The notes under the pieces: generated by a model
What the model saw: only the letters and a program-made list of their open reading frames with translations
What the model was told of the DNA's origin: nothing
Database searches by the model: none
Program-made: the position numbers and the translations under genes
Assembly: GCA_964576615.1 (NCBI GenBank)
Contig: CAZNUU010000001.1
Location: forward strand, 31,309-95,308
Direction of reading: 5' to 3'
Origin: an uncultured Candidatus Saccharibacteria bacterium
Lineage (GTDB): Bacteria; Patescibacteriota; Minisyncoccia; Phycocordibacterales; DATDWN01
DNA length: 64,000 nucleotides
In this document: positions 1 through 64,000 of the stretch, piece after piece
Layout of the letters: each line of letters begins with the position of its first letter
Position numbering within the stretch: position 1 is the first letter of the stretch

Positions 1-710
1 TGGCACGAGAACTACGTAGTATCGGTCTTGGTTTCAATTCAGAACAGATCGCATCGATCTGGGTTGAAAATTTGGTGAAACTGCGAGACCGTTGGTTCGC
101 CGATCCCCGAATTATTCTCGACGGCGTAAAAACCTACGAAGAAGCTTGCGCCAGAATTAAAAACACTGGCAAGAACGGCTTCAAAGGTTTTCGGGAGAAG
201 ATGGTTTCGATGATCATCTACTTCTACATGCACGCGGGCATAATCGGCAAGTGGAAATTCCCGGTTCCCGTCGACTTCCATGTTCTCCGGACACTTTTCT
301 CTCACCAGATTATTGTCCCGGAGAATGGAGACGGCAACGGGTCGGGTTTCTACACCACTACGACTCTGGCCATGGCTCGCTCGGTGGTCCACAATTTCTG
401 CGTTGAATACAAAGTTGACCCAATCGATCTCTGTGATTCGATCTGGATCAACTCAAGACTCGCTTGTAGCCGGCATCCCGGCAACCAATCGCTAGTCTTG
501 CAAAAGGACGCGCGGCGGTCAAAGATTATTCCGGTCTGGAAGTGGAGTGAAGCTCAGACCAGAACAGTGGAGAGCACCTGCGTAGTTTGCTCTGTCGCGC
601 CGACTTGCAGTTGGTGCGTCCCAGCGGCCGAGTACTACGTGAACGGCAAGATTGTTCTTCGAGAGAGAAGGGAGTTGCCCCCACAAGGCAGACTCTTCCT
701 CAAAACCTGA
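1..710 (+). CDS. Hypothetical protein, 5'-partial (frame open from window edge). GC-rich.
   Basis: Frame 3 is open from nt 3 to the stop at 710, so the gene starts upstream of the window. GC is higher than the backbone. No recognisable motif. Confidence 0.45.
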   Translation, partial: ARELRSIGLGFNSEQIASIWVENLVKLRDRWFADPRIILDGVKTYEEACARIKNTGKNGFKGFREKMVSMIIYFYMHAGIIGKWKFPVPVDFHVLRTLFSHQIIVPENGDGNGSGFYTTTTLAMARSVVHNFCVEYKVDPIDLCDSIWINSRLACSRHPGNQSLVLQKDARRSKIIPVWKWSEAQTRTVESTCVVCSVAPTCSWCVPAAEYYVNGKIVLRERRELPPQGRLFLKT

Positions 711-740
711 TACGCCATTTGGAGAAATCCAGGTGGCGTA

Positions 741-1055
741 TTAAATTTGTGCTTTTTGTATTCCTAGTATTGAGAGTAGGACAAGGAGTGTAATTATTCC
801 AAATAGTCCGAGAGTTCGTAGAAAATATGATATTGCTTCGTCCCTTTTATTTTCCAAAAGCAATATTACTGGCCTGTAAAAAAATAGAAAACCCATGACT
901 GCAACTGAAAATACTAAGACAGAGAGAACTCCTATTGGATCAATAATGCTATCCGGAACACCTTGACCAAGATACGCTATGTATCTAAAAAGTGCAGCTA
1001 TTCCAAATATGTATGCAGCTGCCAGGGCCGCATTAATTAGTGGGTTCCATTTCAT
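741..1055 (-). CDS. Small hydrophobic membrane protein (AT-rich, backbone-like)
   Basis: Track ORF 741..1172. The internal Met at 1055 is preferred because the longer version would run through the terminator hairpin at 1131..1153. At least 3 predicted TM helices. Confidence 0.4.
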   Translation of the reverse strand: MKWNPLINAALAAAYIFGIAALFRYIAYLGQGVPDSIIDPIGVLSVLVFSVAVMGFLFFYRPVILLLENKRDEAISYFLRTLGLFGIITLLVLLSILGIQKAQI

Positions 1056-1122
1056 GTGTTTATTATAACGTACGTGCGACAAAAAATGTGGCTTTAGGAT
1101 AGTTACTATAATAATGCAAAAC

Positions 1123-1153
1123 AGAAAAAAGCCTCGGACACTGTGTCCGAGGC
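1123..1153 (-). terminator. Rho-independent terminator downstream of the TonB-like gene
   Basis: Perfect hairpin gcctcggacac/gtgtccgaggc, followed on the minus strand by a T-tract (plus-strand aaaaaa at 1125-1130). Confidence 0.6.
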
Positions 1154-1188
1154 TCTCACATTTCACCATCACAACCCATGCAGTCCCA

Positions 1189-1914
1189 CTACTGCAGCGT
1201 GAAGTTCACCGTCACCGTCATCACGACGGGCACCGGAACACCGTTGAGAAGTGTCGGCGTGAATTCCCACTGACGCACGGCTTCGAGTGCCGCTGCATCG
1301 AGTAGGGGAATTGATCGCAAGATCTTCGCGCCGGTGACATGGCCATCCGCGCTGAGTGTGGCTTCGATGATGACCATCCCTTGCACACGTGCCGATTGGG
1401 CTACCGTAGGGTATACCGGTTTGACGTCGTGCGTCTTTGTCGGTTGCTGGATCTTGCCTCCAGGGCGCAGGGGTTCCTGCGGGGGCGGAGGGGTGGGTGC
1501 AGGTCGCGCAGGTGGTGTGGGTTTGGGATCGCCCAATACCGGGCCATCGTTAGGTCCGACATCAATGCAGCCGGTGCATGTTGAGACGGGGGGTTCCGCT
1601 GTCGGCGGCTCCGGATTGATACGGGTCGGCGGCTCGAGTGGTGGGCCAGGGTCTCCGGTCGTTGGTTTTGGAGTCTTGGTCTTGGGTTCCGCTGGACCCG
1701 GTGGCGGTGGAGGTGGTGGCAGACTGATGTCTACCGGTATCCACGATATTGCTTCAGCGGGTGTCGGCAGTGCCCCAACGGCCATGAGCGGGATAATGAT
1801 CGCTGCCATGATACCGATGAGGTGGAGCAGGATGGACACCGGCAGGAGGTATTTCTTCTTGCCATTGCCCACGTGCACGGACGACTGGACGATGTCACCG
1901 AAGATCTCTCTCAC
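1189..1914 (-). CDS. Proline-rich protein with TonB C-terminal domain (energy transducer TonB-like). GC-rich cassette.
   Basis: N-terminal TM segment. Long Pro-rich spacer (PPPPPPPGPAEPKTKTPKP...). C-terminal TonB-C-like block VKPVYP..A.S.R.QG.V.....DG.V....L.S.....LD..A..AV..W.F.P. GTG start with GGAGG 6 nt upstream. Confidence 0.6.
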   Translation of the reverse strand: MREIFGDIVQSSVHVGNGKKKYLLPVSILLHLIGIMAAIIIPLMAVGALPTPAEAISWIPVDISLPPPPPPPGPAEPKTKTPKPTTGDPGPPLEPPTRINPEPPTAEPPVSTCTGCIDVGPNDGPVLGDPKPTPPARPAPTPPPPQEPLRPGGKIQQPTKTHDVKPVYPTVAQSARVQGMVIIEATLSADGHVTGAKILRSIPLLDAAALEAVRQWEFTPTLLNGVPVPVVMTVTVNFTLQ

Positions 1915-2083
1915 GGCGAGCCTCCTCTCGTTTCTGCACTCCTTGGTTGGTGAATATATGTGAAATTACTTTCCAATATAATTTTAATACTAGTGGTTCT
2001 GTAAGACAACAGTCAAAAGACCGATTAATCTAAAGTTATAGACAAAATCCGGAAAAAAGTTATGATAAAAAAAGGAGGCTTTG

Positions 2084-2392
2084 ATGCATATAGCGCTAAG
2101 TACCCACATGAGAGAAGACGCTTTGGGTTTTGCCACCCGACGAGGCTGTGTTCAGCTGACGATATGGCGTCGCAGGCCAGGGGACTTGATTCTCATCGGC
2201 CCCATCCAAGAGTTCGATTCGTTCGAAGAGGGTCGATCTGGGATTGAGTTGCTCCGCGATAAGCTGGTCGGTGAAATTCCCGGCCCTCTGACGATTTATG
2301 TGAAGCCGAGCACCGAGAACGAGTTCACGAGTCTGGCAGATTACGTGGTTAGGCTCGAGCGTGCCCTCAAAGCAAGCTTGGACTCACACTGA
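2084..2392 (+). CDS. Hypothetical small protein (GC-rich cassette)
   Basis: ATG at 2084 with AGGAGG at 2072-2077. GC-rich. Hairpin plus T-tract terminator about 2415-2440. Confidence 0.4.
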   Translation: MHIALSTHMREDALGFATRRGCVQLTIWRRRPGDLILIGPIQEFDSFEEGRSGIELLRDKLVGEIPGPLTIYVKPSTENEFTSLADYVVRLERALKASLDSH

Positions 2393-2455
2393 CACAGTGA
2401 AGCCGGTAGTTGTCAATCATATGACACTACCGGTTTTAAGTTTAAGTAAATTTTG

Positions 2456-2527
2456 TGACCCTACGGGGAGTCGAACCCCGATTGCAGCCTTGAGAAGGCC
2501 GCGTCCTAACCATTAGACGATAGGGCC
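2456..2527 (-). tRNA. tRNA-Glu (anticodon CUC); CCA not encoded
   Basis: Hand-folded cloverleaf. Acceptor GGCCCUA/UAGGGUC. D-stem GUCU/GGAC. Anticodon stem CGGCC/GGCUG (one G-U). Loop UUCUCAA has U33 and anticodon CUC. T-arm CGGGG-UUCGACU-CCCCG. Discriminator A. Confidence 0.75.
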
Positions 2528-2652
2528 CTAGACCAAGTTGCACTTGGTCGGGCGACCTGTAAACAGGTTTAGCCAAATGCAAAAAAACTATAGCATTTAA
2601 AAATATTTTTTGAAATAAAAAATTTAGGGCCGAGCTGCGTCGGCAGCTGGCC

Positions 2653-2886
2653 CTAGTGGCGAGCAAACGAGAATCGCTTCTGGTTGCTCGGTTTCTTCAT
2701 CCGAGCCCGGGTTACTTTCGAGACTTGACCGATCGTGTACTCGATCTCGTCTCTGGGGCAGAGAGCTGCCTCGACTTCTTTTTTGGCAATCTCTGTCCAA
2801 TTTACCCGACCATCTCGGCTGAGTCGCTTTGCCTCACGGTATCTTACGGATACCCGGTCGGCAATCTGCTCAATGGTCCTGATCAT
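2653..2886 (-). CDS. Hypothetical small protein (GC-rich cassette)
   Basis: Track ORF 2653..2904. The internal ATG at 2886 has GGAGG 6 nt upstream and is preferred. Hairpin terminator at 2626-2652 followed by a T-tract on the minus strand. Confidence 0.35.
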   Translation of the reverse strand: MIRTIEQIADRVSVRYREAKRLSRDGRVNWTEIAKKEVEAALCPRDEIEYTIGQVSKVTRARMKKPSNQKRFSFARH

Positions 2887-3014
2887 TGGGACCTCCACTC
2901 TCATTATCTCAAACTAGCAGACATTTGTCAAGTCAATGTTTATTACTTATTCACAATAGAAAAAGGGCTGGGTTCGCGTATATCGCGTCCAGCCCTTCTA
3001 ACGCCGACTATGTA

Positions 3015-3215
3015 TCATGAGGCCCTCCGCAATCGCATAGGTCGCAGATGGACACCGACTTCCTTCTTTGTTTTGTCCATCTCTTCAGCGGTATACCCCG
3101 CTGCTTTGATGGCTCTCGTCAGAAAGTCGGCAAGTTCCGGCCCGATCGGGGTGTCGCCGTAGGCATCGTCGATGATCTCGGCGATTTCCCCCGGCGTCTT
3201 TCTCTCCTTGACCAC
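3015..3215 (-). CDS. Hypothetical small acidic protein (GC-rich cassette)
   Basis: GTG start with GGAGGAGG upstream. 66 aa. No recognisable motif. Confidence 0.3.
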   Translation of the reverse strand: MVKERKTPGEIAEIIDDAYGDTPIGPELADFLTRAIKAAGYTAEEMDKTKKEVGVHLRPMRLRRAS

Positions 3216-3332
3216 GACTACATCACCTCCTCCGCTAATAATTATACATGAATTAACATAAATTTCAAGTAGTCAGAGTCAAGTTTGTGTTGTGAAAGAA
3301 ATAATTAATTGTGGTTGTAGTATAATCAGATT

Positions 3333-5948
3333 ATGAAGAAAATCAGAAACACCATCTTGTTTTCTCTGATTTTTACTCCATCTTTAATTTTTGCTTACTC
3401 AAATATCGATGTTGACATCTCCGCACAAGGAGTGATTTCTCCTTTTTCTGTCTCCTGTACTGGCACTAACGCAACAGCGCTCTTGATTAGCAAAGACTAT
3501 CCCTTTTCACATTCTGTGGAGGCATATATGAGACGGCCGTGTATAAATGGTGTCGTGACCTTTGATAGTTTTGATTTAAATAGTTATGTCTTGTATCTGA
3601 CGACTGGAGAGACTTTGCCTCTGACTTATTTCTTTTGGATGCCCCAAAAATTAGTGGTCAAGGATACAACTAATGTTCGAGCTTTTGATGCGCCTCTCTA
3701 CAGAATAGTAATAAATTTATACAGTGATTTTAATAACTTTGACACTATTGTAGAGAGCCCTGATGACATTACGTTTCCGACCCTAGCGGTTAGTCAGGGA
3801 TTTGATTTCGATGGTGTTAGTTGGAAAAAGCATGGGGCACTAGTGGGCAACTCGAGTGTTTTGTTTCTGCCTGGGATTGAATCAAGTAGATTGTACAGAC
3901 AAAAGAGGCCGGATGAGGGAAGCGGTGAATTACGACTATGGGAACCGGGGAATATAATTCCGGGAGGTTTGAGGGATTTATCTTCGCTCATGCTAGATGA
4001 AAATGGTAAAGCAATTCCACCTCTTCTTCCAGAGTACAATGTTTACGCTCGAGATGTAATTGATGAGGCATATGGCACATTTAATATTTACAAATCTTTT
4101 TTGGATAGTTTGGAGAAGTTAAAATCAGTTGATCATTCTATTGCTGATTACTCTGCAGTTCCGTATGACTGGAGGTTTTCTCTTGATGACACCTTAGGGA
4201 ATGGAACTAAAAGCGGCTTAAATATTTCATATCTTTCTCCATCTGTTGATCCTTATATAATTTCGGAGTTGCGTCGTCTTGCATCAGGTTCACAAAATGG
4301 AAAAGTAACAATCATTGCTCATTCAATGGGTGGACTAGTAGCAAAGGCACTTGTGAAAAGACTTCAAGATTCTGGTGACCCACTTCTTTCAAAGATAGAT
4401 AAAATTATTTTTGTGGCAGTCCCTCAGCTCGGTACTCCATCTACTATACCCGCGTTGCTTCATGGCTATGATCAAAGTATTCCGGCCCAATTTGCTTCTT
4501 TTGATCTGAATCCACAAGAAGCAAGGAATTTAGGTCACAATATGCCTTCAGCTTATAACCTTTTGCCTTCGGCAAAGTATTTTGAGTCAATCCAAACTCC
4601 GGTTGTTACATTTGCGTCCGATTTAACTGATTGGGCAAGTAGGTACGGTGCAACTACAACATCTGAAGTTAGCTTGAGAAATTTTCTGGCAGATACGTAT
4701 GGCAGAGTTGCGAGCGATGCCAGTGACACAAACACACCGGATTCATTAAGAAGTAATTTATTAACTCAATCAGAGGGTGCTCATAACTATTTAGACAATT
4801 GGACACCACCAACTGGTTTGAAAGTTATAGAAATTGCAGGGTGGGGGATACCTACGACTATTAGCGGGGTTAGGTATATCAAAGATGGTGGTGGTATTAA
4901 ACCAGAGGCAATAACTACTATTGACGGTGACGGCACAGTAGTTGCGCCGAGCGCACTATATTCAAATGGGGTTGGCGTTGATAGATATTGGATAGATGAG
5001 GGGCTTTGGAACAAAAAACATTCGAGACCGGGTCCTCTTGGCCTTAAGCATAAGGATATACTTGAGATTACGGATTTGATAGGTTTAATTAAGAATACGA
5101 TTAATAATCAATCTCCAAGCAATTCTCAGTATCTATCCACTTCTACTCCTAATAATCCTGGTACTCACCTTGTTTACTCTCTCCACTCCCCACTAACGCT
5201 TGATGCTTATGACAACATAGGTAATCACACAGGTATCTCCACCTCGACTGGTCTGATCGAAGAAAACATCCCGGGTAGTTACTATCTAAAATTTGGAGAT
5301 ATTAAATATATATTTACTGATACAGACTTGCCGATTCATATATTTATGAATGGTTATGCTAATGGTACTTTTACTTTCAATATTGAAGAACTACAAGGAG
5401 ATAGCTATTTATCAAATGTAACATTCAAAGATATTCCAACGACTTCCTCAACTAAAGTTTCAATTGATACTCAAACAGATATAAACTCAGTGTCCCCGAT
5501 GAGAGTTGACCTAAATGGAGACAGTACTATTGATTTCTCGATTGGCCCAAAGATAAACGATACGGTATACGCGCCATACAGATTCGATGGATTTCTCCAA
5601 CCTATAAATGACACAGCTCATCAGACTGGGCAACAATTAAGTGTATTTAAAGCTGGGAGTACAGTACCAGTGAAGTTTCAGATAAAAAAGTGGGATGGAA
5701 CAATAATACAATCCATAAACTCTCCAATATCGCTTACTCCACAAAAAGGAGCTGCAATGTCAGCTTCAATTGATGAGTCAGTCTATGCGGATCAAGGTAC
5801 CACTGGTACTACTTTCAAGTGGGATTCTACAAATCAACAATATATTTATAACTGGAGTACCAAAGGATTAGTCCCTGGATATTGGTATAAAATTTCTGTA
5901 AAATTAGATGATGGGAGTATTTATTCGGTAACTATTGGATTGAAATAA
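3333..5948 (+). CDS. Secreted alpha/beta-hydrolase (lipase/esterase-like, GxSxG) with large C-terminal beta-rich region
   Basis: N-terminal signal peptide (MKKIRNTILFSLIFTPSLIFA). Nucleophile-elbow motif IIAHSMGGLVAKAL. 871 aa. AT-rich backbone composition and no SD. Confidence 0.6.
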   Translation: MKKIRNTILFSLIFTPSLIFAYSNIDVDISAQGVISPFSVSCTGTNATALLISKDYPFSHSVEAYMRRPCINGVVTFDSFDLNSYVLYLTTGETLPLTYFFWMPQKLVVKDTTNVRAFDAPLYRIVINLYSDFNNFDTIVESPDDITFPTLAVSQGFDFDGVSWKKHGALVGNSSVLFLPGIESSRLYRQKRPDEGSGELRLWEPGNIIPGGLRDLSSLMLDENGKAIPPLLPEYNVYARDVIDEAYGTFNIYKSFLDSLEKLKSVDHSIADYSAVPYDWRFSLDDTLGNGTKSGLNISYLSPSVDPYIISELRRLASGSQNGKVTIIAHSMGGLVAKALVKRLQDSGDPLLSKIDKIIFVAVPQLGTPSTIPALLHGYDQSIPAQFASFDLNPQEARNLGHNMPSAYNLLPSAKYFESIQTPVVTFASDLTDWASRYGATTTSEVSLRNFLADTYGRVASDASDTNTPDSLRSNLLTQSEGAHNYLDNWTPPTGLKVIEIAGWGIPTTISGVRYIKDGGGIKPEAITTIDGDGTVVAPSALYSNGVGVDRYWIDEGLWNKKHSRPGPLGLKHKDILEITDLIGLIKNTINNQSPSNSQYLSTSTPNNPGTHLVYSLHSPLTLDAYDNIGNHTGISTSTGLIEENIPGSYYLKFGDIKYIFTDTDLPIHIFMNGYANGTFTFNIEELQGDSYLSNVTFKDIPTTSSTKVSIDTQTDINSVSPMRVDLNGDSTIDFSIGPKINDTVYAPYRFDGFLQPINDTAHQTGQQLSVFKAGSTVPVKFQIKKWDGTIIQSINSPISLTPQKGAAMSASIDESVYADQGTTGTTFKWDSTNQQYIYNWSTKGLVPGYWYKISVKLDDGSIYSVTIGLK

Positions 5949-5952
5949 TAAA

Positions 5953-6384
5953 ATGAGAAAGAAAGGACTGTTAAAGTTGTCTATAATTGGAACACTAGTC
6001 ATTTTTCTTACTGTACTGCTTGATCAAATAAATTCATGTTATTACAATCTCCACTGCGTCTTTTTTTCCGATTTCCTTGATAACTATTTTTTTGTATTTT
6101 TAATATTCCCTCTAATTGTGTTATTTTTTCTGGTTACGTATAAAATGCATGAGGAGATTTTCAATGCATGGCACAAGTTTTCCATGTGGTATCTAATTAT
6201 TTATGTGATTTTATCGGTGTATCTTAGTGTAGAGGCGTCTAAAATGGGAGGGGGACTAAGTGGGGTAGTTGGAGGGGGGTTTATTGTGATAATTATAGGG
6301 TTTTCATTGATAGTCTTTTTTTTCGTATCTTTAATTATCATTACAAATAAATATTTTTCCTTAAAAAAGTCTAATAAAGCCTAA
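5953..6384 (+). CDS. Hydrophobic membrane protein
   Basis: 143 aa with 4 predicted TM helices. Follows the lipase-like gene by 5 nt. Confidence 0.45.
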   Translation: MRKKGLLKLSIIGTLVIFLTVLLDQINSCYYNLHCVFFSDFLDNYFFVFLIFPLIVLFFLVTYKMHEEIFNAWHKFSMWYLIIYVILSVYLSVEASKMGGGLSGVVGGGFIVIIIGFSLIVFFFVSLIIITNKYFSLKKSNKA

Positions 6385-6394
6385 TTACGATTCA

Positions 6395-7480
6395 ATGAAC
6401 ATTAAAATATCTGGAAGCGGTAGCTGCATTCCTCCGTTTGTCGTAACAAATAGTGACCTTGAGAAGTTTTACCCACTTGGGCCATATCCTCAATATGGTA
6501 GTCCGTTTGATTGGAGTGCTAAATGGATAGACGAAAAACTTGGGGTTAAGGAACGTCACTTTGTTTTTGATTTAAAAACTCAAAAAATGAACGAGGGTTA
6601 TTATGATCTAGACATGGCTGAGAAGTCTGCCCGAGCTGCATTAGAAAACGCCAAAATAAAGATTGAAGATATTGGAACTATCATTTACGTTTCTTCAACT
6701 CCCGAATTTTTTATGCCTGATCCAGCATGTCTACTCCACTTTCGTCTTGGCGCTAGCCAGGATACATCGGCTTTTAGTTTAACAAGCGCTGGTTGTGGTG
6801 GTTTTATATATGGAATGATAAATGCAATAGGGATTTTAGAATCTGGGATTTCACAACACATACTTCTTGTGGCCTCAAATTCTACAAGTGCCTACATGAC
6901 ACAATACAGCGATCCGCATTTAAGTGAGGCTGAGCTTCTTGCACTAAAGGCCAGAGATCGTCTGAACGCATCTATGTTTGGCGATGGAGCAGGTGCAATG
7001 ATATTAAGCAAATCATCTAAAAAAAATCTTCTGTCTTATTACTGGGGGGCAGATGGTTCTACAAAGGCCGTTGTTTTTGAAGCAGGTGGCTCACGGAATC
7101 CTGCTACAGTCGAGACTGTCAAAGGTGGAAAACATTTTTTTAACATGGATGGAAGACTGGTTAAAGATATTGCTCCGCCAATGTTTGAAATGGCAATTAA
7201 TAGAGGTCTTGAGAAGGCCAAGATGAAGTTTGAAGACATAGATTTCTTTGTTTTTCACCAAGTCAATTACAGACTACTCAAAGGGCTGATCGAAAAGATG
7301 GGTATTCCAGAGGACAAGATTGCTATTCATGTAGATCACTATGGGAATCTGGACACCGCTACACTTGGTGTGGCGTACGATGAATCCAGGAAGGCAAAAA
7401 AAATTAAGGATGGAGACACTGTGATGTTTGCAGCGGTAGGTGCTGGTTGGCAATATGGTTCAGTGATTATAAAAATATGA
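6395..7480 (+). CDS. 3-oxoacyl-ACP synthase III-like condensing enzyme (FabH/KAS III family)
   Basis: Cys in SAGCGGF. His in FHQVNYRL (HQxN). Asn-containing GAGWQYGS tail. 361 aa, the right length for KAS III. Confidence 0.65.
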   Translation: MNIKISGSGSCIPPFVVTNSDLEKFYPLGPYPQYGSPFDWSAKWIDEKLGVKERHFVFDLKTQKMNEGYYDLDMAEKSARAALENAKIKIEDIGTIIYVSSTPEFFMPDPACLLHFRLGASQDTSAFSLTSAGCGGFIYGMINAIGILESGISQHILLVASNSTSAYMTQYSDPHLSEAELLALKARDRLNASMFGDGAGAMILSKSSKKNLLSYYWGADGSTKAVVFEAGGSRNPATVETVKGGKHFFNMDGRLVKDIAPPMFEMAINRGLEKAKMKFEDIDFFVFHQVNYRLLKGLIEKMGIPEDKIAIHVDHYGNLDTATLGVAYDESRKAKKIKDGDTVMFAAVGAGWQYGSVIIKI

Positions 7481-9057
7481 CATACGATATTGAAACAATA
7501 CTGATGTTGGTTACTTTCACCTTCAATGCATTTTTAGGTTCGGTTATTTTTATCCATAGTGAAAGGAAAAAAAGTGACATTGGTTATGTGTTTTTAATAC
7601 TCGCGTTATTATTTTGGACATTTTCTGTTCTCGGAATAAGAGTTAATCATGATTTAAATACTGTATTTTTTTATCTTGCTCTAAGTCATGTCGCAGGCCT
7701 GAGTATCGCGATAAGCTTCTGGTATTTTGTTGAGACTTTCACAGGTCGTGTTGTCTCAGCAGTAAAACTAGTTCTTGCGATAGTTCCTGCTATATTAATA
7801 AGTTATCTAGCTTTCACCTCAAAAAAATTTATTGTAAATATATTGCAGTTGGATAGTTTAAATAAAGATTTGGTAATGGGCCCCTACCATTTCCTTTTTC
7901 TTGCATACTTTAGTGCTGTAATGATATATGCATTTTATTTGCTGTATCTTATATATGGCAAAAAAGAAAATCACACACTGAATTCAGCCGTTCTATATGT
8001 ATTTTGGGGAACATTCATCTCGACTTTAGTTGGAGCCGCGTTTAATATTTTTTACCTGACCCTTAGAGTATCCGACTATATTGCATGGGGTCCAATAGCG
8101 ACCATAATCATGGTGATTTTTATTTCATACGCAATTATGAGGCTCAACCTGATGAGTATCAAATTGATAGCATCCGAGATTTTTGTTATCGCGCTCTTGA
8201 TTACACTATCAATAAAACTTTTTTTCTCAACCACAACTTCTGAATGGGTTGTAAATGGAATAAGTCTAGGCATTAGTTTTGTTGTTAGTTTCTTCCTAAT
8301 TAGAAGTGTAATGAAAGAGATTTTTCAAAGGCAGAGAGCTGAAGGCTTGGCCAGAGATCTAAAGAATGCAAATGAAGGTCAAGCCAATCTCATTCATGTC
8401 ATGAATCACCAAGTTAAGGGTAGGCTTGGAAATGCAAAAAATATTTTTGCGGAACTTTTGACTGATGATTATGGATCGGTACCGGAATCTATGAAGCCAT
8501 ACTTGGAAAAAGGATTGGAAGAAACCAGCAAGGGAGTTGATTATGTCCAAGGAATTCTACGTGGCGCAAGTGCAGAAAGTGGTCAGATGCAGTTTGATAT
8601 GCTGTCCATGAATCTAAAAGACGTAGTTCAGGACTCATTTACCAGGATGAAAGATTATGCCGAAAAGAAAGGTCTCGCGATAACGCTAGATATAAAACCT
8701 GGTGACTATAACATGAAAGGGGATGCAGTCGAACTGGGCGAATCAGTCCGAAACCTGATCGATAACTCTATAAATTACACCGAGACTGGGAGTATAAATC
8801 TAACCCTGTACTCTAAAGACACTGTAAATCTAATAGAGGTTACGGACACTGGTGTGGGTATTAGTTCAGAGGATATGCCAAAGTTATTTAAATCTGGTGG
8901 CAGAGGTACGGATTCCTTGAAAATAAATGTGAACTCAACTGGTTATGGTTTGGCTTTTGTCAAAGGGGTAGTGGAAGCTCACAAGGGTAGGGTTTGGGTT
9001 GAATCAGGAGGTAAAGGAAAAGGTTCGAGTTTCTTTGTAGAAATACCAAAAACCTAG
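7447..9057 (+). CDS. Membrane sensor histidine kinase
   Basis: About 8 N-terminal TM helices. H-box region (LIHVMNHQVKGRL). HATPase_c N/G boxes (DTGVGIS...GYGLAFVKGVVEAHKGRVWVESGGKGKGSSF). Its start overlaps the end of the KAS III gene. Confidence 0.75.
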   Translation: MAIWFSDYKNMTYDIETILMLVTFTFNAFLGSVIFIHSERKKSDIGYVFLILALLFWTFSVLGIRVNHDLNTVFFYLALSHVAGLSIAISFWYFVETFTGRVVSAVKLVLAIVPAILISYLAFTSKKFIVNILQLDSLNKDLVMGPYHFLFLAYFSAVMIYAFYLLYLIYGKKENHTLNSAVLYVFWGTFISTLVGAAFNIFYLTLRVSDYIAWGPIATIIMVIFISYAIMRLNLMSIKLIASEIFVIALLITLSIKLFFSTTTSEWVVNGISLGISFVVSFFLIRSVMKEIFQRQRAEGLARDLKNANEGQANLIHVMNHQVKGRLGNAKNIFAELLTDDYGSVPESMKPYLEKGLEETSKGVDYVQGILRGASAESGQMQFDMLSMNLKDVVQDSFTRMKDYAEKKGLAITLDIKPGDYNMKGDAVELGESVRNLIDNSINYTETGSINLTLYSKDTVNLIEVTDTGVGISSEDMPKLFKSGGRGTDSLKINVNSTGYGLAFVKGVVEAHKGRVWVESGGKGKGSSFFVEIPKT

Positions 9058-9317
9058 AGTAAATTAATTATCTCAACGAATTTCTTTCCGTACGGCGATA
9101 AGGTGTGTTTGTTTTGAGTCCTACTCAAGAGGCCTGAGAGCGCAAGTAGTGTTAAGTGCTCAGAGATACTGTGTAGATCGGTTCCGGTCTTCTCTGAGAT
9201 TTCTTCAAGGGTAATGTTATTTTCCCGATAAACTAGTCTTAAGATTTCTATCCGCCTGTGATGTGCGGCTCCTTTGAAATATCTCTCGAGTTGTTTTGGG
9301 TCTTTAACTAGAACGAA
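9054..9317 (-). pseudogene. ArsR/SmtB-like winged-HTH regulator ORF with no in-frame ATG/GTG/TTG start
   Basis: An 87-codon open frame (FVLVKDPKQLERYFKGAAHHRRIEILRLVYRENNITLEEISEKTGTDLHSISEHLTLLALSGLLSRTQ...) matches the ArsR HTH signature. It is bounded upstream by TAA and contains no canonical start. Its stop overlaps the histidine-kinase stop. Confidence 0.35.
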
Positions 9318-9339
9318 TTAATTTTATCAGGATGTACGA

Positions 9340-9903
9340 TTAAAGTACATATATGAAGAGTCTATTTCCTATCGGATCTTTGGTGCTGAGGCCTAGGTCA
9401 ATTATTTTTTGGGCTGTCATAGATTTTATTTCAAAGTCGCATGAGGCTATTATAGTTTCAGGTCTAAATTTCTCTCTTGATTTTGATAAAAGTCTGTTTA
9501 CTACCTCAGGATATAGAAATAGAAAGATATGAGTTGCATCCCTGAAATCGGTCTTAAAGAAATTTTCTCTGCGAATCTCAATGTTAGGATGTTTCCTAGT
9601 TTTAAATTTCGCTAACCAATAGGGAACTAAAGCAATCTCAATCCCAACCATCTTAACTTCTGGAAATTGTTTGGATGCGGCTAGTAAAACACGACCATCT
9701 CCGCAACCCAGATCGTAAAGCACGCTAGATTTTTTTAGATCCATGTTCTCGACGATTCGTTCCAGAGCGAAATCTGGCACAGGCACAAATGGCGCATCAG
9801 CTGAAAATGCAGCTATGAATTGAGAAATAACAAACAAAACAAAAACTATAGAAAAGAGTACGAATATTAATATGCTGACCAAAAAAAAGAATAAAACCAT
9901 TGG
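9340..9903 (-). CDS. Class I SAM-dependent methyltransferase
   Basis: Motif I VLYDLGCGDGRVLL. N-terminal TM helix. Start taken at the internal Met at 9903 to avoid overlap with the divergent gene. Confidence 0.55.
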   Translation of the reverse strand, partial: PMVLFFFLVSILIFVLFSIVFVLFVISQFIAAFSADAPFVPVPDFALERIVENMDLKKSSVLYDLGCGDGRVLLAASKQFPEVKMVGIEIALVPYWLAKFKTRKHPNIEIRRENFFKTDFRDATHIFLFLYPEVVNRLLSKSREKFRPETIIASCDFEIKSMTAQKIIDLGLSTKDPIGNRLFIYVL

Positions 9904-9925
9904 TAATTTATGATAACATGCAATC

Positions 9926-10606
9926 ATGTCACAGGAGATGGAGTGGGATAGGGAATATAAAAAATCACAGCTTCTAACTAAGGAGAATAAACCGCAAAAT
10001 GATGTGGTTAGGTTTACGGATTTTCTGGAGGAAAATGGGCTAAAGATGGATGGACTCAAGATCTTGGATATTGGTTCTGGTACGGGCCGAAACAGCCTCT
10101 ATTTTGCTCAAAGAGGAGCCAAAGTTTTTGGCATAGAGTTATCTAGAAATGCTTTGGAAATAGCAGAGAAAAATACAAAGGATGCAGGTCTTGAAATCGA
10201 ATATATGAAAGGTAATATCGGGTGGGCTTTTCCATTTGAAGATAACTCGTTTGATATTTTACTGGATGTTACATCATCTAATTCTCTTTCCGAATCCGAA
10301 AGAAATATTTATCTCATCGAGTCTAAACGAGTTTTGAAAGAAGGTGGGTATTTTTTTGTAAAAGCATTGTGTAAAGATGGTGATAAAAATGCGAAGACTT
10401 TACTTAAAGATTCCCCAGGCAAAGAAAAAGATACTTATGTATTACCTGGTCTTAATGTAACGGAAAGAGTTTGGTCCAAAAATGACTTTGTCACAACTTA
10501 CGAAAAATATTTTACAATTTTACATCTAGAAAAGAAAACAAGTTATCCAAGAATGAATGGTCGCTCGTACAAACGAAACTGGTGGATTTGCTATATGAAA
10601 AAGTAA
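9926..10606 (+). CDS. Class I SAM-dependent methyltransferase
   Basis: Motif I ILDIGSGTGRNSLYFA and motif II VFGIELS. 226 aa. Confidence 0.6.
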   Translation: MSQEMEWDREYKKSQLLTKENKPQNDVVRFTDFLEENGLKMDGLKILDIGSGTGRNSLYFAQRGAKVFGIELSRNALEIAEKNTKDAGLEIEYMKGNIGWAFPFEDNSFDILLDVTSSNSLSESERNIYLIESKRVLKEGGYFFVKALCKDGDKNAKTLLKDSPGKEKDTYVLPGLNVTERVWSKNDFVTTYEKYFTILHLEKKTSYPRMNGRSYKRNWWICYMKK

Positions 10607-10653
10607 GACATAAAACTAAGCCCCCGGACCACTATGGATCCGGGGGTTGGTAC

Positions 10654-11922
10654 TCACTTTCCCAAGGTGATTACTGTGCGCGCTCTTTGAGGGGTCATTT
10701 GATCGACGAGATTTGTCAGTTCCTCGTGGGGTATCGTGTCCACGTAGTTCAGATACATCTCGGCGGCAATTGTTTCCCCCGCAAGAACTATTTCAGAGAT
10801 GGCTACGGCCACGCTTCTGGTTGGGCTGGGGATCTGCATGTCGAGGTTGTTGCGCATGCCTGCTCTTACAGTGGCCCACCATTCCCTGGACCTGATTTGG
10901 GGGTCACTTCTTAGCATTTCCAGCAGGGCATTCTCGACCGCAGGGATTTTCTCAGAACTGGTATTGACCTCAAACCCAATGAAACCACCGTCGAGGGAGT
11001 GGAACCTTTCTTGGCTAGCGGTATATGCCAACTGCTTGTTCTCACGTACAGCGCGGTATAGAGGTGAGCCAAGCCCCCCAAACGTGAAGATCTGACCCAG
11101 CAAACCGTACCTCACTAAGTCGGTCCAACTTTTGAGAGCTGGGATCGGGAATACGACTGAGACCTGAGACGGCTCGAAGGAAGATTGAGCAACGAACCTC
11201 TTCTCCTTTGGCCAAGTCAGTTCACCATAAGATGGAGAACTCCTTCTTGGGGTTAGGCTGTTGGAAGGAAGTGACGCCAGAGGCTCGCTTAGAACCTGCA
11301 TGACTTCGTCTCTCTCCAAAGAGGTTGAGACCACGAAGATCATCCTGGATCTGTCATAACCTTTCATCCAGGCATTTCTAAGCACGTCCGGTGTCATCGA
11401 ATCAAGTGAGCTTGTTGTGCCAAGGGTACGATTCCCCAGCACATGCTCAGGAAACAATGATTCCCAGAGGTTGTACGAGTGACACCTCTCCAGACTTCCA
11501 AGAGCTCGCTTGATTTCCTGACCGATGATGTCTCTTTCGGCGACGATACCCTCGTCTGTGAGGAGCGGGCGAGCAACCAAATCAGTTACCAACCTTACTG
11601 CGGTTGGCAAAAATTTGTCGGGGATAGTAGCCCAGAAATTGGTACGAAGGGCGCTTGTGTTCGCGCCTGATTCGCCGCCAAATCTGGCTATTGTACCCTT
11701 TGTGTCAGTGTACCCATTCGGGAAGTTCACTGTTCCCCGGAATGGTGCGTGCTCGAACCAGTGGTAGAGACCTGGCTCTCCGCATGATGTGTCGTCGGCT
11801 GCTCCGACGAGGACTGTGAGTGAAATCCCAGTGCACTTTATGACCGACGGTAGCCGCTCATAAAATATGGGAATGCCATGTGGGCCAACTACTCTTTCAA
11901 ATTCAGTCATCCAAACCTCCAA
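10654..11922 (-). CDS. M16-family zinc metallopeptidase (pitrilysin/insulinase-like). GC-rich cassette.
   Basis: Inverted zinc-binding motif HxxEH (YHWFEHAPFRGT) near the N-terminus. 422 aa. GGAGG 6 nt upstream of the ATG. Hairpin at 10624-10650 followed by a T-tract on the minus strand. Confidence 0.7.
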   Translation of the reverse strand: MEVWMTEFERVVGPHGIPIFYERLPSVIKCTGISLTVLVGAADDTSCGEPGLYHWFEHAPFRGTVNFPNGYTDTKGTIARFGGESGANTSALRTNFWATIPDKFLPTAVRLVTDLVARPLLTDEGIVAERDIIGQEIKRALGSLERCHSYNLWESLFPEHVLGNRTLGTTSSLDSMTPDVLRNAWMKGYDRSRMIFVVSTSLERDEVMQVLSEPLASLPSNSLTPRRSSPSYGELTWPKEKRFVAQSSFEPSQVSVVFPIPALKSWTDLVRYGLLGQIFTFGGLGSPLYRAVRENKQLAYTASQERFHSLDGGFIGFEVNTSSEKIPAVENALLEMLRSDPQIRSREWWATVRAGMRNNLDMQIPSPTRSVAVAISEIVLAGETIAAEMYLNYVDTIPHEELTNLVDQMTPQRARTVITLGK

Positions 11923-12025
11923 AGTTTTGGTGGTGCTGTCTTTTCATACTATAATACGCAATTTTAAGTTAGTCAAATTTGACATATATTGACTTTATTA
12001 TCTTTTTCTGTATTATAAATTAATC

Positions 12026-12157
12026 ATGAAAAACATGATTAATTATCTAAATACTCATGGAAACGGCCGAAAGTGGCTTTGCACTTTTGCTGTCTCACTA
12101 AATCAGACTGCTTCTCCATTTGCAGGAGAAAGATCGCGCAGTGTTTTAATTGTTTGA
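12026..12157 (+). CDS. Candidate 43-aa small ORF (MKNMINYLNTHGNGRKWLCTFAVSLNQTASPFAGERSRSVLIV) in AT-rich spacer. Speculative.
   Basis: A sigma70-like promoter (TTGACT, 16 nt, TATTAT) lies just upstream, so the transcript would be near-leaderless. A palindrome AATCATGaaaaaCATGATT overlaps the start. A strong terminator follows at 12181-12210. No homology recognised. Confidence 0.2.
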   Translation: MKNMINYLNTHGNGRKWLCTFAVSLNQTASPFAGERSRSVLIV

Positions 12158-12180
12158 ATAAGTGACATATTTGAACGCTT

Positions 12181-12210
12181 AAAATGCCGCGTGAATCGCG
12201 GCATTTTTAG
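12181..12210 (+). terminator. Rho-independent terminator between the small ORF and the ABC gene
   Basis: aaaatgccgcg-tgaat-cgcggcatttttag: an 11-bp GC-rich stem followed by a T-tract. Confidence 0.65.
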
Positions 12211-12257
12211 TTCTTTTGTGTTCTTTCACATTCACAAATTCAGAATAGGAGGCGCTC

Positions 12258-14030
12258 TTGGAGAGAGAAAAGAAAAATCCACTCTCTTACCTTTTCGGTA
12301 AGACGTGGAAGTACTCACGGGGCAATCGCAGGAATGTAATTCTGTACATACTCATGCTCATCGCGAGCGAGTGTGTAAACACGTTCTGGTCGCCAGTAGT
12401 TATGGCCAATATCATGAACGTTGTGACGCGTGAGGGTGTAAGGAGGGAGAATTTATCAAAACTTCTTTTCCTGCTCTCACTTCTCATCGTAAGAACAGTC
12501 CTGTCCTGGGGGTTTCATGGCCCAGCTCGAGTAATCGAGCAGCTGAACGCCTTCAGGTCTAGAAGAAACTATTGGCAGTATCTTCTGGAAGGGGTGATGA
12601 ACTTGCCACTTGAGTGGCACACTGAGCATCACTCTGGGGACACCATCGACAAGATGAACAAAGGTACTGGTGCACTCTTTGATTTCTCAGGCGATTCGTT
12701 TGAGATAATCAAGCCTCTTGTTCTCCTTGTCGGCTCGCTTAGCATGATTGTCTACTTTAGCCCGATCTCGGTTGTCATTGTCGCAGTGATGATGGCACTT
12801 GGGGCTTGGGTTACGGTGGCTTTTGATGCAACGCTTGGTCCACAATACAGGCAGCTCAATCGTTTCGACAACAAGATTTCTGAACGCATTTTTGACACGG
12901 TCAGTAATATTTCGACTGTGATAATCTTGCGCGTAGAAAAACTTGTTTTTGAAACAATCATGAGAAAGGTTGATGAACCGTTCGATCTGTTCAAGCGAAA
13001 TGCAATCTTGAACGAATGGAAGTGGTTCTGGACCAGTGTCTGCGCAAATCTCATGGTGGTCTTCGTTCTCGGGTTTTATCTCTACCAGCATCTCGGTACT
13101 TCTGCCGGTGTTCTGGTCGGGAACGTCTATCTTCTCTTGAATTATCTCAACAAAGTTGGGGAACTGTTCTATCAGTTCACCTCACTTTATGGTGGGACGA
13201 TCAGAAGAAAGTATCGTGTCATGAATGCTGAAGAACTCTCGAAAGAGTTTCAGCCTTCTACGTTCGCAAACCACGTATTGCCAAAAGTGTGGAGTGAACT
13301 CTCGATCCGAAACCTCAACTTCTCCTACGGAGGAGGTGAGGGTGATCCACATCTGGATGATGTTTCAACACGGATCCAGCATGGGGAACACATTGCCATC
13401 GTCGGTGGCAGCGGTAGTAGCAAGACGACATTTCTCATGCTAATGAGAGATCTCTATCATCCGCAGAGTCTTACACTCTCTGTTGATAGCGTGGAAATTC
13501 CACATGGGTTCGAAGGTATAAGCAGAGCAATTTCGCTTGTGCCACAGGATCCTGAGATTCTGGCTACGACTATACGAGAGAACATCACGCTCGGCGCCGA
13601 GTACGACGAGAGGTTGGTTCGACACTACACAGACATGGCTTGCTTTACGGATGTGGTCGATAGTTTACCAAAAGGGTTCGACTCATCTGTAAAAGAAAAG
13701 GGGGTCAATCTCTCAGGTGGTCAGGTTCAACGTCTGGCTCTCTCGAGAGGACTCCTGGCTTGTCACGGCAAGGACATTGTCCTTCTCGATGAGCCGACCT
13801 CAAGTCTCGATGTGGTAACTGAGATTACAGTTTACCGGAACATTCTCGTAGCGTTCCGAAACAAAACCGTAATCTCAACGGTGCACAGACTTCAACTTCT
13901 CCCGCTTTTCGATCGTGTTTGCATGTTCGAGAAGGGGAGGATCGTTGGGTCTGGAACTGTTCAGGAACTCTTACTGAGTTGCCCGCAGTTCGAGGCTCTC
14001 TGGAATAGGCAGTTTGTTGATCCAGTGTGA
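12258..14030 (+). CDS. ABC exporter, fused TMD-NBD half-transporter with non-canonical Walker A. GC-rich cassette.
   Basis: Six-TM N-terminal domain. Walker A reads VGGSGSSKTT, with Ser where the conserved Gly of GxxxxGK[ST] sits. Signature LSGGQVQRLALSRGLL. Walker B VLLDEPTSSLD. H-loop TVHRL. AGGAGG sits 6 nt upstream of the TTG start at 12258. Terminator hairpin at 14033-14060. Confidence 0.8.
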   Translation: MEREKKNPLSYLFGKTWKYSRGNRRNVILYILMLIASECVNTFWSPVVMANIMNVVTREGVRRENLSKLLFLLSLLIVRTVLSWGFHGPARVIEQLNAFRSRRNYWQYLLEGVMNLPLEWHTEHHSGDTIDKMNKGTGALFDFSGDSFEIIKPLVLLVGSLSMIVYFSPISVVIVAVMMALGAWVTVAFDATLGPQYRQLNRFDNKISERIFDTVSNISTVIILRVEKLVFETIMRKVDEPFDLFKRNAILNEWKWFWTSVCANLMVVFVLGFYLYQHLGTSAGVLVGNVYLLLNYLNKVGELFYQFTSLYGGTIRRKYRVMNAEELSKEFQPSTFANHVLPKVWSELSIRNLNFSYGGGEGDPHLDDVSTRIQHGEHIAIVGGSGSSKTTFLMLMRDLYHPQSLTLSVDSVEIPHGFEGISRAISLVPQDPEILATTIRENITLGAEYDERLVRHYTDMACFTDVVDSLPKGFDSSVKEKGVNLSGGQVQRLALSRGLLACHGKDIVLLDEPTSSLDVVTEITVYRNILVAFRNKTVISTVHRLQLLPLFDRVCMFEKGRIVGSGTVQELLLSCPQFEALWNRQFVDPV

Positions 14031-14078
14031 ATGTCCGCCCCGCGCCAAAATGGCGCGGGGCAAACTTTAGGAGGAGTT

Positions 14079-14654
14079 ATGGCTGAAAAAGTTGTGTTTC
14101 TCTCGGGCAGGAAAACAAACCTACGTCCCGTGAGTCGTGCAGATATCCCTACACTACTCCGCTGGGTCAATGACCCAGAAGTGCGGGACTTTGTTCTCGG
14201 GACCTTTCCGTGGACGGAGAAGATGGAAGAAGACTGGTTCGACAAACTGGGCAAGGATGAGAGCAAGGTGACTCTGGTGATCGAGACCAAGGAGGGCAAA
14301 GCCATTGGAACGATGGGGATTCACAACATAAACTGGGTCAGCCGCACAGGCACGACTGGGGCGATGATCGGGGAAAAGGATTGTTGGGGGCAGGGTTATG
14401 GCACCGACGCCAAGCTCGTTCTCCTGCAATACGCCTTTGATACCTTGAATCTCTTCCGGATTCGCTCGGACGTGATTGGGTTCAACGATCGTAGCGTGAG
14501 GTACAGTCTGCGCTGCGGTTACAAGGTGGAGGGCACTCGGCCAAAGGATATCTTCAAGAGAGGACAATATTGGGATCGAATCGAACTCGGAGTTTTCCGG
14601 GAAGACTGGTTCCCAATTTGGGAAAAGTATCAGCAAACCGGCAAGGTCCGGTGA
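14079..14654 (+). CDS. GNAT N-acetyltransferase (RimJ/RimL-like). GC-rich cassette.
   Basis: RimL-like layout: WVNDPEVRDF..., acetyl-CoA motif region GQGYGTDA, and YAFDTLNLFRIRSDVIGFNDRSVRYSLRCGYKVEG. AGGAGG 6 nt upstream of the ATG at 14079. Terminator gggctcgc-gaaa-gcgagccc plus TTTCTTT at 14661-14690. Confidence 0.7.
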   Translation: MAEKVVFLSGRKTNLRPVSRADIPTLLRWVNDPEVRDFVLGTFPWTEKMEEDWFDKLGKDESKVTLVIETKEGKAIGTMGIHNINWVSRTGTTGAMIGEKDCWGQGYGTDAKLVLLQYAFDTLNLFRIRSDVIGFNDRSVRYSLRCGYKVEGTRPKDIFKRGQYWDRIELGVFREDWFPIWEKYQQTGKVR

Positions 14655-14716
14655 TTATGAGGGCTCGCGAAAGCGAGCCCTTTCTTTATGAGGATTTATG
14701 TTAAAATTTAAATCTT

Positions 14717-16498
14717 ATGGAAACTATTAGGGAGAAACATACAAATGTTTCAGTTGGACAAATAATTGAAAAATTTTGGCAGAGCACTGGAAGGTATAAG
14801 CCTTGGTTTCTCGTTGCTTTTATCTTCTTTCTACTTGCTCAAGTTGCCACTGTTATAGTACCTATATTTTATAAAAGTTTTTTTGATATTCTCGGAAGTC
14901 ATCCAGACAAAACAGAAGCAGTGAAGAGTTTGATGAGAATAATAGAAATTGTTCTCATTCTGCGACTTACCAACTGGCTTTCCTGGAGAATTGCAATAAA
15001 TATTTATCAAAATATGCAAGCTAGGGTTATGGCTCTTATCAAACAAACTTCTTTTGATTATCTAACGAGCCACTCTTATAGTTTTTTTGCAAATACATTT
15101 GGCGGTAGTCTAGTCCAAAGATTGAATCGTTTCAGTAGAGCGTTTGAAGCGATAACCGACAACATAACTTTTAGTTTACTTCCATTGTTTGTAACAATCA
15201 TTGGTTCAATGATTGCAGTCTATAGGTTTGCACCACTACTCTCTGGGGTATTGGCAATCTGGATAGTAGCATTTGGAGTTTTTAGCGTGTCGTTTTCTCG
15301 TTGGAAGATGAAATATGATTTAATTTCCTCTGAGGCTGATTCGGTAACTACTGGTTATCTTGCAGATGTCATTACTAATAATTCGTCAGTCTCTTTCTTC
15401 ACTGGGCATGAATATGAATCGATCGGATTCAGAGAAGTAACAGATGATCAGACCAAGAAGACATTATATTCATGGAAACTTGGTGATATAACTGATGCAG
15501 TTCAAATGTTCTTACTCATCCTAGTAGAGTTTTTTATCTTTTATTACGCAATTAAATTTTGGTCACAAGGTCTCATAACAGTTGGTACCTTTGTCTTGGT
15601 CCAGACGTATATTATTTCATTGTCGGGTCAGCTCTGGGGTTTGGGTAAAATTGTTAGAAATTTATACCAAAACATAGCCGAATCTAAGGAAATGGTTGAA
15701 ATCCTAGATACGCCGCATGAAATTAGGGATTTACCAGGAGCCAAACCTATTAAAATAGAAAGTGGCCAAATAGAATTCGATAATGTCACTTTTGGTTTTT
15801 CTAAAGACAGCAAGATAATAAATGATTTTAATCTTAAAATTAAGGGTGGAGAAAAAGTGGCGATTGTCGGTCCAAGTGGTTCAGGCAAGACTACTCTCGT
15901 CAGGCTAATTATGCGAGTTTATGATGTAGGCAAAGGTGCGGTAAAGATTGATGGCCAAAATATTAAAGATATTACTCAAAGTAGTTTGCGTGAAAGTATT
16001 AGTTTTGTGCCACAGGATCCGGTGTTATTTCACAGGACGTTAATGGATAATATCCGATACGGTAGGCGACACGCCACCGACCAAGATGTTATTGCAGCTG
16101 CAAAATTAGCCCATTGTGATGAATTTATCGATAAACTCCCCTTAGGTTACCAGACATATGTGGGGGAAAGAGGAATAAAGTTATCAGGAGGTGAGCGTCA
16201 AAGAGTGGCAATTGCAAGAGCAATATTAAAACACGCACCCATACTAATATTTGATGAAGCTACATCTAGTTTGGATTCGTATTCTGAGCATTTGATTCAG
16301 GATGCATTGGAGAATCTTATGAAAAATTGTACTACCATAGTTATAGCGCACAGATTATCAACTATAAAAAAGATGGACAGAATTATTTCAATGAGGGAAG
16401 GTCAGATCGTCGAGGAAGGTACACACGATGAGCTTACAAGTAAGGAATCTGGTCTCTATAAGAAACTTTGGGATCTACAAAGTGGTGGGTTTTTGTAA
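14717..16498 (+). CDS. ABC exporter, fused TMD-NBD half-transporter with canonical motifs (AT-rich, backbone-like)
   Basis: Walker A GPSGSGKTT. Signature LSGGERQRVAIARA. Walker B ILIFDEATSSLD. H-loop IAHRLSTI. No SD. Confidence 0.85.
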   Translation: METIREKHTNVSVGQIIEKFWQSTGRYKPWFLVAFIFFLLAQVATVIVPIFYKSFFDILGSHPDKTEAVKSLMRIIEIVLILRLTNWLSWRIAINIYQNMQARVMALIKQTSFDYLTSHSYSFFANTFGGSLVQRLNRFSRAFEAITDNITFSLLPLFVTIIGSMIAVYRFAPLLSGVLAIWIVAFGVFSVSFSRWKMKYDLISSEADSVTTGYLADVITNNSSVSFFTGHEYESIGFREVTDDQTKKTLYSWKLGDITDAVQMFLLILVEFFIFYYAIKFWSQGLITVGTFVLVQTYIISLSGQLWGLGKIVRNLYQNIAESKEMVEILDTPHEIRDLPGAKPIKIESGQIEFDNVTFGFSKDSKIINDFNLKIKGGEKVAIVGPSGSGKTTLVRLIMRVYDVGKGAVKIDGQNIKDITQSSLRESISFVPQDPVLFHRTLMDNIRYGRRHATDQDVIAAAKLAHCDEFIDKLPLGYQTYVGERGIKLSGGERQRVAIARAILKHAPILIFDEATSSLDSYSEHLIQDALENLMKNCTTIVIAHRLSTIKKMDRIISMREGQIVEEGTHDELTSKESGLYKKLWDLQSGGFL

Positions 16499-16525
16499 AA
16501 ATAGCTAATTTGATAGTATAGATCT

Positions 16526-17476
16526 ATGAAGAAATCACTACTTTCGGGAGTTCAGCCTTCGGGACGACTACATATTGGAAACTATTTTGGAGCACTAAAG
16601 CAGTTCGTTGACATGCAGAACGATTACAATGCTATCTATATGATTGTGGATTACCATGCCCTCAATTCCGTTCAAGATAAAAAAACAATGTCGGATAATA
16701 TTTTGGGTGTGGCGATGGATTATCTAGCGATCGGTCTTGATCCCCAGAAATCAATAATTTTTAAACAATCTGATGTTTCCGAGCACACCGAACTTTGTTG
16801 GATCTTTGACACTATCACCAGTATGTCCTTTTTGGAAAGAGCTCATGCTTACAAGGACGCCGTGGCCAACAATCGGGAGGCAACCGTCGGACTTTTTAAT
16901 TACCCAATGTTAATGGCGGCAGATATTTTACTTTACGATATTGATGTAGTACCAGTTGGGCAGGACCAAAAACAACATATTGAGTACACGAGGGACACTG
17001 CTCAGAAGTTCAATAACGTTTTCAAAAAGGAAGTTTTCAAATTACCCGATGCAAAGATAATGCCAGAAGTAGCAGTTGTGCCAGGAACAGATGGCAGAAA
17101 AATGTCCAAGAGCTATGGCAACACCATTCCGCTTTTTGCGACAGATGATGAAATAGAAAAAGCTGTGATGTCTATTGTCACGGACTCGAGTGGTGATAGA
17201 CCCGAGAATGTTTACGCAATACATAGACTTTTGAAATCAGAAGAGGAACTCTCATCCTTGTACGAAGAAAATAATGGCAAGTATAAAGTTCTAAAAGAAT
17301 CACTTATTGAAGATTTGAAAAAATTTATCGGACCAATGAGGGAAAAAAGAGAACAATTGGCTGCAGATCCAGATTTTGTACTAGATGTCTTACGTGAGGG
17401 TGGCAAGCGAGCGAAAGTTAAAGCTGAAAAGAAAATGGAGGATGTGAGAGATGCAGTTGGGGTTAAGTTGTACTAA
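16526..17476 (+). CDS. trpS: Tryptophanyl-tRNA synthetase
   Basis: Class I HIGH-type motif (PSGRLHIGNYFGA) and KMSKS (GRKMSKSYGNTIPL). 316 aa, the right length for TrpRS. Confidence 0.75.
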   Translation: MKKSLLSGVQPSGRLHIGNYFGALKQFVDMQNDYNAIYMIVDYHALNSVQDKKTMSDNILGVAMDYLAIGLDPQKSIIFKQSDVSEHTELCWIFDTITSMSFLERAHAYKDAVANNREATVGLFNYPMLMAADILLYDIDVVPVGQDQKQHIEYTRDTAQKFNNVFKKEVFKLPDAKIMPEVAVVPGTDGRKMSKSYGNTIPLFATDDEIEKAVMSIVTDSSGDRPENVYAIHRLLKSEEELSSLYEENNGKYKVLKESLIEDLKKFIGPMREKREQLAADPDFVLDVLREGGKRAKVKAEKKMEDVRDAVGVKLY

Positions 17477-17479
17477 GTG

Positions 17480-17727
17480 TTGGGTTCCTGTATTATAGAG
17501 ATACCTAAGATCCGGATGACACCGGTGAGGTAAGGGAAGAAAGCCCTAAAGCCTGATGGCTCGGGTAAATAGAACCCTCGGACTGCGACGTCGCAGATAA
17601 AAGAGACCCTAAAACATGATAATGTTCGGGTAAACAGGGTGGCACCGCGCTTAGTCGTTGCGAAGCAATTAGACACAAAGTCGCCCCTGCGAATTTATTA
17701 AATTAATGAATTCGGAGGGGCGTTTTT
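17480..17727 (+). promoter_or_regulatory. T-box riboswitch-like leader with intrinsic terminator
   Basis: AGAGA (GA/K-turn-like) motif near the 5' end of a Stem-I-like helix (gggttcc...gaaccc). T-box consensus AAACAGGGTGGCACCGCG at 17632-17649. Terminator CGCCCCTGCGAATT/AATTCGGAGGGGCG plus TTTTTGTTT at 17682-17730, directly upstream of the aaRS gene. Confidence 0.55.
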
Positions 17728-17755
17728 GTTTAAAAAACTCTTCGAAAAAATAAAT

Positions 17756-19051
17756 ATGATCAAGCGAATTTATAATAAAGAAATTGGCAGTCACGTTGGA
17801 GAAGAGATCTCTGTGGTTGGTTTTGTGCAAACACTTCGGGTCCAAAGTAAGATAATATTTATCGTATCACGAGATGTATCGGGTGTGATTCAAAATGTAA
17901 TTGAGGCATCAAGTCCGGCTTTTGAAGTTGCAAGAAATTTGTCGCTTGAATCAGTTGTTAGAATTACCGGAACAGTCAAGGAATCGAAGCAGGCTCCCGG
18001 TGGTGCGGAAGTGAATGTTTCCAGTATCGAGGTTTTATCAGTTGCAGCACCAGAATTACCGATTCCGGTTGTGATAAAGGGCGGAGATGAAGAAACCGAA
18101 GCGCCCACCAGATTCGATTTTCGTTGGATTGACCTACGTAAACCAGAAAAGACGAAAATATTTGAAGTTTGGACAGAGCTGGAAAAAGGCTTCAGGAAAT
18201 ACTGGAATGAAAATAATTTTATTCAGCTTTATTCACCTAATTTTTTACAGACTCAGTCAGAGTCTGGCGCTGAAGTTTTTACAGTGAATTACTTTGATCG
18301 CAAGGCTTATCTTCCCCAATCACCCCAATTCTACAAACAAATGGGTATGGCATCAGGTTTCGAGAGAGTTTTTATGGTTGGGCCGGTCTTCAGAGCTGAG
18401 CCATCATTTACGACTCGTCATTTAACGGAGTTTACCGGCTGGGACTTTGAAATCTCGTACATTGAAAGTCATAATGATGTTATGGATGAGGAAGAGGGAA
18501 TGATAGTCGAGGGGTTTAAGGCGGTTCTAGAGAAATTTCCAGATATAGGCATAACTGTGCCAGAGAGACCCTTCCCGAGAATTACGATGGTTGAGACAAA
18601 AAAAATTCTTGCTGAAAAAGGTATACCTAGTGGGGAAAATTATGATCTTTCACCAGAGGAAGAAAGAGCAATTAGTGAATATGTGAAAGAAAAGTATAAT
18701 CACGAGTTTGTTTTTATTACCGAGTATCACAAATCCAAAAGTGCGTTTTATCACATGAGGCTTAAGGAGGGAAGTGACCACTCACGACGTGCTGATCTAC
18801 TGTATCGTGGGCTTGAAGTCACCACCTTGGCCCAGCGCGAACATAGGCCGGATATTTTAGTTAAGCAATTAGAAGAGAAGGGAATGTCCCGTGAAGCCCA
18901 CAAGGATTTTATCAATTTCTTCAGTTATGGATGTCCTCCACACGGTGGTGCAGGTATCGGACCAGGAAGGTTTATTATGAAAATCTTGGATTTACCAAAC
19001 GTGAGAGAAGCTACATACCTACCTCGTGATGTTAAGAGATTGAATCCGTAA
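17756..19051 (+). CDS. Class IIb aspartyl/asparaginyl-tRNA synthetase (AspRS/AsnRS family; archaeal-type short form)
   Basis: N-terminal OB anticodon-binding fold. Motif 2 FRAEPSFTTRHLTEFTGWDFE. Motif 3 GCPPHGGAGIGPGRFIM. C-terminal LPRDVKRLNP. The track ORF starts at 17726 inside the terminator T-tract, so the ATG at 17756 is preferred. Confidence 0.75.
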   Translation: MIKRIYNKEIGSHVGEEISVVGFVQTLRVQSKIIFIVSRDVSGVIQNVIEASSPAFEVARNLSLESVVRITGTVKESKQAPGGAEVNVSSIEVLSVAAPELPIPVVIKGGDEETEAPTRFDFRWIDLRKPEKTKIFEVWTELEKGFRKYWNENNFIQLYSPNFLQTQSESGAEVFTVNYFDRKAYLPQSPQFYKQMGMASGFERVFMVGPVFRAEPSFTTRHLTEFTGWDFEISYIESHNDVMDEEEGMIVEGFKAVLEKFPDIGITVPERPFPRITMVETKKILAEKGIPSGENYDLSPEEERAISEYVKEKYNHEFVFITEYHKSKSAFYHMRLKEGSDHSRRADLLYRGLEVTTLAQREHRPDILVKQLEEKGMSREAHKDFINFFSYGCPPHGGAGIGPGRFIMKILDLPNVREATYLPRDVKRLNP

Positions 19052-19288
19052 AATATTTCGCAATGTATTTTTAAAAGCAATCTATCTAGGCCTGCTGGCC
19101 TAGCGAACTTCTCGTCGCTCAAGAAAATAATGCGCAAATGAGACTTAGCTTCTCGGCAAACTCGCTCCTGCCTGCGCAGGCAGGTCGCTCAAACAGTGCC
19201 TTCAGCTTTCTCATTTGCTGTTATTTTCTAAGCTCCTGCGAAAGGCTTTTAAAAATACATTACTCATTGCGATTGGCGCAAAACGAAA

Positions 19289-19318
19289 GACCGCATGTGG
19301 AGGCTATCACATGCGGTC
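19289..19318 (-). terminator. Bidirectional hairpin terminator downstream of the 19323..19700 gene
   Basis: Perfect 11-bp inverted repeat gaccgcatgtg/cacatgcggtc with T-rich flanks on both strands. Confidence 0.55.
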
Positions 19319-19322
19319 TCAA

Positions 19323-19700
19323 TTATTTCTTGTACCAGTCTGGCCAAGCATTCTCCGGTGGAACCCCTTTTCTGAAGTTTACCTTTGCCTGGTCAAACGC
19401 CAGCTTGGTCTTGTGGTCCAGCCGTGTTCCCAATGGGATGCCCAGGATCTCCCGTAAGGCCACGTCAATGTGGTGCCAACCCTTTTTCCAAATGTTTTTG
19501 CTCTCCAGAAAAAGGGGGTTTTGGACCTGGACCAAGTCACCCAGGAAAGGGTAAGCCTCGTACTTGTCGCTCGGCAAATGCTTCTGAGGGGCCTTCTTGT
19601 CGTTCTTGAGTCGTCTCACCCAAAGAAGGCTTCTGCCGTAGAAGAAAACGTTCTTGGTACTCAGAAGCATTGCTCTCATCTGGTATTCGGTCAGCCTCAT
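19323..19700 (-). CDS. Hypothetical protein, 125 aa (GC-rich cassette)
   Basis: GC-rich. GGAGG 6 nt upstream of the ATG (rc: aaaGGAGGtaccaATG). Followed by its own terminator. No recognisable motif. Confidence 0.4.
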   Translation of the reverse strand: MRLTEYQMRAMLLSTKNVFFYGRSLLWVRRLKNDKKAPQKHLPSDKYEAYPFLGDLVQVQNPLFLESKNIWKKGWHHIDVALREILGIPLGTRLDHKTKLAFDQAKVNFRKGVPPENAWPDWYKK

Positions 19701-19794
19701 TGGTACCTCCTTTCGTTATTTAATCATAAAAATTTGTTCAAGTCAATTATCAAGAATTCTTTCAAATTAAGGCTTTTTTGATAAAATTAAGGAA

Positions 19795-20526
19795 ATGGAA
19801 AGCTCTTATAATGTAAAAACACACGTCTTTGAGGGACCGTTAGAGACCCTCCTATCCCTCATCGAGAAAAGAAAACTTTTTATAAATGACATTTCTCTTG
19901 CCCAGGTAGCCGATGACTACATTGCTTATGTGAAGTCACTCTCAGATTTTCCTATTGCCGACTCTGCTCATTTTGTACTTATTGCTTCTACACTTGTACT
20001 AATAAAGTCCAAATCTCTTTTACCATCGCTAACTCTTACTGAGGAGGAACAACATAGTATCGAGGATTTAGAGGCAAGGCTTAAAGAATATCAGAAATAT
20101 AAGGAGTTAAGTAAACATTTACGCGAAAGATTTGGTATTCAGGTTGAGTATTTGCGACAGCCTAGCAAAGACCAAATTGTCGTCTTTACCCCAGATAAAA
20201 ATATTTCAGTTGCAAGAATAGAAGAAACAATTAGGTCAGTTTTACTAAATATTCCTAAAAAAGAACTATTACCAAAAACAGTTGTCCAAAAAGTTATTTC
20301 GCTTGAGGAGATGATTGATGACCTCACCACGCGTATTACCTCTAGTATGAAAATGAGCTTCAAGGACTTTTCTGGTATGGGCAAGAGTGAAAAAGTGAAC
20401 GTGATTGTGAGTTTCCTCGCTATGCTCGAGCTAGTAAAACAGGGTATTATACAAGTTAAGCAAGATGAACATTTTCACGATATAGAAATGGAGACGCAGA
20501 GTGTCGGTGTACCAACTTATAATTAG
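19795..20526 (+). CDS. scpA: Segregation and condensation protein A
   Basis: N-terminal FEGPLETLLSLIEKRKLFINDISLAQVADDYIAY is the typical ScpA signature. 243 aa. Confidence 0.8.
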   Translation: MESSYNVKTHVFEGPLETLLSLIEKRKLFINDISLAQVADDYIAYVKSLSDFPIADSAHFVLIASTLVLIKSKSLLPSLTLTEEEQHSIEDLEARLKEYQKYKELSKHLRERFGIQVEYLRQPSKDQIVVFTPDKNISVARIEETIRSVLLNIPKKELLPKTVVQKVISLEEMIDDLTTRITSSMKMSFKDFSGMGKSEKVNVIVSFLAMLELVKQGIIQVKQDEHFHDIEMETQSVGVPTYN

Positions 20527-20656
20527 AATGAAATTTTATTTTTCATCATATTTCTCTGAGAGCACGGATAAATTTTTGCTAAAATTTTCCTCGTGCTCGC
20601 GCCGTCGCGCTCCCAAGGCTCTCTTCGAAATACGATTCAACAAAAATTTCAATTAG

Positions 20657-21241
20657 ATGACACAAGATCTTTCTCGAAAAATTGAGGCGGCACTTTTTTA
20701 TCTTGGAGAGCCAGTTTCTATTAATTTTTTATCAAAGACTTTGGAAGTTTCGAAGAAAGAGCTTGAAAAAGCTTTAGATGAATTAAAGACTAACTTAGCG
20801 GAGAGGGGATTAAGGTTGGTAACACATGAGGATGAGGTCAGCTTGGTTACAGCCCCAGAACTTTCGAGTTTGGTTGAAAAAATTATAAAAGATGAGAGGG
20901 AAAGGGATTTGGGACGAGCAGGAATTGAGACTCTATCCATAATTGCCTACAAAGGGCCAGTTAGTAAGAAAGAGATTGAATATATAAGAGGAGTGAATTC
21001 ACAATATGCCTTGCGAAATCTACTTTTGCGAGGGCTTGTGGAAAGAAAGACAAGTAAAGATGACGAGCGTGTGGTAGTCTATAATATTACTGGTGATACA
21101 TTAAGATTTCTGGGGTTGAGTAAGGTTTCTGATTTACCAGAGTATGGTGATATGAAGAAACAACTAATAGCCCCGACGCCCGAAGAGGTCGGGGGGCCGA
21201 CTGAAAACGTCGGCCAAGAAACAGAAAATCATGGAGAGTGA
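20657..21241 (+). CDS. scpB: Segregation and condensation protein B
   Basis: IEAALFYLGEPVSINFLSKTL...ELKTNLAERGLRLV and a second winged helix (LSIIAYKGPVSKKEIEYIRGV). 194 aa. Confidence 0.8.
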   Translation: MTQDLSRKIEAALFYLGEPVSINFLSKTLEVSKKELEKALDELKTNLAERGLRLVTHEDEVSLVTAPELSSLVEKIIKDERERDLGRAGIETLSIIAYKGPVSKKEIEYIRGVNSQYALRNLLLRGLVERKTSKDDERVVVYNITGDTLRFLGLSKVSDLPEYGDMKKQLIAPTPEEVGGPTENVGQETENHGE

Positions 21242-22184
21242 AGAAAACATGCCTGCGCATGCAGGAATCGGCACTGGTTTACTGGCCTTTAATGCTTTTT
21301 TGGTTTTGGGAGTAGTGGGGATGGCCTTTCTTATTTATGGTGTCCTACATGAACCGAAAAGAAACGAGGTAGCGCAAACGCGCGAAACAGTTTCGCATGT
21401 ATTTGATGATGTAAATGTTATAGCCAAGGCGGCATATGTATTTGACCTAAGTACCAACGAGGTACTTTATAAAAAAAATGAACAAGCTCAATTGCCCCTA
21501 GCTTCCATCACCAAACTAATGATGGCCTTAACTGCAATGGACTTGGCTAAAAAAGATTCTAGAATCACGATAAAAAAAGAATTTATGCAAGAGGATGGGG
21601 ATAATGGACTTTTGGTTGATGAGTCATGGAAATTAAAAGACCTTCTAGACTTTTCCTTGGTCGTCTCGTCCAATGATGGGGCCAGATCTGTAGCTTCCGT
21701 TATTGGAGCCTTGGATCTCAAGTCCAATGATTACAATTTAGGTAGAAAGGAGTTTGTGACTAGAATGAATATTTTGGCAAAAAAAATTGGTTTAAAGCAA
21801 ACATATTTTGTAAACGAGGACGGGTTAGATGAGGGTAGTGTTAGTGGCGGGTATGGTTCTGCTCAAGATGTGGCGAAACTCCTTGGTTATATTTTGAAGA
21901 ATAATCCTGATTTAGTGGAAGCAACAAAATATCCGACTCTCACAATCAATTCTGGTAATAAATCTCACACTGTTAAAAATACCAACTCAGATGTAGTGGA
22001 GATCCCTGGTTTACTTGCCTCAAAGACAGGATACACCTCGATGGCTGGAGGAAATCTAGCTGTAGCTTTTGACTCGTCCATCGGCCGGCCGATAGTTGTG
22101 GTTGTTTTGGGCTCGACTCAGGAAGGCAGGTTCAGTGATGTGAGTGCGCTTGTAAATGCAAGTCTGAATTATATTAGGGAATAA
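21231..22184 (+). CDS. D-alanyl-D-alanine carboxypeptidase (serine-type, PBP5/6-like)
   Basis: SxxK (ASITKLMMAL), SxN (VVSSNDGAR) and KTG (ASKTGYTSMAGGN) motifs. N-terminal TM anchor. Confidence 0.7.
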   Translation: MESEENMPAHAGIGTGLLAFNAFLVLGVVGMAFLIYGVLHEPKRNEVAQTRETVSHVFDDVNVIAKAAYVFDLSTNEVLYKKNEQAQLPLASITKLMMALTAMDLAKKDSRITIKKEFMQEDGDNGLLVDESWKLKDLLDFSLVVSSNDGARSVASVIGALDLKSNDYNLGRKEFVTRMNILAKKIGLKQTYFVNEDGLDEGSVSGGYGSAQDVAKLLGYILKNNPDLVEATKYPTLTINSGNKSHTVKNTNSDVVEIPGLLASKTGYTSMAGGNLAVAFDSSIGRPIVVVVLGSTQEGRFSDVSALVNASLNYIRE

Positions 22185-22185
22185 G

Positions 22186-23298
22186 ATGAAATCGAAAGAC
22201 ATCATAAAGAAAATCTTAGATCGTGCGGATATTAGGATAAATGGTGATAGAGATTACGATATACAGGTATTTGATGAAAGACTTTGGGATCGAGTACTAA
22301 CAAAAGGGAGTTTGGGCCTGGGAGAAGCATATATGGATAAGTGGTGGGAGTGTGAAAGATTGGACGAATTTATTTATAGAATACTAAGGTTTAGCGACAA
22401 AGATGCTGTAGATAAAAACTTGTCGACGTTATTTCATTTACTAAAAGGCAGGATTTTTAATTTACAAAACAAAAGAAGATCAAGAGAGGTTATAGACGAG
22501 CACTACGACCTAGGTAATGATTTGTATATGTCTTTCCTTGACCCATATAATCAGTATACCTGTGGATATTTTAAAAATACGGACGATCTGAACAAGGCCC
22601 AAGAACAAAAGCTCGACTTGATCTGCCGGAAACTGAAACTAAAGAAGACAGATAGGGTTCTGGATATTGGTTGTGGCTGGGGAGGATTTGCAAAATATGC
22701 CTCTCAACATTATGGTTGTCATGTCACAGGAATAAGTATTTCTGACGAACAAATAAAATATGCAAAAGAATTTACAAAAGGATTACCAGTAGAGATTATC
22801 AAAATGGACTATCGAGATATTTCAGGTCACTATGACAAAATTCTTATTTGTGGCATGATCGAACACGTTGGATACAAAAATTATAATAAAATATTTCAAA
22901 TTGTTAGAAAAAATATTAAAGAAGATGGATTATTCCTGCTGCACACAATTGGAAATTACATCTCAGTAAAGATCGGCGAGCCTTGGCTAGATAAGTATAT
23001 ATTTCCAAATGGAATGGTTCCGGGTCCGAGGCAGATTGCGATTGGCACAGAGGGTAAATTTGTTATGGAGGATTGGCATAACTTTGGTCAGTATTATGAT
23101 CAAACTACAATGGCCTGGTGGAAAAATTTCGATAAAGCCTGGCCCAAACTAAAAGATAAATACGGTGATAGATTTTATAGGATGTTCAGGTATTACTTAC
23201 TATCATGTGCTGGGGCATGGAGAGCTAGAGATGTTCAACTATGGCAAATTGTTTTTTCTCCAAGAGGGGTTATTGGAGGATACGAATCCGAAAGGTAG
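22186..23298 (+). CDS. Cyclopropane-fatty-acyl-phospholipid synthase family SAM methyltransferase
   Basis: VLDIGCGWGGFAKYA SAM motif and CFA-synthase-like length and layout (ILICGMIEHVG). 370 aa. Confidence 0.7.
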   Translation: MKSKDIIKKILDRADIRINGDRDYDIQVFDERLWDRVLTKGSLGLGEAYMDKWWECERLDEFIYRILRFSDKDAVDKNLSTLFHLLKGRIFNLQNKRRSREVIDEHYDLGNDLYMSFLDPYNQYTCGYFKNTDDLNKAQEQKLDLICRKLKLKKTDRVLDIGCGWGGFAKYASQHYGCHVTGISISDEQIKYAKEFTKGLPVEIIKMDYRDISGHYDKILICGMIEHVGYKNYNKIFQIVRKNIKEDGLFLLHTIGNYISVKIGEPWLDKYIFPNGMVPGPRQIAIGTEGKFVMEDWHNFGQYYDQTTMAWWKNFDKAWPKLKDKYGDRFYRMFRYYLLSCAGAWRARDVQLWQIVFSPRGVIGGYESER

Positions 23299-23325
23299 TT
23301 TGCTTGAAAACAGTTTTTAACTCGA

Positions 23326-24231
23326 ATGAATAAGGTAGTTATATATTTTGCAGGTGGCACAATGAGAGGAGTGTTCGGGGCCGGTGTAGCTGCTGCTTTT
23401 GAAAAAAATAACATCTATGAAAGAGTCGAAGCTATTTACTGCGCATCTGCCGGCGTGATGACAGCGGCATATTTTATTGCGAGGCAGACTGAATTTGGTG
23501 CCTCTATTTATTGGGAAAACTTAAATAATAGCTTTATTTCGAAAAAGGATTTTGCTATCGGGGTGTGGCAGCGTTTTCAAAGTAAATTTATTAGACATGT
23601 TCCTGACCATAGGCTGCATGATGCAGTGAATATCGACTATCTTATAGATGTCGTAAGGAATAAAAAAATACTTAAAGTTGAAAAAATTCTTTCTCAGAAT
23701 ATACCAATCAATGTAAAACTTTTTAACCTTGATTCACACAGTATTGAATATATTGATGCGCGCCGTCCAGATATCTTTGAGGTTCTAAGGGCGGGATTAA
23801 ATGTTTTTCCTTATGTTCATGAAGTTTCAGTCATTGATAACAAAAAACTTATTGATGCAGCGATAATCGACATTATCGGAGCAGAATTTTTGAGAAAAAA
23901 GCATCCGAATCAAAAAATAATTGTTGTAATGAACGGACAAGTAGACAGAAAGTTACGATACAGAATAAAAAATATCATTGAAGGAAAATTTATGAAATGG
24001 ATGTTTGATGACAATAAATTGTATGAATTGTATGCTCATGCTGAAGATAAACTACAACAGGACCTTCAAATAATTAAATCAGACCCAAATTTTGTGCTAG
24101 TAAAACCAGGTGAGGAAATACCAGTCTTATCACGGACGACAGACAAAGAACGGCTATTATACACATACAATCTTGGTCTCAAGGCTAGTCAGGAGGCTCT
24201 TAAGAAGATTTGGTTCGATACCACGATCTAA
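23326..24231 (+). CDS. Patatin-like phospholipase domain protein
   Basis: Gly-rich oxyanion motif FAGGTMRGVFGAG and GxSxG-like nucleophile YCASAGV. Confidence 0.5.
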   Translation: MNKVVIYFAGGTMRGVFGAGVAAAFEKNNIYERVEAIYCASAGVMTAAYFIARQTEFGASIYWENLNNSFISKKDFAIGVWQRFQSKFIRHVPDHRLHDAVNIDYLIDVVRNKKILKVEKILSQNIPINVKLFNLDSHSIEYIDARRPDIFEVLRAGLNVFPYVHEVSVIDNKKLIDAAIIDIIGAEFLRKKHPNQKIIVVMNGQVDRKLRYRIKNIIEGKFMKWMFDDNKLYELYAHAEDKLQQDLQIIKSDPNFVLVKPGEEIPVLSRTTDKERLLYTYNLGLKASQEALKKIWFDTTI

Positions 24232-24287
24232 GTGATAAATTAGCCATATTTTTGGACATATTTTGGCTATTTAGCTATACTCAAGCA

Positions 24288-26126
24288 ATGTGTGGTATAG
24301 CGGGCATAATTGACCCAAAACTGGCCAAAAAGGACAAGATTATAGGCAATATGGTCAAGGTAATAACTTACCGGGGGCCAGATGATGATGGCTATTTTGT
24401 CGACAAACACGTGGGTCTAGGCATGAGGAGACTCGCGATTATTGACCTCAAAACTGGTAGGCAGCCTATAACTTCTCACGACGAAAAACTCCTCATTTTT
24501 TTTAATGGCGAAATCTATAATTATCAAGATTTACGACTTGAGCTGGTAAAAAAGGGCTACGAGTTTAAGACTAACTCTGACACAGAAACTATTTTGCATT
24601 TATATGAGGAGTATGGAGAAAAAATGTTGCCAAAACTACGCGGTATGTTTACTTTTTGTATCTACGATACAGAGAAAAAAGAGATTTTTCTAGCTAGAGA
24701 TTTTTTCGGCATAAAACCACTTTATTACCTTACAGAGGGGGAGAGAATAACGGCTTTTTCATCCGAAATAAAAAGTTTTCTAACTATTCCAGGGTTTAAG
24801 TCAGAGATAAATGATTCAGCGATTTATAATTATCTCTCATTTCAATACAATCCACTCACCGAGACTTTCTGGAAAGGTGTTTATAAATTACCACCCGCAC
24901 ATTTTATAAAAATTGATCTGGTTACCAATAAAACAGAAATAAAAAAATATTGGGAGTTCAAATTTGATCCAGAAAATAATTTAGATAGAGAAAAAACAAC
25001 AGAAGAAATATACAGCAGAGTAGAAGACTCCGTGGCACATCACATGATCGCGGACGTTCCGGTCGGGGCTTTCCTTTCGGGCGGAGTCGATTCCAGTGTT
25101 ATCACGACATTAATGCAGAAGGTTCGCGGCGATAAGAAGGTGAAGACATTTACTGTCGGTTTCGATTCCTTAACTGAAGGCAGAGAGTCAAAAGAGACAT
25201 CTGATTTTCTAGAGACAGATCACAAAGAAATAACAGTTACTAAAGACGAGTATTTTGCAGCTCTGGAAGATGCCGTCTACCACTTCGACGAACCAGTTGC
25301 AGATCCCTCAGCAATCGGAATTTATTTTCTAGCGCGTGAGGCCAAAAAGCACGTAAAAGTTGTCCTTTCGGGCGAAGGTTCTGATGAGTTATTTGGTGGA
25401 TACAATATTTATCTTGCCCCATATTCGAGCGGCAAGCTTGCTTGGCTACCAAAGTTCTTAACCAAACTTGTTTTATCCTTGCCTTTTGAATTTACTGGGA
25501 AAAACTACCTAAAAAGAGTTCACCTGAAATTGGAAGACTGGTATTTTGGCCAGAAATATTTTAATCAATCTATATTTGATAGATCAGAAATTGAAAAAAT
25601 GTGGAAGGGGCAAGGACAGAAATTTATGTCGTTAAAATCATTGTATAAGCCAACAGAAGAATTATCTGATTCCACAAAGATGCAATATGCAGATATAAAT
25701 ACCTGGTTGGTCGGCGATATTTTGGCCAAAGCAGATAAGATGACCATGGCTCATTCTCTAGAACTTCGAGTGCCTTTTTTAGACAAAGAAGTGGCTAAAA
25801 TAGCAGCAATTTTGCCGGATAAGTTCAAATGGGAGAGGGAAGTGACAAAATACATATTTCGAGAGGCATTTAGGAATATTATTCCCGAATCAACCAGGAA
25901 TCGAAAAAAACTTGGATTTCCGACACCAATAAGATCATGGCTTAATCAAGATAGTACACAGGTGTATAACACGATCTTAGAGAATACATACATAAAAGAA
26001 AATTTAAATGTTAACTATATTCAGAAATTAATCGACAACCATGTCTCAAAAAAAGAGGATAATTCCAGGAAAATATATACGCTCCTCATGCTTGCTTTGT
26101 GGTACAATGTTTTTATAGAAAAATGA
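24288..26126 (+). CDS. asnB: Asparagine synthetase (glutamine-hydrolysing)
   Basis: N-terminal nucleophile MCGIAGI (start taken at this Met). PP-loop FLSGGVDSS. About 613 aa. Confidence 0.8.
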   Translation: MCGIAGIIDPKLAKKDKIIGNMVKVITYRGPDDDGYFVDKHVGLGMRRLAIIDLKTGRQPITSHDEKLLIFFNGEIYNYQDLRLELVKKGYEFKTNSDTETILHLYEEYGEKMLPKLRGMFTFCIYDTEKKEIFLARDFFGIKPLYYLTEGERITAFSSEIKSFLTIPGFKSEINDSAIYNYLSFQYNPLTETFWKGVYKLPPAHFIKIDLVTNKTEIKKYWEFKFDPENNLDREKTTEEIYSRVEDSVAHHMIADVPVGAFLSGGVDSSVITTLMQKVRGDKKVKTFTVGFDSLTEGRESKETSDFLETDHKEITVTKDEYFAALEDAVYHFDEPVADPSAIGIYFLAREAKKHVKVVLSGEGSDELFGGYNIYLAPYSSGKLAWLPKFLTKLVLSLPFEFTGKNYLKRVHLKLEDWYFGQKYFNQSIFDRSEIEKMWKGQGQKFMSLKSLYKPTEELSDSTKMQYADINTWLVGDILAKADKMTMAHSLELRVPFLDKEVAKIAAILPDKFKWEREVTKYIFREAFRNIIPESTRNRKKLGFPTPIRSWLNQDSTQVYNTILENTYIKENLNVNYIQKLIDNHVSKKEDNSRKIYTLLMLALWYNVFIEK

Positions 26127-26303
26127 GATGAAATTTCTTTCTCACCGAGTCATATTTAGAGACGTTTGCCTTTCCAGCGAAAGGCTCACTCTAGTCCTCG
26201 GTCGCAATATGTCAATGAGCCAAAGCATTGCCTTGGACTTTGACAAAACCATGCTAGAGGCCTGCGGATGCTCTAAAAATGACTCGGTTCAACGAAATTA
26301 CTT

Positions 26304-27362
26304 ATGAACTTCGATGTGATAAAAGTGATTGTTCCGTCTGTTTTGACATTTCTATTTGGTATTGCAATTACTCCTTTTTTCTCTGATCTTTTTTATAAAT
26401 ATAAAATGTGGAAGAAGACTCCGCGCACTGAAGCCGGGGACATAACCAATACCCACTTTGAAAATATTCACAACACCGCTTCAGAGATTTCTACCCCTCG
26501 CATCGGCGGCGTAATAATTTGGGTCTCAGTTTTAATCACTGTTTTTGTCATTTACATACTTTCCCTTATTCTTCCTAATGAGCTTACTCTCAAACTCAAT
26601 TTTTTTAGCCGAAGCCAGACGTTTGTACCCTTAGGGACATTGATTTTAGCCAGCGTAATAGGCCTTTTAGATGACTTCATTCAGATCTTTGGGAAGGGTG
26701 GCTATGCTAGGGATCCTCTAGTATACAGAAAAATAAAAGTGCTCTGTGTCCTCATCATCGGCCTTGCTATTGGTTACTGGTTTTACGATAAACTCCAAGC
26801 TACATCAATTCATATTCCGTTCGACGGTGAACTTGATCTTGGCTTCTGGTTCATACCTTTTTTTATCTTGGTGATGTTAGGAGTTTTTTCTTCAAGTGTG
26901 ATTGATGGAATGGATGGACTATCTGGCGGTGTTTTGGGTGTGATCTTTAGTGCGTATGCGGTTATTGCTTTTGTCCACAATCAATTTGATATTGCCGCTC
27001 TTTGTGCCGTTATCGTTGGAGGGATATTGGCATTTTTATGGTTCAATATCCCTCCCGCGAGATTTTATATGGGTGAAACAGGAATCATGGGATTAACCAT
27101 CACACTATCTGTAATAGCTTTTTTAACCAATTCTGTTTTAGTTTTGCCGATAATTGCTATACCACTCGTGGCTACTTCACTGTCCGTTATCCTTCAGACA
27201 ACTAGTTACAAATATTTCGGTGGGCGCAGAGTCTTTAGAGTTGCGCCACTGCATCATCATTTTGAAGCTTTAGGCTGGCCGAGAGAAAAAGTTGTGATGC
27301 GGTATTGGATAATTAGCGTGATGTTTGCTGTAACAGGGGTAATTTTTGCATTAGTCAGTTAA
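26304..27362 (+). CDS. mraY: Phospho-N-acetylmuramoyl-pentapeptide transferase
   Basis: Ten-TM layout. VIDGMDGLSGG and APLHHHFE motifs. Confidence 0.8.
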   Translation: MNFDVIKVIVPSVLTFLFGIAITPFFSDLFYKYKMWKKTPRTEAGDITNTHFENIHNTASEISTPRIGGVIIWVSVLITVFVIYILSLILPNELTLKLNFFSRSQTFVPLGTLILASVIGLLDDFIQIFGKGGYARDPLVYRKIKVLCVLIIGLAIGYWFYDKLQATSIHIPFDGELDLGFWFIPFFILVMLGVFSSSVIDGMDGLSGGVLGVIFSAYAVIAFVHNQFDIAALCAVIVGGILAFLWFNIPPARFYMGETGIMGLTITLSVIAFLTNSVLVLPIIAIPLVATSLSVILQTTSYKYFGGRRVFRVAPLHHHFEALGWPREKVVMRYWIISVMFAVTGVIFALVS

Positions 27363-27366
27363 TCTA

Positions 27367-28467
27367 ATGAAGAAAACCAGAATTGATTTACCATTTTTAA
27401 TTTCGGTTTGCATTCTGACTGTCGCAGGTTATCTTATCTTTGCCTCTGCTTCCTTGGGGCTTTTATCCAAGCAAGCTGTTAAGTATTCCAATGTAGCATT
27501 TAACCAGACTTTTTTTGGACTTTTTTTGGGATCTATTTTTTGCATATTTACATCTCATTTGGATTATAAAATATATAGAAAGTATGCATTTCTTATTTTG
27601 GGCGGTTCAATATTTGTGACACTGTTGGTCTTTGCACCGAAAATCGGAGTTGCTCATGGTGGCGCGCATCGTTGGATCAATATACTAGGGATATCTTTTC
27701 AGCCCTCGGAACTACTTAAGGTTTCATATGTGATTTTTTTCTCAGCCTGGATTGCAAAAATGAAAGATAGAGCTGGGACATTTCGTTATGGGTTTTTACC
27801 CTTTCTTATATTAACCGCAGTAGTTGGCGCAATACTCTTGAAGCAACCTGATACAGATACTTTTTTGATCACTGTTTTTTCTGGTCTAGCTATTTTTATA
27901 ACAGGGGGAGGGAAGTGGCGGTACATTTTTATTTCAGTGATTGTGGCAGTTTTAGGAATTTGGATACTTGCCATGGCAAGGCCGTATATTATGAGTAGAA
28001 TTGACACCTTCGTTCATCCAGACCAAAACGCTCTCGGTAGTGGATATCAAATCCAGCAATCCCTAATTGCTATCGGTAGTGGAGGAATGTTTGGACGGGG
28101 ATTTGGTCAAAGTATTCAGAAATTTAATGTTTTGCCGGAGCCGATAGGGGATTCCATTTTTGCGGTTGAAGGTGAGGAATTTGGATTTGTAGGTACAGTT
28201 GCACTTATTCTTCTCTTTATTTTTTTTAGCTTTCGCGGGCTTAAAATTGCCGATAAGGTACCAGATAATTTTGGTAGACTCCTGACTTTAGGAATTGTTA
28301 TAATGATTGTGTCGCAGGCTTTTGTAAATATTGGAGCCATGGTGGGGGTTTTGCCATTATCCGGCATAACCTTGCCATTTGTAAGCCAGGGCGGCACGGC
28401 TTTGTTTATGACCCTAGGTGAGGTGGGTATAGTCATGAATATTTCCAAAAGCAGGAAAAATAAATAA
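27367..28467 (+). CDS. ftsW: SEDS-family peptidoglycan glycosyltransferase (FtsW/RodA)
   Basis: Polytopic membrane protein. GSGGMFGRGFGQSIQK and PLSGITLPFVSQGGT motifs. Sits between mraY and murG. Confidence 0.8.
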   Translation: MKKTRIDLPFLISVCILTVAGYLIFASASLGLLSKQAVKYSNVAFNQTFFGLFLGSIFCIFTSHLDYKIYRKYAFLILGGSIFVTLLVFAPKIGVAHGGAHRWINILGISFQPSELLKVSYVIFFSAWIAKMKDRAGTFRYGFLPFLILTAVVGAILLKQPDTDTFLITVFSGLAIFITGGGKWRYIFISVIVAVLGIWILAMARPYIMSRIDTFVHPDQNALGSGYQIQQSLIAIGSGGMFGRGFGQSIQKFNVLPEPIGDSIFAVEGEEFGFVGTVALILLFIFFSFRGLKIADKVPDNFGRLLTLGIVIMIVSQAFVNIGAMVGVLPLSGITLPFVSQGGTALFMTLGEVGIVMNISKSRKNK

Positions 28468-29609
28468 TGAGAATACTATTTACTGGTGGCGGAACAGGAG
28501 GACACTTTTATCCTATCATCGCTATTGCAGAAGAGATAAACGAAATAAGCAAGAACAACCGTCTGCTGCAGCCGGAGCTTTTTTATATGTCTACCAGCAT
28601 GTACGATGAGAATTTGTTATTCGAAAATAATATTTCCTTCGAGAAAATAAGCGCTGGCAAAATTAGACTCCAAAGAAGCGCATCAAATATTGTTTTAAAC
28701 TTAATGGGCGTACTCTCGACTTTTTTAGGAGTGATGACTGCCATCTGGAGACTTTTTGTCATTTACCCTGATGTGGTTTTTGGTAAAGGAGCTTACGTTA
28801 GCTTCCCAGCTCTTTTTGCTGCACGGCTACTTAGAATCCCAGTTGTAATTCACGAGTCAGATACCATACCCGGAAAAGTAAACAAGTGGGCCGGAAAGTT
28901 TGCTAAAAGAATTGCTATTTCCTATCCGGAAAGCATTGAATACTTTGATAAGCATAAAACCGCTTACACCGGTTGTCCAATTAGAAAGGAAGTTCAAGAG
29001 GCACTGAGCACAGGTTCACACGAGTATTTTGAATTCAGACCAGAGATAAAGACAATCTTTGTAATAGGCGGCTCGCAAGGTTCTAGGTTTATTAATGAAG
29101 TTATACTAAACACTTTGCCAGAATTAATAAAGAAATACCAAGTCGTACATCAGGTTGGGGAGAGCAATATCGATGTGGTTGAAAAAACTAGAAATGTTGT
29201 TATCCCCGACACCGACCCAAATAAAAATCGTTACAAACCCTACCCTTACTTAAATATCGTGAATTTAAGACGGGCCGCGGGAGTTTCTGACCTCATAATA
29301 TCCAGGGGCGGGTCAACAATTTTTGAGATCGCACTTTGGGGCAGACCTTCAATAATTGTGCCGATTCCAGAAGAGACATCACATGATCAGAGAAGCAATG
29401 CCTATGAATACGCCAGAACAGGTGCAGCGATTGTAATTGAAGAGAGAAATCTCGCTCCGGGTGTTCTTCTTTCTGAAATAGACAGGATTCTTTCGAATGA
29501 AAGTGAGAAAGAAAGAATGAAACAGGCAGCACTCGCTTTTGGTAAGAAAGATGCTGCGAAGTTAATTGCAGAGGAAATTATTGCTATTGCTCTGGAGCAT
29601 GAAAAATAA
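28467..29609 (+). CDS. murG: UDP-GlcNAc:lipid I N-acetylglucosaminyltransferase
   Basis: MRILFTGGGTGGHFYPIIAIAEEI G-loop. C-terminal GT28 domain (ISRGGSTIFEIALWGRPSIIVP). Confidence 0.8.
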   Translation: MRILFTGGGTGGHFYPIIAIAEEINEISKNNRLLQPELFYMSTSMYDENLLFENNISFEKISAGKIRLQRSASNIVLNLMGVLSTFLGVMTAIWRLFVIYPDVVFGKGAYVSFPALFAARLLRIPVVIHESDTIPGKVNKWAGKFAKRIAISYPESIEYFDKHKTAYTGCPIRKEVQEALSTGSHEYFEFRPEIKTIFVIGGSQGSRFINEVILNTLPELIKKYQVVHQVGESNIDVVEKTRNVVIPDTDPNKNRYKPYPYLNIVNLRRAAGVSDLIISRGGSTIFEIALWGRPSIIVPIPEETSHDQRSNAYEYARTGAAIVIEERNLAPGVLLSEIDRILSNESEKERMKQAALAFGKKDAAKLIAEEIIAIALEHEK

Positions 29610-29614
29610 ATTGG

Positions 29615-30958
29615 ATGAATAAAATAGTCACAAGATTTGCACCATCGCCCACAGGCCAGTTTCATTTAGGAGGAGTTAGAACAGCCCTTTATAATTATCT
29701 CTTTGCCAGGCAAAATGCAGGAACTTACATACTGCGAAGTGAGGATACGGATAAAGCTAGATCAAAGAAAGAGTATGAAGATTCGTTTCTGGAGCTCTTT
29801 AAGTGGCTCTCATTAGAGCATGATGCTTTTTATCGACAATCAGAGCGTGGTGAAATGTACAAAAAATATATTGAAAAATTAATTGCGGATGGTTTTGCCT
29901 ACATTTCACACGAAGAACCAGCAGAAGAGGGGCAGAGATCTGAAGTGATTCGTTTTAAGAACCCAAATAAAACTATTACTTTTAGTGACATCATCTTGGG
30001 CGACATAGCGGTTGACACAACTGACCTCAAGGATTTTGTTATTGCGCGATCTATTGAGGAGCCACTCTACCATCTTACTGTCGTGGTGGATGATCATGAA
30101 ATGGGCGTAACTCACATTATTCGCGGCCAGGAACATATTTCAAATACTCCAAGACAGATTCTTATTCAAGAGGCTATAGGAGCAAAACGACCTTTATATG
30201 CTCATTTACCGCTTATTTTGGGCAAGGATAAAAGCAAGCTCTCAAAACGAGATCCTCAGGTCATTCCGGCTATAGAATATAGAGATTTGGGTTATTTACC
30301 TGAATCTATACTAAATTTCATGGCTTTAATAGGTTGGAATCCGGGCGGCGAAGATGAGATTTTTTCACTTCCAGATCTAGTTTCTAGGTTCGATCTCACA
30401 AAAGTCCAAAAGGGTGGGGGAGTATTCAATCCGGAAAAACTGAATTGGCTAAATAAAGAGCACATGAAGCTTTTGCCTAAAAGTAAGGTAAGGGAAGAGA
30501 TTTCGGAGCGTCTAAGTAAAAGCAAATTCTCTGATAGTCCAAGACTGCAGGATGAAAATTTTATGCAAAAAATCTCTGAAATTATTTTTGATCGAATTTC
30601 AAGTTGGGGCGAGATTGACGAAATAATCGGGGCAGGGGAGTTTGATTATCTTTTTGAGGAACCTAATTATGAACCAGGACTTCTCTTCCCAAAAGATGAA
30701 AAAGACAAAACTGAATTAAATAAGCATCTAAGTTGGATTTTGGATAAATTAGCCCACTCAGAGTTTAATTCTGCAGACGATATTAAAAATATCGTGTTCG
30801 ACTATGCCACTGCAAATGGTAGAGGTAAGGTTTTGTGGCCCCTTCGAGTTGCCCTTTCTGGCAGAGAAAAAAGTATTGACCCTTTTACTCTTATTTATCT
30901 TTTGGGCAAAGATGATAGTCTGAAGAGAATAAATAATGCAATTGCAAAATTATCATAA
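29615..30958 (+). CDS. gltX: Glutamyl-tRNA synthetase
   Basis: RFAPSPTGQFHLGGVRTALYNYLFAR (HIGH-type) and KLSKR (KMSKS-type) motifs. 447 aa. Confidence 0.85.
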   Translation: MNKIVTRFAPSPTGQFHLGGVRTALYNYLFARQNAGTYILRSEDTDKARSKKEYEDSFLELFKWLSLEHDAFYRQSERGEMYKKYIEKLIADGFAYISHEEPAEEGQRSEVIRFKNPNKTITFSDIILGDIAVDTTDLKDFVIARSIEEPLYHLTVVVDDHEMGVTHIIRGQEHISNTPRQILIQEAIGAKRPLYAHLPLILGKDKSKLSKRDPQVIPAIEYRDLGYLPESILNFMALIGWNPGGEDEIFSLPDLVSRFDLTKVQKGGGVFNPEKLNWLNKEHMKLLPKSKVREEISERLSKSKFSDSPRLQDENFMQKISEIIFDRISSWGEIDEIIGAGEFDYLFEEPNYEPGLLFPKDEKDKTELNKHLSWILDKLAHSEFNSADDIKNIVFDYATANGRGKVLWPLRVALSGREKSIDPFTLIYLLGKDDSLKRINNAIAKLS

Positions 30959-32189
30959 TGGAATTAAAAGATTTAGTTTTGTAGTATTGTCAGTCCTAAT
31001 AGTTGGCAATACTGCTTTTGCGCAAGAAGCCACCACTAGCGATACTTTAAAGGCCAAAATCGAGGAGAGAAACAACCAGATAAAACAGCTAGAGCAAGAA
31101 ATAAATCAATATAACGGCGAAATCCTCAATACTCAAGGGCAGGCAAGGACCCTCCAAAACACAATTAAAACTCTTGATTTAACTCGAAAGAAGATTAGTA
31201 CTGACATAAATTTAACTCAGGCCAAAATAACCAAGGCGTCTTTGAGTATCGATGATATTGATGAGAGGATTAGTGACAATAAAGCTGCGATAACTGCAGC
31301 GATCAGAAATACCAGCTTTCAAGAAGACCAGGGGCTGGTGATGACCATTCTCTCTAAAAAAAATATTGGTGAGGTTTGGGGTGATATTGATAATATAAAG
31401 CAAGTCCGTGATCTCATTCGAGTTAGAACAGGGGAACTTTCTATCCTAGAAGATAATCTTAAAATTCAGAAAAAAGAATTACAGGGGCTAAAGCAGGACC
31501 TCACAGGTAAAAAGCTGGTGGTTGAAGTCAATAAAAAAGAAAAATCTGACCTTTTAACTGAAACAAAGAATAAAGAGCAGACTTTTAAGGATCTAGTTAA
31601 GACGAAAGAACAGCTGAAGGCACAATTTGAGGCAGAAGTTTATGATTATGAGTCACAGTTAAATTATCTTATCGACCCAAAGAGTTTTCCGGGCCCTCAA
31701 CATGGTATATTATCCTGGCCGCTGGACACAGTTTTTGTTACCCAGAAATTTGGTAAAACAGTCGGTGCCGAGAGACTTTATACTTCAGGAACACATAATG
31801 GAGTGGATTTTCGAGCTACAGTTGGTACTCCAGTCAAAAACGTATTAGACGGTACTGTCTCTGGGACAGGCAATACTGATGCTTATCCGGGTTGCTACTC
31901 TTTTGGTAAATGGGTTTTGGTTCGTCATGATAATGGTTTATCTACTATATATGGTCACTTATCTGTTATAAGTGTGAGCCAAGGCCAAAGATTAAGCACT
32001 GGAGAGATAGTTGGCTACAGTGGTAACACCGGATATTCGACTGGCCCTCATCTTCACATCACAGTTTATGCCACACAAGGTGTTCGAGTAGAGAAATATG
32101 TAAATAGTCGCGGCTGTAAAGAGGCAATAATTCCACTTGCAGACCTAAGGGCTTATCTTGATCCTCTGGCATATTTTCCAAGTTTGTAA
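30936..32189 (+). CDS. M23-family peptidase (LytM domain) with N-terminal coiled coil (EnvC-like)
   Basis: Signal/TM segment and long coiled coil. M23 motifs HNGVDFRATVGTPV and GNTGYSTGPHLHITVY. Confidence 0.75.
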   Translation: MQLQNYHNGIKRFSFVVLSVLIVGNTAFAQEATTSDTLKAKIEERNNQIKQLEQEINQYNGEILNTQGQARTLQNTIKTLDLTRKKISTDINLTQAKITKASLSIDDIDERISDNKAAITAAIRNTSFQEDQGLVMTILSKKNIGEVWGDIDNIKQVRDLIRVRTGELSILEDNLKIQKKELQGLKQDLTGKKLVVEVNKKEKSDLLTETKNKEQTFKDLVKTKEQLKAQFEAEVYDYESQLNYLIDPKSFPGPQHGILSWPLDTVFVTQKFGKTVGAERLYTSGTHNGVDFRATVGTPVKNVLDGTVSGTGNTDAYPGCYSFGKWVLVRHDNGLSTIYGHLSVISVSQGQRLSTGEIVGYSGNTGYSTGPHLHITVYATQGVRVEKYVNSRGCKEAIIPLADLRAYLDPLAYFPSL

Positions 32190-32201
32190 GATAATTTAAA
32201 T

Positions 32202-32399
32202 ATGAAAAGAAATGAAGGCTTTATCCTAAAGATAGTCCTGATTATTGTTGCCCTAGTTTTGCTTAAATATTTCCTCCACTTTGATGTCATTGAATACCTA
32301 AAGACTCCTCAAGCTCAAAAAGTCATCGGTCCTATCTGGACAGCAATAAAAGCTTTTTATAATTGGTTAGATACTTTGGTTCGAGGCTGGGTCACCTAA
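32202..32399 (+). CDS. Small membrane protein (65 aa)
   Basis: Single TM helix. AT-rich. Confidence 0.35.
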   Translation: MKRNEGFILKIVLIIVALVLLKYFLHFDVIEYLKTPQAQKVIGPIWTAIKAFYNWLDTLVRGWVT

Positions 32400-32865
32400 T
32401 TTACCTATCAAGGTTTATGGGGCAGGGGGACTTCCCTATTGGGGAATAGTTTTTTTGAGATAGATTTGACCTTGAGTTGGGAGTAGATTGTGCGATATTT
32501 TTATGTTGCACAATCTACGATATCTTTTGCTACGTAGCACCCACGCATTAGTTATGGGCGAGTAGTTGTTTTACAAATTTCATATAAATGAGTTAATAAG
32601 CTTCCTTATCCTAGGTGCTATGGGCAAAAGATATATTGTGCGACACAGCCCTAAGCTATCCCCTAAGCATCTAGAGTATATAGGTCAGGCTTTATTTAAA
32701 AATAAATATGCATTAAAATTATATGACCCGAAGTAAGGAGACTGGCCAACCATACTTCCTCCCTAACAAGAGTTTACGGGATGGCCAACCGCAGGTTTCA
32801 GATAATTGGTGTGCGCACCCAATGATTCTGATGCAATCCCTGCGGTTTTGATTATTTAGTTCCAT

Positions 32866-33663
32866 TTATACAAGACTCCAAATCTCTTCACTAAGTCTTT
32901 TTGCTTCGATTTTTGGGTCAGCAGCAAATATTATTCCTCTTGATGAGTTAATAATTAGCCCAAGACCGTCTCTATCTTTACCTGAACTCATCACGTCTTT
33001 TACTGAACCACCTTGAGCCCCGACTCCAGGCACTAAAAAAGTCAGATTTGGACAAATTTCTCTGATTTTTTTCATTTCGTTAGGATAGGTAGCCCCGACT
33101 ACAAGCATACAATTTCCATTTTTATTCCACTTGTCATTGACTTCTGTTGCTACTTTTTGCCACAGAGGCACGCCGTCAGAAATTAAATCCTGAAAATCTT
33201 TAGATCCTGGGTTTGATGTTCGGCATAGAACGACTGAAACCTTGTCACTTCTGTCTAAGAAGGGCTGAATTGCTTCTTGACCTAGGTAAGGGTGTAAAGT
33301 AACTGCATCAAAGCCCAGCCAATCAAAAATAGACTTAACATACCCATTATTCGTGTTACCAATATCGCCTCTTTTGGCGTCCAGAATTGTAAAGATCTCT
33401 GGGTGGTTGCTAGAGAGATATTCCATTGTCATCTTTAACTCGGAAATACCGCCATCACCTCTTGCTTCGTAAAAAGCAGAATTTGGCTTATAAGCAGCGG
33501 CATAGTCGTTTGTTTCTTCAATTATCCATTTGTTGAACTCGAATTGAGGGTGTTTTAGCTTTTTGAACTTCTCAGGGATCTTGTCGTAGTCAGAGTCAAG
33601 CCCCACACATAATAGTGAGTTAATTTTCAACGCCCGTTTATTGTACTTATCGTTTGTATTCAT
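32866..33663 (-). CDS. pyrF: Orotidine 5'-phosphate decarboxylase
   Basis: LCVGLDSD and ILDAKRGDIGNT motifs. Start taken at the internal Met at 33663, giving 1-nt spacing to pyrE. Confidence 0.75.
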   Translation of the reverse strand: MNTNDKYNKRALKINSLLCVGLDSDYDKIPEKFKKLKHPQFEFNKWIIEETNDYAAAYKPNSAFYEARGDGGISELKMTMEYLSSNHPEIFTILDAKRGDIGNTNNGYVKSIFDWLGFDAVTLHPYLGQEAIQPFLDRSDKVSVVLCRTSNPGSKDFQDLISDGVPLWQKVATEVNDKWNKNGNCMLVVGATYPNEMKKIREICPNLTFLVPGVGAQGGSVKDVMSSGKDRDGLGLIINSSRGIIFAADPKIEAKRLSEEIWSLV

Positions 33664-34301
33664 TTTTCCTTCCTTTTGGTCCATAGCCACGGATTTGTAT
33701 ACCACTCCCTGACACTTGCTGCTTCTATTTCCGTGCATTTCCCCATTTTTATTGCTGTTTTTAAAAGTACTGAAAATGGAGTTAGTGCATGTAGTTTTAT
33801 TCGCTGCTTTTTGAAAGCCCTAATGGATTCTGGGAAACCATAGCTTACAATTACCAGGCAATCAATGACTTTTGCACCTGATTCTCGCAATGCCCTAACC
33901 CCAGAAAGACTACTGCCACCCATTGTTACCAGATCTTCAATCAATAAGACTTTTTTCGTCCTAACATCTCCACCTTCTACTAGTTTCTTTGTTCCATGAT
34001 CCTTCTGTTGTTTTCTAACAAAAACAGACGGCTTGTTTAATAAATAACCTAAAGCCGCACTATGAGGTATTCCCGCAGATTCAATTCCAGCAATAAAATC
34101 AAATTCAATTTCCTTTGATTTTATTGTATCTTTCATTGCATTTAAAATTACTTTCCATTTATCTGGATATGAAGGTAGCTTTCTATTATCAACATAAACT
34201 GGTGAGAGAATACCAGACTTGAACCTAATTGGCTCGCCTTTGACGAATCCTACAGCATTTATCTCAAGTAGTGCCTTGGCTACTTTTTCTTCGGTTTTCA
34301 T
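33660..34301 (-). CDS. pyrE: Orotate phosphoribosyltransferase
   Basis: PRPP-binding motif VLLIEDLVTMGGS. Start taken at the internal Met at 34301. Confidence 0.75.
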   Translation of the reverse strand: MKTEEKVAKALLEINAVGFVKGEPIRFKSGILSPVYVDNRKLPSYPDKWKVILNAMKDTIKSKEIEFDFIAGIESAGIPHSAALGYLLNKPSVFVRKQQKDHGTKKLVEGGDVRTKKVLLIEDLVTMGGSSLSGVRALRESGAKVIDCLVIVSYGFPESIRAFKKQRIKLHALTPFSVLLKTAIKMGKCTEIEAASVREWYTNPWLWTKRKEK

Positions 34302-35368
34302 ATTCCCTCTTTTATTTCTTGCGCTAATAAAGGATTCCACATTGCACCTGTGGCAGACATAACTGAATCAGCACCAGCCTCTTTATAAGCTAGATAGTCC
34401 TGCAGGTCTAAAACACCACCAACCCCCTCAATCGAAAATGAGTATTTATTTTTATCCTTGATCTCTTTTAGTCTTTTAACAAAATCTAAACCAGCCCACT
34501 TTATGCCCGTACCACAGACACCCGAGCGTAGACGCGCCGGTGAACCAGGTAGGGCCTGATTACCCTTCTTATCTCTTATTTCCCCCTGCAAGGTGTTTAT
34601 GCCGGAAATATTTACGTTATACTTATGTGCAATCTCAGCGAGATTTTCCATGTCCGCGTCGTTCTGGTAGTATCCAACTTTTAAAACCAGGGGTGTATTA
34701 CCAATTACACCCTTTATCCCCTTAACCACTTTTTCAGTTACATCTAAGTTATAACAAACTAGACCTTCATTCCCTATATTTGGACAGGAAAGATTAGTTT
34801 CCAAAACTTTCGCTCCAGTCTCATAAGCTAGTTTAGCGGCTAAAACATAATCAGCAATAAATTCATCCTGAGTCTGGTTTGGCCTCACTGTCCCCATAAA
34901 ACTTAAGACCAAGACTTGTCCTTCTCCAGCATAAGAAATCGCTTTTCTCGCATCTTCCTGCCAGGTTGCAGCTTCCTTGGACGGGACACCAAAAGAATTG
35001 GTGATTGATAGTGGATCAGAATAATTTTTATCAGCAATGAGAGGACTTCTTAACTTTTCTAGTGTTAGATCACCATCAGGGTGAATAGCTAGAACGTTAG
35101 GAAAGGGGTGGCATGGAAATGTCCCACCCCGAACAGTTTTATAGACACAAATATCAAATCCCTTTTCAAAAGCTGCTTTGCAAAACTTACTATTGAGTAG
35201 TGGTCCCGCTGGAATTCCAAACGGTAAATACACTTTTTGTCCTAGAAATTCATTTGTCGGGTCTTCCTTCGGGGTGTATCTGTTATTGTCTGCAAATGCT
35301 CCGTATGGGCCGGCATCATAGTTTTCTTCGTATGTTTTTTCGGGATCGTAAAATGGAGTTTTTATCAT
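34298..35368 (-). CDS. pyrD: Dihydroorotate dehydrogenase family protein
   Basis: NLSCPN motif. FMN-binding C-terminal GVGGV...GADSVMSATG. Flanked by pyrC and pyrE. Confidence 0.7.
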   Translation of the reverse strand: MIKTPFYDPEKTYEENYDAGPYGAFADNNRYTPKEDPTNEFLGQKVYLPFGIPAGPLLNSKFCKAAFEKGFDICVYKTVRGGTFPCHPFPNVLAIHPDGDLTLEKLRSPLIADKNYSDPLSITNSFGVPSKEAATWQEDARKAISYAGEGQVLVLSFMGTVRPNQTQDEFIADYVLAAKLAYETGAKVLETNLSCPNIGNEGLVCYNLDVTEKVVKGIKGVIGNTPLVLKVGYYQNDADMENLAEIAHKYNVNISGINTLQGEIRDKKGNQALPGSPARLRSGVCGTGIKWAGLDFVKRLKEIKDKNKYSFSIEGVGGVLDLQDYLAYKEAGADSVMSATGAMWNPLLAQEIKEGI

Positions 35369-36411
35369 AATGAGGCTACTATCTTACCGTTATCTACAAC
35401 TCTCTTACCTCTTATTACTACAGTCATAATTTTAGCAGGAAGTTTTATTCCGTGGAAAGGCGACCATCCGCACTTACTCTGGTAACCATCATCCCCCACC
35501 ACCCATTCCTTTTCTGTATCAAGTTCAATGTATGTATCTTTCTGTTCTGGAATACTAAAAATTTCTTTCGGTTTTTCGTATAAAAATTTCAAAATATCTT
35601 CAGCACTTATTTTTTTATCAGCTACTGCCTTGTACATAAGGCCCAGAGCAGTCTCCAGGCCGGGCACACCAAATGCAGGTGGATCCTTCTCCTTTTCTTC
35701 CTTTGTGTGAGGCGCGTGATCTGTCTCTACAATATCAATTGTTCTGTCTCGCAGACCCTGCCAAAGAGCATCCTGATCTTCCTGTGTCCCTAAAGGAGGT
35801 TTCATACAGGCATATCCTTTCATCGTTTCCCTATCCTTACCTGTCATATACAAATGATGAGGGCAAACACCCGCAGTAATCATTTGGCCTTTTGCCTTGG
35901 CGGCTCTTACCATTTCTACCTCGCTTTTTTGAGAAATGTGGCAAACATGTAATCTCCTTTTGTACTTTTCAGCCATGGAGATCGCCATTTTTAGCTGTTC
36001 TCCTTCAGCATGCACCAGGATTGGTTTGTGATGATTCCAAGCTAAAAAAACTTTATTTAAAAGTATTGGATCTTCAATAAGCATTTCTCCTGTAGTATGA
36101 TTGCAATAAAGTTTCAACCCAAAAACCAAAGGGTTATCCCAAACTTCCGAGAAAGTCTCAGTATTCTCTCCGTTTGTGCCGTAGTGAAATCCTATATCAC
36201 AAATAGCCTTTTCCTTTGCAAGTAAGATTTTCTCCTGCAATCTCTCAGGTGAAATAGTAGGCTTTGGATTATTTGGCATATCAATGATGAAGGTGAATCC
36301 TCCTATAACCGCAGCACGGGATCCAGTATAAAAGTCCTCTTTGTGAGTTGCCCCCGGGTCTCTCAAATGGACATGAGCATCAATTAATCCAGGTAGTTTG
36401 ATTTTTGCCAT
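35365..36411 (-). CDS. pyrC: Dihydroorotase (amidohydrolase superfamily)
   Basis: N-terminal metal-binding motif LIDAHVHLRDPG and downstream His/Asp ligands (VCHIS, ETDHAPH). Confidence 0.75.
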   Translation of the reverse strand: MAKIKLPGLIDAHVHLRDPGATHKEDFYTGSRAAVIGGFTFIIDMPNNPKPTISPERLQEKILLAKEKAICDIGFHYGTNGENTETFSEVWDNPLVFGLKLYCNHTTGEMLIEDPILLNKVFLAWNHHKPILVHAEGEQLKMAISMAEKYKRRLHVCHISQKSEVEMVRAAKAKGQMITAGVCPHHLYMTGKDRETMKGYACMKPPLGTQEDQDALWQGLRDRTIDIVETDHAPHTKEEKEKDPPAFGVPGLETALGLMYKAVADKKISAEDILKFLYEKPKEIFSIPEQKDTYIELDTEKEWVVGDDGYQSKCGWSPFHGIKLPAKIMTVVIRGKRVVDNGKIVASL

Positions 36412-36472
36412 TAATTCATAATAGCAAATTGACTTAAGTTTAAAAAAGGGTTAGTTTAATTTTGGAGGCTTT

Positions 36473-36646
36473 ATGGATCCTGATGCCCCAATTGTTCGGG
36501 AAATGAAAGTCGTGATTCCGAAAGAGTTAGCCGATAGGCTTCGGCCTCTCGCGCAACACCGCAATCAAAGTGTCGAGGACTACGTTCTCTCTATTGCGAC
36601 CGAAAAGGCCGACGAGGATGACCGTCGCAGGCGAAATGACACCTAA
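36473..36646 (+). CDS. Ribbon-helix-helix (CopG/Arc-like) DNA-binding protein, 57 aa. GC-rich cassette, orphan.
   Basis: Not in the track because it is under 60 aa. GGAGG 4-5 nt upstream of the ATG. Sequence MDPDAPIVREMKVVIPKELADRLRPLAQHRNQSVEDYVLSIATEKADEDDRRRRNDT has the RHH beta-strand/helix pattern. Terminator hairpins at 36650-36700. Confidence 0.5.
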   Translation: MDPDAPIVREMKVVIPKELADRLRPLAQHRNQSVEDYVLSIATEKADEDDRRRRNDT

Positions 36647-36716
36647 CCAAGTGGCCCGGATATCGGGCCACTTCTATTTAAACAACAAAACCCCTTTCGG
36701 GGTCTTGTTGCAAGTC

Positions 36717-37184
36717 TTATTTGTTTATAGCTAGATCCTTGTTCTCACCTGTGGCAACATATTTGCCCCAGCAAGCTCTTGAAGAATTCCAGGGATCAGT
36801 TCCCTGTCTCTCGTACAAATCCCTTGCGTAGGCTGTGTTTCCTTCCAAAGTGTAGATGTTAAGGTTCTCTCTCTTCGCAGTATTAAGGTGGTAAAGTTCG
36901 TTAATTTGCATTACTCCCACATCGGCATTGTTGACTACACCTCGATGGATTTCTCCATCCGAGTCCAACTGTCTGAAATGAGATTCACATTTAGCGATCT
37001 CAATCATAATTGGAACATCTTTGAAGTATTGTCGAACAAACTGTTCGGTCGACATAATGTTGTCGATCTCATCTGCGGTAATTTTCTTAACGACAGATGA
37101 TTCAGTAATACTTGCCTCTGTGCTTGGAAGAGTAGCTGGAACTTTTGGACCTGTAATCCCCGTCATGGTCGATACAACCATCAA
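36717..37184 (-). CDS. Lysozyme-like / lytic transglycosylase (SLT-like) domain protein
   Basis: AKCESHFRQ...DVGVMQINELYH resembles the GH23/SLT catalytic Glu-Ser and GxMQ(I/V) motifs. Secreted or TM N-terminus. Confidence 0.45.
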   Translation of the reverse strand: MMVVSTMTGITGPKVPATLPSTEASITESSVVKKITADEIDNIMSTEQFVRQYFKDVPIMIEIAKCESHFRQLDSDGEIHRGVVNNADVGVMQINELYHLNTAKRENLNIYTLEGNTAYARDLYERQGTDPWNSSRACWGKYVATGENKDLAINK

Positions 37185-37419
37185 CAGACTAATTGCAGTG
37201 AAATAAATACAAGATTTTTAATTTATAATTCTGAAGGCTTACCAGAAACGGAAAAACTCAGATCTACTGAGTCCCCTATATCATATCATCTTAAGCCAGT
37301 ATTGTCAATGGTTAAACCATAAAAATCACTTTTGTAAAGACCTAAAAAATGGCCCAGTAAAGCCAAAATAAGTAATTTATTAATAAACCAGATTAACCCA
37401 ATTTTGACAAGATTTTAAC

Positions 37420-37905
37420 CTAAAGGAAGCCTAGAATTATGAGTGGGGCTAGTGACCAGTAGAAAATCCGGTCGGTCCCCGCAAAAAGAGCATCAATTTG
37501 GGGACCAAAATTATGGAGTGTATCGTAGCTTGCTACAGCATATGAAAATAGAACGATTAAGATAAGAAATGCTAATGAAAATCCGGCGACTCGCAGGATT
37601 CCAACACTGCTCGAATATTCGGAGTCGGCCACATAACGATCAATGATGATACAAATTGGTACAAATAAAATTAAGAAAATTATAAGCTTGTTCAGGATCT
37701 CAAATTGGGGATCACTGAAGATCACTAGCTTTTGAGTAAATGGAAAAAAATTATACAGAATTGTAGCAGGATAGAAGGACAGAATTACAGAAACAGCAGT
37801 CTTTTTACCAAAAAACATGATAAAACCGACAAAAAATATTAACGCAACGAGAAAAAATATTATGTCACTAGATAAATAACCAATGATCGCTGTTGTGCTT
37901 GCCAT
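37420..37905 (-). CDS. Hydrophobic membrane protein
   Basis: 161 aa with 5 predicted TM helices. Confidence 0.45.
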   Translation of the reverse strand: MASTTAIIGYLSSDIIFFLVALIFFVGFIMFFGKKTAVSVILSFYPATILYNFFPFTQKLVIFSDPQFEILNKLIIFLILFVPICIIIDRYVADSEYSSSVGILRVAGFSLAFLILIVLFSYAVASYDTLHNFGPQIDALFAGTDRIFYWSLAPLIILGFL

Positions 37906-37953
37906 TTATCGATTATTATAAGACAAACTGAAGATCAAGTGAAGATCTAGAGA

Positions 37954-39033
37954 CTAAATCCCCTCACTTTTTAAACTGTCGATAATCTTTTTGGCTTCTT
38001 TTGATAGTTTCTTGGGAATAAGTATGTTTAGCCTAATTAGCAAATCACCCCGATGACTTTTCTCTAGGGGGACTCCCTTGCCTTTAACCCTTAGTGTCTC
38101 CCCAATTGACACTCCTTCCGGAATTTTCACACTAATTTTCCCATCTAAAGTCTCGATAGTTCTCTCTGCTCCCAGGAGGGCCTCTGTAAGCTTTACTCCA
38201 AGTTCCATTACCAGATTACTGCCTTCCTTTCGCATAAATGGGTGCTTCTTTACATAAACTCTTACATATAGATCACCTGGCTGACCACCTGGAACTGCTT
38301 CACCCACTCCTGAAAGTCTCATCATCTCGCCATTTTCTATGCCTGGCGGTATTTTAATTTTTATGGCGGATTCTTTTTTTAATACTCCCCTGCCGTGACA
38401 AGTATGGCACTTAACTTTCGGAATTTTGCCTGAGCCCATACAAGTCTCACAGGTAGTTGTAGTTTCAAATTGCCCAAAAAAAGTCTTCTTAACTTCTCGC
38501 AATGTTCCCTTGCCATTACAAGTAGTACAGGTAACAGTCTCAGTTCCTGGCTCAGCTCCAGAGCCAGCACATGTGTCACATTTGGAGACTTTATTAAGAA
38601 GCACCTCTCTTTCTGTGCCAAAAATCGACTCCTCAAACGAAAGTTCTATGTCAATTGAAATATCTCGCCCACGCTTTGCCTCTTTTCTCCTGCCTCCACT
38701 AAAAACATCCGAAAAAATATCACCAAAATCAAATTCAAAACCTTGGCCATTACCTTGGGTAAATTGAGAAAAATCAAATCCTCCAAAACCATTCCCGAAG
38801 CCGGAGTTACCAGCCCCACCGCCAAAGGTTCGACCATAGGAGTCGTATTCTGCACGTTTTTTATCATCAGAGAGTACTGAATATGCCTCGTTTATTTCCT
38901 TAAATTTCTCTGCATCACCTGATTTTTTGTCTGGATGATATTTATGAGCCAAATTTCTGAAAGCTTTTTTTATTTCATCCTTGGGAGCCTTTTTGTCTAC
39001 GCCCAGTATTTGATAGTAGTCCTTGCCTGACAT
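37954..39033 (-). CDS. dnaJ: Chaperone DnaJ
   Basis: J-domain with HPD (KDYYQILGVDKKAPKDEIKKAFRNLAHKYHPDK). G/F region. Four CxxCxGxG zinc-finger repeats. Confidence 0.9.
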   Translation of the reverse strand: MSGKDYYQILGVDKKAPKDEIKKAFRNLAHKYHPDKKSGDAEKFKEINEAYSVLSDDKKRAEYDSYGRTFGGGAGNSGFGNGFGGFDFSQFTQGNGQGFEFDFGDIFSDVFSGGRRKEAKRGRDISIDIELSFEESIFGTEREVLLNKVSKCDTCAGSGAEPGTETVTCTTCNGKGTLREVKKTFFGQFETTTTCETCMGSGKIPKVKCHTCHGRGVLKKESAIKIKIPPGIENGEMMRLSGVGEAVPGGQPGDLYVRVYVKKHPFMRKEGSNLVMELGVKLTEALLGAERTIETLDGKISVKIPEGVSIGETLRVKGKGVPLEKSHRGDLLIRLNILIPKKLSKEAKKIIDSLKSEGI

Positions 39034-39114
39034 AAATTTATTATAAGACTTTTTGAGTCAGTGTGTACTTGACTAAAATACTTTTTATGTTAGACTTTGG
39101 ATAGGAGGATTTTC

Positions 39115-39339
39115 ATGGGTGAGAGCATCTCAGAGTGGGGCGACCGAATGCAGGCAGTCTGGGCAGGCTTACCGGGTTTCGAGAGACGAGCAATTCTCTT
39201 TCGGGCGGCAGTGAGAAACCATCACTGGTTACCCGAAGAAATCTCAGAAATGGCCATGCCATGGTCACTCGTCGATCTCACGGTGAAGCTGGGTGAGCGA
39301 TTCAGCGGCGTCGTATACGAAGCGCTTGCTGGGAAGTAA
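39115..39339 (+). CDS. Hypothetical small protein P1 (GC-rich 4-gene cassette)
   Basis: AGGAGG 6 nt upstream of the ATG at 39115. GC-rich. No recognisable motif. Confidence 0.35.
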   Translation: MGESISEWGDRMQAVWAGLPGFERRAILFRAAVRNHHWLPEEISEMAMPWSLVDLTVKLGERFSGVVYEALAGK

Positions 39340-39411
39340 CCGAGAGCAGCCGGGTGGGCAACCACTCGGCTGAATTGTTTTTGTATGATAAAGTTCACCT
39401 GGAGGGACGAG

Positions 39412-39687
39412 ATGTCCAAGCAAAATGACTGGGAAGCTGCGACTCGGAGTGCAAGAACTCTTACGAAGTCGCTCTCGGAATGCGCTAATGAGGCAGTGGT
39501 AGCTCTTATCTTGGGAACTCTTGTTGTCAGAATTCGCAAAATCTGCGGGAGAAAACTCGTCGACAAGATGATCAGAGAAAAACAAAGGACGGCAGAGGCA
39601 GTAGCTACAGGCCTCTGCTTCATCTGTGAGAAGAATCGAGTTGCCCGCAAGGGTGACATTTGTAAGAGCTGCAATAAGAAGTTCTAA
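39412..39687 (+). CDS. Hypothetical small protein P2 with C-terminal CxxC...CxxC zinc-ribbon
   Basis: GGAGG upstream of the ATG at 39412. Hydrophobic segment AVVALILGTLVV. C-terminal CFICEK...CKSC. Confidence 0.35.
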   Translation: MSKQNDWEAATRSARTLTKSLSECANEAVVALILGTLVVRIRKICGRKLVDKMIREKQRTAEAVATGLCFICEKNRVARKGDICKSCNKKF

Positions 39688-39748
39688 CTACCGGCAGGAG
39701 ACCCTCGCCGGTTTCCTGTTTCTGAGGTATTGTTTGGATGGAGGCTTT

Positions 39749-39979
39749 ATGAAATTTGAACGCTGCTTGGAGTGTGGAGGTATTTCCACGACGACGATCC
39801 TTGTTTCGAAGGGGCCGCTTCTGCGGTCGCAGGGAGCATCGTGCAGTGAGCATGTAGATGCGGTAGCACAGCGTCTGGAGCGTAGTCTCAATTCGCCTGC
39901 TCCCGTGCCGAAACGGCCAAGTTTCTTGTCACGTCTCTTCGGAGCATTCGGACTGGAGGCGCTGGATGGGTCATTCTGA
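39749..39979 (+). CDS. Hypothetical small protein P3 with N-terminal CxxC motif
   Basis: GGAGG upstream of the ATG at 39749. N-terminal MKFERCLECGG...CSEH. Confidence 0.3.
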   Translation: MKFERCLECGGISTTTILVSKGPLLRSQGASCSEHVDAVAQRLERSLNSPAPVPKRPSFLSRLFGAFGLEALDGSF

Positions 39980-40256
39980 CTCAAGACTAGAGCTACGTTG
40001 GCCAGTGCAAGTGCTGGGTCATGATGACACAGTTGTTCGGGAAGTTGGACGATTTCGCAACCCGCGCGAGGCATTCGATTTCCTACAGAGAGTACCTGGC
40101 CTTGTCCAGATTGTGGGAGTGAGAGGTAACGACTCCCCAATCAGTGCAAGATTTAGGTATACCCCTACCGGAGTCGAAGCACGCATTGGGCGACAATGTC
40201 ATATCCGAACATTACGTGCTACCACTGCTGCACTGCAAAGAGCCCTCGAAAAATGA
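39966..40256 (+). CDS. Hypothetical small protein P4
   Basis: Start overlaps the P3 stop (translational coupling). A hairpin gccctcga...tcgagggc spans its stop codon and is followed by a T-tract. Confidence 0.3.
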   Translation: MGHSDSRLELRWPVQVLGHDDTVVREVGRFRNPREAFDFLQRVPGLVQIVGVRGNDSPISARFRYTPTGVEARIGRQCHIRTLRATTAALQRALEK

Positions 40257-40276
40257 ACATCGAGGGCTCTAAACTT

Positions 40277-42178
40277 TTATTTGTTATCCTCTGGTTTTTT
40301 TTCTTCAAAGTCGGCATCCCGCACATTTCCATCTTGTTTACTTTCTTCCTTTGGTGGAGTTTGGTTTTGTTGAGCAGTCCTATTTATAATTTCTCCTATC
40401 TTTTGTAATTCAGCTGAAAGCGCCTGGGTCGCAGATTTAATGGAATCCATACCATCTCCATCCTTCGCCTTTTTGAGGTCAACAATTTTACTTTCGATTG
40501 ATGCTTTTAGATCAGCCGGAACCTTATCCCCTGCCTCCGTGAGTGATTTTTCTGAAGTGTAGATTAGTTGTTCTGCAATGTTTTTAGCTTCAACCAAATC
40601 TTTTTTCTTAGCATCATCCTGCGCATGGGCCTCTGCATCTTTTTGCATTTTCTCAATGTCTTCTTTGGAAAGAGATGAGCGAGCCTCGATTCTTATAGAT
40701 TGCTCTTTATTCGTCGCCTTGTCTTTTGCTTTTACAGCCAGAATCCCGTTAGCATCCACATCAAATGTTACTTCTACCTGAGGCATGCCTCGTGGAGATG
40801 GTGGGATACCATCCAAGATGAACCTGCCCAGAGATTTGTTATCACCGGCCATCGCTCTTTCCCCTTGAACAATATGAATCTCAACCGATGTTTGGTTATC
40901 TGCTGCGGTTGAGAAAACCTGAGATCGTGAAGCTGGGATCGTAGTGTTTTTATCAATTAATTTTGTGGCAACCCCGCCCATAGTTTCAATTCCAAGAGAA
41001 AGTGGAATTACATCCAAAAGCAAGACGTCTTTGACGTCACCGGAGAGGATTCCACCTTGAATTGCGGCGCCTAAGGCCACCACTTCATCCGGGTTAATTG
41101 ATTTGTTTGGTTCTTTGCCAAAATACTCCTTAACTTTTTCTTGGATTTTTGGCATCCGGGTCTGTCCACCAACCAAGATCACCTCATTAATTTGAGAAGT
41201 AGAGAAGCCGGATGATTCCAGTGCTCTTTTGGTTATAGACATCGCTCGATCAATCAAATCCCCCGCTAATTCCTCAAGTTTAGCGCGGCTTATCTTTATA
41301 AGAAGGTGACGTGGGCCAGAACTATCTGACGTAATAAACGGAATGTTTACCTCAGTTTCCATAGCCGTAGAAAGTTCAATTTTGGCCTTTTCAGCCGCTT
41401 CATCCAGTCTCTGGAGAGCCAATGTATCACTACGAAGATCTATTCCAGATTCCTTTTTAAATTCATCAGCCAAGTAATTTATGATTTTCTGGTCGATATC
41501 CTTTCCTCCCAAGTGGCTATCTCCATCAGTCGATTTAACTTCAATAACGGAATCTCCAACCTCTAGAATTGAGATGTCGAATGTCCCACCACCAAAGTCG
41601 AAGACAGCTATCTTCTCTTCTTTCTTGCCTTTATCAAAACCATAAGCCAAAGCAGCGGCTGTTGGTTCATTTATGATTCGAAGAACATTCAATCCCGCAA
41701 TTTGACCTGCGTCCTTTGTCGCCTGTCTTTGGGAGTCGTTAAAATATGCGGGAACTGTGATAATTGCATCTGTTACTTTGCCCCCCAGCTTTGCCTCTGC
41801 GTCAGTTTTTAGTTTAGAGAGAATCATTGCAGATACCTCCTCCGGAGAATAATCTTTGTCTGCAATTTTAATTGAGACACCGCCCTTTGCTGATTTACTT
41901 ACCTCAAAAGGGACAATAGCCTTGTCTTTCTGCACAGGCTCGTCATCAAAGTTATGACCAATGAATCTTTTAATCCCGAAGACAGTATTTTTTGCATTTG
42001 TTACTGCTTGTCTTTTGGCGAGAAGACCGACAAGTCTTTCGCCTGTTTTAGAGACAGCAACAATTGAGGGTGTAGTTCTCGCACCCTCTGAATTTTCTAA
42101 TATCTTCGGCTGTCCGGCTTCCATAACCGCGACTGCCGAGAATGTTGTACCTAAGTCTATTCCTATTGTTTTTGACAT
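40277..42178 (-). CDS. dnaK: Chaperone DnaK (Hsp70)
   Basis: [22 protein letters not shown] and other Hsp70 signatures. 633 aa. Confidence 0.95.
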
Positions 42179-42232
42179 GATTTTATAATTGACAATTAGA
42201 TTTTAAATGGTAGCTTAACAGAAGGAGGTCTT

Positions 42233-42448
42233 ATGCAGGTGACGTGGGATGGTGACGCTCTTGTATTCGTTGCAACCGAGGAGGAGGATCAGGCTACTCT
42301 GAGAACTCTTGCGGCCCAATCTGAATTGAGGTTCATGGTCTCAAGGGTTGAAAAGGATCGATATGTACGTGACACCCTTGAGTGGACTGTTGAAGAGATC
42401 CAGATGAGTCCGCTCCAGCCTCCATCACCAAGAAGTAGACGAAAGTAA
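42233..42448 (+). CDS. Hypothetical small acidic protein (GC-rich cassette)
   Basis: AGGAGG upstream of the ATG. Terminator cgccgagaac/gttctcggcg plus TTT 6 nt after the stop. Confidence 0.3.
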   Translation: MQVTWDGDALVFVATEEEDQATLRTLAAQSELRFMVSRVEKDRYVRDTLEWTVEEIQMSPLQPPSPRSRRK

Positions 42449-42486
42449 GCACGCCGAGAACGCCACCAGTTCTCGGCGTTTCTCGT

Positions 42487-42783
42487 TTACAGAGTAGGTG
42501 CTCTGGGTTTAGAACCAGTAAAATCGTAAACTTTTATTTTTGCAAAAGCTGGTTGAGGATTAATTTTTAATAGGATCAAAACATTCTCGGAAACTTTTTT
42601 ATATAAACTAAATAGGAATTGTGTCACCTTACCTACAATTTGTTCCAGGATTGTAAGATCAACAAGTCTTGCTTTGAGTCTCCCCTCTCTCTCATATACA
42701 AAAAACTTAGCTCGGACTAATTTTCCTTTTTTATATGTGAATACTTTTTCAATTGTTTCGCCTCTTTGTTGTGATAGTTGCAT
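42487..42783 (-). CDS. Hypothetical protein (98 aa), translationally coupled to grpE
   Basis: AT-rich backbone composition. Start overlaps the grpE stop (ATGA). Confidence 0.4.
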   Translation of the reverse strand: MQLSQQRGETIEKVFTYKKGKLVRAKFFVYEREGRLKARLVDLTILEQIVGKVTQFLFSLYKKVSENVLILLKINPQPAFAKIKVYDFTGSKPRAPTL

Positions 42784-43379
42784 TATTTTTCGTAGTGTCC
42801 GACCCTAACTTTTGGGGGACGTATTTCCTTGCCATTTAATTCATAACCGAGTGATATGACATCCAGTATTTTACCCTCATCTCTGTCACTGTCAACTTTT
42901 TCCGTGCCAACAGCTTCGTCTCTTTTTGGATCGTATATTTCACCGATCGGGTTAATGACTTTGAGACCATGCTGAGACAGGATGCTATTTAGATGTGAGT
43001 GAATGTATTCTACTCCCCTGCGCCAATTCTGATCTACTTTTTCCCAAGCTTCCTTATTTTTAAACGCTGACTCAAAAGCATCCAGAACAGGTAGAAGTTC
43101 AGAAATAATATCTGCCTTTGCAAATTTTAGAAACTCCTGTCTTGCTTCGTCATCTTTTTTACGAGCATTGATAAAATCAGCTTTATCCCTCTGCCAAGAA
43201 TCCAATAGCTTCCCATTCTTCTCTTCCAGTTCTTTTATTTTTGCTTTTAACTTTGCAATCTTTTGATTGTGGTCTGCACCGGTAACTTCAGTGTTTTCTT
43301 CAAAAACAACATCATCACCTGGATCAGTATCCAATTCTTCTTCATTTTTTAAATCTTTATTGTCTTTATCTTTATTCAT
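42783..43379 (-). CDS. grpE: Nucleotide exchange factor GrpE
   Basis: Acidic N-terminus and coiled coil. C-terminal GrpE beta domain (ILDVISLGYELNGKEIRPPKVRV). Confidence 0.8.
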   Translation of the reverse strand: MNKDKDNKDLKNEEELDTDPGDDVVFEENTEVTGADHNQKIAKLKAKIKELEEKNGKLLDSWQRDKADFINARKKDDEARQEFLKFAKADIISELLPVLDAFESAFKNKEAWEKVDQNWRRGVEYIHSHLNSILSQHGLKVINPIGEIYDPKRDEAVGTEKVDSDRDEGKILDVISLGYELNGKEIRPPKVRVGHYEK

Positions 43380-43463
43380 TTTGACACATTATAACAAAAG
43401 TGGTTTGGGCCAGTTATTGACAGATCGTATATATTATTATATTTTATCCCGGGAGGTTGTGTG

Positions 43464-43697
43464 ATGATCGCTAACGAAGTAGTACGCGAAGTGACGCAAA
43501 GAGTCTTTTTCTCGTTGCTGGGCGTCGGCTGTGCGGGGTTGGTAGTCGCCACGGCCATCATCCTGTCCAAGATTGAAAGGGCTCGCGACAGTGTCCTGAA
43601 GGCCATATTCGAGTCTGACCCCACTCACTCCAGGCTCACAGATGCGGATCGCTGGATGAAATGGCGGAAGTTCCGGGAGGAAGTCCTTAAGACCTGA
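43464..43697 (+). CDS. Hypothetical small membrane protein (GC-rich cassette)
   Basis: GGGAGG 7 nt upstream of the ATG at 43464. One TM helix (FFSLLGVGCAGLVVATAIIL). Hairpin terminator at 43701-43727. Confidence 0.35.
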   Translation: MIANEVVREVTQRVFFSLLGVGCAGLVVATAIILSKIERARDSVLKAIFESDPTHSRLTDADRWMKWRKFREEVLKT

Positions 43698-43871
43698 CCG
43701 GAGGCAGAAGATGCCTCCGGTCTTCTGCGTTATTGATTATCGTTTACTCCAATTAGGTGCGCGAGAGTCCATCCAGGCTCTCGCTTCTGGGAAACCCACG
43801 GTTTTCCCAATCCTTCCTCCACAGGAAAACACCCAGTTTTCCTGACACCTTTCTGCTCCGAAGTGGAGCAA

Positions 43872-44261
43872 TTACCTCTTGCTCCACTTCGGAGCCTTCC
43901 TAGCTTTCTTCAGACCGAATTTGCGTCTTTCTTTGGCTCGTGGATCTCGTTTTAAATGTCCTGCCTTCTTTAGAGTTTTTCGAAGAGTTGCATTGTGTTC
44001 TACCAGAGATCTAGCAATACCGTGTCTAAGCGCCTCAGATTGAGAGTGAATACCACCACCGGAAACTTTTACGGAAACACTAAACTTGCCCTCTACTTCT
44101 GAAAAGGGTTGCTTTACGATATTTTGCATTTCTGCACCCTGAAAATAAGTTTCCAAATCCTTACCATTTATTACAAATGTAGTCTTTGAAGCAGGAGTCA
44201 TTCTTACTCGTGCAACCGATGTTTTTCTTCGTCCTATTCCTTCTATGTATTTTTCTGTCAT
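43872..44261 (-). CDS. rpsI: 30S ribosomal protein S9
   Basis: C-terminal ...RKKFGLKKARKAPKWSKR. 129 aa. Confidence 0.9.
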   Translation of the reverse strand: MTEKYIEGIGRRKTSVARVRMTPASKTTFVINGKDLETYFQGAEMQNIVKQPFSEVEGKFSVSVKVSGGGIHSQSEALRHGIARSLVEHNATLRKTLKKAGHLKRDPRAKERRKFGLKKARKAPKWSKR

Positions 44262-44264
44262 ATA

Positions 44265-44624
44265 TTATTCTGAAATTATTAGGTTCTTGATCATTTGGTG
44301 ACGGAGCTTGTTTTTTGGGAGCATACCCCAAACAGCCTCTTTGAAAGCTTCTTTTGTACCTTTTTTCTCAATTACCTGAGCGAGCGTAGGTTTCCGTAGA
44401 CCCCCAGGATATCCAGAGTATATCGCATAAGTTTTTTGCGCCTTCTTTTTTTCAGAAATTGATGCTTTGGCAGCGTTTTTTATCTCAACTGTTATTTGTG
44501 GAGTCTTGTTTCTAGCAAACTCTTTTAAGTTTTTACCCATAAGCAAAACCGCAGCTTCAGTAGCTACTCGTCCAACTTTTTTATTTTGTGCATCAATTGT
44601 GTATTTCATATTAAACGAGTTCAA
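44265..44624 (-). CDS. rplM: 50S ribosomal protein L13
   Basis: GRVATEAAVLLMGK and GMLPKN motifs. Sits upstream of rpsI as in the conserved rplM-rpsI pair. Confidence 0.75.
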   Translation of the reverse strand: MNSFNMKYTIDAQNKKVGRVATEAAVLLMGKNLKEFARNKTPQITVEIKNAAKASISEKKKAQKTYAIYSGYPGGLRKPTLAQVIEKKGTKEAFKEAVWGMLPKNKLRHQMIKNLIISE

Positions 44625-44958
44625 TTACAGCCATTGGGCTTCCGTCAGAAATTCTTTCTTGAAACTTGGTAATTCGTGTATACCCTCCTGCTCTCTTTAC
44701 ATAATTTGGAGAAATATCTTTGATGATTTTATCTGCGGCAATACTGCCCACTTTAGAGATTAAGTCCCTTCTAGCTGAAACTGATTCTGATTTACCGAGA
44801 GTGATAAGCTTCTCCACAAAAGGTCTTAGTTCTTTAGCTTTCGCTTCAGTTGTCATAATTTTACCCTTTGTAACAAATGCCAACGCTAAAGACTTCATAA
44901 GTCCAGATCTTACTTTTCTAATTCTGCCAAACTTTCTGTGAGCTTTAGCGTGTCGCAT
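44611..44958 (-). CDS. rplQ: 50S ribosomal protein L17
   Basis: MRHAKAHRKFGR...TTEAKAKELRPFVEKLITLGK. Confidence 0.85.
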   Translation of the reverse strand: MRHAKAHRKFGRIRKVRSGLMKSLALAFVTKGKIMTTEAKAKELRPFVEKLITLGKSESVSARRDLISKVGSIAADKIIKDISPNYVKRAGGYTRITKFQERISDGSPMAVIELV

Positions 44959-44960
44959 GA

Positions 44961-45914
44961 TTATTTAAGTGTGATACCGAAGGTAGAGAGGACTTCTTTT
45001 ATCTCTGAAAGTCCTTTAGCTCCCAAACCTTCAATCTCTAGAATATCTTTCTCTTTCTTTCGAGCGAGGCCGCCGACAGTTCTAATATTTGCATTAGAGA
45101 GAGCATTCAGAGTCCTAGCGGAAAGATTAAGGGTCTCAATTCTGGTCTTAAGGGAGTCATCGTCCACCTCTGCTTTAGCCGCCATTCCCTCTTCCTTACC
45201 AGCAGGCATTAAGATTTCCTCTTCTTTAAAGCCAACGATAGCTTTTAGCTGATTTATCATTGTCTCTATTGATTTCTCCAAAGCTTCCTTGGGTGTAATT
45301 GTGCCGTCTGTTTCGATGAACATTTTTAGGCGGTTGAAATCAGTCCTATCGCCGACTCGCATGTTTTCAACCTCATAACTTACTCTTCGGATGGGAGTGA
45401 AAATTGCATCCAAAGTAATTTGTCCAATATCAACTCGGTTTTTTTCTATGACTTCTTTGGATACGAAGCCGAGACCTTTTTCGACTGTGATCTCCATATC
45501 AAGCTCAGCATTTTTGTCAGTAAGTGTTGCAATGTCTTGATCTGGATTAAGAATTTTTACGCCAGCGGATGTTTTAATATCGCTAGCCTTAACATCCTTT
45601 ACGCCTTTTACCTTTAAAGTCAGAGTTTGAGGTTCATCACCTACAACCGAGAGTCTGATTTTCTTTAGGTTAAGTAGAATTGTAATAGCGTCTTCTTTAA
45701 CTCCAGAAATTACAGAAAACTCATGTTGAATCCCAGAAATTTTAACACCAGTTACAGCCGCTCCAGGTAAAGAGGACAAGATTATGCGCCTTAGGGAATT
45801 ACCTAAGGTGTGGCCGTAACCAGGATATAGACCGTCAATCTCGTAAGAGCCTGAAAAGTCCATTTCTGATACAATTTTTGGTTTTGATGGCAATACAATT
45901 GTATAGTCAGACAT
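44961..45914 (-). CDS. rpoA: DNA-directed RNA polymerase subunit alpha
   Basis: GYGHTLGNSLRRIILSSLPGAAVT N-terminal domain and C-terminal alpha-CTD. Confidence 0.9.
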   Translation of the reverse strand: MSDYTIVLPSKPKIVSEMDFSGSYEIDGLYPGYGHTLGNSLRRIILSSLPGAAVTGVKISGIQHEFSVISGVKEDAITILLNLKKIRLSVVGDEPQTLTLKVKGVKDVKASDIKTSAGVKILNPDQDIATLTDKNAELDMEITVEKGLGFVSKEVIEKNRVDIGQITLDAIFTPIRRVSYEVENMRVGDRTDFNRLKMFIETDGTITPKEALEKSIETMINQLKAIVGFKEEEILMPAGKEEGMAAKAEVDDDSLKTRIETLNLSARTLNALSNANIRTVGGLARKKEKDILEIEGLGAKGLSEIKEVLSTFGITLK

Positions 45915-46047
45915 AGTAAATTGTTGTATTATTTATATAAAATAAGCTTGTAAATATTACACTAAAAAGCTAAAAGCTGCAAGGTTTTGAACCGTTTAAG
46001 CAACCAGTAGTCAGTACCAAAGAGTTTGGTACTAGCCACTGAACACT

Positions 46048-46689
46048 TTAACGACTGTAGAACTCAACTACTGTGTTAAGGTCGAACATATTTTCAGTCT
46101 TGTTATAAGTTGGAACACCTATAACTTCTGCTCCCCTCTTACTTGTGTCTAACTTGAGCCAAGACGGTAGAGAGGTAGTTGTATTTCTTTCATCCAGATC
46201 CTTAAACAGACCCTTGTTAAGAGATCTCCCTGTAATGCTTATTTTATCCCCAGTTCTTAAATGCATACTCGGGATAGTGACCCTCTTGCCATTTACTGAT
46301 ATGTGCCCGTGTGAGACTGCTTGCCTTGCGCCAGCCCGGGTAGGAGAAAAACCAAGTCGATAAACAATGTTGTCTAATCTTAATTCAAGTAAATTATAGA
46401 TTAACTCAACAGGATTGAGAGATTTTTTAGCTAGTGCAGTTTTTACGTAACCGGAAAATTGGCTCTCAGATAGGCCGTAAACGAACCTGGCTTTTTGCTT
46501 TTCATTCATCTGAATACCGAATTCAGACTTTGGCTTCATGCTTTTCTTACTCTTTTTTTCTAAATTAAGTGCATACTTTTGAGTTTGAGTTTTCTCAAAT
46601 ACTGGAGCACCTAACCTTCTTGCAATTTTAAATTTTGGTCCTATTTTCATATTTTTATACGCGTCTTGGTTTTTTTGGCTTTGGCCCAT
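46048..46689 (-). CDS. rpsD: 30S ribosomal protein S4
   Basis: S4 layout with C-terminal S4 RNA-binding domain (RLDNIVYRLGF...RQAVSHGHISVNGKRV). Confidence 0.85.
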   Translation of the reverse strand: MGQSQKNQDAYKNMKIGPKFKIARRLGAPVFEKTQTQKYALNLEKKSKKSMKPKSEFGIQMNEKQKARFVYGLSESQFSGYVKTALAKKSLNPVELIYNLLELRLDNIVYRLGFSPTRAGARQAVSHGHISVNGKRVTIPSMHLRTGDKISITGRSLNKGLFKDLDERNTTTSLPSWLKLDTSKRGAEVIGVPTYNKTENMFDLNTVVEFYSR

Positions 46690-47080
46690 TATGCGGGACT
46701 GGAGTCACATCTCTAATTGAGCTAATACTTATTCCCTTTGAAATAAAGCCTCTAATACTCGATTCCCTGCCTGAACCAACCCCCCTTACAACCACCGAAA
46801 CCTCTTTCATACCCATAGCAGTTGCCTTCGCGCCAACTATCTCGCCAACTTTCGCAGCTGCAAAAGGTGTACCTTTTTTTGCACCCTTAAAACCAATTGA
46901 GCCTGAAGATGATGTCCCTAGAACGTTTCCTCTTGTATCGGTTAGTACAACTTTAGTGTTGTTATAGGTAGACTGAACATACAATGTTCCTACGTCTACT
47001 TTCTTTTTTGAAACACTTGCAGAAACTACCTTTGTTTCTCCACCAGTGCCTCCTTCTGTAACTATACGTTTCTTTCCCAT
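46655..47080 (-). CDS. rpsK: 30S ribosomal protein S11
   Basis: TLYVQSTYNNTKVVLTD...GTPFAAAKVGE. Confidence 0.85.
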   Translation of the reverse strand: MGKKRIVTEGGTGGETKVVSASVSKKKVDVGTLYVQSTYNNTKVVLTDTRGNVLGTSSSGSIGFKGAKKGTPFAAAKVGEIVGAKATAMGMKEVSVVVRGVGSGRESSIRGFISKGISISSIRDVTPVPHNGPKPKKPRRV

Positions 47081-47098
47081 AAAATATTATTTCTATTG

Positions 47099-47476
47099 TT
47101 ATTTCTTCTCAGCTATCTTTCGGCCTGTACCCATAGTCTTTCTCGCCCCCCGTCTGGTTCTGGCGTTTGTTTTTGTCCTCTGACCCCTAGAAGGAAGTCC
47201 TCTCTGGTGCCGACTGCCACGGTAAGCCTTAATATCCTTTAACCTTTTTATATTGCCGGCTACTTCTCGCTTCAAATCTCCCTCAATTTTGTAAGTCTCA
47301 ACTACTTTTCTAATCGCATTTTCTTGCTCGACTGAGATTTCCTTTGGCCTTAGTCCATATGGAATTTTGGCTTTATCTAATATATCCTGAGCACGAGGTC
47401 TACCAATACCATAAAGAGTGGTTAAACCAATTTCAATTCTTTTCTCCTCAGGTAATGTGATTCCAAGTATTCTCAT
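47099..47476 (-). CDS. rpsM: 30S ribosomal protein S13
   Basis: [33 protein letters not shown]. Confidence 0.9.
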
Positions 47477-47487
47477 TTCATTTATTA

Positions 47488-47604
47488 TTATCCCTGTCTT
47501 TGTTTGTGTCTCGCGTTAGCACGACAGACAACATAAACATAGCCCTTTCGACGGACTATCTGACACTCCGAACATATTTTTTTTACTGATGATTTTACTT
47601 TCAT
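47488..47604 (-). CDS. rpmJ: 50S ribosomal protein L36 (38 aa; absent from ORF track)
   Basis: Hand translation of the minus strand gives [38 protein letters not shown], with the CxxC...C...H zinc-ribbon pattern. It sits between infA and rpsM as in the conserved cluster. Confidence 0.85.
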
Positions 47605-47633
47605 AAACAAAAAAAGCCCAAAACTACAAAAAA

Positions 47634-47852
47634 TTAAACCCTCTTGACTATGCGTCCCTTACCGCCGTACGGATCGATTTCAACAATTACTTTGTCGCCT
47701 ACTAGGACTCGAATCCTATGAAGCCTCATTTTCCCAGAAAGATACGTGAGCATTTCTTCTCCAGTATCATTCCGTTTTACTCGAAAGAAAGTGTTTGGCA
47801 ATGCTTCAGTCACTTGGGCTTCTACGACTTCAGCTTTGTTTTGGCTTGGCAT
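47634..47852 (-). CDS. infA: Translation initiation factor IF-1
   Basis: 72 aa S1-like OB fold ([46 protein letters not shown]). Confidence 0.9.
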
Positions 47853-47918
47853 TAATTTTATCCAAATTCAATCTTTTGAAATAATTTCCGTGACGTCGTG
47901 ATTCTAGCAGAAATAGCC

Positions 47919-49289
47919 TTATTTCGTCAAGGTATTTACGAGGGTAACTTTACTTGAATCCTTTGGTATTGTCTGGTTCCAAAATGGTCGGGTTTCGATC
48001 CACGCTTCCTTGATACTACCGTAGGTTCCAATGATAGATCTGGCATCTTTTTTCGATAGACCCAGAAGGTCAGATTTTAGCTTGTTTTCATCAAAAACCC
48101 AGACAAAATCAGCGTTACCTTTTAGAGTGAAATTGAGAGTAGAGTCTGTGCTTGGATTAAACGGTAACTCAACAAATTCTAGAGAACTGAGATTTGTTAT
48201 TTTCACAATATTATCCAAGACATCTGGCATTATCTTCCCAGAAATAACTCTAGTTAAGGCGCCCTTATCAATAATTATTCCGGTAGCAGTTCCCCTTTTT
48301 CGGATAGTTGCCTTGGAAGAGCTCGCCTCAGTTGTAACTTGAGTAGCTGGTTCAAATTTGTAAGTTAGTGATTGGCTGTATAAAACAAAATTATCAGGGA
48401 TCTGTGAAGAAATATCCTTAGCCAGTGAAGCCTTTAGCGTATTTTCAAGGGTAGCCTCGGCGCCTACCATTGCCTCTTTACCTACTACCTTTTGCATGCC
48501 TACAAAACCACCTGTCATCTCTGTCTTTGACCTGGCATAGATATCTTTAAAACGAGGGTCCCCTTTAAACCCCGGAACTGTGAAATCTTTAAGGCCGATA
48601 TTATACGCAGTGCCAGCTTTATCTGCCTGGACGACTGCTTCTATACTACCGGCAACAGTTTTTCCATTCTGAGTAATTTTCCCCGGAATGGTTACTCCAG
48701 TTATGATTCTGAAAACTAAGCCTTCCGGTGTCTCAAATCTAGTGGTAGCTACTAATTTCTGTGGAGCAGTGCTGTAATTATTGTAGATTATTATTTTACC
48801 CTGGGCTTTGTTCGAGACCTGTTGTTCACTTTGAGCATCCACAGTCGAGTCTAGATCTTTTGAAGTAGAGACTAGTTGAAATCCCAAGATGTTGCCGGTT
48901 GCATCTTTTTTGGCAGTGAAACTTTCATTTACCACAACCATTTCCTCTTTAGGCGTAACTTTTATTTGAGCACTTTTGAAAAAAGCAGAAAGACCAAAAA
49001 GTACCACAACGACAAGTATTGCGATCGATCCATAGACCCAATAATTTCTAGGTTTCTTTGAACCCTCGTATTGGTAATCATAATTTTGGGCTGGTGGCTT
49101 ATATACGGGTGGCGGTGGAGCCTGGACTGGAACAACTGGTGCAGGTTTTTTGAGAAGTGGTTCGCGCGGTACAGTGTAGTCGAGGACTTCTGGGGTTTCT
49201 TTTTCAGGAAGCCGACTTCTTTCGGGAGCTTTTATACTCCGGATTGATTTTCTAGGAGGTATTACATCTTGAACTACATTTTTTTTCAT
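47919..49289 (-). CDS. Hypothetical membrane-anchored protein with Pro-rich N-terminus
   Basis: Pro-rich region, single TM helix, long extracytoplasmic beta-rich domain. No recognisable motif. Confidence 0.4.
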   Translation of the reverse strand: MKKNVVQDVIPPRKSIRSIKAPERSRLPEKETPEVLDYTVPREPLLKKPAPVVPVQAPPPPVYKPPAQNYDYQYEGSKKPRNYWVYGSIAILVVVVLFGLSAFFKSAQIKVTPKEEMVVVNESFTAKKDATGNILGFQLVSTSKDLDSTVDAQSEQQVSNKAQGKIIIYNNYSTAPQKLVATTRFETPEGLVFRIITGVTIPGKITQNGKTVAGSIEAVVQADKAGTAYNIGLKDFTVPGFKGDPRFKDIYARSKTEMTGGFVGMQKVVGKEAMVGAEATLENTLKASLAKDISSQIPDNFVLYSQSLTYKFEPATQVTTEASSSKATIRKRGTATGIIIDKGALTRVISGKIMPDVLDNIVKITNLSSLEFVELPFNPSTDSTLNFTLKGNADFVWVFDENKLKSDLLGLSKKDARSIIGTYGSIKEAWIETRPFWNQTIPKDSSKVTLVNTLTK

Positions 49290-49352
49290 CTTTGAGCTTC
49301 AATATAAATATGTATTATTGTATTACATATTTTTTTTATTGCAAAATCACAC

Positions 49353-50537
49353 TCATTCATTAAATATTTTTTTATAGAAGATTGACTCAATCTCCAGAAA
49401 TTCATCTTCCTCTACAAATGCACTGACATCACACAGCCCTTGGAGTTCTTCGTGGCCAATTTTTGTTACATTTACCTGCTTTCTAAAAGCTCCTGTCGAG
49501 TCTGTCTTTGAGAGCTTAATAAAATCAGAATAAATATCTGAGACATCACTATCTGAGGTAATATAGATAAGTCCTGGCAAAGTCATGGCGGGCGACAACT
49601 CTCCCAGAGCGCTTTCAAAATAAATTGACCACTCCTTTTCTACATTAGATAGAACTTTGAGAGTAGCATCATTTGATACGTCATCCATATCCTTGTTGTT
49701 AAATTGGTGAAGCATTGAAAGAGCAATATCATAAGTTGCCCCAGTAGATTTGGCCAACTGTCTTATAATAAAGTTTTTTCCAGAAGGAAATGAAACGCTT
49801 TTTTCGATAACATTATTATTCACCAAAGTCAGATCGGTCACATCCGCGCTTATATCCATTAAAATAAAACTGGAGTTGCCAGGATACATATCACGCAGTA
49901 TTGAAAATGAGATTAGGGGAAAAGTATGTAGTAGTATGTCATGCCTCGAGACATTGACATGTTTCAGAATTGAATCCAGAACGGAATCTGCTACGTTTTT
50001 TTCTATCGCAGATAAACACAAAAAAGCATCGAAACTTTTTGTCTTCTGACCTATATTATTCTCAATGATATAACCATTTATTTTAGTGTGCACAATGCTT
50101 TTCTCGATGACCTTAAATTCCCCTCCTGATGTCGATCCTTTTTTCAAATCGTCAGTAAATACCCTCTCCTCTTTTCCCACAATATCGTCTAAGAATTCTT
50201 GAGATATCAAAAAGGGTCTATCTTGTGTTAGTTGTAGATGTTTAGTCTTTAAGACAAACCAAGGAGAGGAGAAACTGACTAGGACACCAGAGATTTTTTT
50301 CTCTCCTGCTTTCTTTATTCCTTCTCTAAGCACATCTGTAAGTACCTCACCAACTAACAAAGGCAGATCTTCCACCAGTCTTCCCGGATCCGGCGTCTCT
50401 AAAATACTGAGTGGCAAACGAACAGTGTAAGCAATATTTGGCTTTGTGTTTTTACTTAAAGCAAGAAGTGCGCCGCCTACTGTTCCATTTCCAATATCAA
50501 TTATTAATAGAGTCTCTTCGTTACTAAAAATAGCCAT
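49353..50537 (-). CDS. Hypothetical protein, possible actin-like ATPase fold (PilM/FtsA-like)
   Basis: N-terminal LLIIDIGNGTVGGALL resembles the phosphate-1 motif of ASKHA ATPases. Weak evidence. Confidence 0.3.
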   Translation of the reverse strand: MAIFSNEETLLIIDIGNGTVGGALLALSKNTKPNIAYTVRLPLSILETPDPGRLVEDLPLLVGEVLTDVLREGIKKAGEKKISGVLVSFSSPWFVLKTKHLQLTQDRPFLISQEFLDDIVGKEERVFTDDLKKGSTSGGEFKVIEKSIVHTKINGYIIENNIGQKTKSFDAFLCLSAIEKNVADSVLDSILKHVNVSRHDILLHTFPLISFSILRDMYPGNSSFILMDISADVTDLTLVNNNVIEKSVSFPSGKNFIIRQLAKSTGATYDIALSMLHQFNNKDMDDVSNDATLKVLSNVEKEWSIYFESALGELSPAMTLPGLIYITSDSDVSDIYSDFIKLSKTDSTGAFRKQVNVTKIGHEELQGLCDVSAFVEEDEFLEIESIFYKKIFNE

Positions 50538-50546
50538 AGATAAGGC

Positions 50547-52160
50547 TTATTCTAACACAGCTTTTATACGCCTTACACCAGAGGAAACCGCTTCTTCCTT
50601 CTGGATTTTAAAATGTCCCAATACAAATGTATTTTTAACATGGGGTCCCCCACAAAATTCTTTGGAATAGGCCCCCTCTAATGAATCGCCTATATAATAA
50701 ATACTAACCTCATCACCGTATTTTTCTTGGAAAAAGTGTAAAGCCCCAGTTTTTTCTGCCTCCGCCCTGCTTAGGACAACATTGTTCACAGCTAATCCCT
50801 CTTTTATCTTTGAGTTCACAATATCTTCAACTTTCTTTTTTTCATCATCTGTCATTTTTCGAGGATAGGAGAAATCAAATCGTAGTCTATCCGGAGTAAT
50901 ATTGCTACCTTTCTGCTCAACCTCCTTACCTAAAACATCTCTCAGCGCCTGGTGAAGTAAGTGTGTGGCAGTGTGGTATTTTGTTTCCATCTCTCCTGTG
51001 CTGGCTAGGCCGCCTTTGAATTTTTGCTCCGCACCGGCACGTGAAAGTTCTTGGTGGTTTTTAAATTCATCCCAGAACTTCTGTTCATCAATAGTTCGCC
51101 CTTTTTCCTTGGCTAACTCTTTTGTTAACTCGAGCGGAAACCCATAACTAGTAAAAAGCACAAACGGGTCAGTACCCTTTTCAAATTCCTTAAGTCCATC
51201 GTTTAATGTTTTTTTAAATCTTTCTTCTTCTCTTTGTATCTCGTTAATATTTTCAAGTGCATATACTCCACTATAAATTTTTTGAATTTTTTCGATTTCA
51301 GTTGCCAAGGTATCTTTTGCTAACCTGACAGCTCTTCTAATCAGTCTCCTTAGGATGTATCCGCTGCCAACATTTGAAGGGACTACACCATCATTTATCA
51401 TAAAAAGAGCTGCTTTAACATGATCAGCGATCACTCTCTCCTCCTTTGTCCTCTCTCCATTAAATAAATCTGTCTCAAATACATTCTTTTTATTCTGAAC
51501 CTGAACCAAAAGCCTCTCGAGGCCCATACCTGTATCTATACCTTTAGTTTTAAGTGGTTCATATATCCCACCTTTGGTTTTATAATATTCGTTAAAAACA
51601 ATATTCCAGATCTCCACACTATTTATATATATCTCCGTAGTTGGCCCACAAGGCCCTTCCTCCCCTGTTGGCCCCCAGAAGTTGTCTTCTTTTTTATGTT
51701 CTCGAATATCCAAATTCGGATCTATGGACTGCCAAATCCCTCTTGACTCCTCATCGGCTGGAATACCACTCTCATCATCTCTAAATATAGATACATAATC
51801 TATTTTTAATCCAAGTTCTTTGGTTATAAATTCGTGTGCGTACTCTATTGCCTCTTTTTTCCAATACCCACCGAAGGAAAAGTTACCTAACATTTCAAAA
51901 AAAGTCAGATGTGTATCGTCCCCCACCTCATCAATATCTGAGGTACGAACACATTTTTGAACCGATACTGTGTTTTTTGATCCAAAGTCGACGACGGGAT
52001 CTTTCTCCCCGGTATAATATTTCTTGAACTGTTGCATCCCGGCAGTAGTAAAAAGTACCGATGAGTCATTCTGCGGCACAAGCGAAGATGACGGCACTAT
52101 TGTATGATCTTTCTGCTCAAAAAAATTTAAAAACTTTTCTCTAATCTCGCGTGAAGTCAT
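50547..52160 (-). CDS. alaS: Alanyl-tRNA synthetase, short form (537 aa)
   Basis: N-terminal class II AlaRS catalytic core (FTTAGMQQFK). Editing-type motifs HTATHLLHQAL and CGGPHV. Lacks most of the C-terminal extension of canonical AlaRS. Confidence 0.7.
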   Translation of the reverse strand: MTSREIREKFLNFFEQKDHTIVPSSSLVPQNDSSVLFTTAGMQQFKKYYTGEKDPVVDFGSKNTVSVQKCVRTSDIDEVGDDTHLTFFEMLGNFSFGGYWKKEAIEYAHEFITKELGLKIDYVSIFRDDESGIPADEESRGIWQSIDPNLDIREHKKEDNFWGPTGEEGPCGPTTEIYINSVEIWNIVFNEYYKTKGGIYEPLKTKGIDTGMGLERLLVQVQNKKNVFETDLFNGERTKEERVIADHVKAALFMINDGVVPSNVGSGYILRRLIRRAVRLAKDTLATEIEKIQKIYSGVYALENINEIQREEERFKKTLNDGLKEFEKGTDPFVLFTSYGFPLELTKELAKEKGRTIDEQKFWDEFKNHQELSRAGAEQKFKGGLASTGEMETKYHTATHLLHQALRDVLGKEVEQKGSNITPDRLRFDFSYPRKMTDDEKKKVEDIVNSKIKEGLAVNNVVLSRAEAEKTGALHFFQEKYGDEVSIYYIGDSLEGAYSKEFCGGPHVKNTFVLGHFKIQKEEAVSSGVRRIKAVLE

Positions 52161-52765
52161 ATATATTTTTTCAAAACTTGAAAATCAGCCAGAATAGTTT
52201 CCTTGTTGCCTCCGGTATAAAGCGCTACAGCTGGGTGATAAAGGGGCACTATTGTAATGGAGCCATACTCAGCTTTCGCCACAAATTCTTTACCATGTAG
52301 TTCACTAATCTGTCCAACTTGAGATGAGAGGCCAAAGTGATTCATGATGTATGACATCGAAAATCTTCCAAGGGTTGCAATAACTCTCGGCTGGATTATG
52401 GCAATTTGCTCGTCAAGAAAGGGGGCGTAGAGTTTTATTTCCTCTGGTGAAGGATCACGATTTTCTGGTGGCCTATCCTTAACCACATTAGTTATATAGA
52501 CGTCACTTCTGTTTAGTTTTATTGAATCTAGCATCTCATCTAATACTTTTCCGGATTTTCCACAAAATGGCCTTGCAGTCTCTGCTTCATTTTTCCCTGG
52601 AGCCTCACCTATAAACATTATATGAGCCATGTGACTGCCCTCGCCCACCACAGGGAAAAATTTATTTTTCATTCGGTATTCGTAAAGAGGTGAATCCTTG
52701 AAATGCCAAAGCCTATCCCGAATATCTTTCATTTTTTCAAATTTTTCCTCTAGGGTAAGTGACAT
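52157..52765 (-). CDS. Uracil-DNA glycosylase, family 4
   Basis: FIGEAPGKNEAETARPFCGKSGKVL family-4 motif A. C-terminal motif B region (HPAVALY). Confidence 0.75.
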   Translation of the reverse strand: MSLTLEEKFEKMKDIRDRLWHFKDSPLYEYRMKNKFFPVVGEGSHMAHIMFIGEAPGKNEAETARPFCGKSGKVLDEMLDSIKLNRSDVYITNVVKDRPPENRDPSPEEIKLYAPFLDEQIAIIQPRVIATLGRFSMSYIMNHFGLSSQVGQISELHGKEFVAKAEYGSITIVPLYHPAVALYTGGNKETILADFQVLKKYI

Positions 52766-52773
52766 ATTATAAG

Positions 52774-53607
52774 TTAAAGTCCCTCAATCTCATCTAGAAC
52801 TTTTTTCTGATCATCTTTGGAGACACCAACTGCTTCCAGTAAATCTGGATTATCGACTAAAGTCTGGCACAAGACAATCCCTTGCTCAAGAAGTGCTCTT
52901 TTTTCGTGTCCACTTAAATGAACCAAACAAGTTAGGGGATGAAGTCTTTGCTCCAGTATTATGTCATGGAGATTACCCTTGGGTGGGTAATTCCAACCAA
53001 CCATAACCAAACCGCCCTGACACATACCATATTCAATAGCTGTAGTTGTAAATTTAGTATTAGTGACTAGCCAGGCCTCATTCAAGCTCCTCTCCTTGCC
53101 ATAATTAAAAGTCACTTTTGCGAGATCATCGAAACGAGCTTTCACGTACAAGACCACTTTTAAGTCGGACTTCACCCCCAGCTCATTATGAAACTTTGCT
53201 TCAACCATGATTAATTTTTCATCATTCCAAGCAACAACATCAATTTCGTGCTCCACGCAAAAACCTTTGACGATTTGACCCGATTTCGCCTCAAAACCTC
53301 TTTTTCGAAAGATCTCCGCGACATAATCCTCAAAGGGAAACCCGGAAGGTCCAAGATCAAGAATAGCTCTCTTCAAGGAATACTTTAGGGCGGCAGGGTG
53401 CTCGTATTTATGTAGAAGCTCAAAGGCGTGCTTGTAGATGTCGTGGGTTGTAATGTCTTGTTTTAGGTGAGCACTGATATGCTTTAAAATTTCACCAATT
53501 GCAACGCTATTTGCACCAGCGTGCTTCAAAGAATACTCGAGTTTATTTACATCAAATGGCTCACGATTACCGTTAGCCTTGGTAACAAAAATAGTCTTCG
53601 GATCCAT
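52774..53607 (-). CDS. ATP-cone domain fused to restriction-endonuclease-like (PD-(D/E)xK, Mrr-cat-like) domain
   Basis: N-terminal IFVTKANGNREPFDVNKLEYSL is ATP-cone-like. C-terminal EIDVVAW...VEAKFH is a PD-ExK-like core. Start taken at the internal Met at 53607. Confidence 0.45.
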   Translation of the reverse strand: MDPKTIFVTKANGNREPFDVNKLEYSLKHAGANSVAIGEILKHISAHLKQDITTHDIYKHAFELLHKYEHPAALKYSLKRAILDLGPSGFPFEDYVAEIFRKRGFEAKSGQIVKGFCVEHEIDVVAWNDEKLIMVEAKFHNELGVKSDLKVVLYVKARFDDLAKVTFNYGKERSLNEAWLVTNTKFTTTAIEYGMCQGGLVMVGWNYPPKGNLHDIILEQRLHPLTCLVHLSGHEKRALLEQGIVLCQTLVDNPDLLEAVGVSKDDQKKVLDEIEGL

Positions 53608-53615
53608 AAAATTTA

Positions 53616-54695
53616 TTATCTCACAGCTTCTATTATTCCTCCACCAAGGCAAATATCTGCGTCATATAATACAGCTGACTGACCTACCGAAATTGCACTC
53701 TGCCTAGCCATAAAAATAATAGCCCAGCCTTCATGCGTTTTTTTAATTGAGCATTCTTGCTTATCCTGTCTATATCTTATCCTAACGGAAATAATTTCAG
53801 GCAAAGTATGTACCCCAGAGATTATGTTTAGTTCTTTTATCAAAATGGACTTTGCCGAAAACACACTTTCCACCTCTTTTTCCTTATTTGCCACAGTAAT
53901 TGTATTCTCGTTCAAATTCTTAGCAATTACGAAGTACCTAGGATCTTCCGGTGTTTTTTTAGATATAGTAAAACCATGCCTTTCCCCTATAGCAAAAAGG
54001 AGTGCACCAGCGTGCTTGCCAACGACTTCACCTTTCACATTTAGAACATTGCCCTCTTTTGTCTTAATATAATGTTTTAAGAAATCTTTCATATCGACTT
54101 TCCCTATAAAGCAAAGGCCTTGGCTGTCCTTCTTCTCCGCAGTAGGTAAACGGAATTTCCTAGCAAGATCTCTCACCTCACTTTTTTTCATCCCCCCTAC
54201 AGGGAAAAAGGTGTGACTCAATTCTGCCTGAGTCAACGTGTACAGAAAATAACTTTGATCCTTTTCTTGGTCGACGGATTCCTGAAGCTCGAATACACCA
54301 CCCACTTTTCTTATTTGAGCATAATGTCCCGTAGCAATAAAATCCGCTCCCATCTCTTTTGCTCTTTTGAGAAATGCTCCAAATTTTATATATTTATTAC
54401 AAAATACATCTGGATTCGGAACTCGTCCCAAACTGTATTCTCTAACCATATAATCCACCACTTCTTCTTTGTATTCTTTTTCTAAATCAATGGTCAAAAA
54501 TGGCACACCTAAGGTTGCACAAACTCGCATAGCACTTCTCCTTTCTTCTTTCCAATTACAAGGAAGCCAAGCTGGATTCCAGACCTTTAGAAAAACACCT
54601 GTAACGTCGTAACCTGCTTTTTGAAGTAGGGCTAAAGAAACAGAGCTATCAACTCCTCCCGAGACACCCACAAAGACCTTTTTCACCTGCGACAT
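53616..54695 (-). CDS. mnmA: tRNA-specific 2-thiouridylase
   Basis: PP-loop VGVSGGVDSSV. MnmA layout with catalytic Cys residues (CNKYIKFGAFL, GLCFIGK). Confidence 0.85.
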   Translation of the reverse strand: MSQVKKVFVGVSGGVDSSVSLALLQKAGYDVTGVFLKVWNPAWLPCNWKEERRSAMRVCATLGVPFLTIDLEKEYKEEVVDYMVREYSLGRVPNPDVFCNKYIKFGAFLKRAKEMGADFIATGHYAQIRKVGGVFELQESVDQEKDQSYFLYTLTQAELSHTFFPVGGMKKSEVRDLARKFRLPTAEKKDSQGLCFIGKVDMKDFLKHYIKTKEGNVLNVKGEVVGKHAGALLFAIGERHGFTISKKTPEDPRYFVIAKNLNENTITVANKEKEVESVFSAKSILIKELNIISGVHTLPEIISVRIRYRQDKQECSIKKTHEGWAIIFMARQSAISVGQSAVLYDADICLGGGIIEAVR

Positions 54696-54761
54696 GGCGC
54701 CAGTTTATCATACTTGTTGACAAATAAGCATTTTTGATTAATTTTATTTTAGGAGGTGACT

Positions 54762-54998
54762 GTGAGATTTAGCGAGATAAAGCAGTGGCAAATAATAGTC
54801 ACTGCCTCGATCGGGCCATTTCCCGGCTACACCAAATGGAAGAAGACTTCCGTAAATCATGCAGAGTGGGCAGGGTTTGACAGCCTGCCACCTGGGGTGA
54901 GTAAGGAAGAAATGCTCTCTAGTCGCGGCAAAGTTCTCGAGCTTGGCTTCGAAGAAGAAGTCAGTCTCGCCGGAATGGCACGTTATAACTTCAGATAA
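54762..54998 (+). CDS. Hypothetical small protein (GC-moderate cassette with SD)
   Basis: AGGAGG at 54751-56. GTG at 54762 is preferred over the track start at 54756. The hairpin ggcacgttat...ataacgtgcc spans the stop codon. Confidence 0.3.
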   Translation: MRFSEIKQWQIIVTASIGPFPGYTKWKKTSVNHAEWAGFDSLPPGVSKEEMLSSRGKVLELGFEEEVSLAGMARYNFR

Positions 54999-55008
54999 CG
55001 TGCCATTT

Positions 55009-55983
55009 TCATTTTAGATAAAGTTCTCGATTTTTCTTGTGCTGCTCGAACGTGGTGGCATAATGAATTACCCCATCTTTGCCAGAAAGATAGTATAAAT
55101 ACTTGTTCTTCAGTGGATTAATTGCTGCAAATATCGCATCCGTACCAGGATTTCCAATCGGCGTTGGAGGTAAGCCACGATAGAGATAAGTATTATATGG
55201 TGAGTTAATTTTTAAGTCTTCAGCAGTTAAGTCATAGGTGTTTTTTCCATTTATATACAAAAAAGTAGAATCGACTTGAAGAGCTAGCCCGAGCGATATT
55301 CTCCTCCACAAAATGTCCGAAATCATTTGTCTATCTTTCGTTGTGGGAGCCTCATCTTCGAGAATTGAGGCCATGGTAATTATGTCACTTAATTTGCGTG
55401 TCGTTGTTCCAATCCCTGGCACTTTTACAATTTTTTCCTGAAATGTTTTTTTCATTCTAGAAATAATGTCCTCAGATCTAACAGCTGATGAAACAAAATA
55501 AGTATCTGGGAATAAATAGCCTTCTTCTGGTTTAGCCAATTTTATAAAGTATGTTTTGTCAAAACTAATTAAAGTCTTTTTGAGATGATCCGCAATCTGA
55601 AATGTATTCCAGCCTTCAGGAATGGTAATTTTGACCGTAGGCAAATTAAACTGCCCGTGAACTAGCCTGTACGCAATATCTGCAGTACCCTCTTTTTTAT
55701 CCAGCAAATAATCTCCAGCAATGACCCTTCTTTCTCCACCTTGTAGAATGACGTGTATCCTAAAAACAAAAGGTGATTTTATGACAGATTTGTAATGTAA
55801 ATATGTCGCGATCTCTTGAAGTGATTCACCTGGAATTATTGTTATAACTTCACCTTGAGGAAAATTTATAGGAGCCGCGTGAAAATAAATCCATACTCCA
55901 AGCAAAATAAATAAACTGAAGCCAAGTACTGTGTACTTTTTTTTCTCATCCCAACGTGGCTGTTTCAACACTTCCTCATTCAT
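55009..55983 (-). CDS. mltG: Endolytic murein transglycosylase MltG/YceG family
   Basis: N-terminal TM helix and the YceG-like domain pattern (GEVITIIPGESLQEIATYL ... LPTVKITIPEGWN). 324 aa. Confidence 0.65.
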   Translation of the reverse strand: MNEEVLKQPRWDEKKKYTVLGFSLFILLGVWIYFHAAPINFPQGEVITIIPGESLQEIATYLHYKSVIKSPFVFRIHVILQGGERRVIAGDYLLDKKEGTADIAYRLVHGQFNLPTVKITIPEGWNTFQIADHLKKTLISFDKTYFIKLAKPEEGYLFPDTYFVSSAVRSEDIISRMKKTFQEKIVKVPGIGTTTRKLSDIITMASILEDEAPTTKDRQMISDILWRRISLGLALQVDSTFLYINGKNTYDLTAEDLKINSPYNTYLYRGLPPTPIGNPGTDAIFAAINPLKNKYLYYLSGKDGVIHYATTFEQHKKNRELYLK

Positions 55984-55986
55984 AAT

Positions 55987-57306
55987 TTAAACAGGAAGAT
56001 TAGGGGGAGCTTCGACTTTCCTTGATTCAATACGTGAGAAAGTAGGAGTAGTTGATACCTGTCCAGGAAAATGAAAAATAGTTGCTAATTCTTCGCTATT
56101 TAAAATAAAAGGCGGACTCTTATGAGGTTTATAAAAATACATTCTTCTCTTATAGGCATCTAACATCCATCTTCTTTCAGCATCACGTTTTTTTTCACTC
56201 CTTTTTTTCCAAGCCAATAGAAAATGCGAGAATCTTTCGTCTGAACCCCTAGCAGGCTTAAAGCCATTTGAGGAAGAATTAAAATGGGTAATTCCTCCAA
56301 TTATTCCACCAAGATTGGTAATCTGGAAAATATCTTTTGGTGCAGTGTAAATCATCCTTATACCCACATCAAAACCTGGTTTAGAGGTACTACGATCAAG
56401 GGCCGCCATAGTCTCCTTTTCCAGCTCAGTTAACTGTCTACCTGTGCCAGGGACAAATTTTCCATCGGGACCAACTTCACCTTTGGCGCCCTTGATAATG
56501 CCTTTTATCTCTTCCTCGGCAGCTTTTTTCCATTTTAGGTCAACCAACTTCCCAGAACCTTCCGGATCTTTATCTTCAGCCTTATGAGCACGCAAAATAA
56601 TCTGAATCCATACCTGATTGCCCCGCGATAAGCTCCCCAGAAATTCAATAAGCGGAGTCATTGGGTCGATTTTATATTCTTCCTTAGGATCTCTGTCCAA
56701 CCCATAATCAATATAGGTTTTAATCGGATAGGCATCTTTGTTGTTTAAGTCAAACTCTGTGGCATAAAGTGTATTTATCTCTGGGTTATAGTCATAAGTT
56801 GTTACGTAATCAGGTACTTCAAATATTTCTATGCCAGGGTACTGGGAATAGAGATTAGCTTCAATTTGAGCCCGATGGCCAGTTTTTGTCCAAATAAAGA
56901 AATGCACGACTCCATCAATGGAGACTATCTCGAGCGAAAACCAGGACCTGACTTGCCCTTTCCACCATTTTTCATACCAGTTCTTCTCGCCAACCGTCTG
57001 GTATAAACCATTCATAAAAAACTCTGCCGCCTGGGGGGATTTGTAAACTTCCCGCGGTACTTTTATTTCTAGTAAAACAAATGTTTGCTTCCCAAAATAT
57101 AGAGCTCTAACCCACTGAAGCCACAGTTCCCAGATAAGAACAGCGAGCGCAAGCGGAACTAAAACATAGGAAGCGTAGTATAGATACTTGAGAGTAAGAA
57201 TTAACTTCGGATTTGCAAAAAAGCCGAAAAATAATTGAAACATATGAAAATTATAACAAGAATCCCACTCCCAAGTCGAGCTAAGATATTTCCAGAACAC
57301 CCGCAC
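55987..57306 (-). CDS. Hypothetical membrane protein (439 aa)
   Basis: Two N-terminal TM helices and a large soluble domain. No recognisable motif. Confidence 0.4.
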   Translation of the reverse strand: MRVFWKYLSSTWEWDSCYNFHMFQLFFGFFANPKLILTLKYLYYASYVLVPLALAVLIWELWLQWVRALYFGKQTFVLLEIKVPREVYKSPQAAEFFMNGLYQTVGEKNWYEKWWKGQVRSWFSLEIVSIDGVVHFFIWTKTGHRAQIEANLYSQYPGIEIFEVPDYVTTYDYNPEINTLYATEFDLNNKDAYPIKTYIDYGLDRDPKEEYKIDPMTPLIEFLGSLSRGNQVWIQIILRAHKAEDKDPEGSGKLVDLKWKKAAEEEIKGIIKGAKGEVGPDGKFVPGTGRQLTELEKETMAALDRSTSKPGFDVGIRMIYTAPKDIFQITNLGGIIGGITHFNSSSNGFKPARGSDERFSHFLLAWKKRSEKKRDAERRWMLDAYKRRMYFYKPHKSPPFILNSEELATIFHFPGQVSTTPTFSRIESRKVEAPPNLPV

Positions 57307-57360
57307 GAACTTTTCGCTGGAAAAGCAAACGGCTCTAGTAAGTGCTCTGGCGAGTAAGCT

Positions 57361-58398
57361 TTACGCAACTGCGTATTTGCCGTCTTTTAGTTTCTTGAAA
57401 TACTTTGGATTTTGGAGATTGACCATTATCGTATTTTCCTTAACATATCTTTCCTTCAAGACTTTTTTAACAATTTCATCTTTGGTCATTGGCCCATTCT
57501 TTTCCAAAATAGATTTGATAACATCTTTTACAACCCCACTCATATAGCCCCACTCCGAAAGAGCGTACAGACCCCTTCCTACTAAGACAAACCTTGGATC
57601 TTTTATGAGTTCATTATGGGTAGTTGCAACATGTGCCTTTTTGTTAAATAACTCCGTAATAAGTTTTGCTACTTCTCTAAAATGAATCGGTGAACCGTGT
57701 CTACGAATAACTAGGTAAGCATAATCCCTCATGCCCTTGGCATTTATGTTAGAAGAATTTGTCTTCCCCCATTCCCCAAGTGGGTTTTTGTCTATGAGCT
57801 TTGAGAGAGAAAGCCACCTTTTTGCAATCTCCTCGTTCTTGTACTTATCAGAAATATCCTTCAAGTGACCCAAAAACTTCTCGATCATATCTGATTCCAG
57901 TAAAATCTCATCATCCGAGAGTGACGAATAAAGACTCCTGATTGCTCCATGGATTTTCTTCGACAATTCTTTATCGACTGTCCATCGGTGTTTAAATTCT
58001 AGATCTTCTTTCTCCTTTGAAAAGTCCTCGCCTACAACTAAAAGAAAATGGACTTGATTCTGGGTAGCCTTGTCTTTTGAAATATGTCGAAGCAAAACAT
58101 CTTCAGAAACAGTGTGACCTAATTCAGATACAACAGCTTTTAACTCTTCAAATACCGCCTTTTCTTTTTGGTATTCTTTTGATTTTCTAATATTTATAAC
58201 GGAATAGTTTTCGATCTGTCTTACTCTCTCTCGAGTAATCTTATACTTCTTACCAATGGCCTCTAGAGTCATTCTCTTGGTATCACTTCCAAGACCAAAT
58301 CGAGAGGTTATAACGTCTTGAGACCTGTCATTTAAGACAGAGAGTAGACGCTTTATTACCTGCTTTGGTTTAAACGTAATTGTGGTTTTTTCGGCCAT
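57361..58398 (-). CDS. Protein with N-terminal sigma-70 region-4-like HTH
   Basis: LEAIGKKYKITRERVRQIENYSV matches the sigma70 region 4.2 HTH signature (xTRERxRQIE). The rest is unassigned. Confidence 0.4.
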   Translation of the reverse strand: MAEKTTITFKPKQVIKRLLSVLNDRSQDVITSRFGLGSDTKRMTLEAIGKKYKITRERVRQIENYSVINIRKSKEYQKEKAVFEELKAVVSELGHTVSEDVLLRHISKDKATQNQVHFLLVVGEDFSKEKEDLEFKHRWTVDKELSKKIHGAIRSLYSSLSDDEILLESDMIEKFLGHLKDISDKYKNEEIAKRWLSLSKLIDKNPLGEWGKTNSSNINAKGMRDYAYLVIRRHGSPIHFREVAKLITELFNKKAHVATTHNELIKDPRFVLVGRGLYALSEWGYMSGVVKDVIKSILEKNGPMTKDEIVKKVLKERYVKENTIMVNLQNPKYFKKLKDGKYAVA

Positions 58399-58607
58399 AT
58401 TTTGGTGTTTTCTAATAAATTAGATAAGACTTTTATTCAAATGTCATCTATTTCTATCACCCAGGTTAAATTAAGTCAACCCCCCACCCAGATTATAAGT
58501 CAAGCCTTGAGTTTATTGCAGATTTTAGTGAAATTTAATTATCCAGTGGTAAATATCCTGGGCTGGGTGGGGGGTCAAGCACCTTGACACACAGAACTAA
58601 TTAGTTA

Positions 58608-61487
58608 TTATAAAACAAAATTAACAAGGCGATTCTTAACAAATATAGTCTTTTTTATTTCCTTATTTTGCAGCCATTTTTCAATATCCGGTAGTGCCTT
58701 AGCGAGTGAAGCCACTACCTCCTCGGTCTCATCTATTTTTACTTTAAGCTCAGCTCTGACTCTGCTGTTAACCTGAACCGCAATAGTAACCTCTTGGGAT
58801 TTTAATTTTGATTTGTCGGCTTGCGGCCAAGATTCATTGACCAATAGTGACTTATTACCAACTCTTTGCCATAGCTCCGAGGTAGAGTGCGGCGCAAATG
58901 GGCAGAGTAGTTTTAAGAACATTTCAAAATCCTTAACACTTACTTTTTCAGTTTTTTCCATTTCATTTAGAAGTATCATCATAGATGAGACGGCTGTATT
59001 AAAAGACATTGTTTCTATATCGGAAGTTACTTTCTCTATGGTCCGATGAAGTAGTGAGTCAAATTTCTCTGAGGATTTTTTGCTATTGGCCTGTAAAATT
59101 CTATCTGAAATTCTCCAAACTCTTTCTAAAAATCTCCTGACTCCTAAGATATTTTCATCCCCCCACATTGCCGCTTGGCCAAATGGACCAATGAACATTT
59201 CATAGAGCCTAAGCGAATCCGCTCCATAAGTTTTTACAATGTCATCCGGATTTATCACGTTCCCAAATCTCTTTGACATTTTTCTGCCATCCGAAGCGTG
59301 TATTAGTCCAACATTTTGAAGTCTCTGGAACGGCTCTTTGGTAGAAACGACACCAATATCATAGAGAAACTTATGCCAAAATCTCGCATAAATTAGGTGC
59401 CTGGTTGCATGCTCTGCCCCACCCACATAAAGATCGACCGTGTTCCAGTATTTTTCCTTTTTCTTATCAACTAGAGCCTTGTTGTTGTTCGGATCCATAT
59501 ATCTTAAGTAATACCAAGAAGAACCGGCCCACTGCGGCATGGTATTAGATTCCCGTCTCAACATTTTTTTGCCGACCTTATAGTTTATCCAACCTGGAAT
59601 ACTAGCTAGGGGCGATTCCGCTGTACCGGTTGGTTCGTATGATTTAACCTGAGGTAATTTGACTGGCAAATCTCTCTCCGGCACAGGAATGACTTTGTGT
59701 TTTAGAACTTCTATCTTGGCATTTTTAACCCCCAGTTCGTCGTCGAATAAGACAGGTATAGGTTCCCCCCAATATCTTTGCCTAGAAAACACCCAGTCAC
59801 GAAGCTTGTATTTCGTTACCCACTTGCCCTTTACAGACTTTGTAATATCTCTTTTGACTTTATCCGAGTCGAGACTTGAAAATTTTCCAGAATTAATGAG
59901 CACACCGTTACCAGTAAATGTTTTTCCTTCTTTTAGTAATAAATCGAGCGCATATTGATGAGTTTGGGCACTCAAACTTTTTCGAAGCTCGCTTGTTGTT
60001 TGCCAAGTTATTTCGTGAGTATCATTTTCTTCGTTTGATATCTCCTCTTTCTTTGGATCTTTCAATTTGAAAACGAGAATGTGCGCATCTACAAGTTTAT
60101 TTGTCTTCTTTGGGACATGATAAAAAAGCCCATGAACCTTACCCAGTTCATTCACATATTCCAAATTTAAATAACCGGTCTCTTCTTTTATCTCTCTAAT
60201 TGCCGTCTCTTTGGGATTTTCTTTCTCTATTGTTCCAGTTAAAAGCGTAGTCCATGCAACCTTTTTCCACTTAAGTGCAACGTATTTGTCATCCTTCCAG
60301 TGCTTTACAAAAGTTATTACTCCCGGCCTCCTTAGTATCGGCTCCTCTTTTCTGTAGGCCCCAGGCTCATAGTCTTGGATAAAAAGTGGTTCAATTACTT
60401 GCTTGACTTGTAAATTATACTTCTCTGCAAATTCTCCATCTCGTTCATCATGCGCAGGGACAGCCATAATTGCACCTGTACCATAGGTAGCTAGAACATA
60501 ATCCGCGATCCAAATTGGAATTTTTTCTTTATTTGCCGGATTGATTGCAAATATTCCTTTTGCTTCCACTCCGGTTTTTTCCTTACCCTCTGCAGTTCTT
60601 TCAATTTCTGGTTTATTTTTTACACTTTCCAAATAATTTTGAATTTCTTTTTTATTTTCAATTTGATCCCATAATTCCTTTATGATCTTATGCTCTGGTG
60701 CAAGAACAACATAAGTTGCACCAAAGATCGTATCGGGCCTAGTGGTGAAAATTTTTATACTTTGGGGATTTTTAGAAACCTCAAAATCTATCTCCGCTCC
60801 CTCCGAGCGCCCGATCCAATTTCTCTGGCTTTCCTTTATAGATTCCGGCCAGTCCAATAAACTAAGGTCTTCCAGCATTCGATCTGCATACTTAGTAATA
60901 GCTAAAACCCATTGGCGAATAGGTCTTTTCTCAACCGTTGCGCCACATCTTTCACACTTGCCATTTTCGACGTCTTCGTTAGCTAAAATAGTTTTATCCA
61001 CCGGACACCAGTTCACAGGTTCGTTCGATTCATATGCTAGGCCGTGCTCCAGGAGTTTCAAAAATATCCACTGCGTCCATTTGTAAAACTTTGGGTCAGT
61101 TGTATTTACTTCGCGCGACCAGTCATAATCCAGACCAATAATCTCAAGTTGTTTTTTATATCGTGCGACATTTTTTGCCACGGCAACTGCCGGGTTGGTC
61201 TTTGTTTGGATCGCATAGTTCTCCGCTGGCAGTCCAAACGCATCAAAGCCCATCGGGTGAAGCACATTAAACCCCTGCATCCTTTTCATACGCGAAATTA
61301 TGTCGGTAGCAATATAACCCTTGGGGTGACCAACATGAAGTCCCTCACCCGAGGGGTAAGGAAACATATCAAGAATGTAGTATTTTTTCTTTTTTGAACC
61401 GGGCTCTTCAGTTTTAAAAGCCTTACTTTTGGCCCAAATAGATTGCCATTTTTTCTCAATAGCTGAGTGATTATACTCGCTTTTCAT
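58608..61487 (-). CDS. leuS: Leucyl-tRNA synthetase with inserted Nudix-hydrolase domain and reduced CP1 region
   Basis: HVGH (HIGH) and KMSKR motifs. LeuRS blocks TTRPDT, GTGAIMAVPAHDERDGEFA and RDWVFSRQRYWGEPIP. A Nudix box ETAIREIKEETGY and about 150 aa of Nudix fold lie between them (aa about 375-520). Confidence 0.85.
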   Translation of the reverse strand: MKSEYNHSAIEKKWQSIWAKSKAFKTEEPGSKKKKYYILDMFPYPSGEGLHVGHPKGYIATDIISRMKRMQGFNVLHPMGFDAFGLPAENYAIQTKTNPAVAVAKNVARYKKQLEIIGLDYDWSREVNTTDPKFYKWTQWIFLKLLEHGLAYESNEPVNWCPVDKTILANEDVENGKCERCGATVEKRPIRQWVLAITKYADRMLEDLSLLDWPESIKESQRNWIGRSEGAEIDFEVSKNPQSIKIFTTRPDTIFGATYVVLAPEHKIIKELWDQIENKKEIQNYLESVKNKPEIERTAEGKEKTGVEAKGIFAINPANKEKIPIWIADYVLATYGTGAIMAVPAHDERDGEFAEKYNLQVKQVIEPLFIQDYEPGAYRKEEPILRRPGVITFVKHWKDDKYVALKWKKVAWTTLLTGTIEKENPKETAIREIKEETGYLNLEYVNELGKVHGLFYHVPKKTNKLVDAHILVFKLKDPKKEEISNEENDTHEITWQTTSELRKSLSAQTHQYALDLLLKEGKTFTGNGVLINSGKFSSLDSDKVKRDITKSVKGKWVTKYKLRDWVFSRQRYWGEPIPVLFDDELGVKNAKIEVLKHKVIPVPERDLPVKLPQVKSYEPTGTAESPLASIPGWINYKVGKKMLRRESNTMPQWAGSSWYYLRYMDPNNNKALVDKKKEKYWNTVDLYVGGAEHATRHLIYARFWHKFLYDIGVVSTKEPFQRLQNVGLIHASDGRKMSKRFGNVINPDDIVKTYGADSLRLYEMFIGPFGQAAMWGDENILGVRRFLERVWRISDRILQANSKKSSEKFDSLLHRTIEKVTSDIETMSFNTAVSSMMILLNEMEKTEKVSVKDFEMFLKLLCPFAPHSTSELWQRVGNKSLLVNESWPQADKSKLKSQEVTIAVQVNSRVRAELKVKIDETEEVVASLAKALPDIEKWLQNKEIKKTIFVKNRLVNFVL

Positions 61488-61523
61488 GAGTAAATACTAC
61501 TTAAAATATGAGTTTTTGCAAAA

Positions 61524-62441
61524 TTATAACGGAAGAGGTTTTAAAATTCCATTCTGGTTTACAACTTCATCGAAGCAATAGTGGCCAGCTGGATGAGTCC
61601 AAGACGTATAACCAACTGGTCTCATATAAATATTGGGTGAATTATTTTGTTTTGAATCTTCATTAAACTCGGCACATATTTTATACGAAGTATTCCCAGT
61701 TTTTTGGTACTCATATGGCTTTCCGCTCTGTGGATCATTTTGAATATAGTAATAGTTAAGTGCAGACAAATCCTGAATTGAATTCGGCAGAGTATTTTTT
61801 TGCGAATAATAACTTTGCACACTACTGTTTAGATTCATTAGATCATTTATTTTTTGCTCATCGTACTTATATAGTCTCTGTGTCCTGGGAGAACCTAGAA
61901 CATAAAATCCCCATACAATGGAAGCTAGGATAACTACAGCTGCAACAATTACCCAGATTTTTCTGGAACTAGAGTTTAATTTAGATCTTATTTCAGAGAT
62001 GTAGTAGAAAAAGATTAACCCAGTCACAACCAAAACAACAAGAACCTTGAGAAGAAACGCCGCTGTTAGATCTTGACCATCAATAAAATAGTAAAGAACT
62101 GTAACTAGATCCACAGCCATAGCAACCCCGGCGACAAAGAGAGTGATATACGTAAGCCATCGTTTTACTCCCAGATTTCTTTTCTCTGGCTCTCCCACAT
62201 AACCCTTCTCAAGTAACCACATAAGTAAAACAAAAACTGGAAAGAAAATTATGAGGGTTGCAACTGGCCAAGAGATGGTACTGCTTGAGACATAGTAATA
62301 CCCATTATTTGTAGTTTGCGGATATGCGCGATTTATAACAGTGAAGAGAAGATTGATTAAACTTATCGCCACTGTATAGAGAGCTACGATAGCACCCAGA
62401 TTTAAAAAGAAATCCTTTGCTGTTGTTTTGGTTGGATTCAT
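61524..62441 (-). CDS. Polytopic membrane protein (305 aa)
   Basis: About 6 TM helices. C-terminal soluble domain with Cys pair. Confidence 0.4.
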   Translation of the reverse strand: MNPTKTTAKDFFLNLGAIVALYTVAISLINLLFTVINRAYPQTTNNGYYYVSSSTISWPVATLIIFFPVFVLLMWLLEKGYVGEPEKRNLGVKRWLTYITLFVAGVAMAVDLVTVLYYFIDGQDLTAAFLLKVLVVLVVTGLIFFYYISEIRSKLNSSSRKIWVIVAAVVILASIVWGFYVLGSPRTQRLYKYDEQKINDLMNLNSSVQSYYSQKNTLPNSIQDLSALNYYYIQNDPQSGKPYEYQKTGNTSYKICAEFNEDSKQNNSPNIYMRPVGYTSWTHPAGHYCFDEVVNQNGILKPLPL

Positions 62442-62552
62442 TATTTAAGTATAAATATTAATGCTTAATTATAACACAAATAGATTCTGCCTTAATTTGA
62501 CAACCATAATTTAAATGATATTGTTTGCCCTGGAGAAAAAGGAGCTCCTCGC

Positions 62553-62873
62553 ATGCTGGAAAAAAGACCAAGACGACCGCTTCACGAAGTGCTGCCCGAT
62601 CTGATTCGGTTGGCCTCGAGTGATGACCTGCTGTGCTATGGAGGTCTCATCGTACTTACGGAAATCCCGAAAAACCATGACCAGATCGCTGCCGCCTGGA
62701 AGAAGCGCTGCGCTGACATGGGCTGGGGCGAGAACGCAGCACAGCACGTCATGGACGATCTTGCCGCTCAGAAGCGCGCCGCCGAAGACAAGGCCGCCGC
62801 CAAGGTTGTGAGCATGGTCCACACACCCGCGGCTGGGGCTCCCGCCGAGGGCGAGCCTTCGCTCAGCAGCTGA
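62553..62873 (+). CDS. Hypothetical small Ala-rich protein (GC-rich cassette)
   Basis: AGGAG upstream of the ATG. GC-rich. Terminator caggcgtacga-ttaacc-tcgtacgcctg at 62879-62906 followed by an A/T tract. Confidence 0.35.
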   Translation: MLEKRPRRPLHEVLPDLIRLASSDDLLCYGGLIVLTEIPKNHDQIAAAWKKRCADMGWGENAAQHVMDDLAAQKRAAEDKAAAKVVSMVHTPAAGAPAEGEPSLSS

Positions 62874-62920
62874 AACACCAGGCGTACGATTAACCTCGTA
62901 CGCCTGAAATTATTTATAAA

Positions 62921-63943
62921 CTATATTTTGAATTCAATTACGTCACCGTCTTTGACTATATATTCCTTCCCTTCAGTCCTAACCAATCCCTTTTCTCTAG
63001 CAGCTACAAATGAACCTGCCACAATCAAATCATCGTAAGCAACTACTTCCGCACGGATAAATTTATCTTTAAAATCTGTATGGATCGCAGTGCCAGCCAT
63101 TGGCGCATTCCAACCCTTGGTTATTGTCCAAGCACGAGTCTCATCTTCACCGGTTGTGAAATAAGTAATTAAATTGAGTGTCTCGTAAGCTTTTTTTATC
63201 AAATCATCTAGACCCTTTTCAAAAACAGGATCAATCACTACATAGTTCCCGGGGACTTTCGATTTTATATCTAAATTATTCTGAGCAGCTTCAGAAACAT
63301 TTAGTGCATACATTATTGGTTTTGCGGTAAGCAAGTTTAGTTGTTTAACTACCACTTTCTCTTTTTCATCCAGTTCCAGTGTATTTGCCAACTTGCCTTC
63401 TTTTAGGACAGCGAGAACTCTGCCGAGAATTTCATTTTCAAGTATCGCCTCTTTTCTGCGAGCGTCCGAAGGATTAGCTTTGTTTGCCTTAACCTCTTTT
63501 TGCAAATTGGAGATTCTTTTGGAAACAGTTTCTTCGTCCGCAAAAACAAGTTCTAGATTTATAACTTCAATATCTGAAAGCGGTTCCACTTTGCCATGCA
63601 CATGAATGATGTCTTTATCTTCAAAGACTCTGACAACTTCTAGAATTGCATCAACTTCTCGAATATTAGTTAGAAATTTATTGCCAAGGCCCTCGCCTTG
63701 GGATGCTCCTTTAACAAGGCCAGCGATATCTACGAATTCAACCACAGCTGGAATTGTTTTTTGAGACTTTGAAAGCTGTGTCAACTTTTCAAGTCTAGGG
63801 TCAGGCACAGGCACAATACCGACAGATGGGTCAATCGTACAAAATGGATAATTTTCTGCCGGAACAGATTTCTTTGTAAGCGTATTAAAAAGCGTGGACT
63901 TCCCCACGTTTGGCAATCCAACAATTCCAATCGAAAGTGACAT
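62921..63943 (-). CDS. ychF: Ribosome-binding ATPase YchF (Obg-family GTPase)
   Basis: G1 motif [16 protein letters not shown]. YchF-like TGS C-terminal domain. 340 aa. Confidence 0.85.
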
Positions 63944-64000
63944 GGCTAAATAATGGCTTATTTCAATGATTAAATCAACTAAATTTGACAGTTGCCCTTA

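Follow-up and report, generated by a model that had tools for sequence, protein, structure and literature searches.

Horizontal gene transfer and genomic islands account for up to 13% of Patescibacteria genomes (PMC12455944), and the islets and islands reported there are the first of several described systems against which the present locus can be set. The locus is a block of short open reading frames (ORFs), designated P1 to P4, that lies between dnaK and dnaJ in a 64,000-nucleotide stretch of DNA (the “window”). Like the published islets and islands (PMC12455944), it has an atypical composition, sharp edges, hypothetical or orphan genes, and content that varies at a fixed slot between core genes. 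It differs from them (PMC12455944) in being very small (1.2 kb), in lacking an integrase, a tRNA and flanking repeats, whether direct or inverted, in having a GC content above that of the host instead of being AT-richer, and in having no known donor homologues. It also differs in that a sister islet appears to be vertically inherited and extremely diverged, not recently transferred (compare PMC12455944). Integron-like cassette arrays (CALIN) resemble the block in their short same-strand ORFs, each with a hairpin behind it. The hairpins of the block differ, being short perfect GC stems with U-tracts, of the intrinsic-terminator type and mutually unrelated. Reading by eye revealed no R''/R' (GTTRRRY) core sites, and the ORFs examined included no integron integrase. 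A reading of the hairpins as integron attC sites is ruled out by their form and by the missing core sites. At the level of single proteins, P2 resembles C4 zinc-ribbon and zinc-knuckle proteins (DZR_2, Zn_ribbon and the DksA/TraR-type finger) in its C-terminal CxxC-X11-CxxC following helices, but its Pfam matches fall under the curated cut-offs and its N-terminal domain has only generic matches. The CsoR/FrmR-type three-helix repressors, which sense metals or thiols, are also counted among the closest known systems.

The dnaK–dnaJ gap of the window spans 1,243 bp (39034-40276). The sequence-only reading had regarded grpE, dnaK and dnaJ as normally contiguous, and this held when the first 80 of the related loci retrieved with DnaJ were checked: the dnaK–dnaJ gap is under 300 nt in most of those holding both genes. 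The GC-rich, opposite-strand block of ∼1.2 kb described in that reading is likewise present, at ∼52% GC compared with 40.7% for the window (0.49-0.55 in 300-nt windows of the gap versus 0.41 for the whole window). GC and GC3 values in the block are 0.47-0.56 and 0.38-0.60, versus ∼0.40 and ∼0.33 in host genes. Four compact small-protein ORFs of 74, 91, 76 and 96 aa occupy the plus strand. An alternative ATG for P2 at 39385 would give 100 aa; gene callers in public data take the 91-aa form. Each ORF has the GGAGG Shine–Dalgarno (SD) sequence attributed to it, located 6, 6, 4 and 6 nt before the ATGs of P1, P2, P3 and P4, respectively. The plus strand of the block contains five GGAGG sequences, four of which are these start sites, and the minus strand contains none.

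Table 1. Positions of genes and predicted signals in and around the dnaK–dnaJ gap (numbering of the window).
Feature	Position	Strand	Details
dnaJ, host flank gene	37954-39033	-	359-aa ORF; identical product on record with Pfam DnaJ, DnaJ_C and DnaJ_CXXCXGXG
dnaJ promoter-like site, TACACA-16-TATAAT	39040-39067	-	-10 box 6 nt before dnaJ ATG, leaderless-type
P1 promoter-like site, TTGACT-16-TAGACT	39069-39096	+	TG before -10 box
P1 (SD GGAGG 39104-39108, CDS 39115-39339)	39104-39339	+	74 aa, pI 5.6, no Cys
Terminator-like hairpin after P1	39347-39372	+	11-bp stem, 8 GC pairs, then AATTGTTTTT; -23.5 kcal/mol, z -4.4
P2 (SD GGAGG 39401, CDS 39412-39687)	39401-39687	+	91 aa, pI 9.9
Hairpin after P2	39689-39729	+	followed by U-rich tract; -18.6 kcal/mol, z -2.9
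P3 (SD GGAGG 39740, CDS 39749-39979)	39740-39979	+	76 aa; N-terminal CxxC, then C32, H35
P4 (SD GGAGG 39955, CDS 39966-40256)	39955-40256	+	96 aa, pI 11.2
Bidirectional terminator-like hairpin	40239-40270	both	11-bp perfect stem, 10-nt loop holding P4 TGA
dnaK, host flank gene	40277-42178	-	633-aa ORF; 82-84% identical to DnaK of related loci L005 and L085

The block had been described as a four-gene operon, a description contradicted by the U-tailed, terminator-like hairpins that follow both P1 and P2. P1, P2 and P3–P4 are therefore probably separate units, giving three predicted transcription units instead of one operon. Translational coupling of P3 and P4 had been attributed to an ATG on the preceding stop. 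The two ORFs do overlap, P4 starting at an ATG 14 nt short of the P3 end; the junction is not of the ATGA type, and the earlier wording is therefore slightly loose. The hairpin enclosing the P4 stop is well placed for the double duty as dnaK terminator that was proposed for it, ending 6 nt from the dnaK stop, and is predicted to be stable in either direction (-20.4 kcal/mol on the plus strand and -22.7 on the minus strand, z about -5). dnaJ keeps a predicted promoter of its own, whose CTTATAAT motif is also found in related loci L085 and L005. In L085, the region upstream of dnaJ also contains the 12-mer CAAAGTCTAACA, which reads TGTTAGACTTTG on the strand of the gap ORFs. Membership of the block in a grpE-dnaK-dnaJ heat-shock operon under HrcA/CIRCE control was considered and rejected: all four ORFs run opposite to the chaperone genes, a hairpin lies between them and dnaK, and dnaJ is preceded by a TATAAT of its own.

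Judged from the sequence, P1 to P4 look like real protein-coding genes. A codon model was trained on GC-rich genes of the same window validated by Pfam, and under it the annotated frame scored highest of the six for all four ORFs; P3 and P4 scored near zero, yet still above the other five frames. Coding support for P1, P3 and P4 consists of SD placement and frame statistics. Codon scores of the long antisense ORFs (150, 150, 106 and 77 aa) and of a 117-aa extension of P3 were below those of the P1 to P4 frames, and none of these gave a Pfam match. The absence of a recognized family was borne out, with nothing above threshold in Pfam, NCBIfam, PHROGs or PADLOC. Each of the four proteins is a singleton 90% cluster. 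P1 and P4 are singletons without a homologue among 5.8 billion proteins, and their best match to PDB sequences was no better than E 0.28. Paralogues of P1 to P4 were not found within the window by tblastn or blastn. The sequence-only reading had allowed that the ORFs might be fragments of a known larger gene; pseudogene remnants of known families were seen on neither strand. A single-sequence structural model of P4 reached a pLDDT of 52, too low to be of use.

P2 is the member of the set with relatives. When 1.84 billion representatives were scanned exhaustively with HMMER, three distant homologues were returned (E 9e-6, 3.5e-4 and 5e-4), and the C-terminal CxxC-X11-CxxC is invariant across them, C69, C72, C84 and C87 being present in all four family members. 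The structural model (pLDDT 89.6) consists of three helices followed by a zinc knuckle, itself modeled at ∼89. Sequence and model confirm P2 as a protein of the C4 zinc-ribbon type, with zinc binding predicted. Matches to curated Pfam families were below threshold (DZR_2, 16 bits with a cut-off of 27; zf-Tbcl_FmdE, 14.4 with a cut-off of 23.2), zf-dskA_traR gave no match, and structure searches with the model returned generic helical matches only. The CxxC motifs originally quoted for two of the proteins are present in both; P3 has C6 and C9 accompanied only by C32 and H35, and matches no curated zinc-ribbon family. Only one P2 homologue, P0003, was seen with flanking genes, and it stands alone, its contig carrying FtsQ-like and Dus genes.

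The block belongs to a larger population. About ten islets consisting of an SD sequence, an ORF and a hairpin are present in the window, beside pyrC, grpE, dnaK and unrelated genes. Among GC-rich ORFs, 17 of 18 are preceded by GGAGG at proper spacing; among host-like ORFs the figure is 1 of 49 (Fisher p 9e-14). Nine of the ten islet loci are antisense to their neighbors, nearly all have a strong hairpin downstream, and all face a host promoter head-to-head at a distance of 54-118 nt. Immediately upstream of each of grpE, dnaK and dnaJ is a small ORF in divergent orientation. Core genes are AT-rich and have TATAAT directly before the ATG, without an SD sequence. The larger GC-rich genes of the window carry real domains (TonB_C, M16 peptidase and GNAT).

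Related genomes hold different material in the same slot. Compared with 1,243 bp in the window, the dnaK–dnaJ gap measures 1,937 bp in L085, 381 bp in L005, 571 bp in L006, 156 bp in L086 and 139 bp in L087. The gap of L085, whose DnaK is 84% identical to that of the window, is 1.9 kb long with a GC content of 0.49-0.60 and contains antisense ORFs that are led by an SD sequence (145, 164 and 80 aa). Those of L005 and L006 contain one antisense, SD-led ORF each (76 aa in the former, 92/97 aa in the latter), and those of L086 and L087 contain none. P1 to P4 are unrelated to the gap ORFs of relatives (z ≤2.3, Smith-Waterman with shuffles), and homologues are absent from 164 related loci. Only the dnaJ-proximal 40-60 nt of the gap is conserved among relatives. 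The idea that the islet is conserved with the chaperone genes fails accordingly: the nearest relatives hold unrelated, GC-enriched ORFs or an empty gap.

Upstream of dnaK, in a second slot, is an antisense 71-aa ORF (W71, 42233-42448), and the same slot in L085 contains a 73-aa ORF (L73). BLASTP searches with these two proteins returned nothing, and the two are significantly similar to each other at ∼25% identity (Smith-Waterman z 7.1, 0 of 2,000 shuffles). The comparison shows a putatively orthologous pair, for which vertical inheritance with extreme divergence is indicated rather than recent transfer. At least one cassette is vertically inherited, having diverged by ∼75% while DnaK differs by 16%. 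In both genomes a GC content near 0.5, the ORF, the SD sequence and the length are kept. Retention of GC and SD suggests that the composition is maintained and is not a relic; retention of ORF, SD and length at ∼75% protein divergence argues for selection on translation.

The block is, in our view, probably an accessory islet specific to its lineage, with four orphan genes in a recurrently variable slot, and not a conserved functional module. Compared with host genes, the block is atypical in both composition and translation signals, and the slot is polymorphic for presence and absence among relatives, with non-homologous content. As for a donor or homologues outside the lineage, none was found for P1 and P4, and P2 has the three distant ones. 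The islet would sit in a Patescibacteria-like genome, bounded by the terminator of dnaK on one side and the promoter of dnaJ on the other, and would consist of self-contained SD-ORF-terminator cassettes (P1, P2 and P3–P4) encoding small, presumably cytoplasmic proteins. It would be one member of a second gene population that is GC-rich, GGAGG-led and mostly antisense and that fills gaps between transcription units, with the content of the dnaK–dnaJ slot turning over between related genomes. Given many such islets and the turnover of the slot, the position at the chaperone locus is therefore likely incidental. Transcription of P1 to P4 would start from their own sigma-70-like promoters, and translation would be SD-mediated. 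P4, which is very basic, and P2, a basic protein of three helices and a C4 zinc knuckle, are most likely small accessory factors that bind nucleic acids or proteins, and all four genes may belong to a rapidly evolving, possibly conflict-related pool.

Note that a simple, recent horizontal origin fits poorly with the sequences in hand: there is no donor homologue in 5.8 billion proteins, and composition is kept in W71 and L73. A broader reading, tentative and rather improbable in our estimate, is that a lineage-wide population of GC-rich SD-ORF-terminator cassettes exists in the terminator-promoter gaps of an AT-rich, essentially SD-less (leaderless-type) genome, almost always antisense to core genes and conserved by slot across species, with sequences that diverge or are replaced beyond recognition and with GC content and SD sequences under selection.

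It is unlikely that the block is inert or decaying foreign DNA whose ORFs are unexpressed in the host and tolerated between transcription units. Its atypical GC content would fit such an origin, as would SD usage where host genes lack SD sequences, its orphan status, and the report that the anti-SD sequence is missing in some CPR lineages (PMC9297842). Against this, none of the four ORFs is interrupted, their SDs are at optimal spacing and their terminators match, the zinc ligands of P2 are retained, and no pseudogene fragments of known families occur on either strand. The preservation of W71 and L73 as translatable ORFs despite their divergence also speaks against inertness.

The proposal of the sequence-only reading, a cohesive operon that acts as a new regulatory or defence/anti-defence module and is functionally linked to the chaperone locus, appears quite unlikely. 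Small zinc proteins might, for example, modulate DnaK and DnaJ or replace missing HrcA/CIRCE control. In keeping with this, the ORFs are tightly packed on a single strand with P3 and P4 overlapping, P2 and P3 have zinc-type motifs, no hrcA is next to grpE, no CIRCE element is present in the window (up to three mismatches allowed), small ORFs diverge from all three chaperone genes, and fast evolution and variable content suit conflict genes. The hairpins after P1 and P2 argue against cohesion, as does the distribution of the genes: P1 to P4 were not found together anywhere else, P1 and P4 being singletons and P0003 standing alone in a different context. A meaningful link to the chaperone locus is opposed by the similar islets that fill about ten gaps, including those upstream of pyrC and other unrelated genes, and by a slot that holds unrelated genes in relatives and none in L086 and L087. 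For defence or anti-defence, no PADLOC, PHROG, phage or plasmid signal was obtained. With P1 to P4 as queries, PADLOC gave 0 matches and PHROGs only matches at E ≥0.23; P1, P3 and P4 had no relative in IMG/VR scans; in INPHARED, neither DNA nor protein comparison yielded a match with E <0.2; and no match pointing to plasmid origin was found at the DNA or protein level. P1 to P4 have no Pfam or NCBIfam domain that would indicate a toxin-antitoxin system. The neighbors are dnaK, dnaJ, grpE and pyrC, which is not the setting of a defence island or mobile element, and the ORFs on either side of the block include neither an integrase nor a transposase. A mobile element was rejected, with no convincing terminal inverted or direct repeats and the sole tRNA of the window 36 kb away.

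We regard as very unlikely an origin of the genes de novo, or by recruitment, on divergent transcription from strong leaderless host promoters. Antisense transcripts starting beside the dnaJ promoter would have gained SD sequences and ORFs within the lineage. The uniform head-to-head placement of islets at 54-118 nt from a host promoter is compatible with such a course, as is the lack of homologues for P1 and P4 among the 5.8 billion proteins, and an antisense -10-like box, TGTTAGACT, is common to the window and L085 with different ORFs downstream. The GC-richness of the block is nevertheless the opposite of what supply from AT-rich intergenic DNA would give, the P2 family occurs in unrelated contexts, and the larger islet genes bear old domains.

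It is highly improbable that the block is a structured non-coding or regulatory RNA with chance ORFs in GC-rich sequence. The whole block does fold better than dinucleotide shuffles (z -4.4 for the plus strand and -4.0 for the minus strand), and GC-rich islands within AT-rich genomes are often RNAs. In 200-nt windows, the excess was confined to three hairpins right after stop codons, and ordinary GC-rich genes are locally similar. Rfam returned only tRNA-Glu for the whole window at the gathering threshold and nothing for the block at E ≤1; a structured RNA was rejected on these grounds, and coding is indicated instead by the frame test, by where the SD sequences lie and by the protein homologues of P2. 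DNA homologous to the block was not found. Finally, although the source is a metagenome-assembled genome and composition shifts abruptly at both edges, a chimera in which assembly or binning joined GC-rich foreign reads into the chaperone locus is scarcely credible, as both junctions are covered, at 100% identity, by three contigs assembled independently from individual runs (L165, window 34954-39139; L002, 39269-40928; L001, 39433-41099) and relatives from other samples have the same architecture.

With this, the case for a module linked to the chaperones or to defence falls away. Four orphan small proteins are added to the uncharacterized gene pool of Patescibacteria, and one of them, P2, defines a tiny new zinc-knuckle family of four members. 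The context is a more useful result than the block alone: the genome has two sharply different gene dialects, an AT-rich, SD-less core and a set of GC-rich, GGAGG-led, antisense gap cassettes. If a lineage-wide cassette population is real, it could represent a separately translated pool of arms-race genes for host or phage interaction. If the pattern holds genome-wide, it would provide a handle on how accessory genes are gained, retained and expressed in ultra-small symbiotic bacteria, and would show whether SD-dependent versus leaderless initiation partitions accessory genes from core genes.

The GC-rich block between dnaK and dnaJ (39034-40276) is best interpreted as an accessory islet that is specific to its lineage, consists of real orphan genes, fills a variable slot separating transcription units and belongs to a genome-wide second gene population. 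The flanking genes are separated by 1,243 bp, over which GC is 0.49-0.55 (300-nt windows) versus 0.407 for the whole window, with sharp edges. The sequence-only reading described the block accurately: its four small ORFs (P1-P4), their Shine-Dalgarno (SD) sequences, the P3/P4 overlap and the terminal hairpin were all found again. Spacing from GGAGG to ATG is 6, 6, 4 and 6 nt for P1 to P4, respectively, and P4 begins 14 nt inside the end of P3. Six nucleotides separate the terminal hairpin from the dnaK stop codon.

Coordinates of the dnaK-dnaJ block, example host upstream regions and GC-rich ORFs in the window
Feature	Position	Strand	Remarks
dnaJ	37954-39033	-	flank of block
dnaK	40277-42178	-	flank of block
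P1	39115-39339	+	74 aa
P2	39412-39687	+	91 aa; 100 aa if upstream ATG 39385 used
P3	39749-39979	+	76 aa
P4	39966-40256	+	96 aa
Terminal hairpin	40239-40270		both strands fold well; 11-bp perfect stem, P4 stop codon in loop
Host upstream region	39034-39058		dnaJ
Host upstream region	43380-43404		grpE
Host upstream region	42179-42203		dnaK
Host upstream region	37906-37930
GC-rich GGAGG-led small ORF	36473-36646	+	singleton cluster
GC-rich GGAGG-led small ORF	42233-42448	+	71 aa; singleton cluster
GC-rich GGAGG-led small ORF	43461-43697	+	singleton cluster
GC-rich GGAGG-led small ORF	43711-43845	+
GC-rich GGAGG-led small ORF	54762-54998	+
GC-rich GGAGG-led small ORF	62553-62873	+
GC-rich GGAGG-led small ORF	2084-2392	+
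GC-rich GGAGG-led small ORF	2653-2886	-
GC-rich GGAGG-led small ORF	3015-3215	-
GC-rich GGAGG-led small ORF	19323-19700	-
Larger GC-rich gene	1189-1914	-	TonB_C
Larger GC-rich gene	10654-11910	-	M16 peptidase
Larger GC-rich gene	12258-14030	+	ABC
Larger GC-rich gene	14079-14654	+	GNAT

Two gene populations were distinguished in the window. Host genes have a GC3 near 0.33 and almost never an SD, and many carry TATAAT 6-9 nt before the ATG (leaderless-type architecture). ORFs of the second population, P1-P4 included, have a GC of 0.47-0.61 and are GGAGG-led; a properly spaced GGAGG precedes 17 of 18 GC-rich ORFs but only 1 of 49 that are host-like (Fisher p 9e-14). Nine of ten islet loci run antisense to the genes beside them (binomial p 0.02), and strong hairpins lie 3' of nearly all islet ORFs. 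The three small ORFs looked up in the protein collection were all singletons (see table).

The TonB_C gene is proline-rich (Pfam E 1e-20, GC 0.61) and stands in a Patescibacteria-like genome. Beside it, in a GC-rich stretch (150-3250) that may be an acquired segment, is the window's only tRNA, tRNA-Glu (2455-2527, - strand); several orphan SD-led ORFs adjoin the two. The M16-type peptidase, ABC transporter and GNAT acetyltransferase genes form a GC-rich cluster (10654-14654) and are all SD-led, in contrast to the adjoining AT-rich ABC gene (14717-16498). Host genes are oriented + from 3333 to 32189 and - from 32866 to 63943, converging at about 32189-32866, as at a replication terminus.

Using DnaJ as query, 160 related loci were retrieved. 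The dnaK-dnaJ gap is shorter than 300 nt in most, a pattern from which the four closest genomes depart. Locus L085 (DnaK 84% identical) has a gap of 1,937 bp with GC up to 0.60, versus 0.43 for the locus, containing three antisense ORFs: two that are SD-led (145 and 164 aa) and one of 80 aa that starts with TTG and lacks an SD. The larger two (4343-4780 and 4902-5396, both -; DNA GC 0.54-0.58) are Cys-rich paralogues (28% identity, E 4e-17) in which W..C.CG.C...Y.G.YFW-like motifs recur; neither has a family in Pfam or PADLOC. Single SD-led antisense ORFs occupy the gaps of L005 (381 bp; 76 aa) and L006 (571 bp; 92/97 aa). None of the gap ORFs from these three loci is similar to P1-P4 (Smith-Waterman z at most 2.3), so the slot is filled recurrently in this lineage, each time by different genes. 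Only the 40-60 nt adjoining the dnaJ start are conserved between gaps. The next relatives have empty gaps (L086, 156 bp; L087, 139 bp), and large gaps in more distant CPR genomes hold genes that lie on the same strand and have the composition of the host.

Some islet genes at least are inherited vertically while diverging extremely fast. An antisense ORF of 71 aa lying immediately upstream of dnaK was compared with a 73-aa antisense ORF of L085 (1810-2031, -) in the same slot, between a 98/99-aa gene and dnaK. BLASTP missed this pair, yet the two are collinear over nearly their full length (Smith-Waterman score 53, z 7.1, equalled by 0 of 2,000 shuffles) at about 25% identity, versus 84% for DnaK. 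Such divergence can explain orphan status. Both ORFs keep an SD, which argues for selection on ORF and SD, and a GC near 0.5, so recent transfer alone does not account for the GC-richness.

Islets stand upstream of grpE, dnaK, dnaJ, pyrC and unrelated genes alike, so the position of P1-P4 in the chaperone locus is not special, and the proposed link to that locus is not supported. A small opening exists for regulation of chaperone genes by divergent small genes, given that no hrcA lies next to grpE (42783-44261 region; rpsI is upstream instead) and a search of the whole window allowing as many as 3 mismatches gave no CIRCE element; that unrelated genes have the same arrangement upstream counts against it. 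As a candidate chaperone-linked unknown, P1-P4 are surpassed by an AT-rich 98-101-aa ORF (42487-42783, -) between grpE and dnaK, on their strand and abutting the grpE stop, with no match in Pfam or NCBIfam. Its counterpart in L085 (1474-1773) has the motifs ARFFVYE..GR.KARLVD and SGSKPRAPT in common with it; that in L005 (7314-7619) is likened to it by position and size alone.

Several lines of evidence support P1-P4 as real genes. The block contains five GGAGG on the + strand and none on the - strand, and four of the five are at ORF starts, far above chance expectation. GC-rich genes of the window with a Pfam domain or recognisable as an ABC transporter (TonB_C, M16 peptidase, ABC, GNAT) served to train a codon model; under it, the annotated frame ranked first of six for each ORF, with values similar to leave-one-out controls (P3 and P4 weakest). 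When 1.84 billion representatives were scanned exhaustively with HMMER, three distant P2 homologues emerged (E 9e-6, 3.5e-4 and 5e-4); they have in common a helical N-terminal region and the motif G-[LI]-CxxC-X11-CxxC, which is invariant. Built on this small alignment, an AlphaFold2 model of P2 (pLDDT 89.6) places a zinc knuckle after three helices; for P4, modelled from its single sequence, the result is unreliable (pLDDT 52). Of the zinc motifs first noticed, that of P2 thus marks a true zinc-ribbon-type protein.

A structured RNA was considered, as folding of the entire block is more stable than that of dinucleotide-shuffled sequence (z -4.4 for the + strand, -4.0 for the - strand). It was rejected: in 200-nt windows the signal is limited to three spots (just 3' of P1, the region where P2 ends, and the terminal hairpin), comparable local values also occur in ordinary GC-rich genes, and Rfam gave no match with the E cut-off relaxed to 1. 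Long antisense ORFs of the block had no family match and codon scores below the P frames. An assembly chimera is ruled out: two sequencing runs yielded three per-run assemblies that cross both composition boundaries at 100% identity to the window.

The block was first read as a single operon, which is not demonstrable. P1 is preceded by a sigma-70-like site (TTGACT-16-TAGACT, TG-extended) and followed by an 11-bp stem (8 GC; -23.5 kcal/mol, z -4.4) and AATTGTTTTT; after P2 come a stem (-18.6 kcal/mol) and a U-rich tract, and after P4 the terminal hairpin. Given these terminator-like stems, three cassettes (P1, P2 and P3-P4) are more likely than one operon. On the - strand, a promoter-like TACACA-16-TATAAT ends 6 nt 5' of the dnaJ ATG, and dnaJ therefore seems to retain its own leaderless-type promoter, a point the earlier reading had wanted checked. 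The 12-mer CAAAGTCTAACA is found 54-86 nt upstream of dnaJ both in the window (39085-39096) and in L085 (about 5908-5919); on the gap-ORF strand it reads TGTTAGACTTTG, a -10-like box, and the ORFs downstream (P1 and the 80-aa ORF, respectively) are unrelated.

The absence of a recognised family was borne out, with nothing over threshold for P1-P4 in Pfam, NCBIfam, PHROGs or PADLOC. Each is a singleton 90% cluster known from this organism only; P1 and P4 have no relative in 5.8 billion protein clusters, and a P2-family profile retrieves only its own four members. The four were not found together elsewhere, contrary to a module, and P0003, the sole P2 homologue seen with flanking genes, stands alone 3' of a Dus gene. 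Viral contigs (scanned with P1, P3 and P4), phage records and plasmid records gave no DNA- or protein-level match, and the suggested defence or anti-defence role is supported neither by these nor by the PADLOC and PHROGs searches.

What stands is a set of real, novel, small genes, one zinc-ribbon-type; the operon or module and the chaperone or defence link do not, and nothing was found that ties the block to defence systems or chaperone regulation. P2 (pI 9.9, zinc knuckle) and P4 (pI 11.2) could plausibly be small nucleic-acid- or protein-binding factors, and fast turnover hints at conflict-related roles. An accessory islet is in line with the abundance of horizontal transfer and genomic islands in Patescibacteria (PMC12455944) and with variable SD and anti-SD use in CPR (PMC9297842). 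P1-P4 are novel as genes, and the block, as an ORFan accessory islet, is of a kind already known. The part worth pursuing, more than the block itself, is the genome-wide pattern of two dialects.

Follow-up and report, generated by a model that had tools for sequence, protein, structure and literature searches.

The leuS gene and its CP1 insert

The window analysed here, a 64,000-nucleotide stretch of DNA from an uncultured Candidatus Saccharibacteria bacterium, encodes a bacterial-type leucyl-tRNA synthetase (LeuRS) on its minus strand, in a single uninterrupted ORF of 959 aa plus stop that carries an inserted module (58608..61487); all features described below lie on the same strand. Bacterial LeuRS is a textbook two-site enzyme, with synthesis in one site and editing in the CP1 domain, and is a drug target; the aminoacyl-tRNA synthetases (aaRSs) as a whole are among the best-studied enzymes. 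In an NCBIfam scan, the whole protein scores 987.1 bits against TIGR00396 leuS_bact (cut-off 548.4), and its full-length AlphaFold model (pLDDT 85) superposes on the LeuRS of T. thermophilus (Tt) and E. coli in Foldseek with a target-normalised TM of about 0.8. The N-terminal half of the Rossmann-fold catalytic domain (aa 1-221; 60825..61487) is matched by Pfam tRNA-synt_1 at aa 13-225. The C-terminal catalytic half is followed by the anticodon-binding and C-terminal domains (aa 576-959; 58611..59762), with PF08264 at aa 811-925. Both class I signatures are present at positions confirmed by translation, HIGH in the form HVGH (aa 51-54; 61326..61337) and KMSKS in the form KMSKR (aa 736-740; 59268..59282).

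The LeuRS of Tt (1H3N/2BYT) and E. coli (4AQ7/4ARC) belong to the same family and have the same domain order at 30-36% identity, sharing the CP1-split Rossmann fold, HIGH, KMSKS, the CP1 editing motifs, and the anticodon-binding and C-terminal domains. The window LeuRS differs from that of Tt in two respects: a Nudix domain of ~156 aa replaces the 12-residue loop Tt 365-376, and the leucine-specific domain (~Tt 580-626) is missing, with query ~731 pairing with Tt 579 and query 726 with Tt 627.

The main, N-terminal part of CP1 (aa 222-367; 60387..60824) is collinear with Tt LeuRS 221-364 and is matched by PF13603 at aa 222-368 over profile positions 1-143 of 185. The C-terminal part of CP1 and the return linker, FTGNGVLINSGKF...KYKLRDWVFSRQRYWGE (aa 524-575; 59763..59918), align with Tt from residue 377 onward and form the second stretch of both the PF13603 and the TIGR00396 matches; the editing-domain score with PF13603 is 219 bits. 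Translation confirms the coordinates of the editing motifs TTRPDT (aa 248-253; 60729..60746) and GTGAIMAVPAHDERD (aa 336-350), the latter containing AHDERD (aa 345-350; 60438..60455). Residues T248, T249, R250, T253, D347, and D350 are invariant among 58 aligned relatives. The original prediction had taken the interval between TTRPDT and AHDERD for a shrunken CP1 and had suggested that proofreading may be lost. However, both motifs are internal to CP1 and lie exactly as far apart as in Tt LeuRS, so the domain is not shrunken; being full length, collinear with its Tt counterpart, and conserved in its editing residues, it gives no reason to assume a loss of proofreading. The window LeuRS is complete and functional-looking, and its motifs predict competence in leucylation and post-transfer editing.

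The model behind the idea of lost proofreading was the CP1-less LeuRS of Mycoplasma mobile (3ZIU). That enzyme is likewise from a small-genome lineage and outside CP1 it matches the window protein, but it is devoid of the domain that the window LeuRS retains in full with all editing motifs. An editing-defective LeuRS of the M. mobile type is ruled out by the completeness of CP1 and the retention of the editing-site residues.

The Nudix module itself spans aa 368-523 (59919..60386) and consists of a linker, an alpha/beta/alpha sandwich, two C-terminal helices, and a further linker. In Pfam, PF00293 NUDIX is found at aa 411-507 with 44.8 bits (gathering score 21.1), and the model of the module (pLDDT 92) shows the Nudix alpha/beta/alpha fold, with fold matches to Nudix enzymes. 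The Nudix domain proposed earlier for 59928..60365, which by translation is aa 375-520 and falls within the module, indeed lies inside LeuRS: there is one in-frame ORF, and PF00293 and TIGR00396 both score above their thresholds. In a collinear alignment with Tt LeuRS, query 4-367 corresponds to Tt 3-364 and query 524-731 to Tt 377-579, leaving ~156 residues (aa 368-523) where Tt has 12 (Tt 365-376), which confirms the insert as a genuine extra domain. It replaces a hairpin loop of 0-12 residues in the C-terminal part of CP1, with junctions between VIEP and LFIQ and between EGKT and FTGN. From AHDxRD to RQRYWG the window LeuRS measures 224 aa vs 64-94 aa in insert-less relatives. Earlier spacings of ~60 aa normally and ~190 aa here had therefore pointed to a real insertion, although the figures were approximate and the net insertion is about 145-156 aa. 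The locus almost certainly holds a complete LeuRS gene in which a self-contained Nudix fold of ~156 aa replaces the tip of the CP1 C-terminal beta-hairpin loop.

The GC content is 0.38 in the module and 0.40 in the remainder of leuS. An origin as an intein or mobile element was rejected, there being no splice-junction residues (Cys/Ser...His-Asn) and no GC discontinuity, and a Pfam scan of the window protein gave no intein or endonuclease family at E <= 1.

Nudix box and X-loop

The Nudix box TGTIEKENPKETAIREIKEETGY (aa 417-439; 60171..60239; confirmed by translation) contains E423, R431, E432, E435, E436, and G438. It reads G-x4-E-x7-REIKEETGY, with a first loop one residue below the canonical G-x5-E that is found in most members of the module family, and Thr replaces the second Gly of the family's GG. 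The box had been predicted to be complete, which holds for the intact REUxEExGU signature but not for the G-x4-E loop or the change from GG to GT. Across 155 modules, the box positions are retained as G418 in 153, E432 in 153, E435 in 147, E436 in 154, G438 in 154, and R431 in 116, and all three of E432, E435, and E436 are present in 144. Mean identity is 34% for the module, whereas the LeuRS parts on either side of it average 72% and 61%.

Since the metal-binding glutamates of REx2EE are kept, the module is most likely active, and its sequence predicts a Mg2+-dependent pyrophosphohydrolase that would constitute a third active site on LeuRS. The possibility of a degenerating relic, raised by sister lineages that have lost the module, is not supported: the window copy is no outlier and deviates at 2 of 15 conserved columns, within the normal range of the family.

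Downstream of the box, the X-loop FYHVPKKTNK (aa 455-464; 60096..60125) carries an aromatic pair at +16/+17 and the family motif K..N(R/K). At position 455, 117 of the 155 modules have F and 32 have Y. At position 456 (+17), Y is found in 87, F in 57, and H in 5, the window having Y456 after F455. K460 is conserved in 149 and N463 in 148, while position 464 is R in 130 and K in the window. A tyrosine in the X-loop, ~17 aa downstream of the Nudix box, is a marker of ApnA hydrolases (Dunn et al. 1999 via PMC5389931). This marker correlates with ApnA activity and is no proof of it.

Recurrence and evolution of the module

An identical protein is found in an independent Logan assembly, where its gene has the same neighbours. 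A survey of related LeuRS recovered a homologous insert with a conserved box at the same site in about 45 of 80 genome loci, and the MAGs that carry it number dozens and come from different studies. A chance motif, a frameshift, or an assembly fusion is ruled out by these two observations. Homologues of the module were recovered by an exhaustive HMMER search covering 1.84 billion representatives, which gave 269 cluster representatives at E <= 1e-3; a word-indexed search with the insert alone returned no matches. Of these 269 hits, the best 150 were classified. Most are LeuRS, as are nearly all of the multi-domain hosts, and the module occupies three LeuRS insertion sites with up to three copies per LeuRS among them.

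The module belongs to a distinct Nudix subfamily that lies mostly within the LeuRS of Patescibacteria; certain gut Bacilli/Mycoplasmatota-type and DPANN-labelled MAGs have it as well. Its free-standing homologues are proteins of ~160 aa in similar small-genome contigs. Some module-bearing LeuRS additionally host HAD, Ser_hydrolase/alpha-beta-hydrolase, or DUF559 endonuclease modules, the DUF559 Vsr-like module co-occurring with the Nudix module in one relative. The sole multi-domain host other than LeuRS among the best 150 of the 269 hits is a class II ProRS, encountered once. This fusion recurred in 0 of 80 related ProRS loci on metagenome contigs (up to 74% identical) and is treated as a single case of modest weight. 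None of the other aaRS genes within the window has a Nudix module.

In the closest sister LeuRS the module is cleanly and precisely absent. Module-bearing enzymes are interleaved with insert-less ones in the LeuRS tree, and a Bacilli-type clade keeps the module as a whole. Because its closest relatives have lost it, the module is dispensable. Core columns of 23 Patescibacteria LeuRS with the module were compared with those of 24 without it, and no usable signal of co-varying positions emerged: the largest frequency difference was 0.53, where label shuffling put the 95th percentile at 0.49, and the substitutions were conservative. Given the clean absence in sisters, the free-standing homologues, and the lack of co-varying core positions, the module appears to work as an autonomous, flexibly tethered unit that is not integrated in aminoacylation or editing.

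The architecture is apparently undescribed. Full-text literature searches, with subscription-only papers outside their scope, returned no description of a LeuRS-Nudix or aaRS-Nudix fusion, and in the text of the Nudix-clan review PMC5389931 the words 'tRNA' and 'synthetase' never occur. NCBIfam release 20 holds no LeuRS+Nudix model. The claim of a novel architecture stands in that no published description was found, although the architecture is common in public metagenomic data. A synthetase with an embedded accessory enzyme is a recognised category, as in NCBIfam NF040702 'isoleucine--tRNA ligase, N-acetyltransferase domain-containing'. A similar logic is seen in NadM-Nudix, in which a HIGH-superfamily NMN adenylyltransferase is fused to a Nudix domain that degrades the adenylylated product (PMC7824862), so that a HIGH-motif adenylyl-transferring enzyme and a small accessory enzyme domain share one chain. 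LeuRS-Nudix differs from both in that its domain is inserted inside CP1 rather than appended and in that the partner is LeuRS. This third, apparently catalytic domain in CP1 is conserved in hundreds of uncultured lineages, in different copy numbers and at several sites; such recurrence suggests an extra enzymatic activity on an essential translation enzyme. In practice, extra enzyme domains lie hidden behind the annotation 'leucine--tRNA ligase' in CPR genomes.

Candidate substrates and alternative roles

If active, the module would hydrolyse a nucleoside 5'-polyphosphate compound, most plausibly a dinucleoside polyphosphate (Ap4A, Ap3-5N) made by aaRSs, an assignment that is plausible but tentative. 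Such by-products arise on an aaRS when ATP or another NTP attacks the enzyme-bound aminoacyl-adenylate. In organisms whose gene sets are very small, a hydrolase tethered to LeuRS could then clear the by-product or alarmone locally and in constant proportion to translation capacity. The whole chain, from LeuRS to a tethered, active Nudix domain that clears dinucleoside polyphosphates, is likewise possible rather than probable.

The best PDB sequence hit of the window module is the Aquifex Ap4A hydrolase, and the conserved basic residues R387, K460, and R/K464 would fit a polyphosphate chain. Dinucleoside and polyphosphate hydrolases (Aquifex 3i7u, T. thermophilus Ndx1 1vc8, M. tuberculosis Rv2985 9cxx, human NUDT2, DIPP/DDP1) share the fold, the box, and the X-loop aromatic, and are among the best sequence and structure neighbours of the module. 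An Ap4A-type substrate is compatible with these data because an aromatic X-loop residue stands at the ApnA-marker position and ApnA or polyphosphate hydrolases are among the nearest folds. However, identity to these enzymes is 15-22%, the module is a member of no curated model, and the marker position is Phe, not Tyr, in over a third of modules (57 of 155), which counts against an ApnA reading. The closest structure, 2azw, is a free-standing MutT/Nudix protein of E. faecalis from structural genomics with ~20% identity and no K..NR motif; as it has no known substrate, it is uninformative on the function of the module. Fold-search differences among Nudix subfamilies are small, a profile search of the PDB with the module family gave generic Nudix matches, and no NCBIfam Nudix subfamily model comes near its cut-off (best ~20-35 bits vs >100). 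LeuRS is not known to be among the strongest producers of Ap4A. That aaRSs in general produce Ap3-5N is established (PMC7705103). An RppH-like function or an unrelated housekeeping one would suit the data roughly as well as the Ap4A idea.

Should the module degrade Ap4A-type products, it would place makers and a remover of the alarmone in direct physical linkage, and the physiological meaning of aaRS-made dinucleoside polyphosphates would become testable in one polypeptide. A broader proposal is that the LeuRS of ultra-small genomes (Patescibacteria, RF39-like Bacilli, some DPANN) is a dedicated platform for an unrecognised aaRS-associated Nudix subfamily that provides a true third active site and hydrolyses ApnN by-products of the synthetase or another LeuRS-linked nucleotide in cis; we regard this as doubtful. 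If true, it would define, along with the multi-copy enzymes and the ones that also contain HAD or alpha/beta-hydrolase modules, a new class of 'hydrolase-decorated' synthetases, in which aminoacylation is coupled to nucleotide or alarmone turnover.

The module may instead perform nucleotide-pool sanitation or metabolite clean-up unrelated to LeuRS, parked in tolerant CP1 loops and co-expressed with an essential gene of a streamlined genome, which is conceivable though on the unlikely side. The free-standing homologues in similar small-genome contigs, the precise loss in sister lineages with no compensatory change detected, and weak matches to the generic MutT, NudB, and NudI models all agree with such a role. 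Moreover, since the same LeuRS family hosts HAD, Ser_hydrolase/alpha-beta-hydrolase, and DUF559 modules, LeuRS may simply be a permissive landing site. On the other hand, the markedly narrow host range is unexpected if any permissive essential protein could serve this purpose: among the best 150 of the 269 hits, multi-domain hosts are only aaRSs, namely LeuRS at three sites and ProRS once. Against it also stands the lack of the module in the remaining aaRS genes of the window. An unrelated function of this kind would illustrate how, in reduced genomes, housekeeping enzymes come to be packed into loops of essential proteins that tolerate them.

An RppH-like pyrophosphohydrolase or decapping enzyme, acting on 5'-triphosphate, NAD-capped, or Np4A-capped RNA, possibly LeuRS-bound, rather than on free dinucleotides, is unlikely. 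Its appeal is that the host LeuRS binds RNA, that the decapping effector AvrM14 and NUDT12 rank high in profile and fold searches, and that PRK00714 variants are the most consistent NCBIfam matches, found for 38 of 40 modules (best E-value over the 40, 2.6e-10). Every score is nevertheless far under the family cut-offs: matches to RppH/YtkD models reach ~17-35 bits vs cut-offs of 116-259, so that the modules are not members, and the window module scores 16-22 bits against the PRK00714 RppH models (cut-offs 116-139). The obvious bound RNA, mature tRNA, is no substrate of this type either, because its 5' ends are monophosphates produced by RNase P, and no RNA-binding extension is evident in the model of the ~150-aa module.

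That the module is non-catalytic, serving as a ligand sensor (of ADP-ribose or Ap4A, for example, cf. NrtR-type regulators) or modulating LeuRS in a structural or interaction role, is very improbable. The box Arg is lost in some modules, R431 being kept in 116 of 155, and the window copy has its G-x4-E loop and GG to GT change. Yet the three metal-binding Glu persist in 144 of 155 modules despite about 34% identity, a pattern typical of active enzymes, and a co-evolved interface with the LeuRS body was not detected.

About as improbable is a neutral or selfish insertion: recombination would spread the domain inside leuS genes and from one to another, and it would be tolerated in the way of other large CPR-protein insertions, with no function selected in the fusion. 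The patchy distribution, interleaved with insert-less LeuRS in the tree, the several sites and copy numbers, the fast sequence divergence, and the Vsr-like DUF559 module alongside in one relative would suit this explanation, but the catalytic residues are strongly retained, the composition is continuous across the module, the window protein has no intein or homing-endonuclease signature, and the Bacilli-type clade keeps the module throughout. Finally, an artefact, whether a frameshift, a mis-assembly, or a chimeric contig that joined a separate nudix gene to leuS, is effectively eliminated by the unbroken ORF, in which LeuRS sequence flanks the module on either side in a single frame, by the identical protein and neighbours in the Logan assembly, and by the same-site homologous inserts in dozens of MAGs from different studies. 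The Nudix inserts also provide natural evidence for sites at which LeuRS tolerates large insertions.

The Nudix module and its position in LeuRS

The window LeuRS is encoded by a single unbroken ORF of 959 aa (58608..61487, minus strand). NCBIfam identifies the product as a bacterial-type leucyl-tRNA synthetase (TIGR00396, 987 bits, cut-off 548), Pfam matches tRNA-synt_1, the LeuRS editing domain (PF13603) and Anticodon_1, and both catalytic motifs, HIGH (HVGH, aa 51-54) and KMSKS (KMSKR, aa 736-740), are present. The original prediction had placed a Nudix domain within this enzyme at 59928..60365, which by translation corresponds to aa 375-520 and includes the Nudix box ...TGTIEKENPKETAIREIKEETGY. 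This part of the prediction is borne out by the single ORF, by scores above the cut-offs for both TIGR00396 and PF00293 (NUDIX, aa 411-507; 44.8 bits, gathering score 21.1), and by collinearity with T. thermophilus (Tt) LeuRS. In the phmmer alignment, residues 4-367 correspond to Tt 3-364 and residues 524-731 to Tt 377-579. Since the flanks align collinearly, the approximately 156 extra residues (aa 368-523; nt 59919..60386, minus strand) are assigned to the position of a 12-residue loop in the Tt enzyme (Tt 365-376).

This loop lies inside the CP1 editing domain, with positions 1-143 of the PF13603 profile matched before the module and a second stretch after it. Sister LeuRS without an insert read ...VKxVV, 0-10 residues, G.G.LxNSG, which indicates that the module, cleanly bounded on both sides, has taken the place of a short hairpin's tip. 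An AlphaFold2 model of the whole enzyme has a mean pLDDT of 85 and a pTM of 0.75, with values of about 89-95 across the insert, and its LeuRS body superposes on the Tt and E. coli enzymes with a TM-score of about 0.8. Modeled in isolation (aa 362-528), the module reaches a pLDDT of 92.4 and a pTM of 0.86 and displays the Nudix order of strands and helices. An architecture in which a Nudix module is inserted into an otherwise bacterial-type LeuRS is thus nearly certain.

It had also been proposed that CP1 is shrunken and that proofreading may be lost; neither claim holds up. The motifs from which the shrinkage was deduced, TTRPDT (aa 248-253) and GTGAIMAVPAHDERD (aa 336-350), belong to the editing site within CP1 rather than to its borders, and their spacing is the same as in Tt LeuRS. 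Furthermore, an alignment of 58 relatives shows no variation at the editing residues T248, T249, R250, T253, D347, and D350, and nothing at the sequence level suggests lost proofreading. The window enzyme does differ from Tt LeuRS in missing the leucine-specific domain (about Tt 580-626), as the alignment skips from Tt 579 to Tt 627 across a few residues (aa ~726-731; within 58611..59762, minus strand).

Distribution, hosts and evolution of the module

Run SRR12313479, assembled independently in Logan, contains an identical 959-aa LeuRS with identical neighbors. When genomes were scanned at one per species, 80 related LeuRS loci were found, and about 45 of these carry an insert at the same site with the box E-x7-RE-x2-EE-x-G conserved and an AHDxRD-to-RQRYWG distance of 208-231 aa (224 aa in the window). 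This distance is mostly 64-99 aa in the remaining loci, and 47 inserts could be aligned along their whole length. The identical independent assembly and the recurrence in about 45 of 80 loci rule out a frameshift or an assembly fusion of a separate nudix gene, and an artefact has next to no probability. Three further LeuRS show distances of 321, 276, and 133 aa at the same site (L053, L072, and L080, respectively); the first has a box and about 100 additional residues, while no Nudix box is detectable in the other two, and this loop may hold other kinds of module in these enzymes.

Carriers are numerous among the Patescibacteria and include records titled Nomurabacteria, Paceibacterota, Kaiser-, Yonath-, and Colwellbacteria. 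The module is also found in a coherent gut clade of MAGs labeled uncultured Bacilli, Tenericutes, Mycoplasmatota, or Erysipelotrichaceae, including Candidatus Onthousia (Bacillota), and in one MAG labeled Woesearchaeota. PF00293 occurs in about 84 of the best 120 LeuRS homologues from a collection of 5.8 billion proteins, by a count from a table that favors long matches.

The module alone was searched exhaustively with phmmer against 1.84 billion cluster representatives, giving 269 matches at E <= 1e-3, of which 117 reach E <= 1e-10. When the best 150 of the 269 were classified with pieces of the window LeuRS, the great majority were LeuRS or LeuRS fragments. Three insertion sites emerge: site A, after AHDxRD, is that of the window; site B separates the first Rossmann half from CP1; and site C falls within the second catalytic half. 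A single LeuRS can carry up to three copies, as in P0001 and P0002, where site B holds two and site A the third, and Pfam confirmed three NUDIX stretches in several giant LeuRS. The modules of all three sites, together with some 30 free-standing proteins (155-190 aa), have in common the signature R..v..ivkh...dkyl.l.wk...w..f..GGie.gE....aa.REi.EETGY...(F/Y)(Y/F)...K..NR.a......feL......eE...h...W, and represent a distinct Nudix subfamily living mostly inside LeuRS.

In certain Patescibacteria LeuRS, 1300-1560 aa long, one to three Nudix modules are combined with other in-frame domains recognized by Pfam: a HAD module in P0158 (1518 aa; aa 997-1155), a Ser_hydrolase/alpha-beta-hydrolase module in P0161 (1558 aa; aa 651-771), and Ser_hydrolase and DUF559 Vsr-like endonuclease modules in P0261 (aa 253-403 and 462-564). 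In these lineages, LeuRS appears to be an insertion hot spot for hydrolase domains.

Beyond LeuRS, a class II archaeal-type prolyl-tRNA synthetase on an archaeal-looking contig (P0108; L168 2906..4837; tRNA-synt_2b, HGTP_anticodon, and ProRS-C_1) carries a module with the full signature between its anticodon-binding and C-terminal domains. This fusion is evidently rare, as the module is absent from all 80 related ProRS loci found in metagenomes. The free-standing subfamily members are genuine genes, with products of ~160-173 aa encoded on two unrelated small-genome contigs (P0273, L081 8001..8522; P0274, L084 8001..8483), just downstream of secE-nusG-rplK or secE-nusG-rpsR clusters. The Nudix gene on L081 is followed after 1.4 kb by an ArgRS gene, with a HIT-family gene upstream.

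In a LeuRS-core tree, built by distance-based neighbor-joining from a sample biased towards module-bearing sequences, Patescibacteria enzymes with and without the module are interleaved, and the Bacilli-type clade is entirely module-bearing. The four closest relatives of the window LeuRS (L041, L042, L044, and L046; 72-76% core identity) are without the module. The next closest (L039, L001, L017, and L004; 66-68%) possess it, that of L039 being visibly most like the window's. The simplest reading of these sequences would be vertical inheritance with repeated precise loss, with gain as the alternative.

Against 45 module-bearing relatives, the mean identity of the module is 34% (maximum 53%), whereas the N-terminal part of LeuRS averages 72% and the C-terminal part 61%; the module is evolving at a much higher rate than the enzyme that carries it. 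Its GC content (0.38) agrees with that of the remainder of leuS (0.40). Box positions are highly conserved among 155 modules (G418 and E432 in 153, E435 in 147, E436 and G438 in 154), with all three REx2EE glutamates kept in 144. In the window copy, the loop is G-x4-E, GT stands for GG, and K464 takes the place of R; this copy deviates at 2 of 15 conserved columns, which is within the normal range given that 25% of modules have at least two deviations. R431 is present in 116 of 155 modules. The box arginine is replaced by Ala, Glu, or Met in the site-A modules of L006, L020, and L039, where the glutamates are retained; such modules may form a sub-lineage whose catalysis has changed.

Searches of open-access full text found neither LeuRS-Nudix nor other aaRS-Nudix fusions described, and a review of the Nudix clan mentions neither tRNA nor synthetases (PMC5389931). 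In NCBIfam, an exception model covers IleRS with a GNAT domain, and no such model covers LeuRS with Nudix. Those module-bearing proteins that have a name in their sources appear as 'leucine--tRNA ligase', 'leucyl-tRNA synthetase', 'class I tRNA ligase family protein', and once as 'alpha/beta fold hydrolase'. Enzyme and fold are both known; their combination is recurrent and apparently undescribed in the open-access literature.

Predicted activity and role

Retention of the metal-binding glutamates despite fast overall divergence argues for the module being an active pyrophosphohydrolase. An aromatic pair in the X-loop lies at +16/+17 after the box and includes Y456 in the window (Tyr in 87 and Phe in 57 of 155 modules); tyrosine at this position correlates with ApnA hydrolase activity (PMC5389931). 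The best PDB sequence match of the window module is the Aquifex Ap4A hydrolase (E = 4e-4), and the conserved basic residues R387, K460, and R/K464 would suit a polyphosphate chain. Taken as pointers from sequence, these features are suggestive of dinucleoside or other polyphosphates as substrates.

Synthetases make Ap3-5N from aminoacyl-adenylate (PMC7705103), and an established design joins an adenylyltransferase of the HIGH superfamily to a Nudix domain for degrading an adenylylated product (PMC7824862). As a tentative best guess, the LeuRS-borne module would clear ApnN. A link to aaRS chemistry is supported by the host range, since the multi-domain hosts among the best 150 of 269 matches are aaRSs only and belong to two structurally unrelated classes; this argument has limited weight, as ProRS is a single case and the LeuRS copies may stem from one capture followed by intragenic duplication.

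No LeuRS core positions were found to co-vary with module presence. This result, the clean losses and the free-standing homologues all favor an autonomous tethered unit over an integrated part of aminoacylation or editing. The module might alternatively be a housekeeping enzyme that piggy-backs on LeuRS and is unrelated to its chemistry, a possible though rather unlikely explanation; the co-occurrence of HAD, alpha/beta-hydrolase, and endonuclease modules in LeuRS does suggest a permissive landing site. An RppH-like activity on RNA 5' ends is improbable. RppH gives the most consistent weak NCBIfam matches (38 of 40 modules, with NudB and YtkD also matched), and a profile search of PDB sequences ranks the decapping effector AvrM14 and NUDT12 beside Ap4A hydrolases; no NCBIfam model of any Nudix subfamily comes near its cut-off. 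A non-catalytic role as a sensor or structural element is still more doubtful, given that the REx2EE glutamates are complete in so many modules despite 34% mean identity. A neutral or selfish insertion is very improbable.

Other features of the window

LeuRS is the only carrier among the four aaRS genes in the 64 kb, with no inserted domain in the Asp/Asn-type (17726..19051), GluRS (29615..30958), or AlaRS (50547..52160) genes. The AlaRS ORF (minus strand) encodes only 537 aa, comprising the catalytic domain and tRNA_SAD without a C-terminal domain, and is directly followed by a 394-aa ORF with no Pfam match (49353..50537, minus strand); AlaRS may be shortened or split. Apart from tRNA-Glu(CTC) at 2455..2527, no RNA gene was detected in the window. 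A 106-aa ORF (MLEKRPRRPLHEVLPDLIRL...; 62553..62873, plus strand) with no Pfam match sits in a ~350-bp island of ~61% GC in a genome of ~40% GC, and a hairpin follows at about 62884-62908. Its presence in the independent Logan assembly (L167 615..935) indicates that it is not a chimera. The ORF, flanked by a DUF5671 membrane-protein gene and ychF, resembles a small gene of foreign origin.
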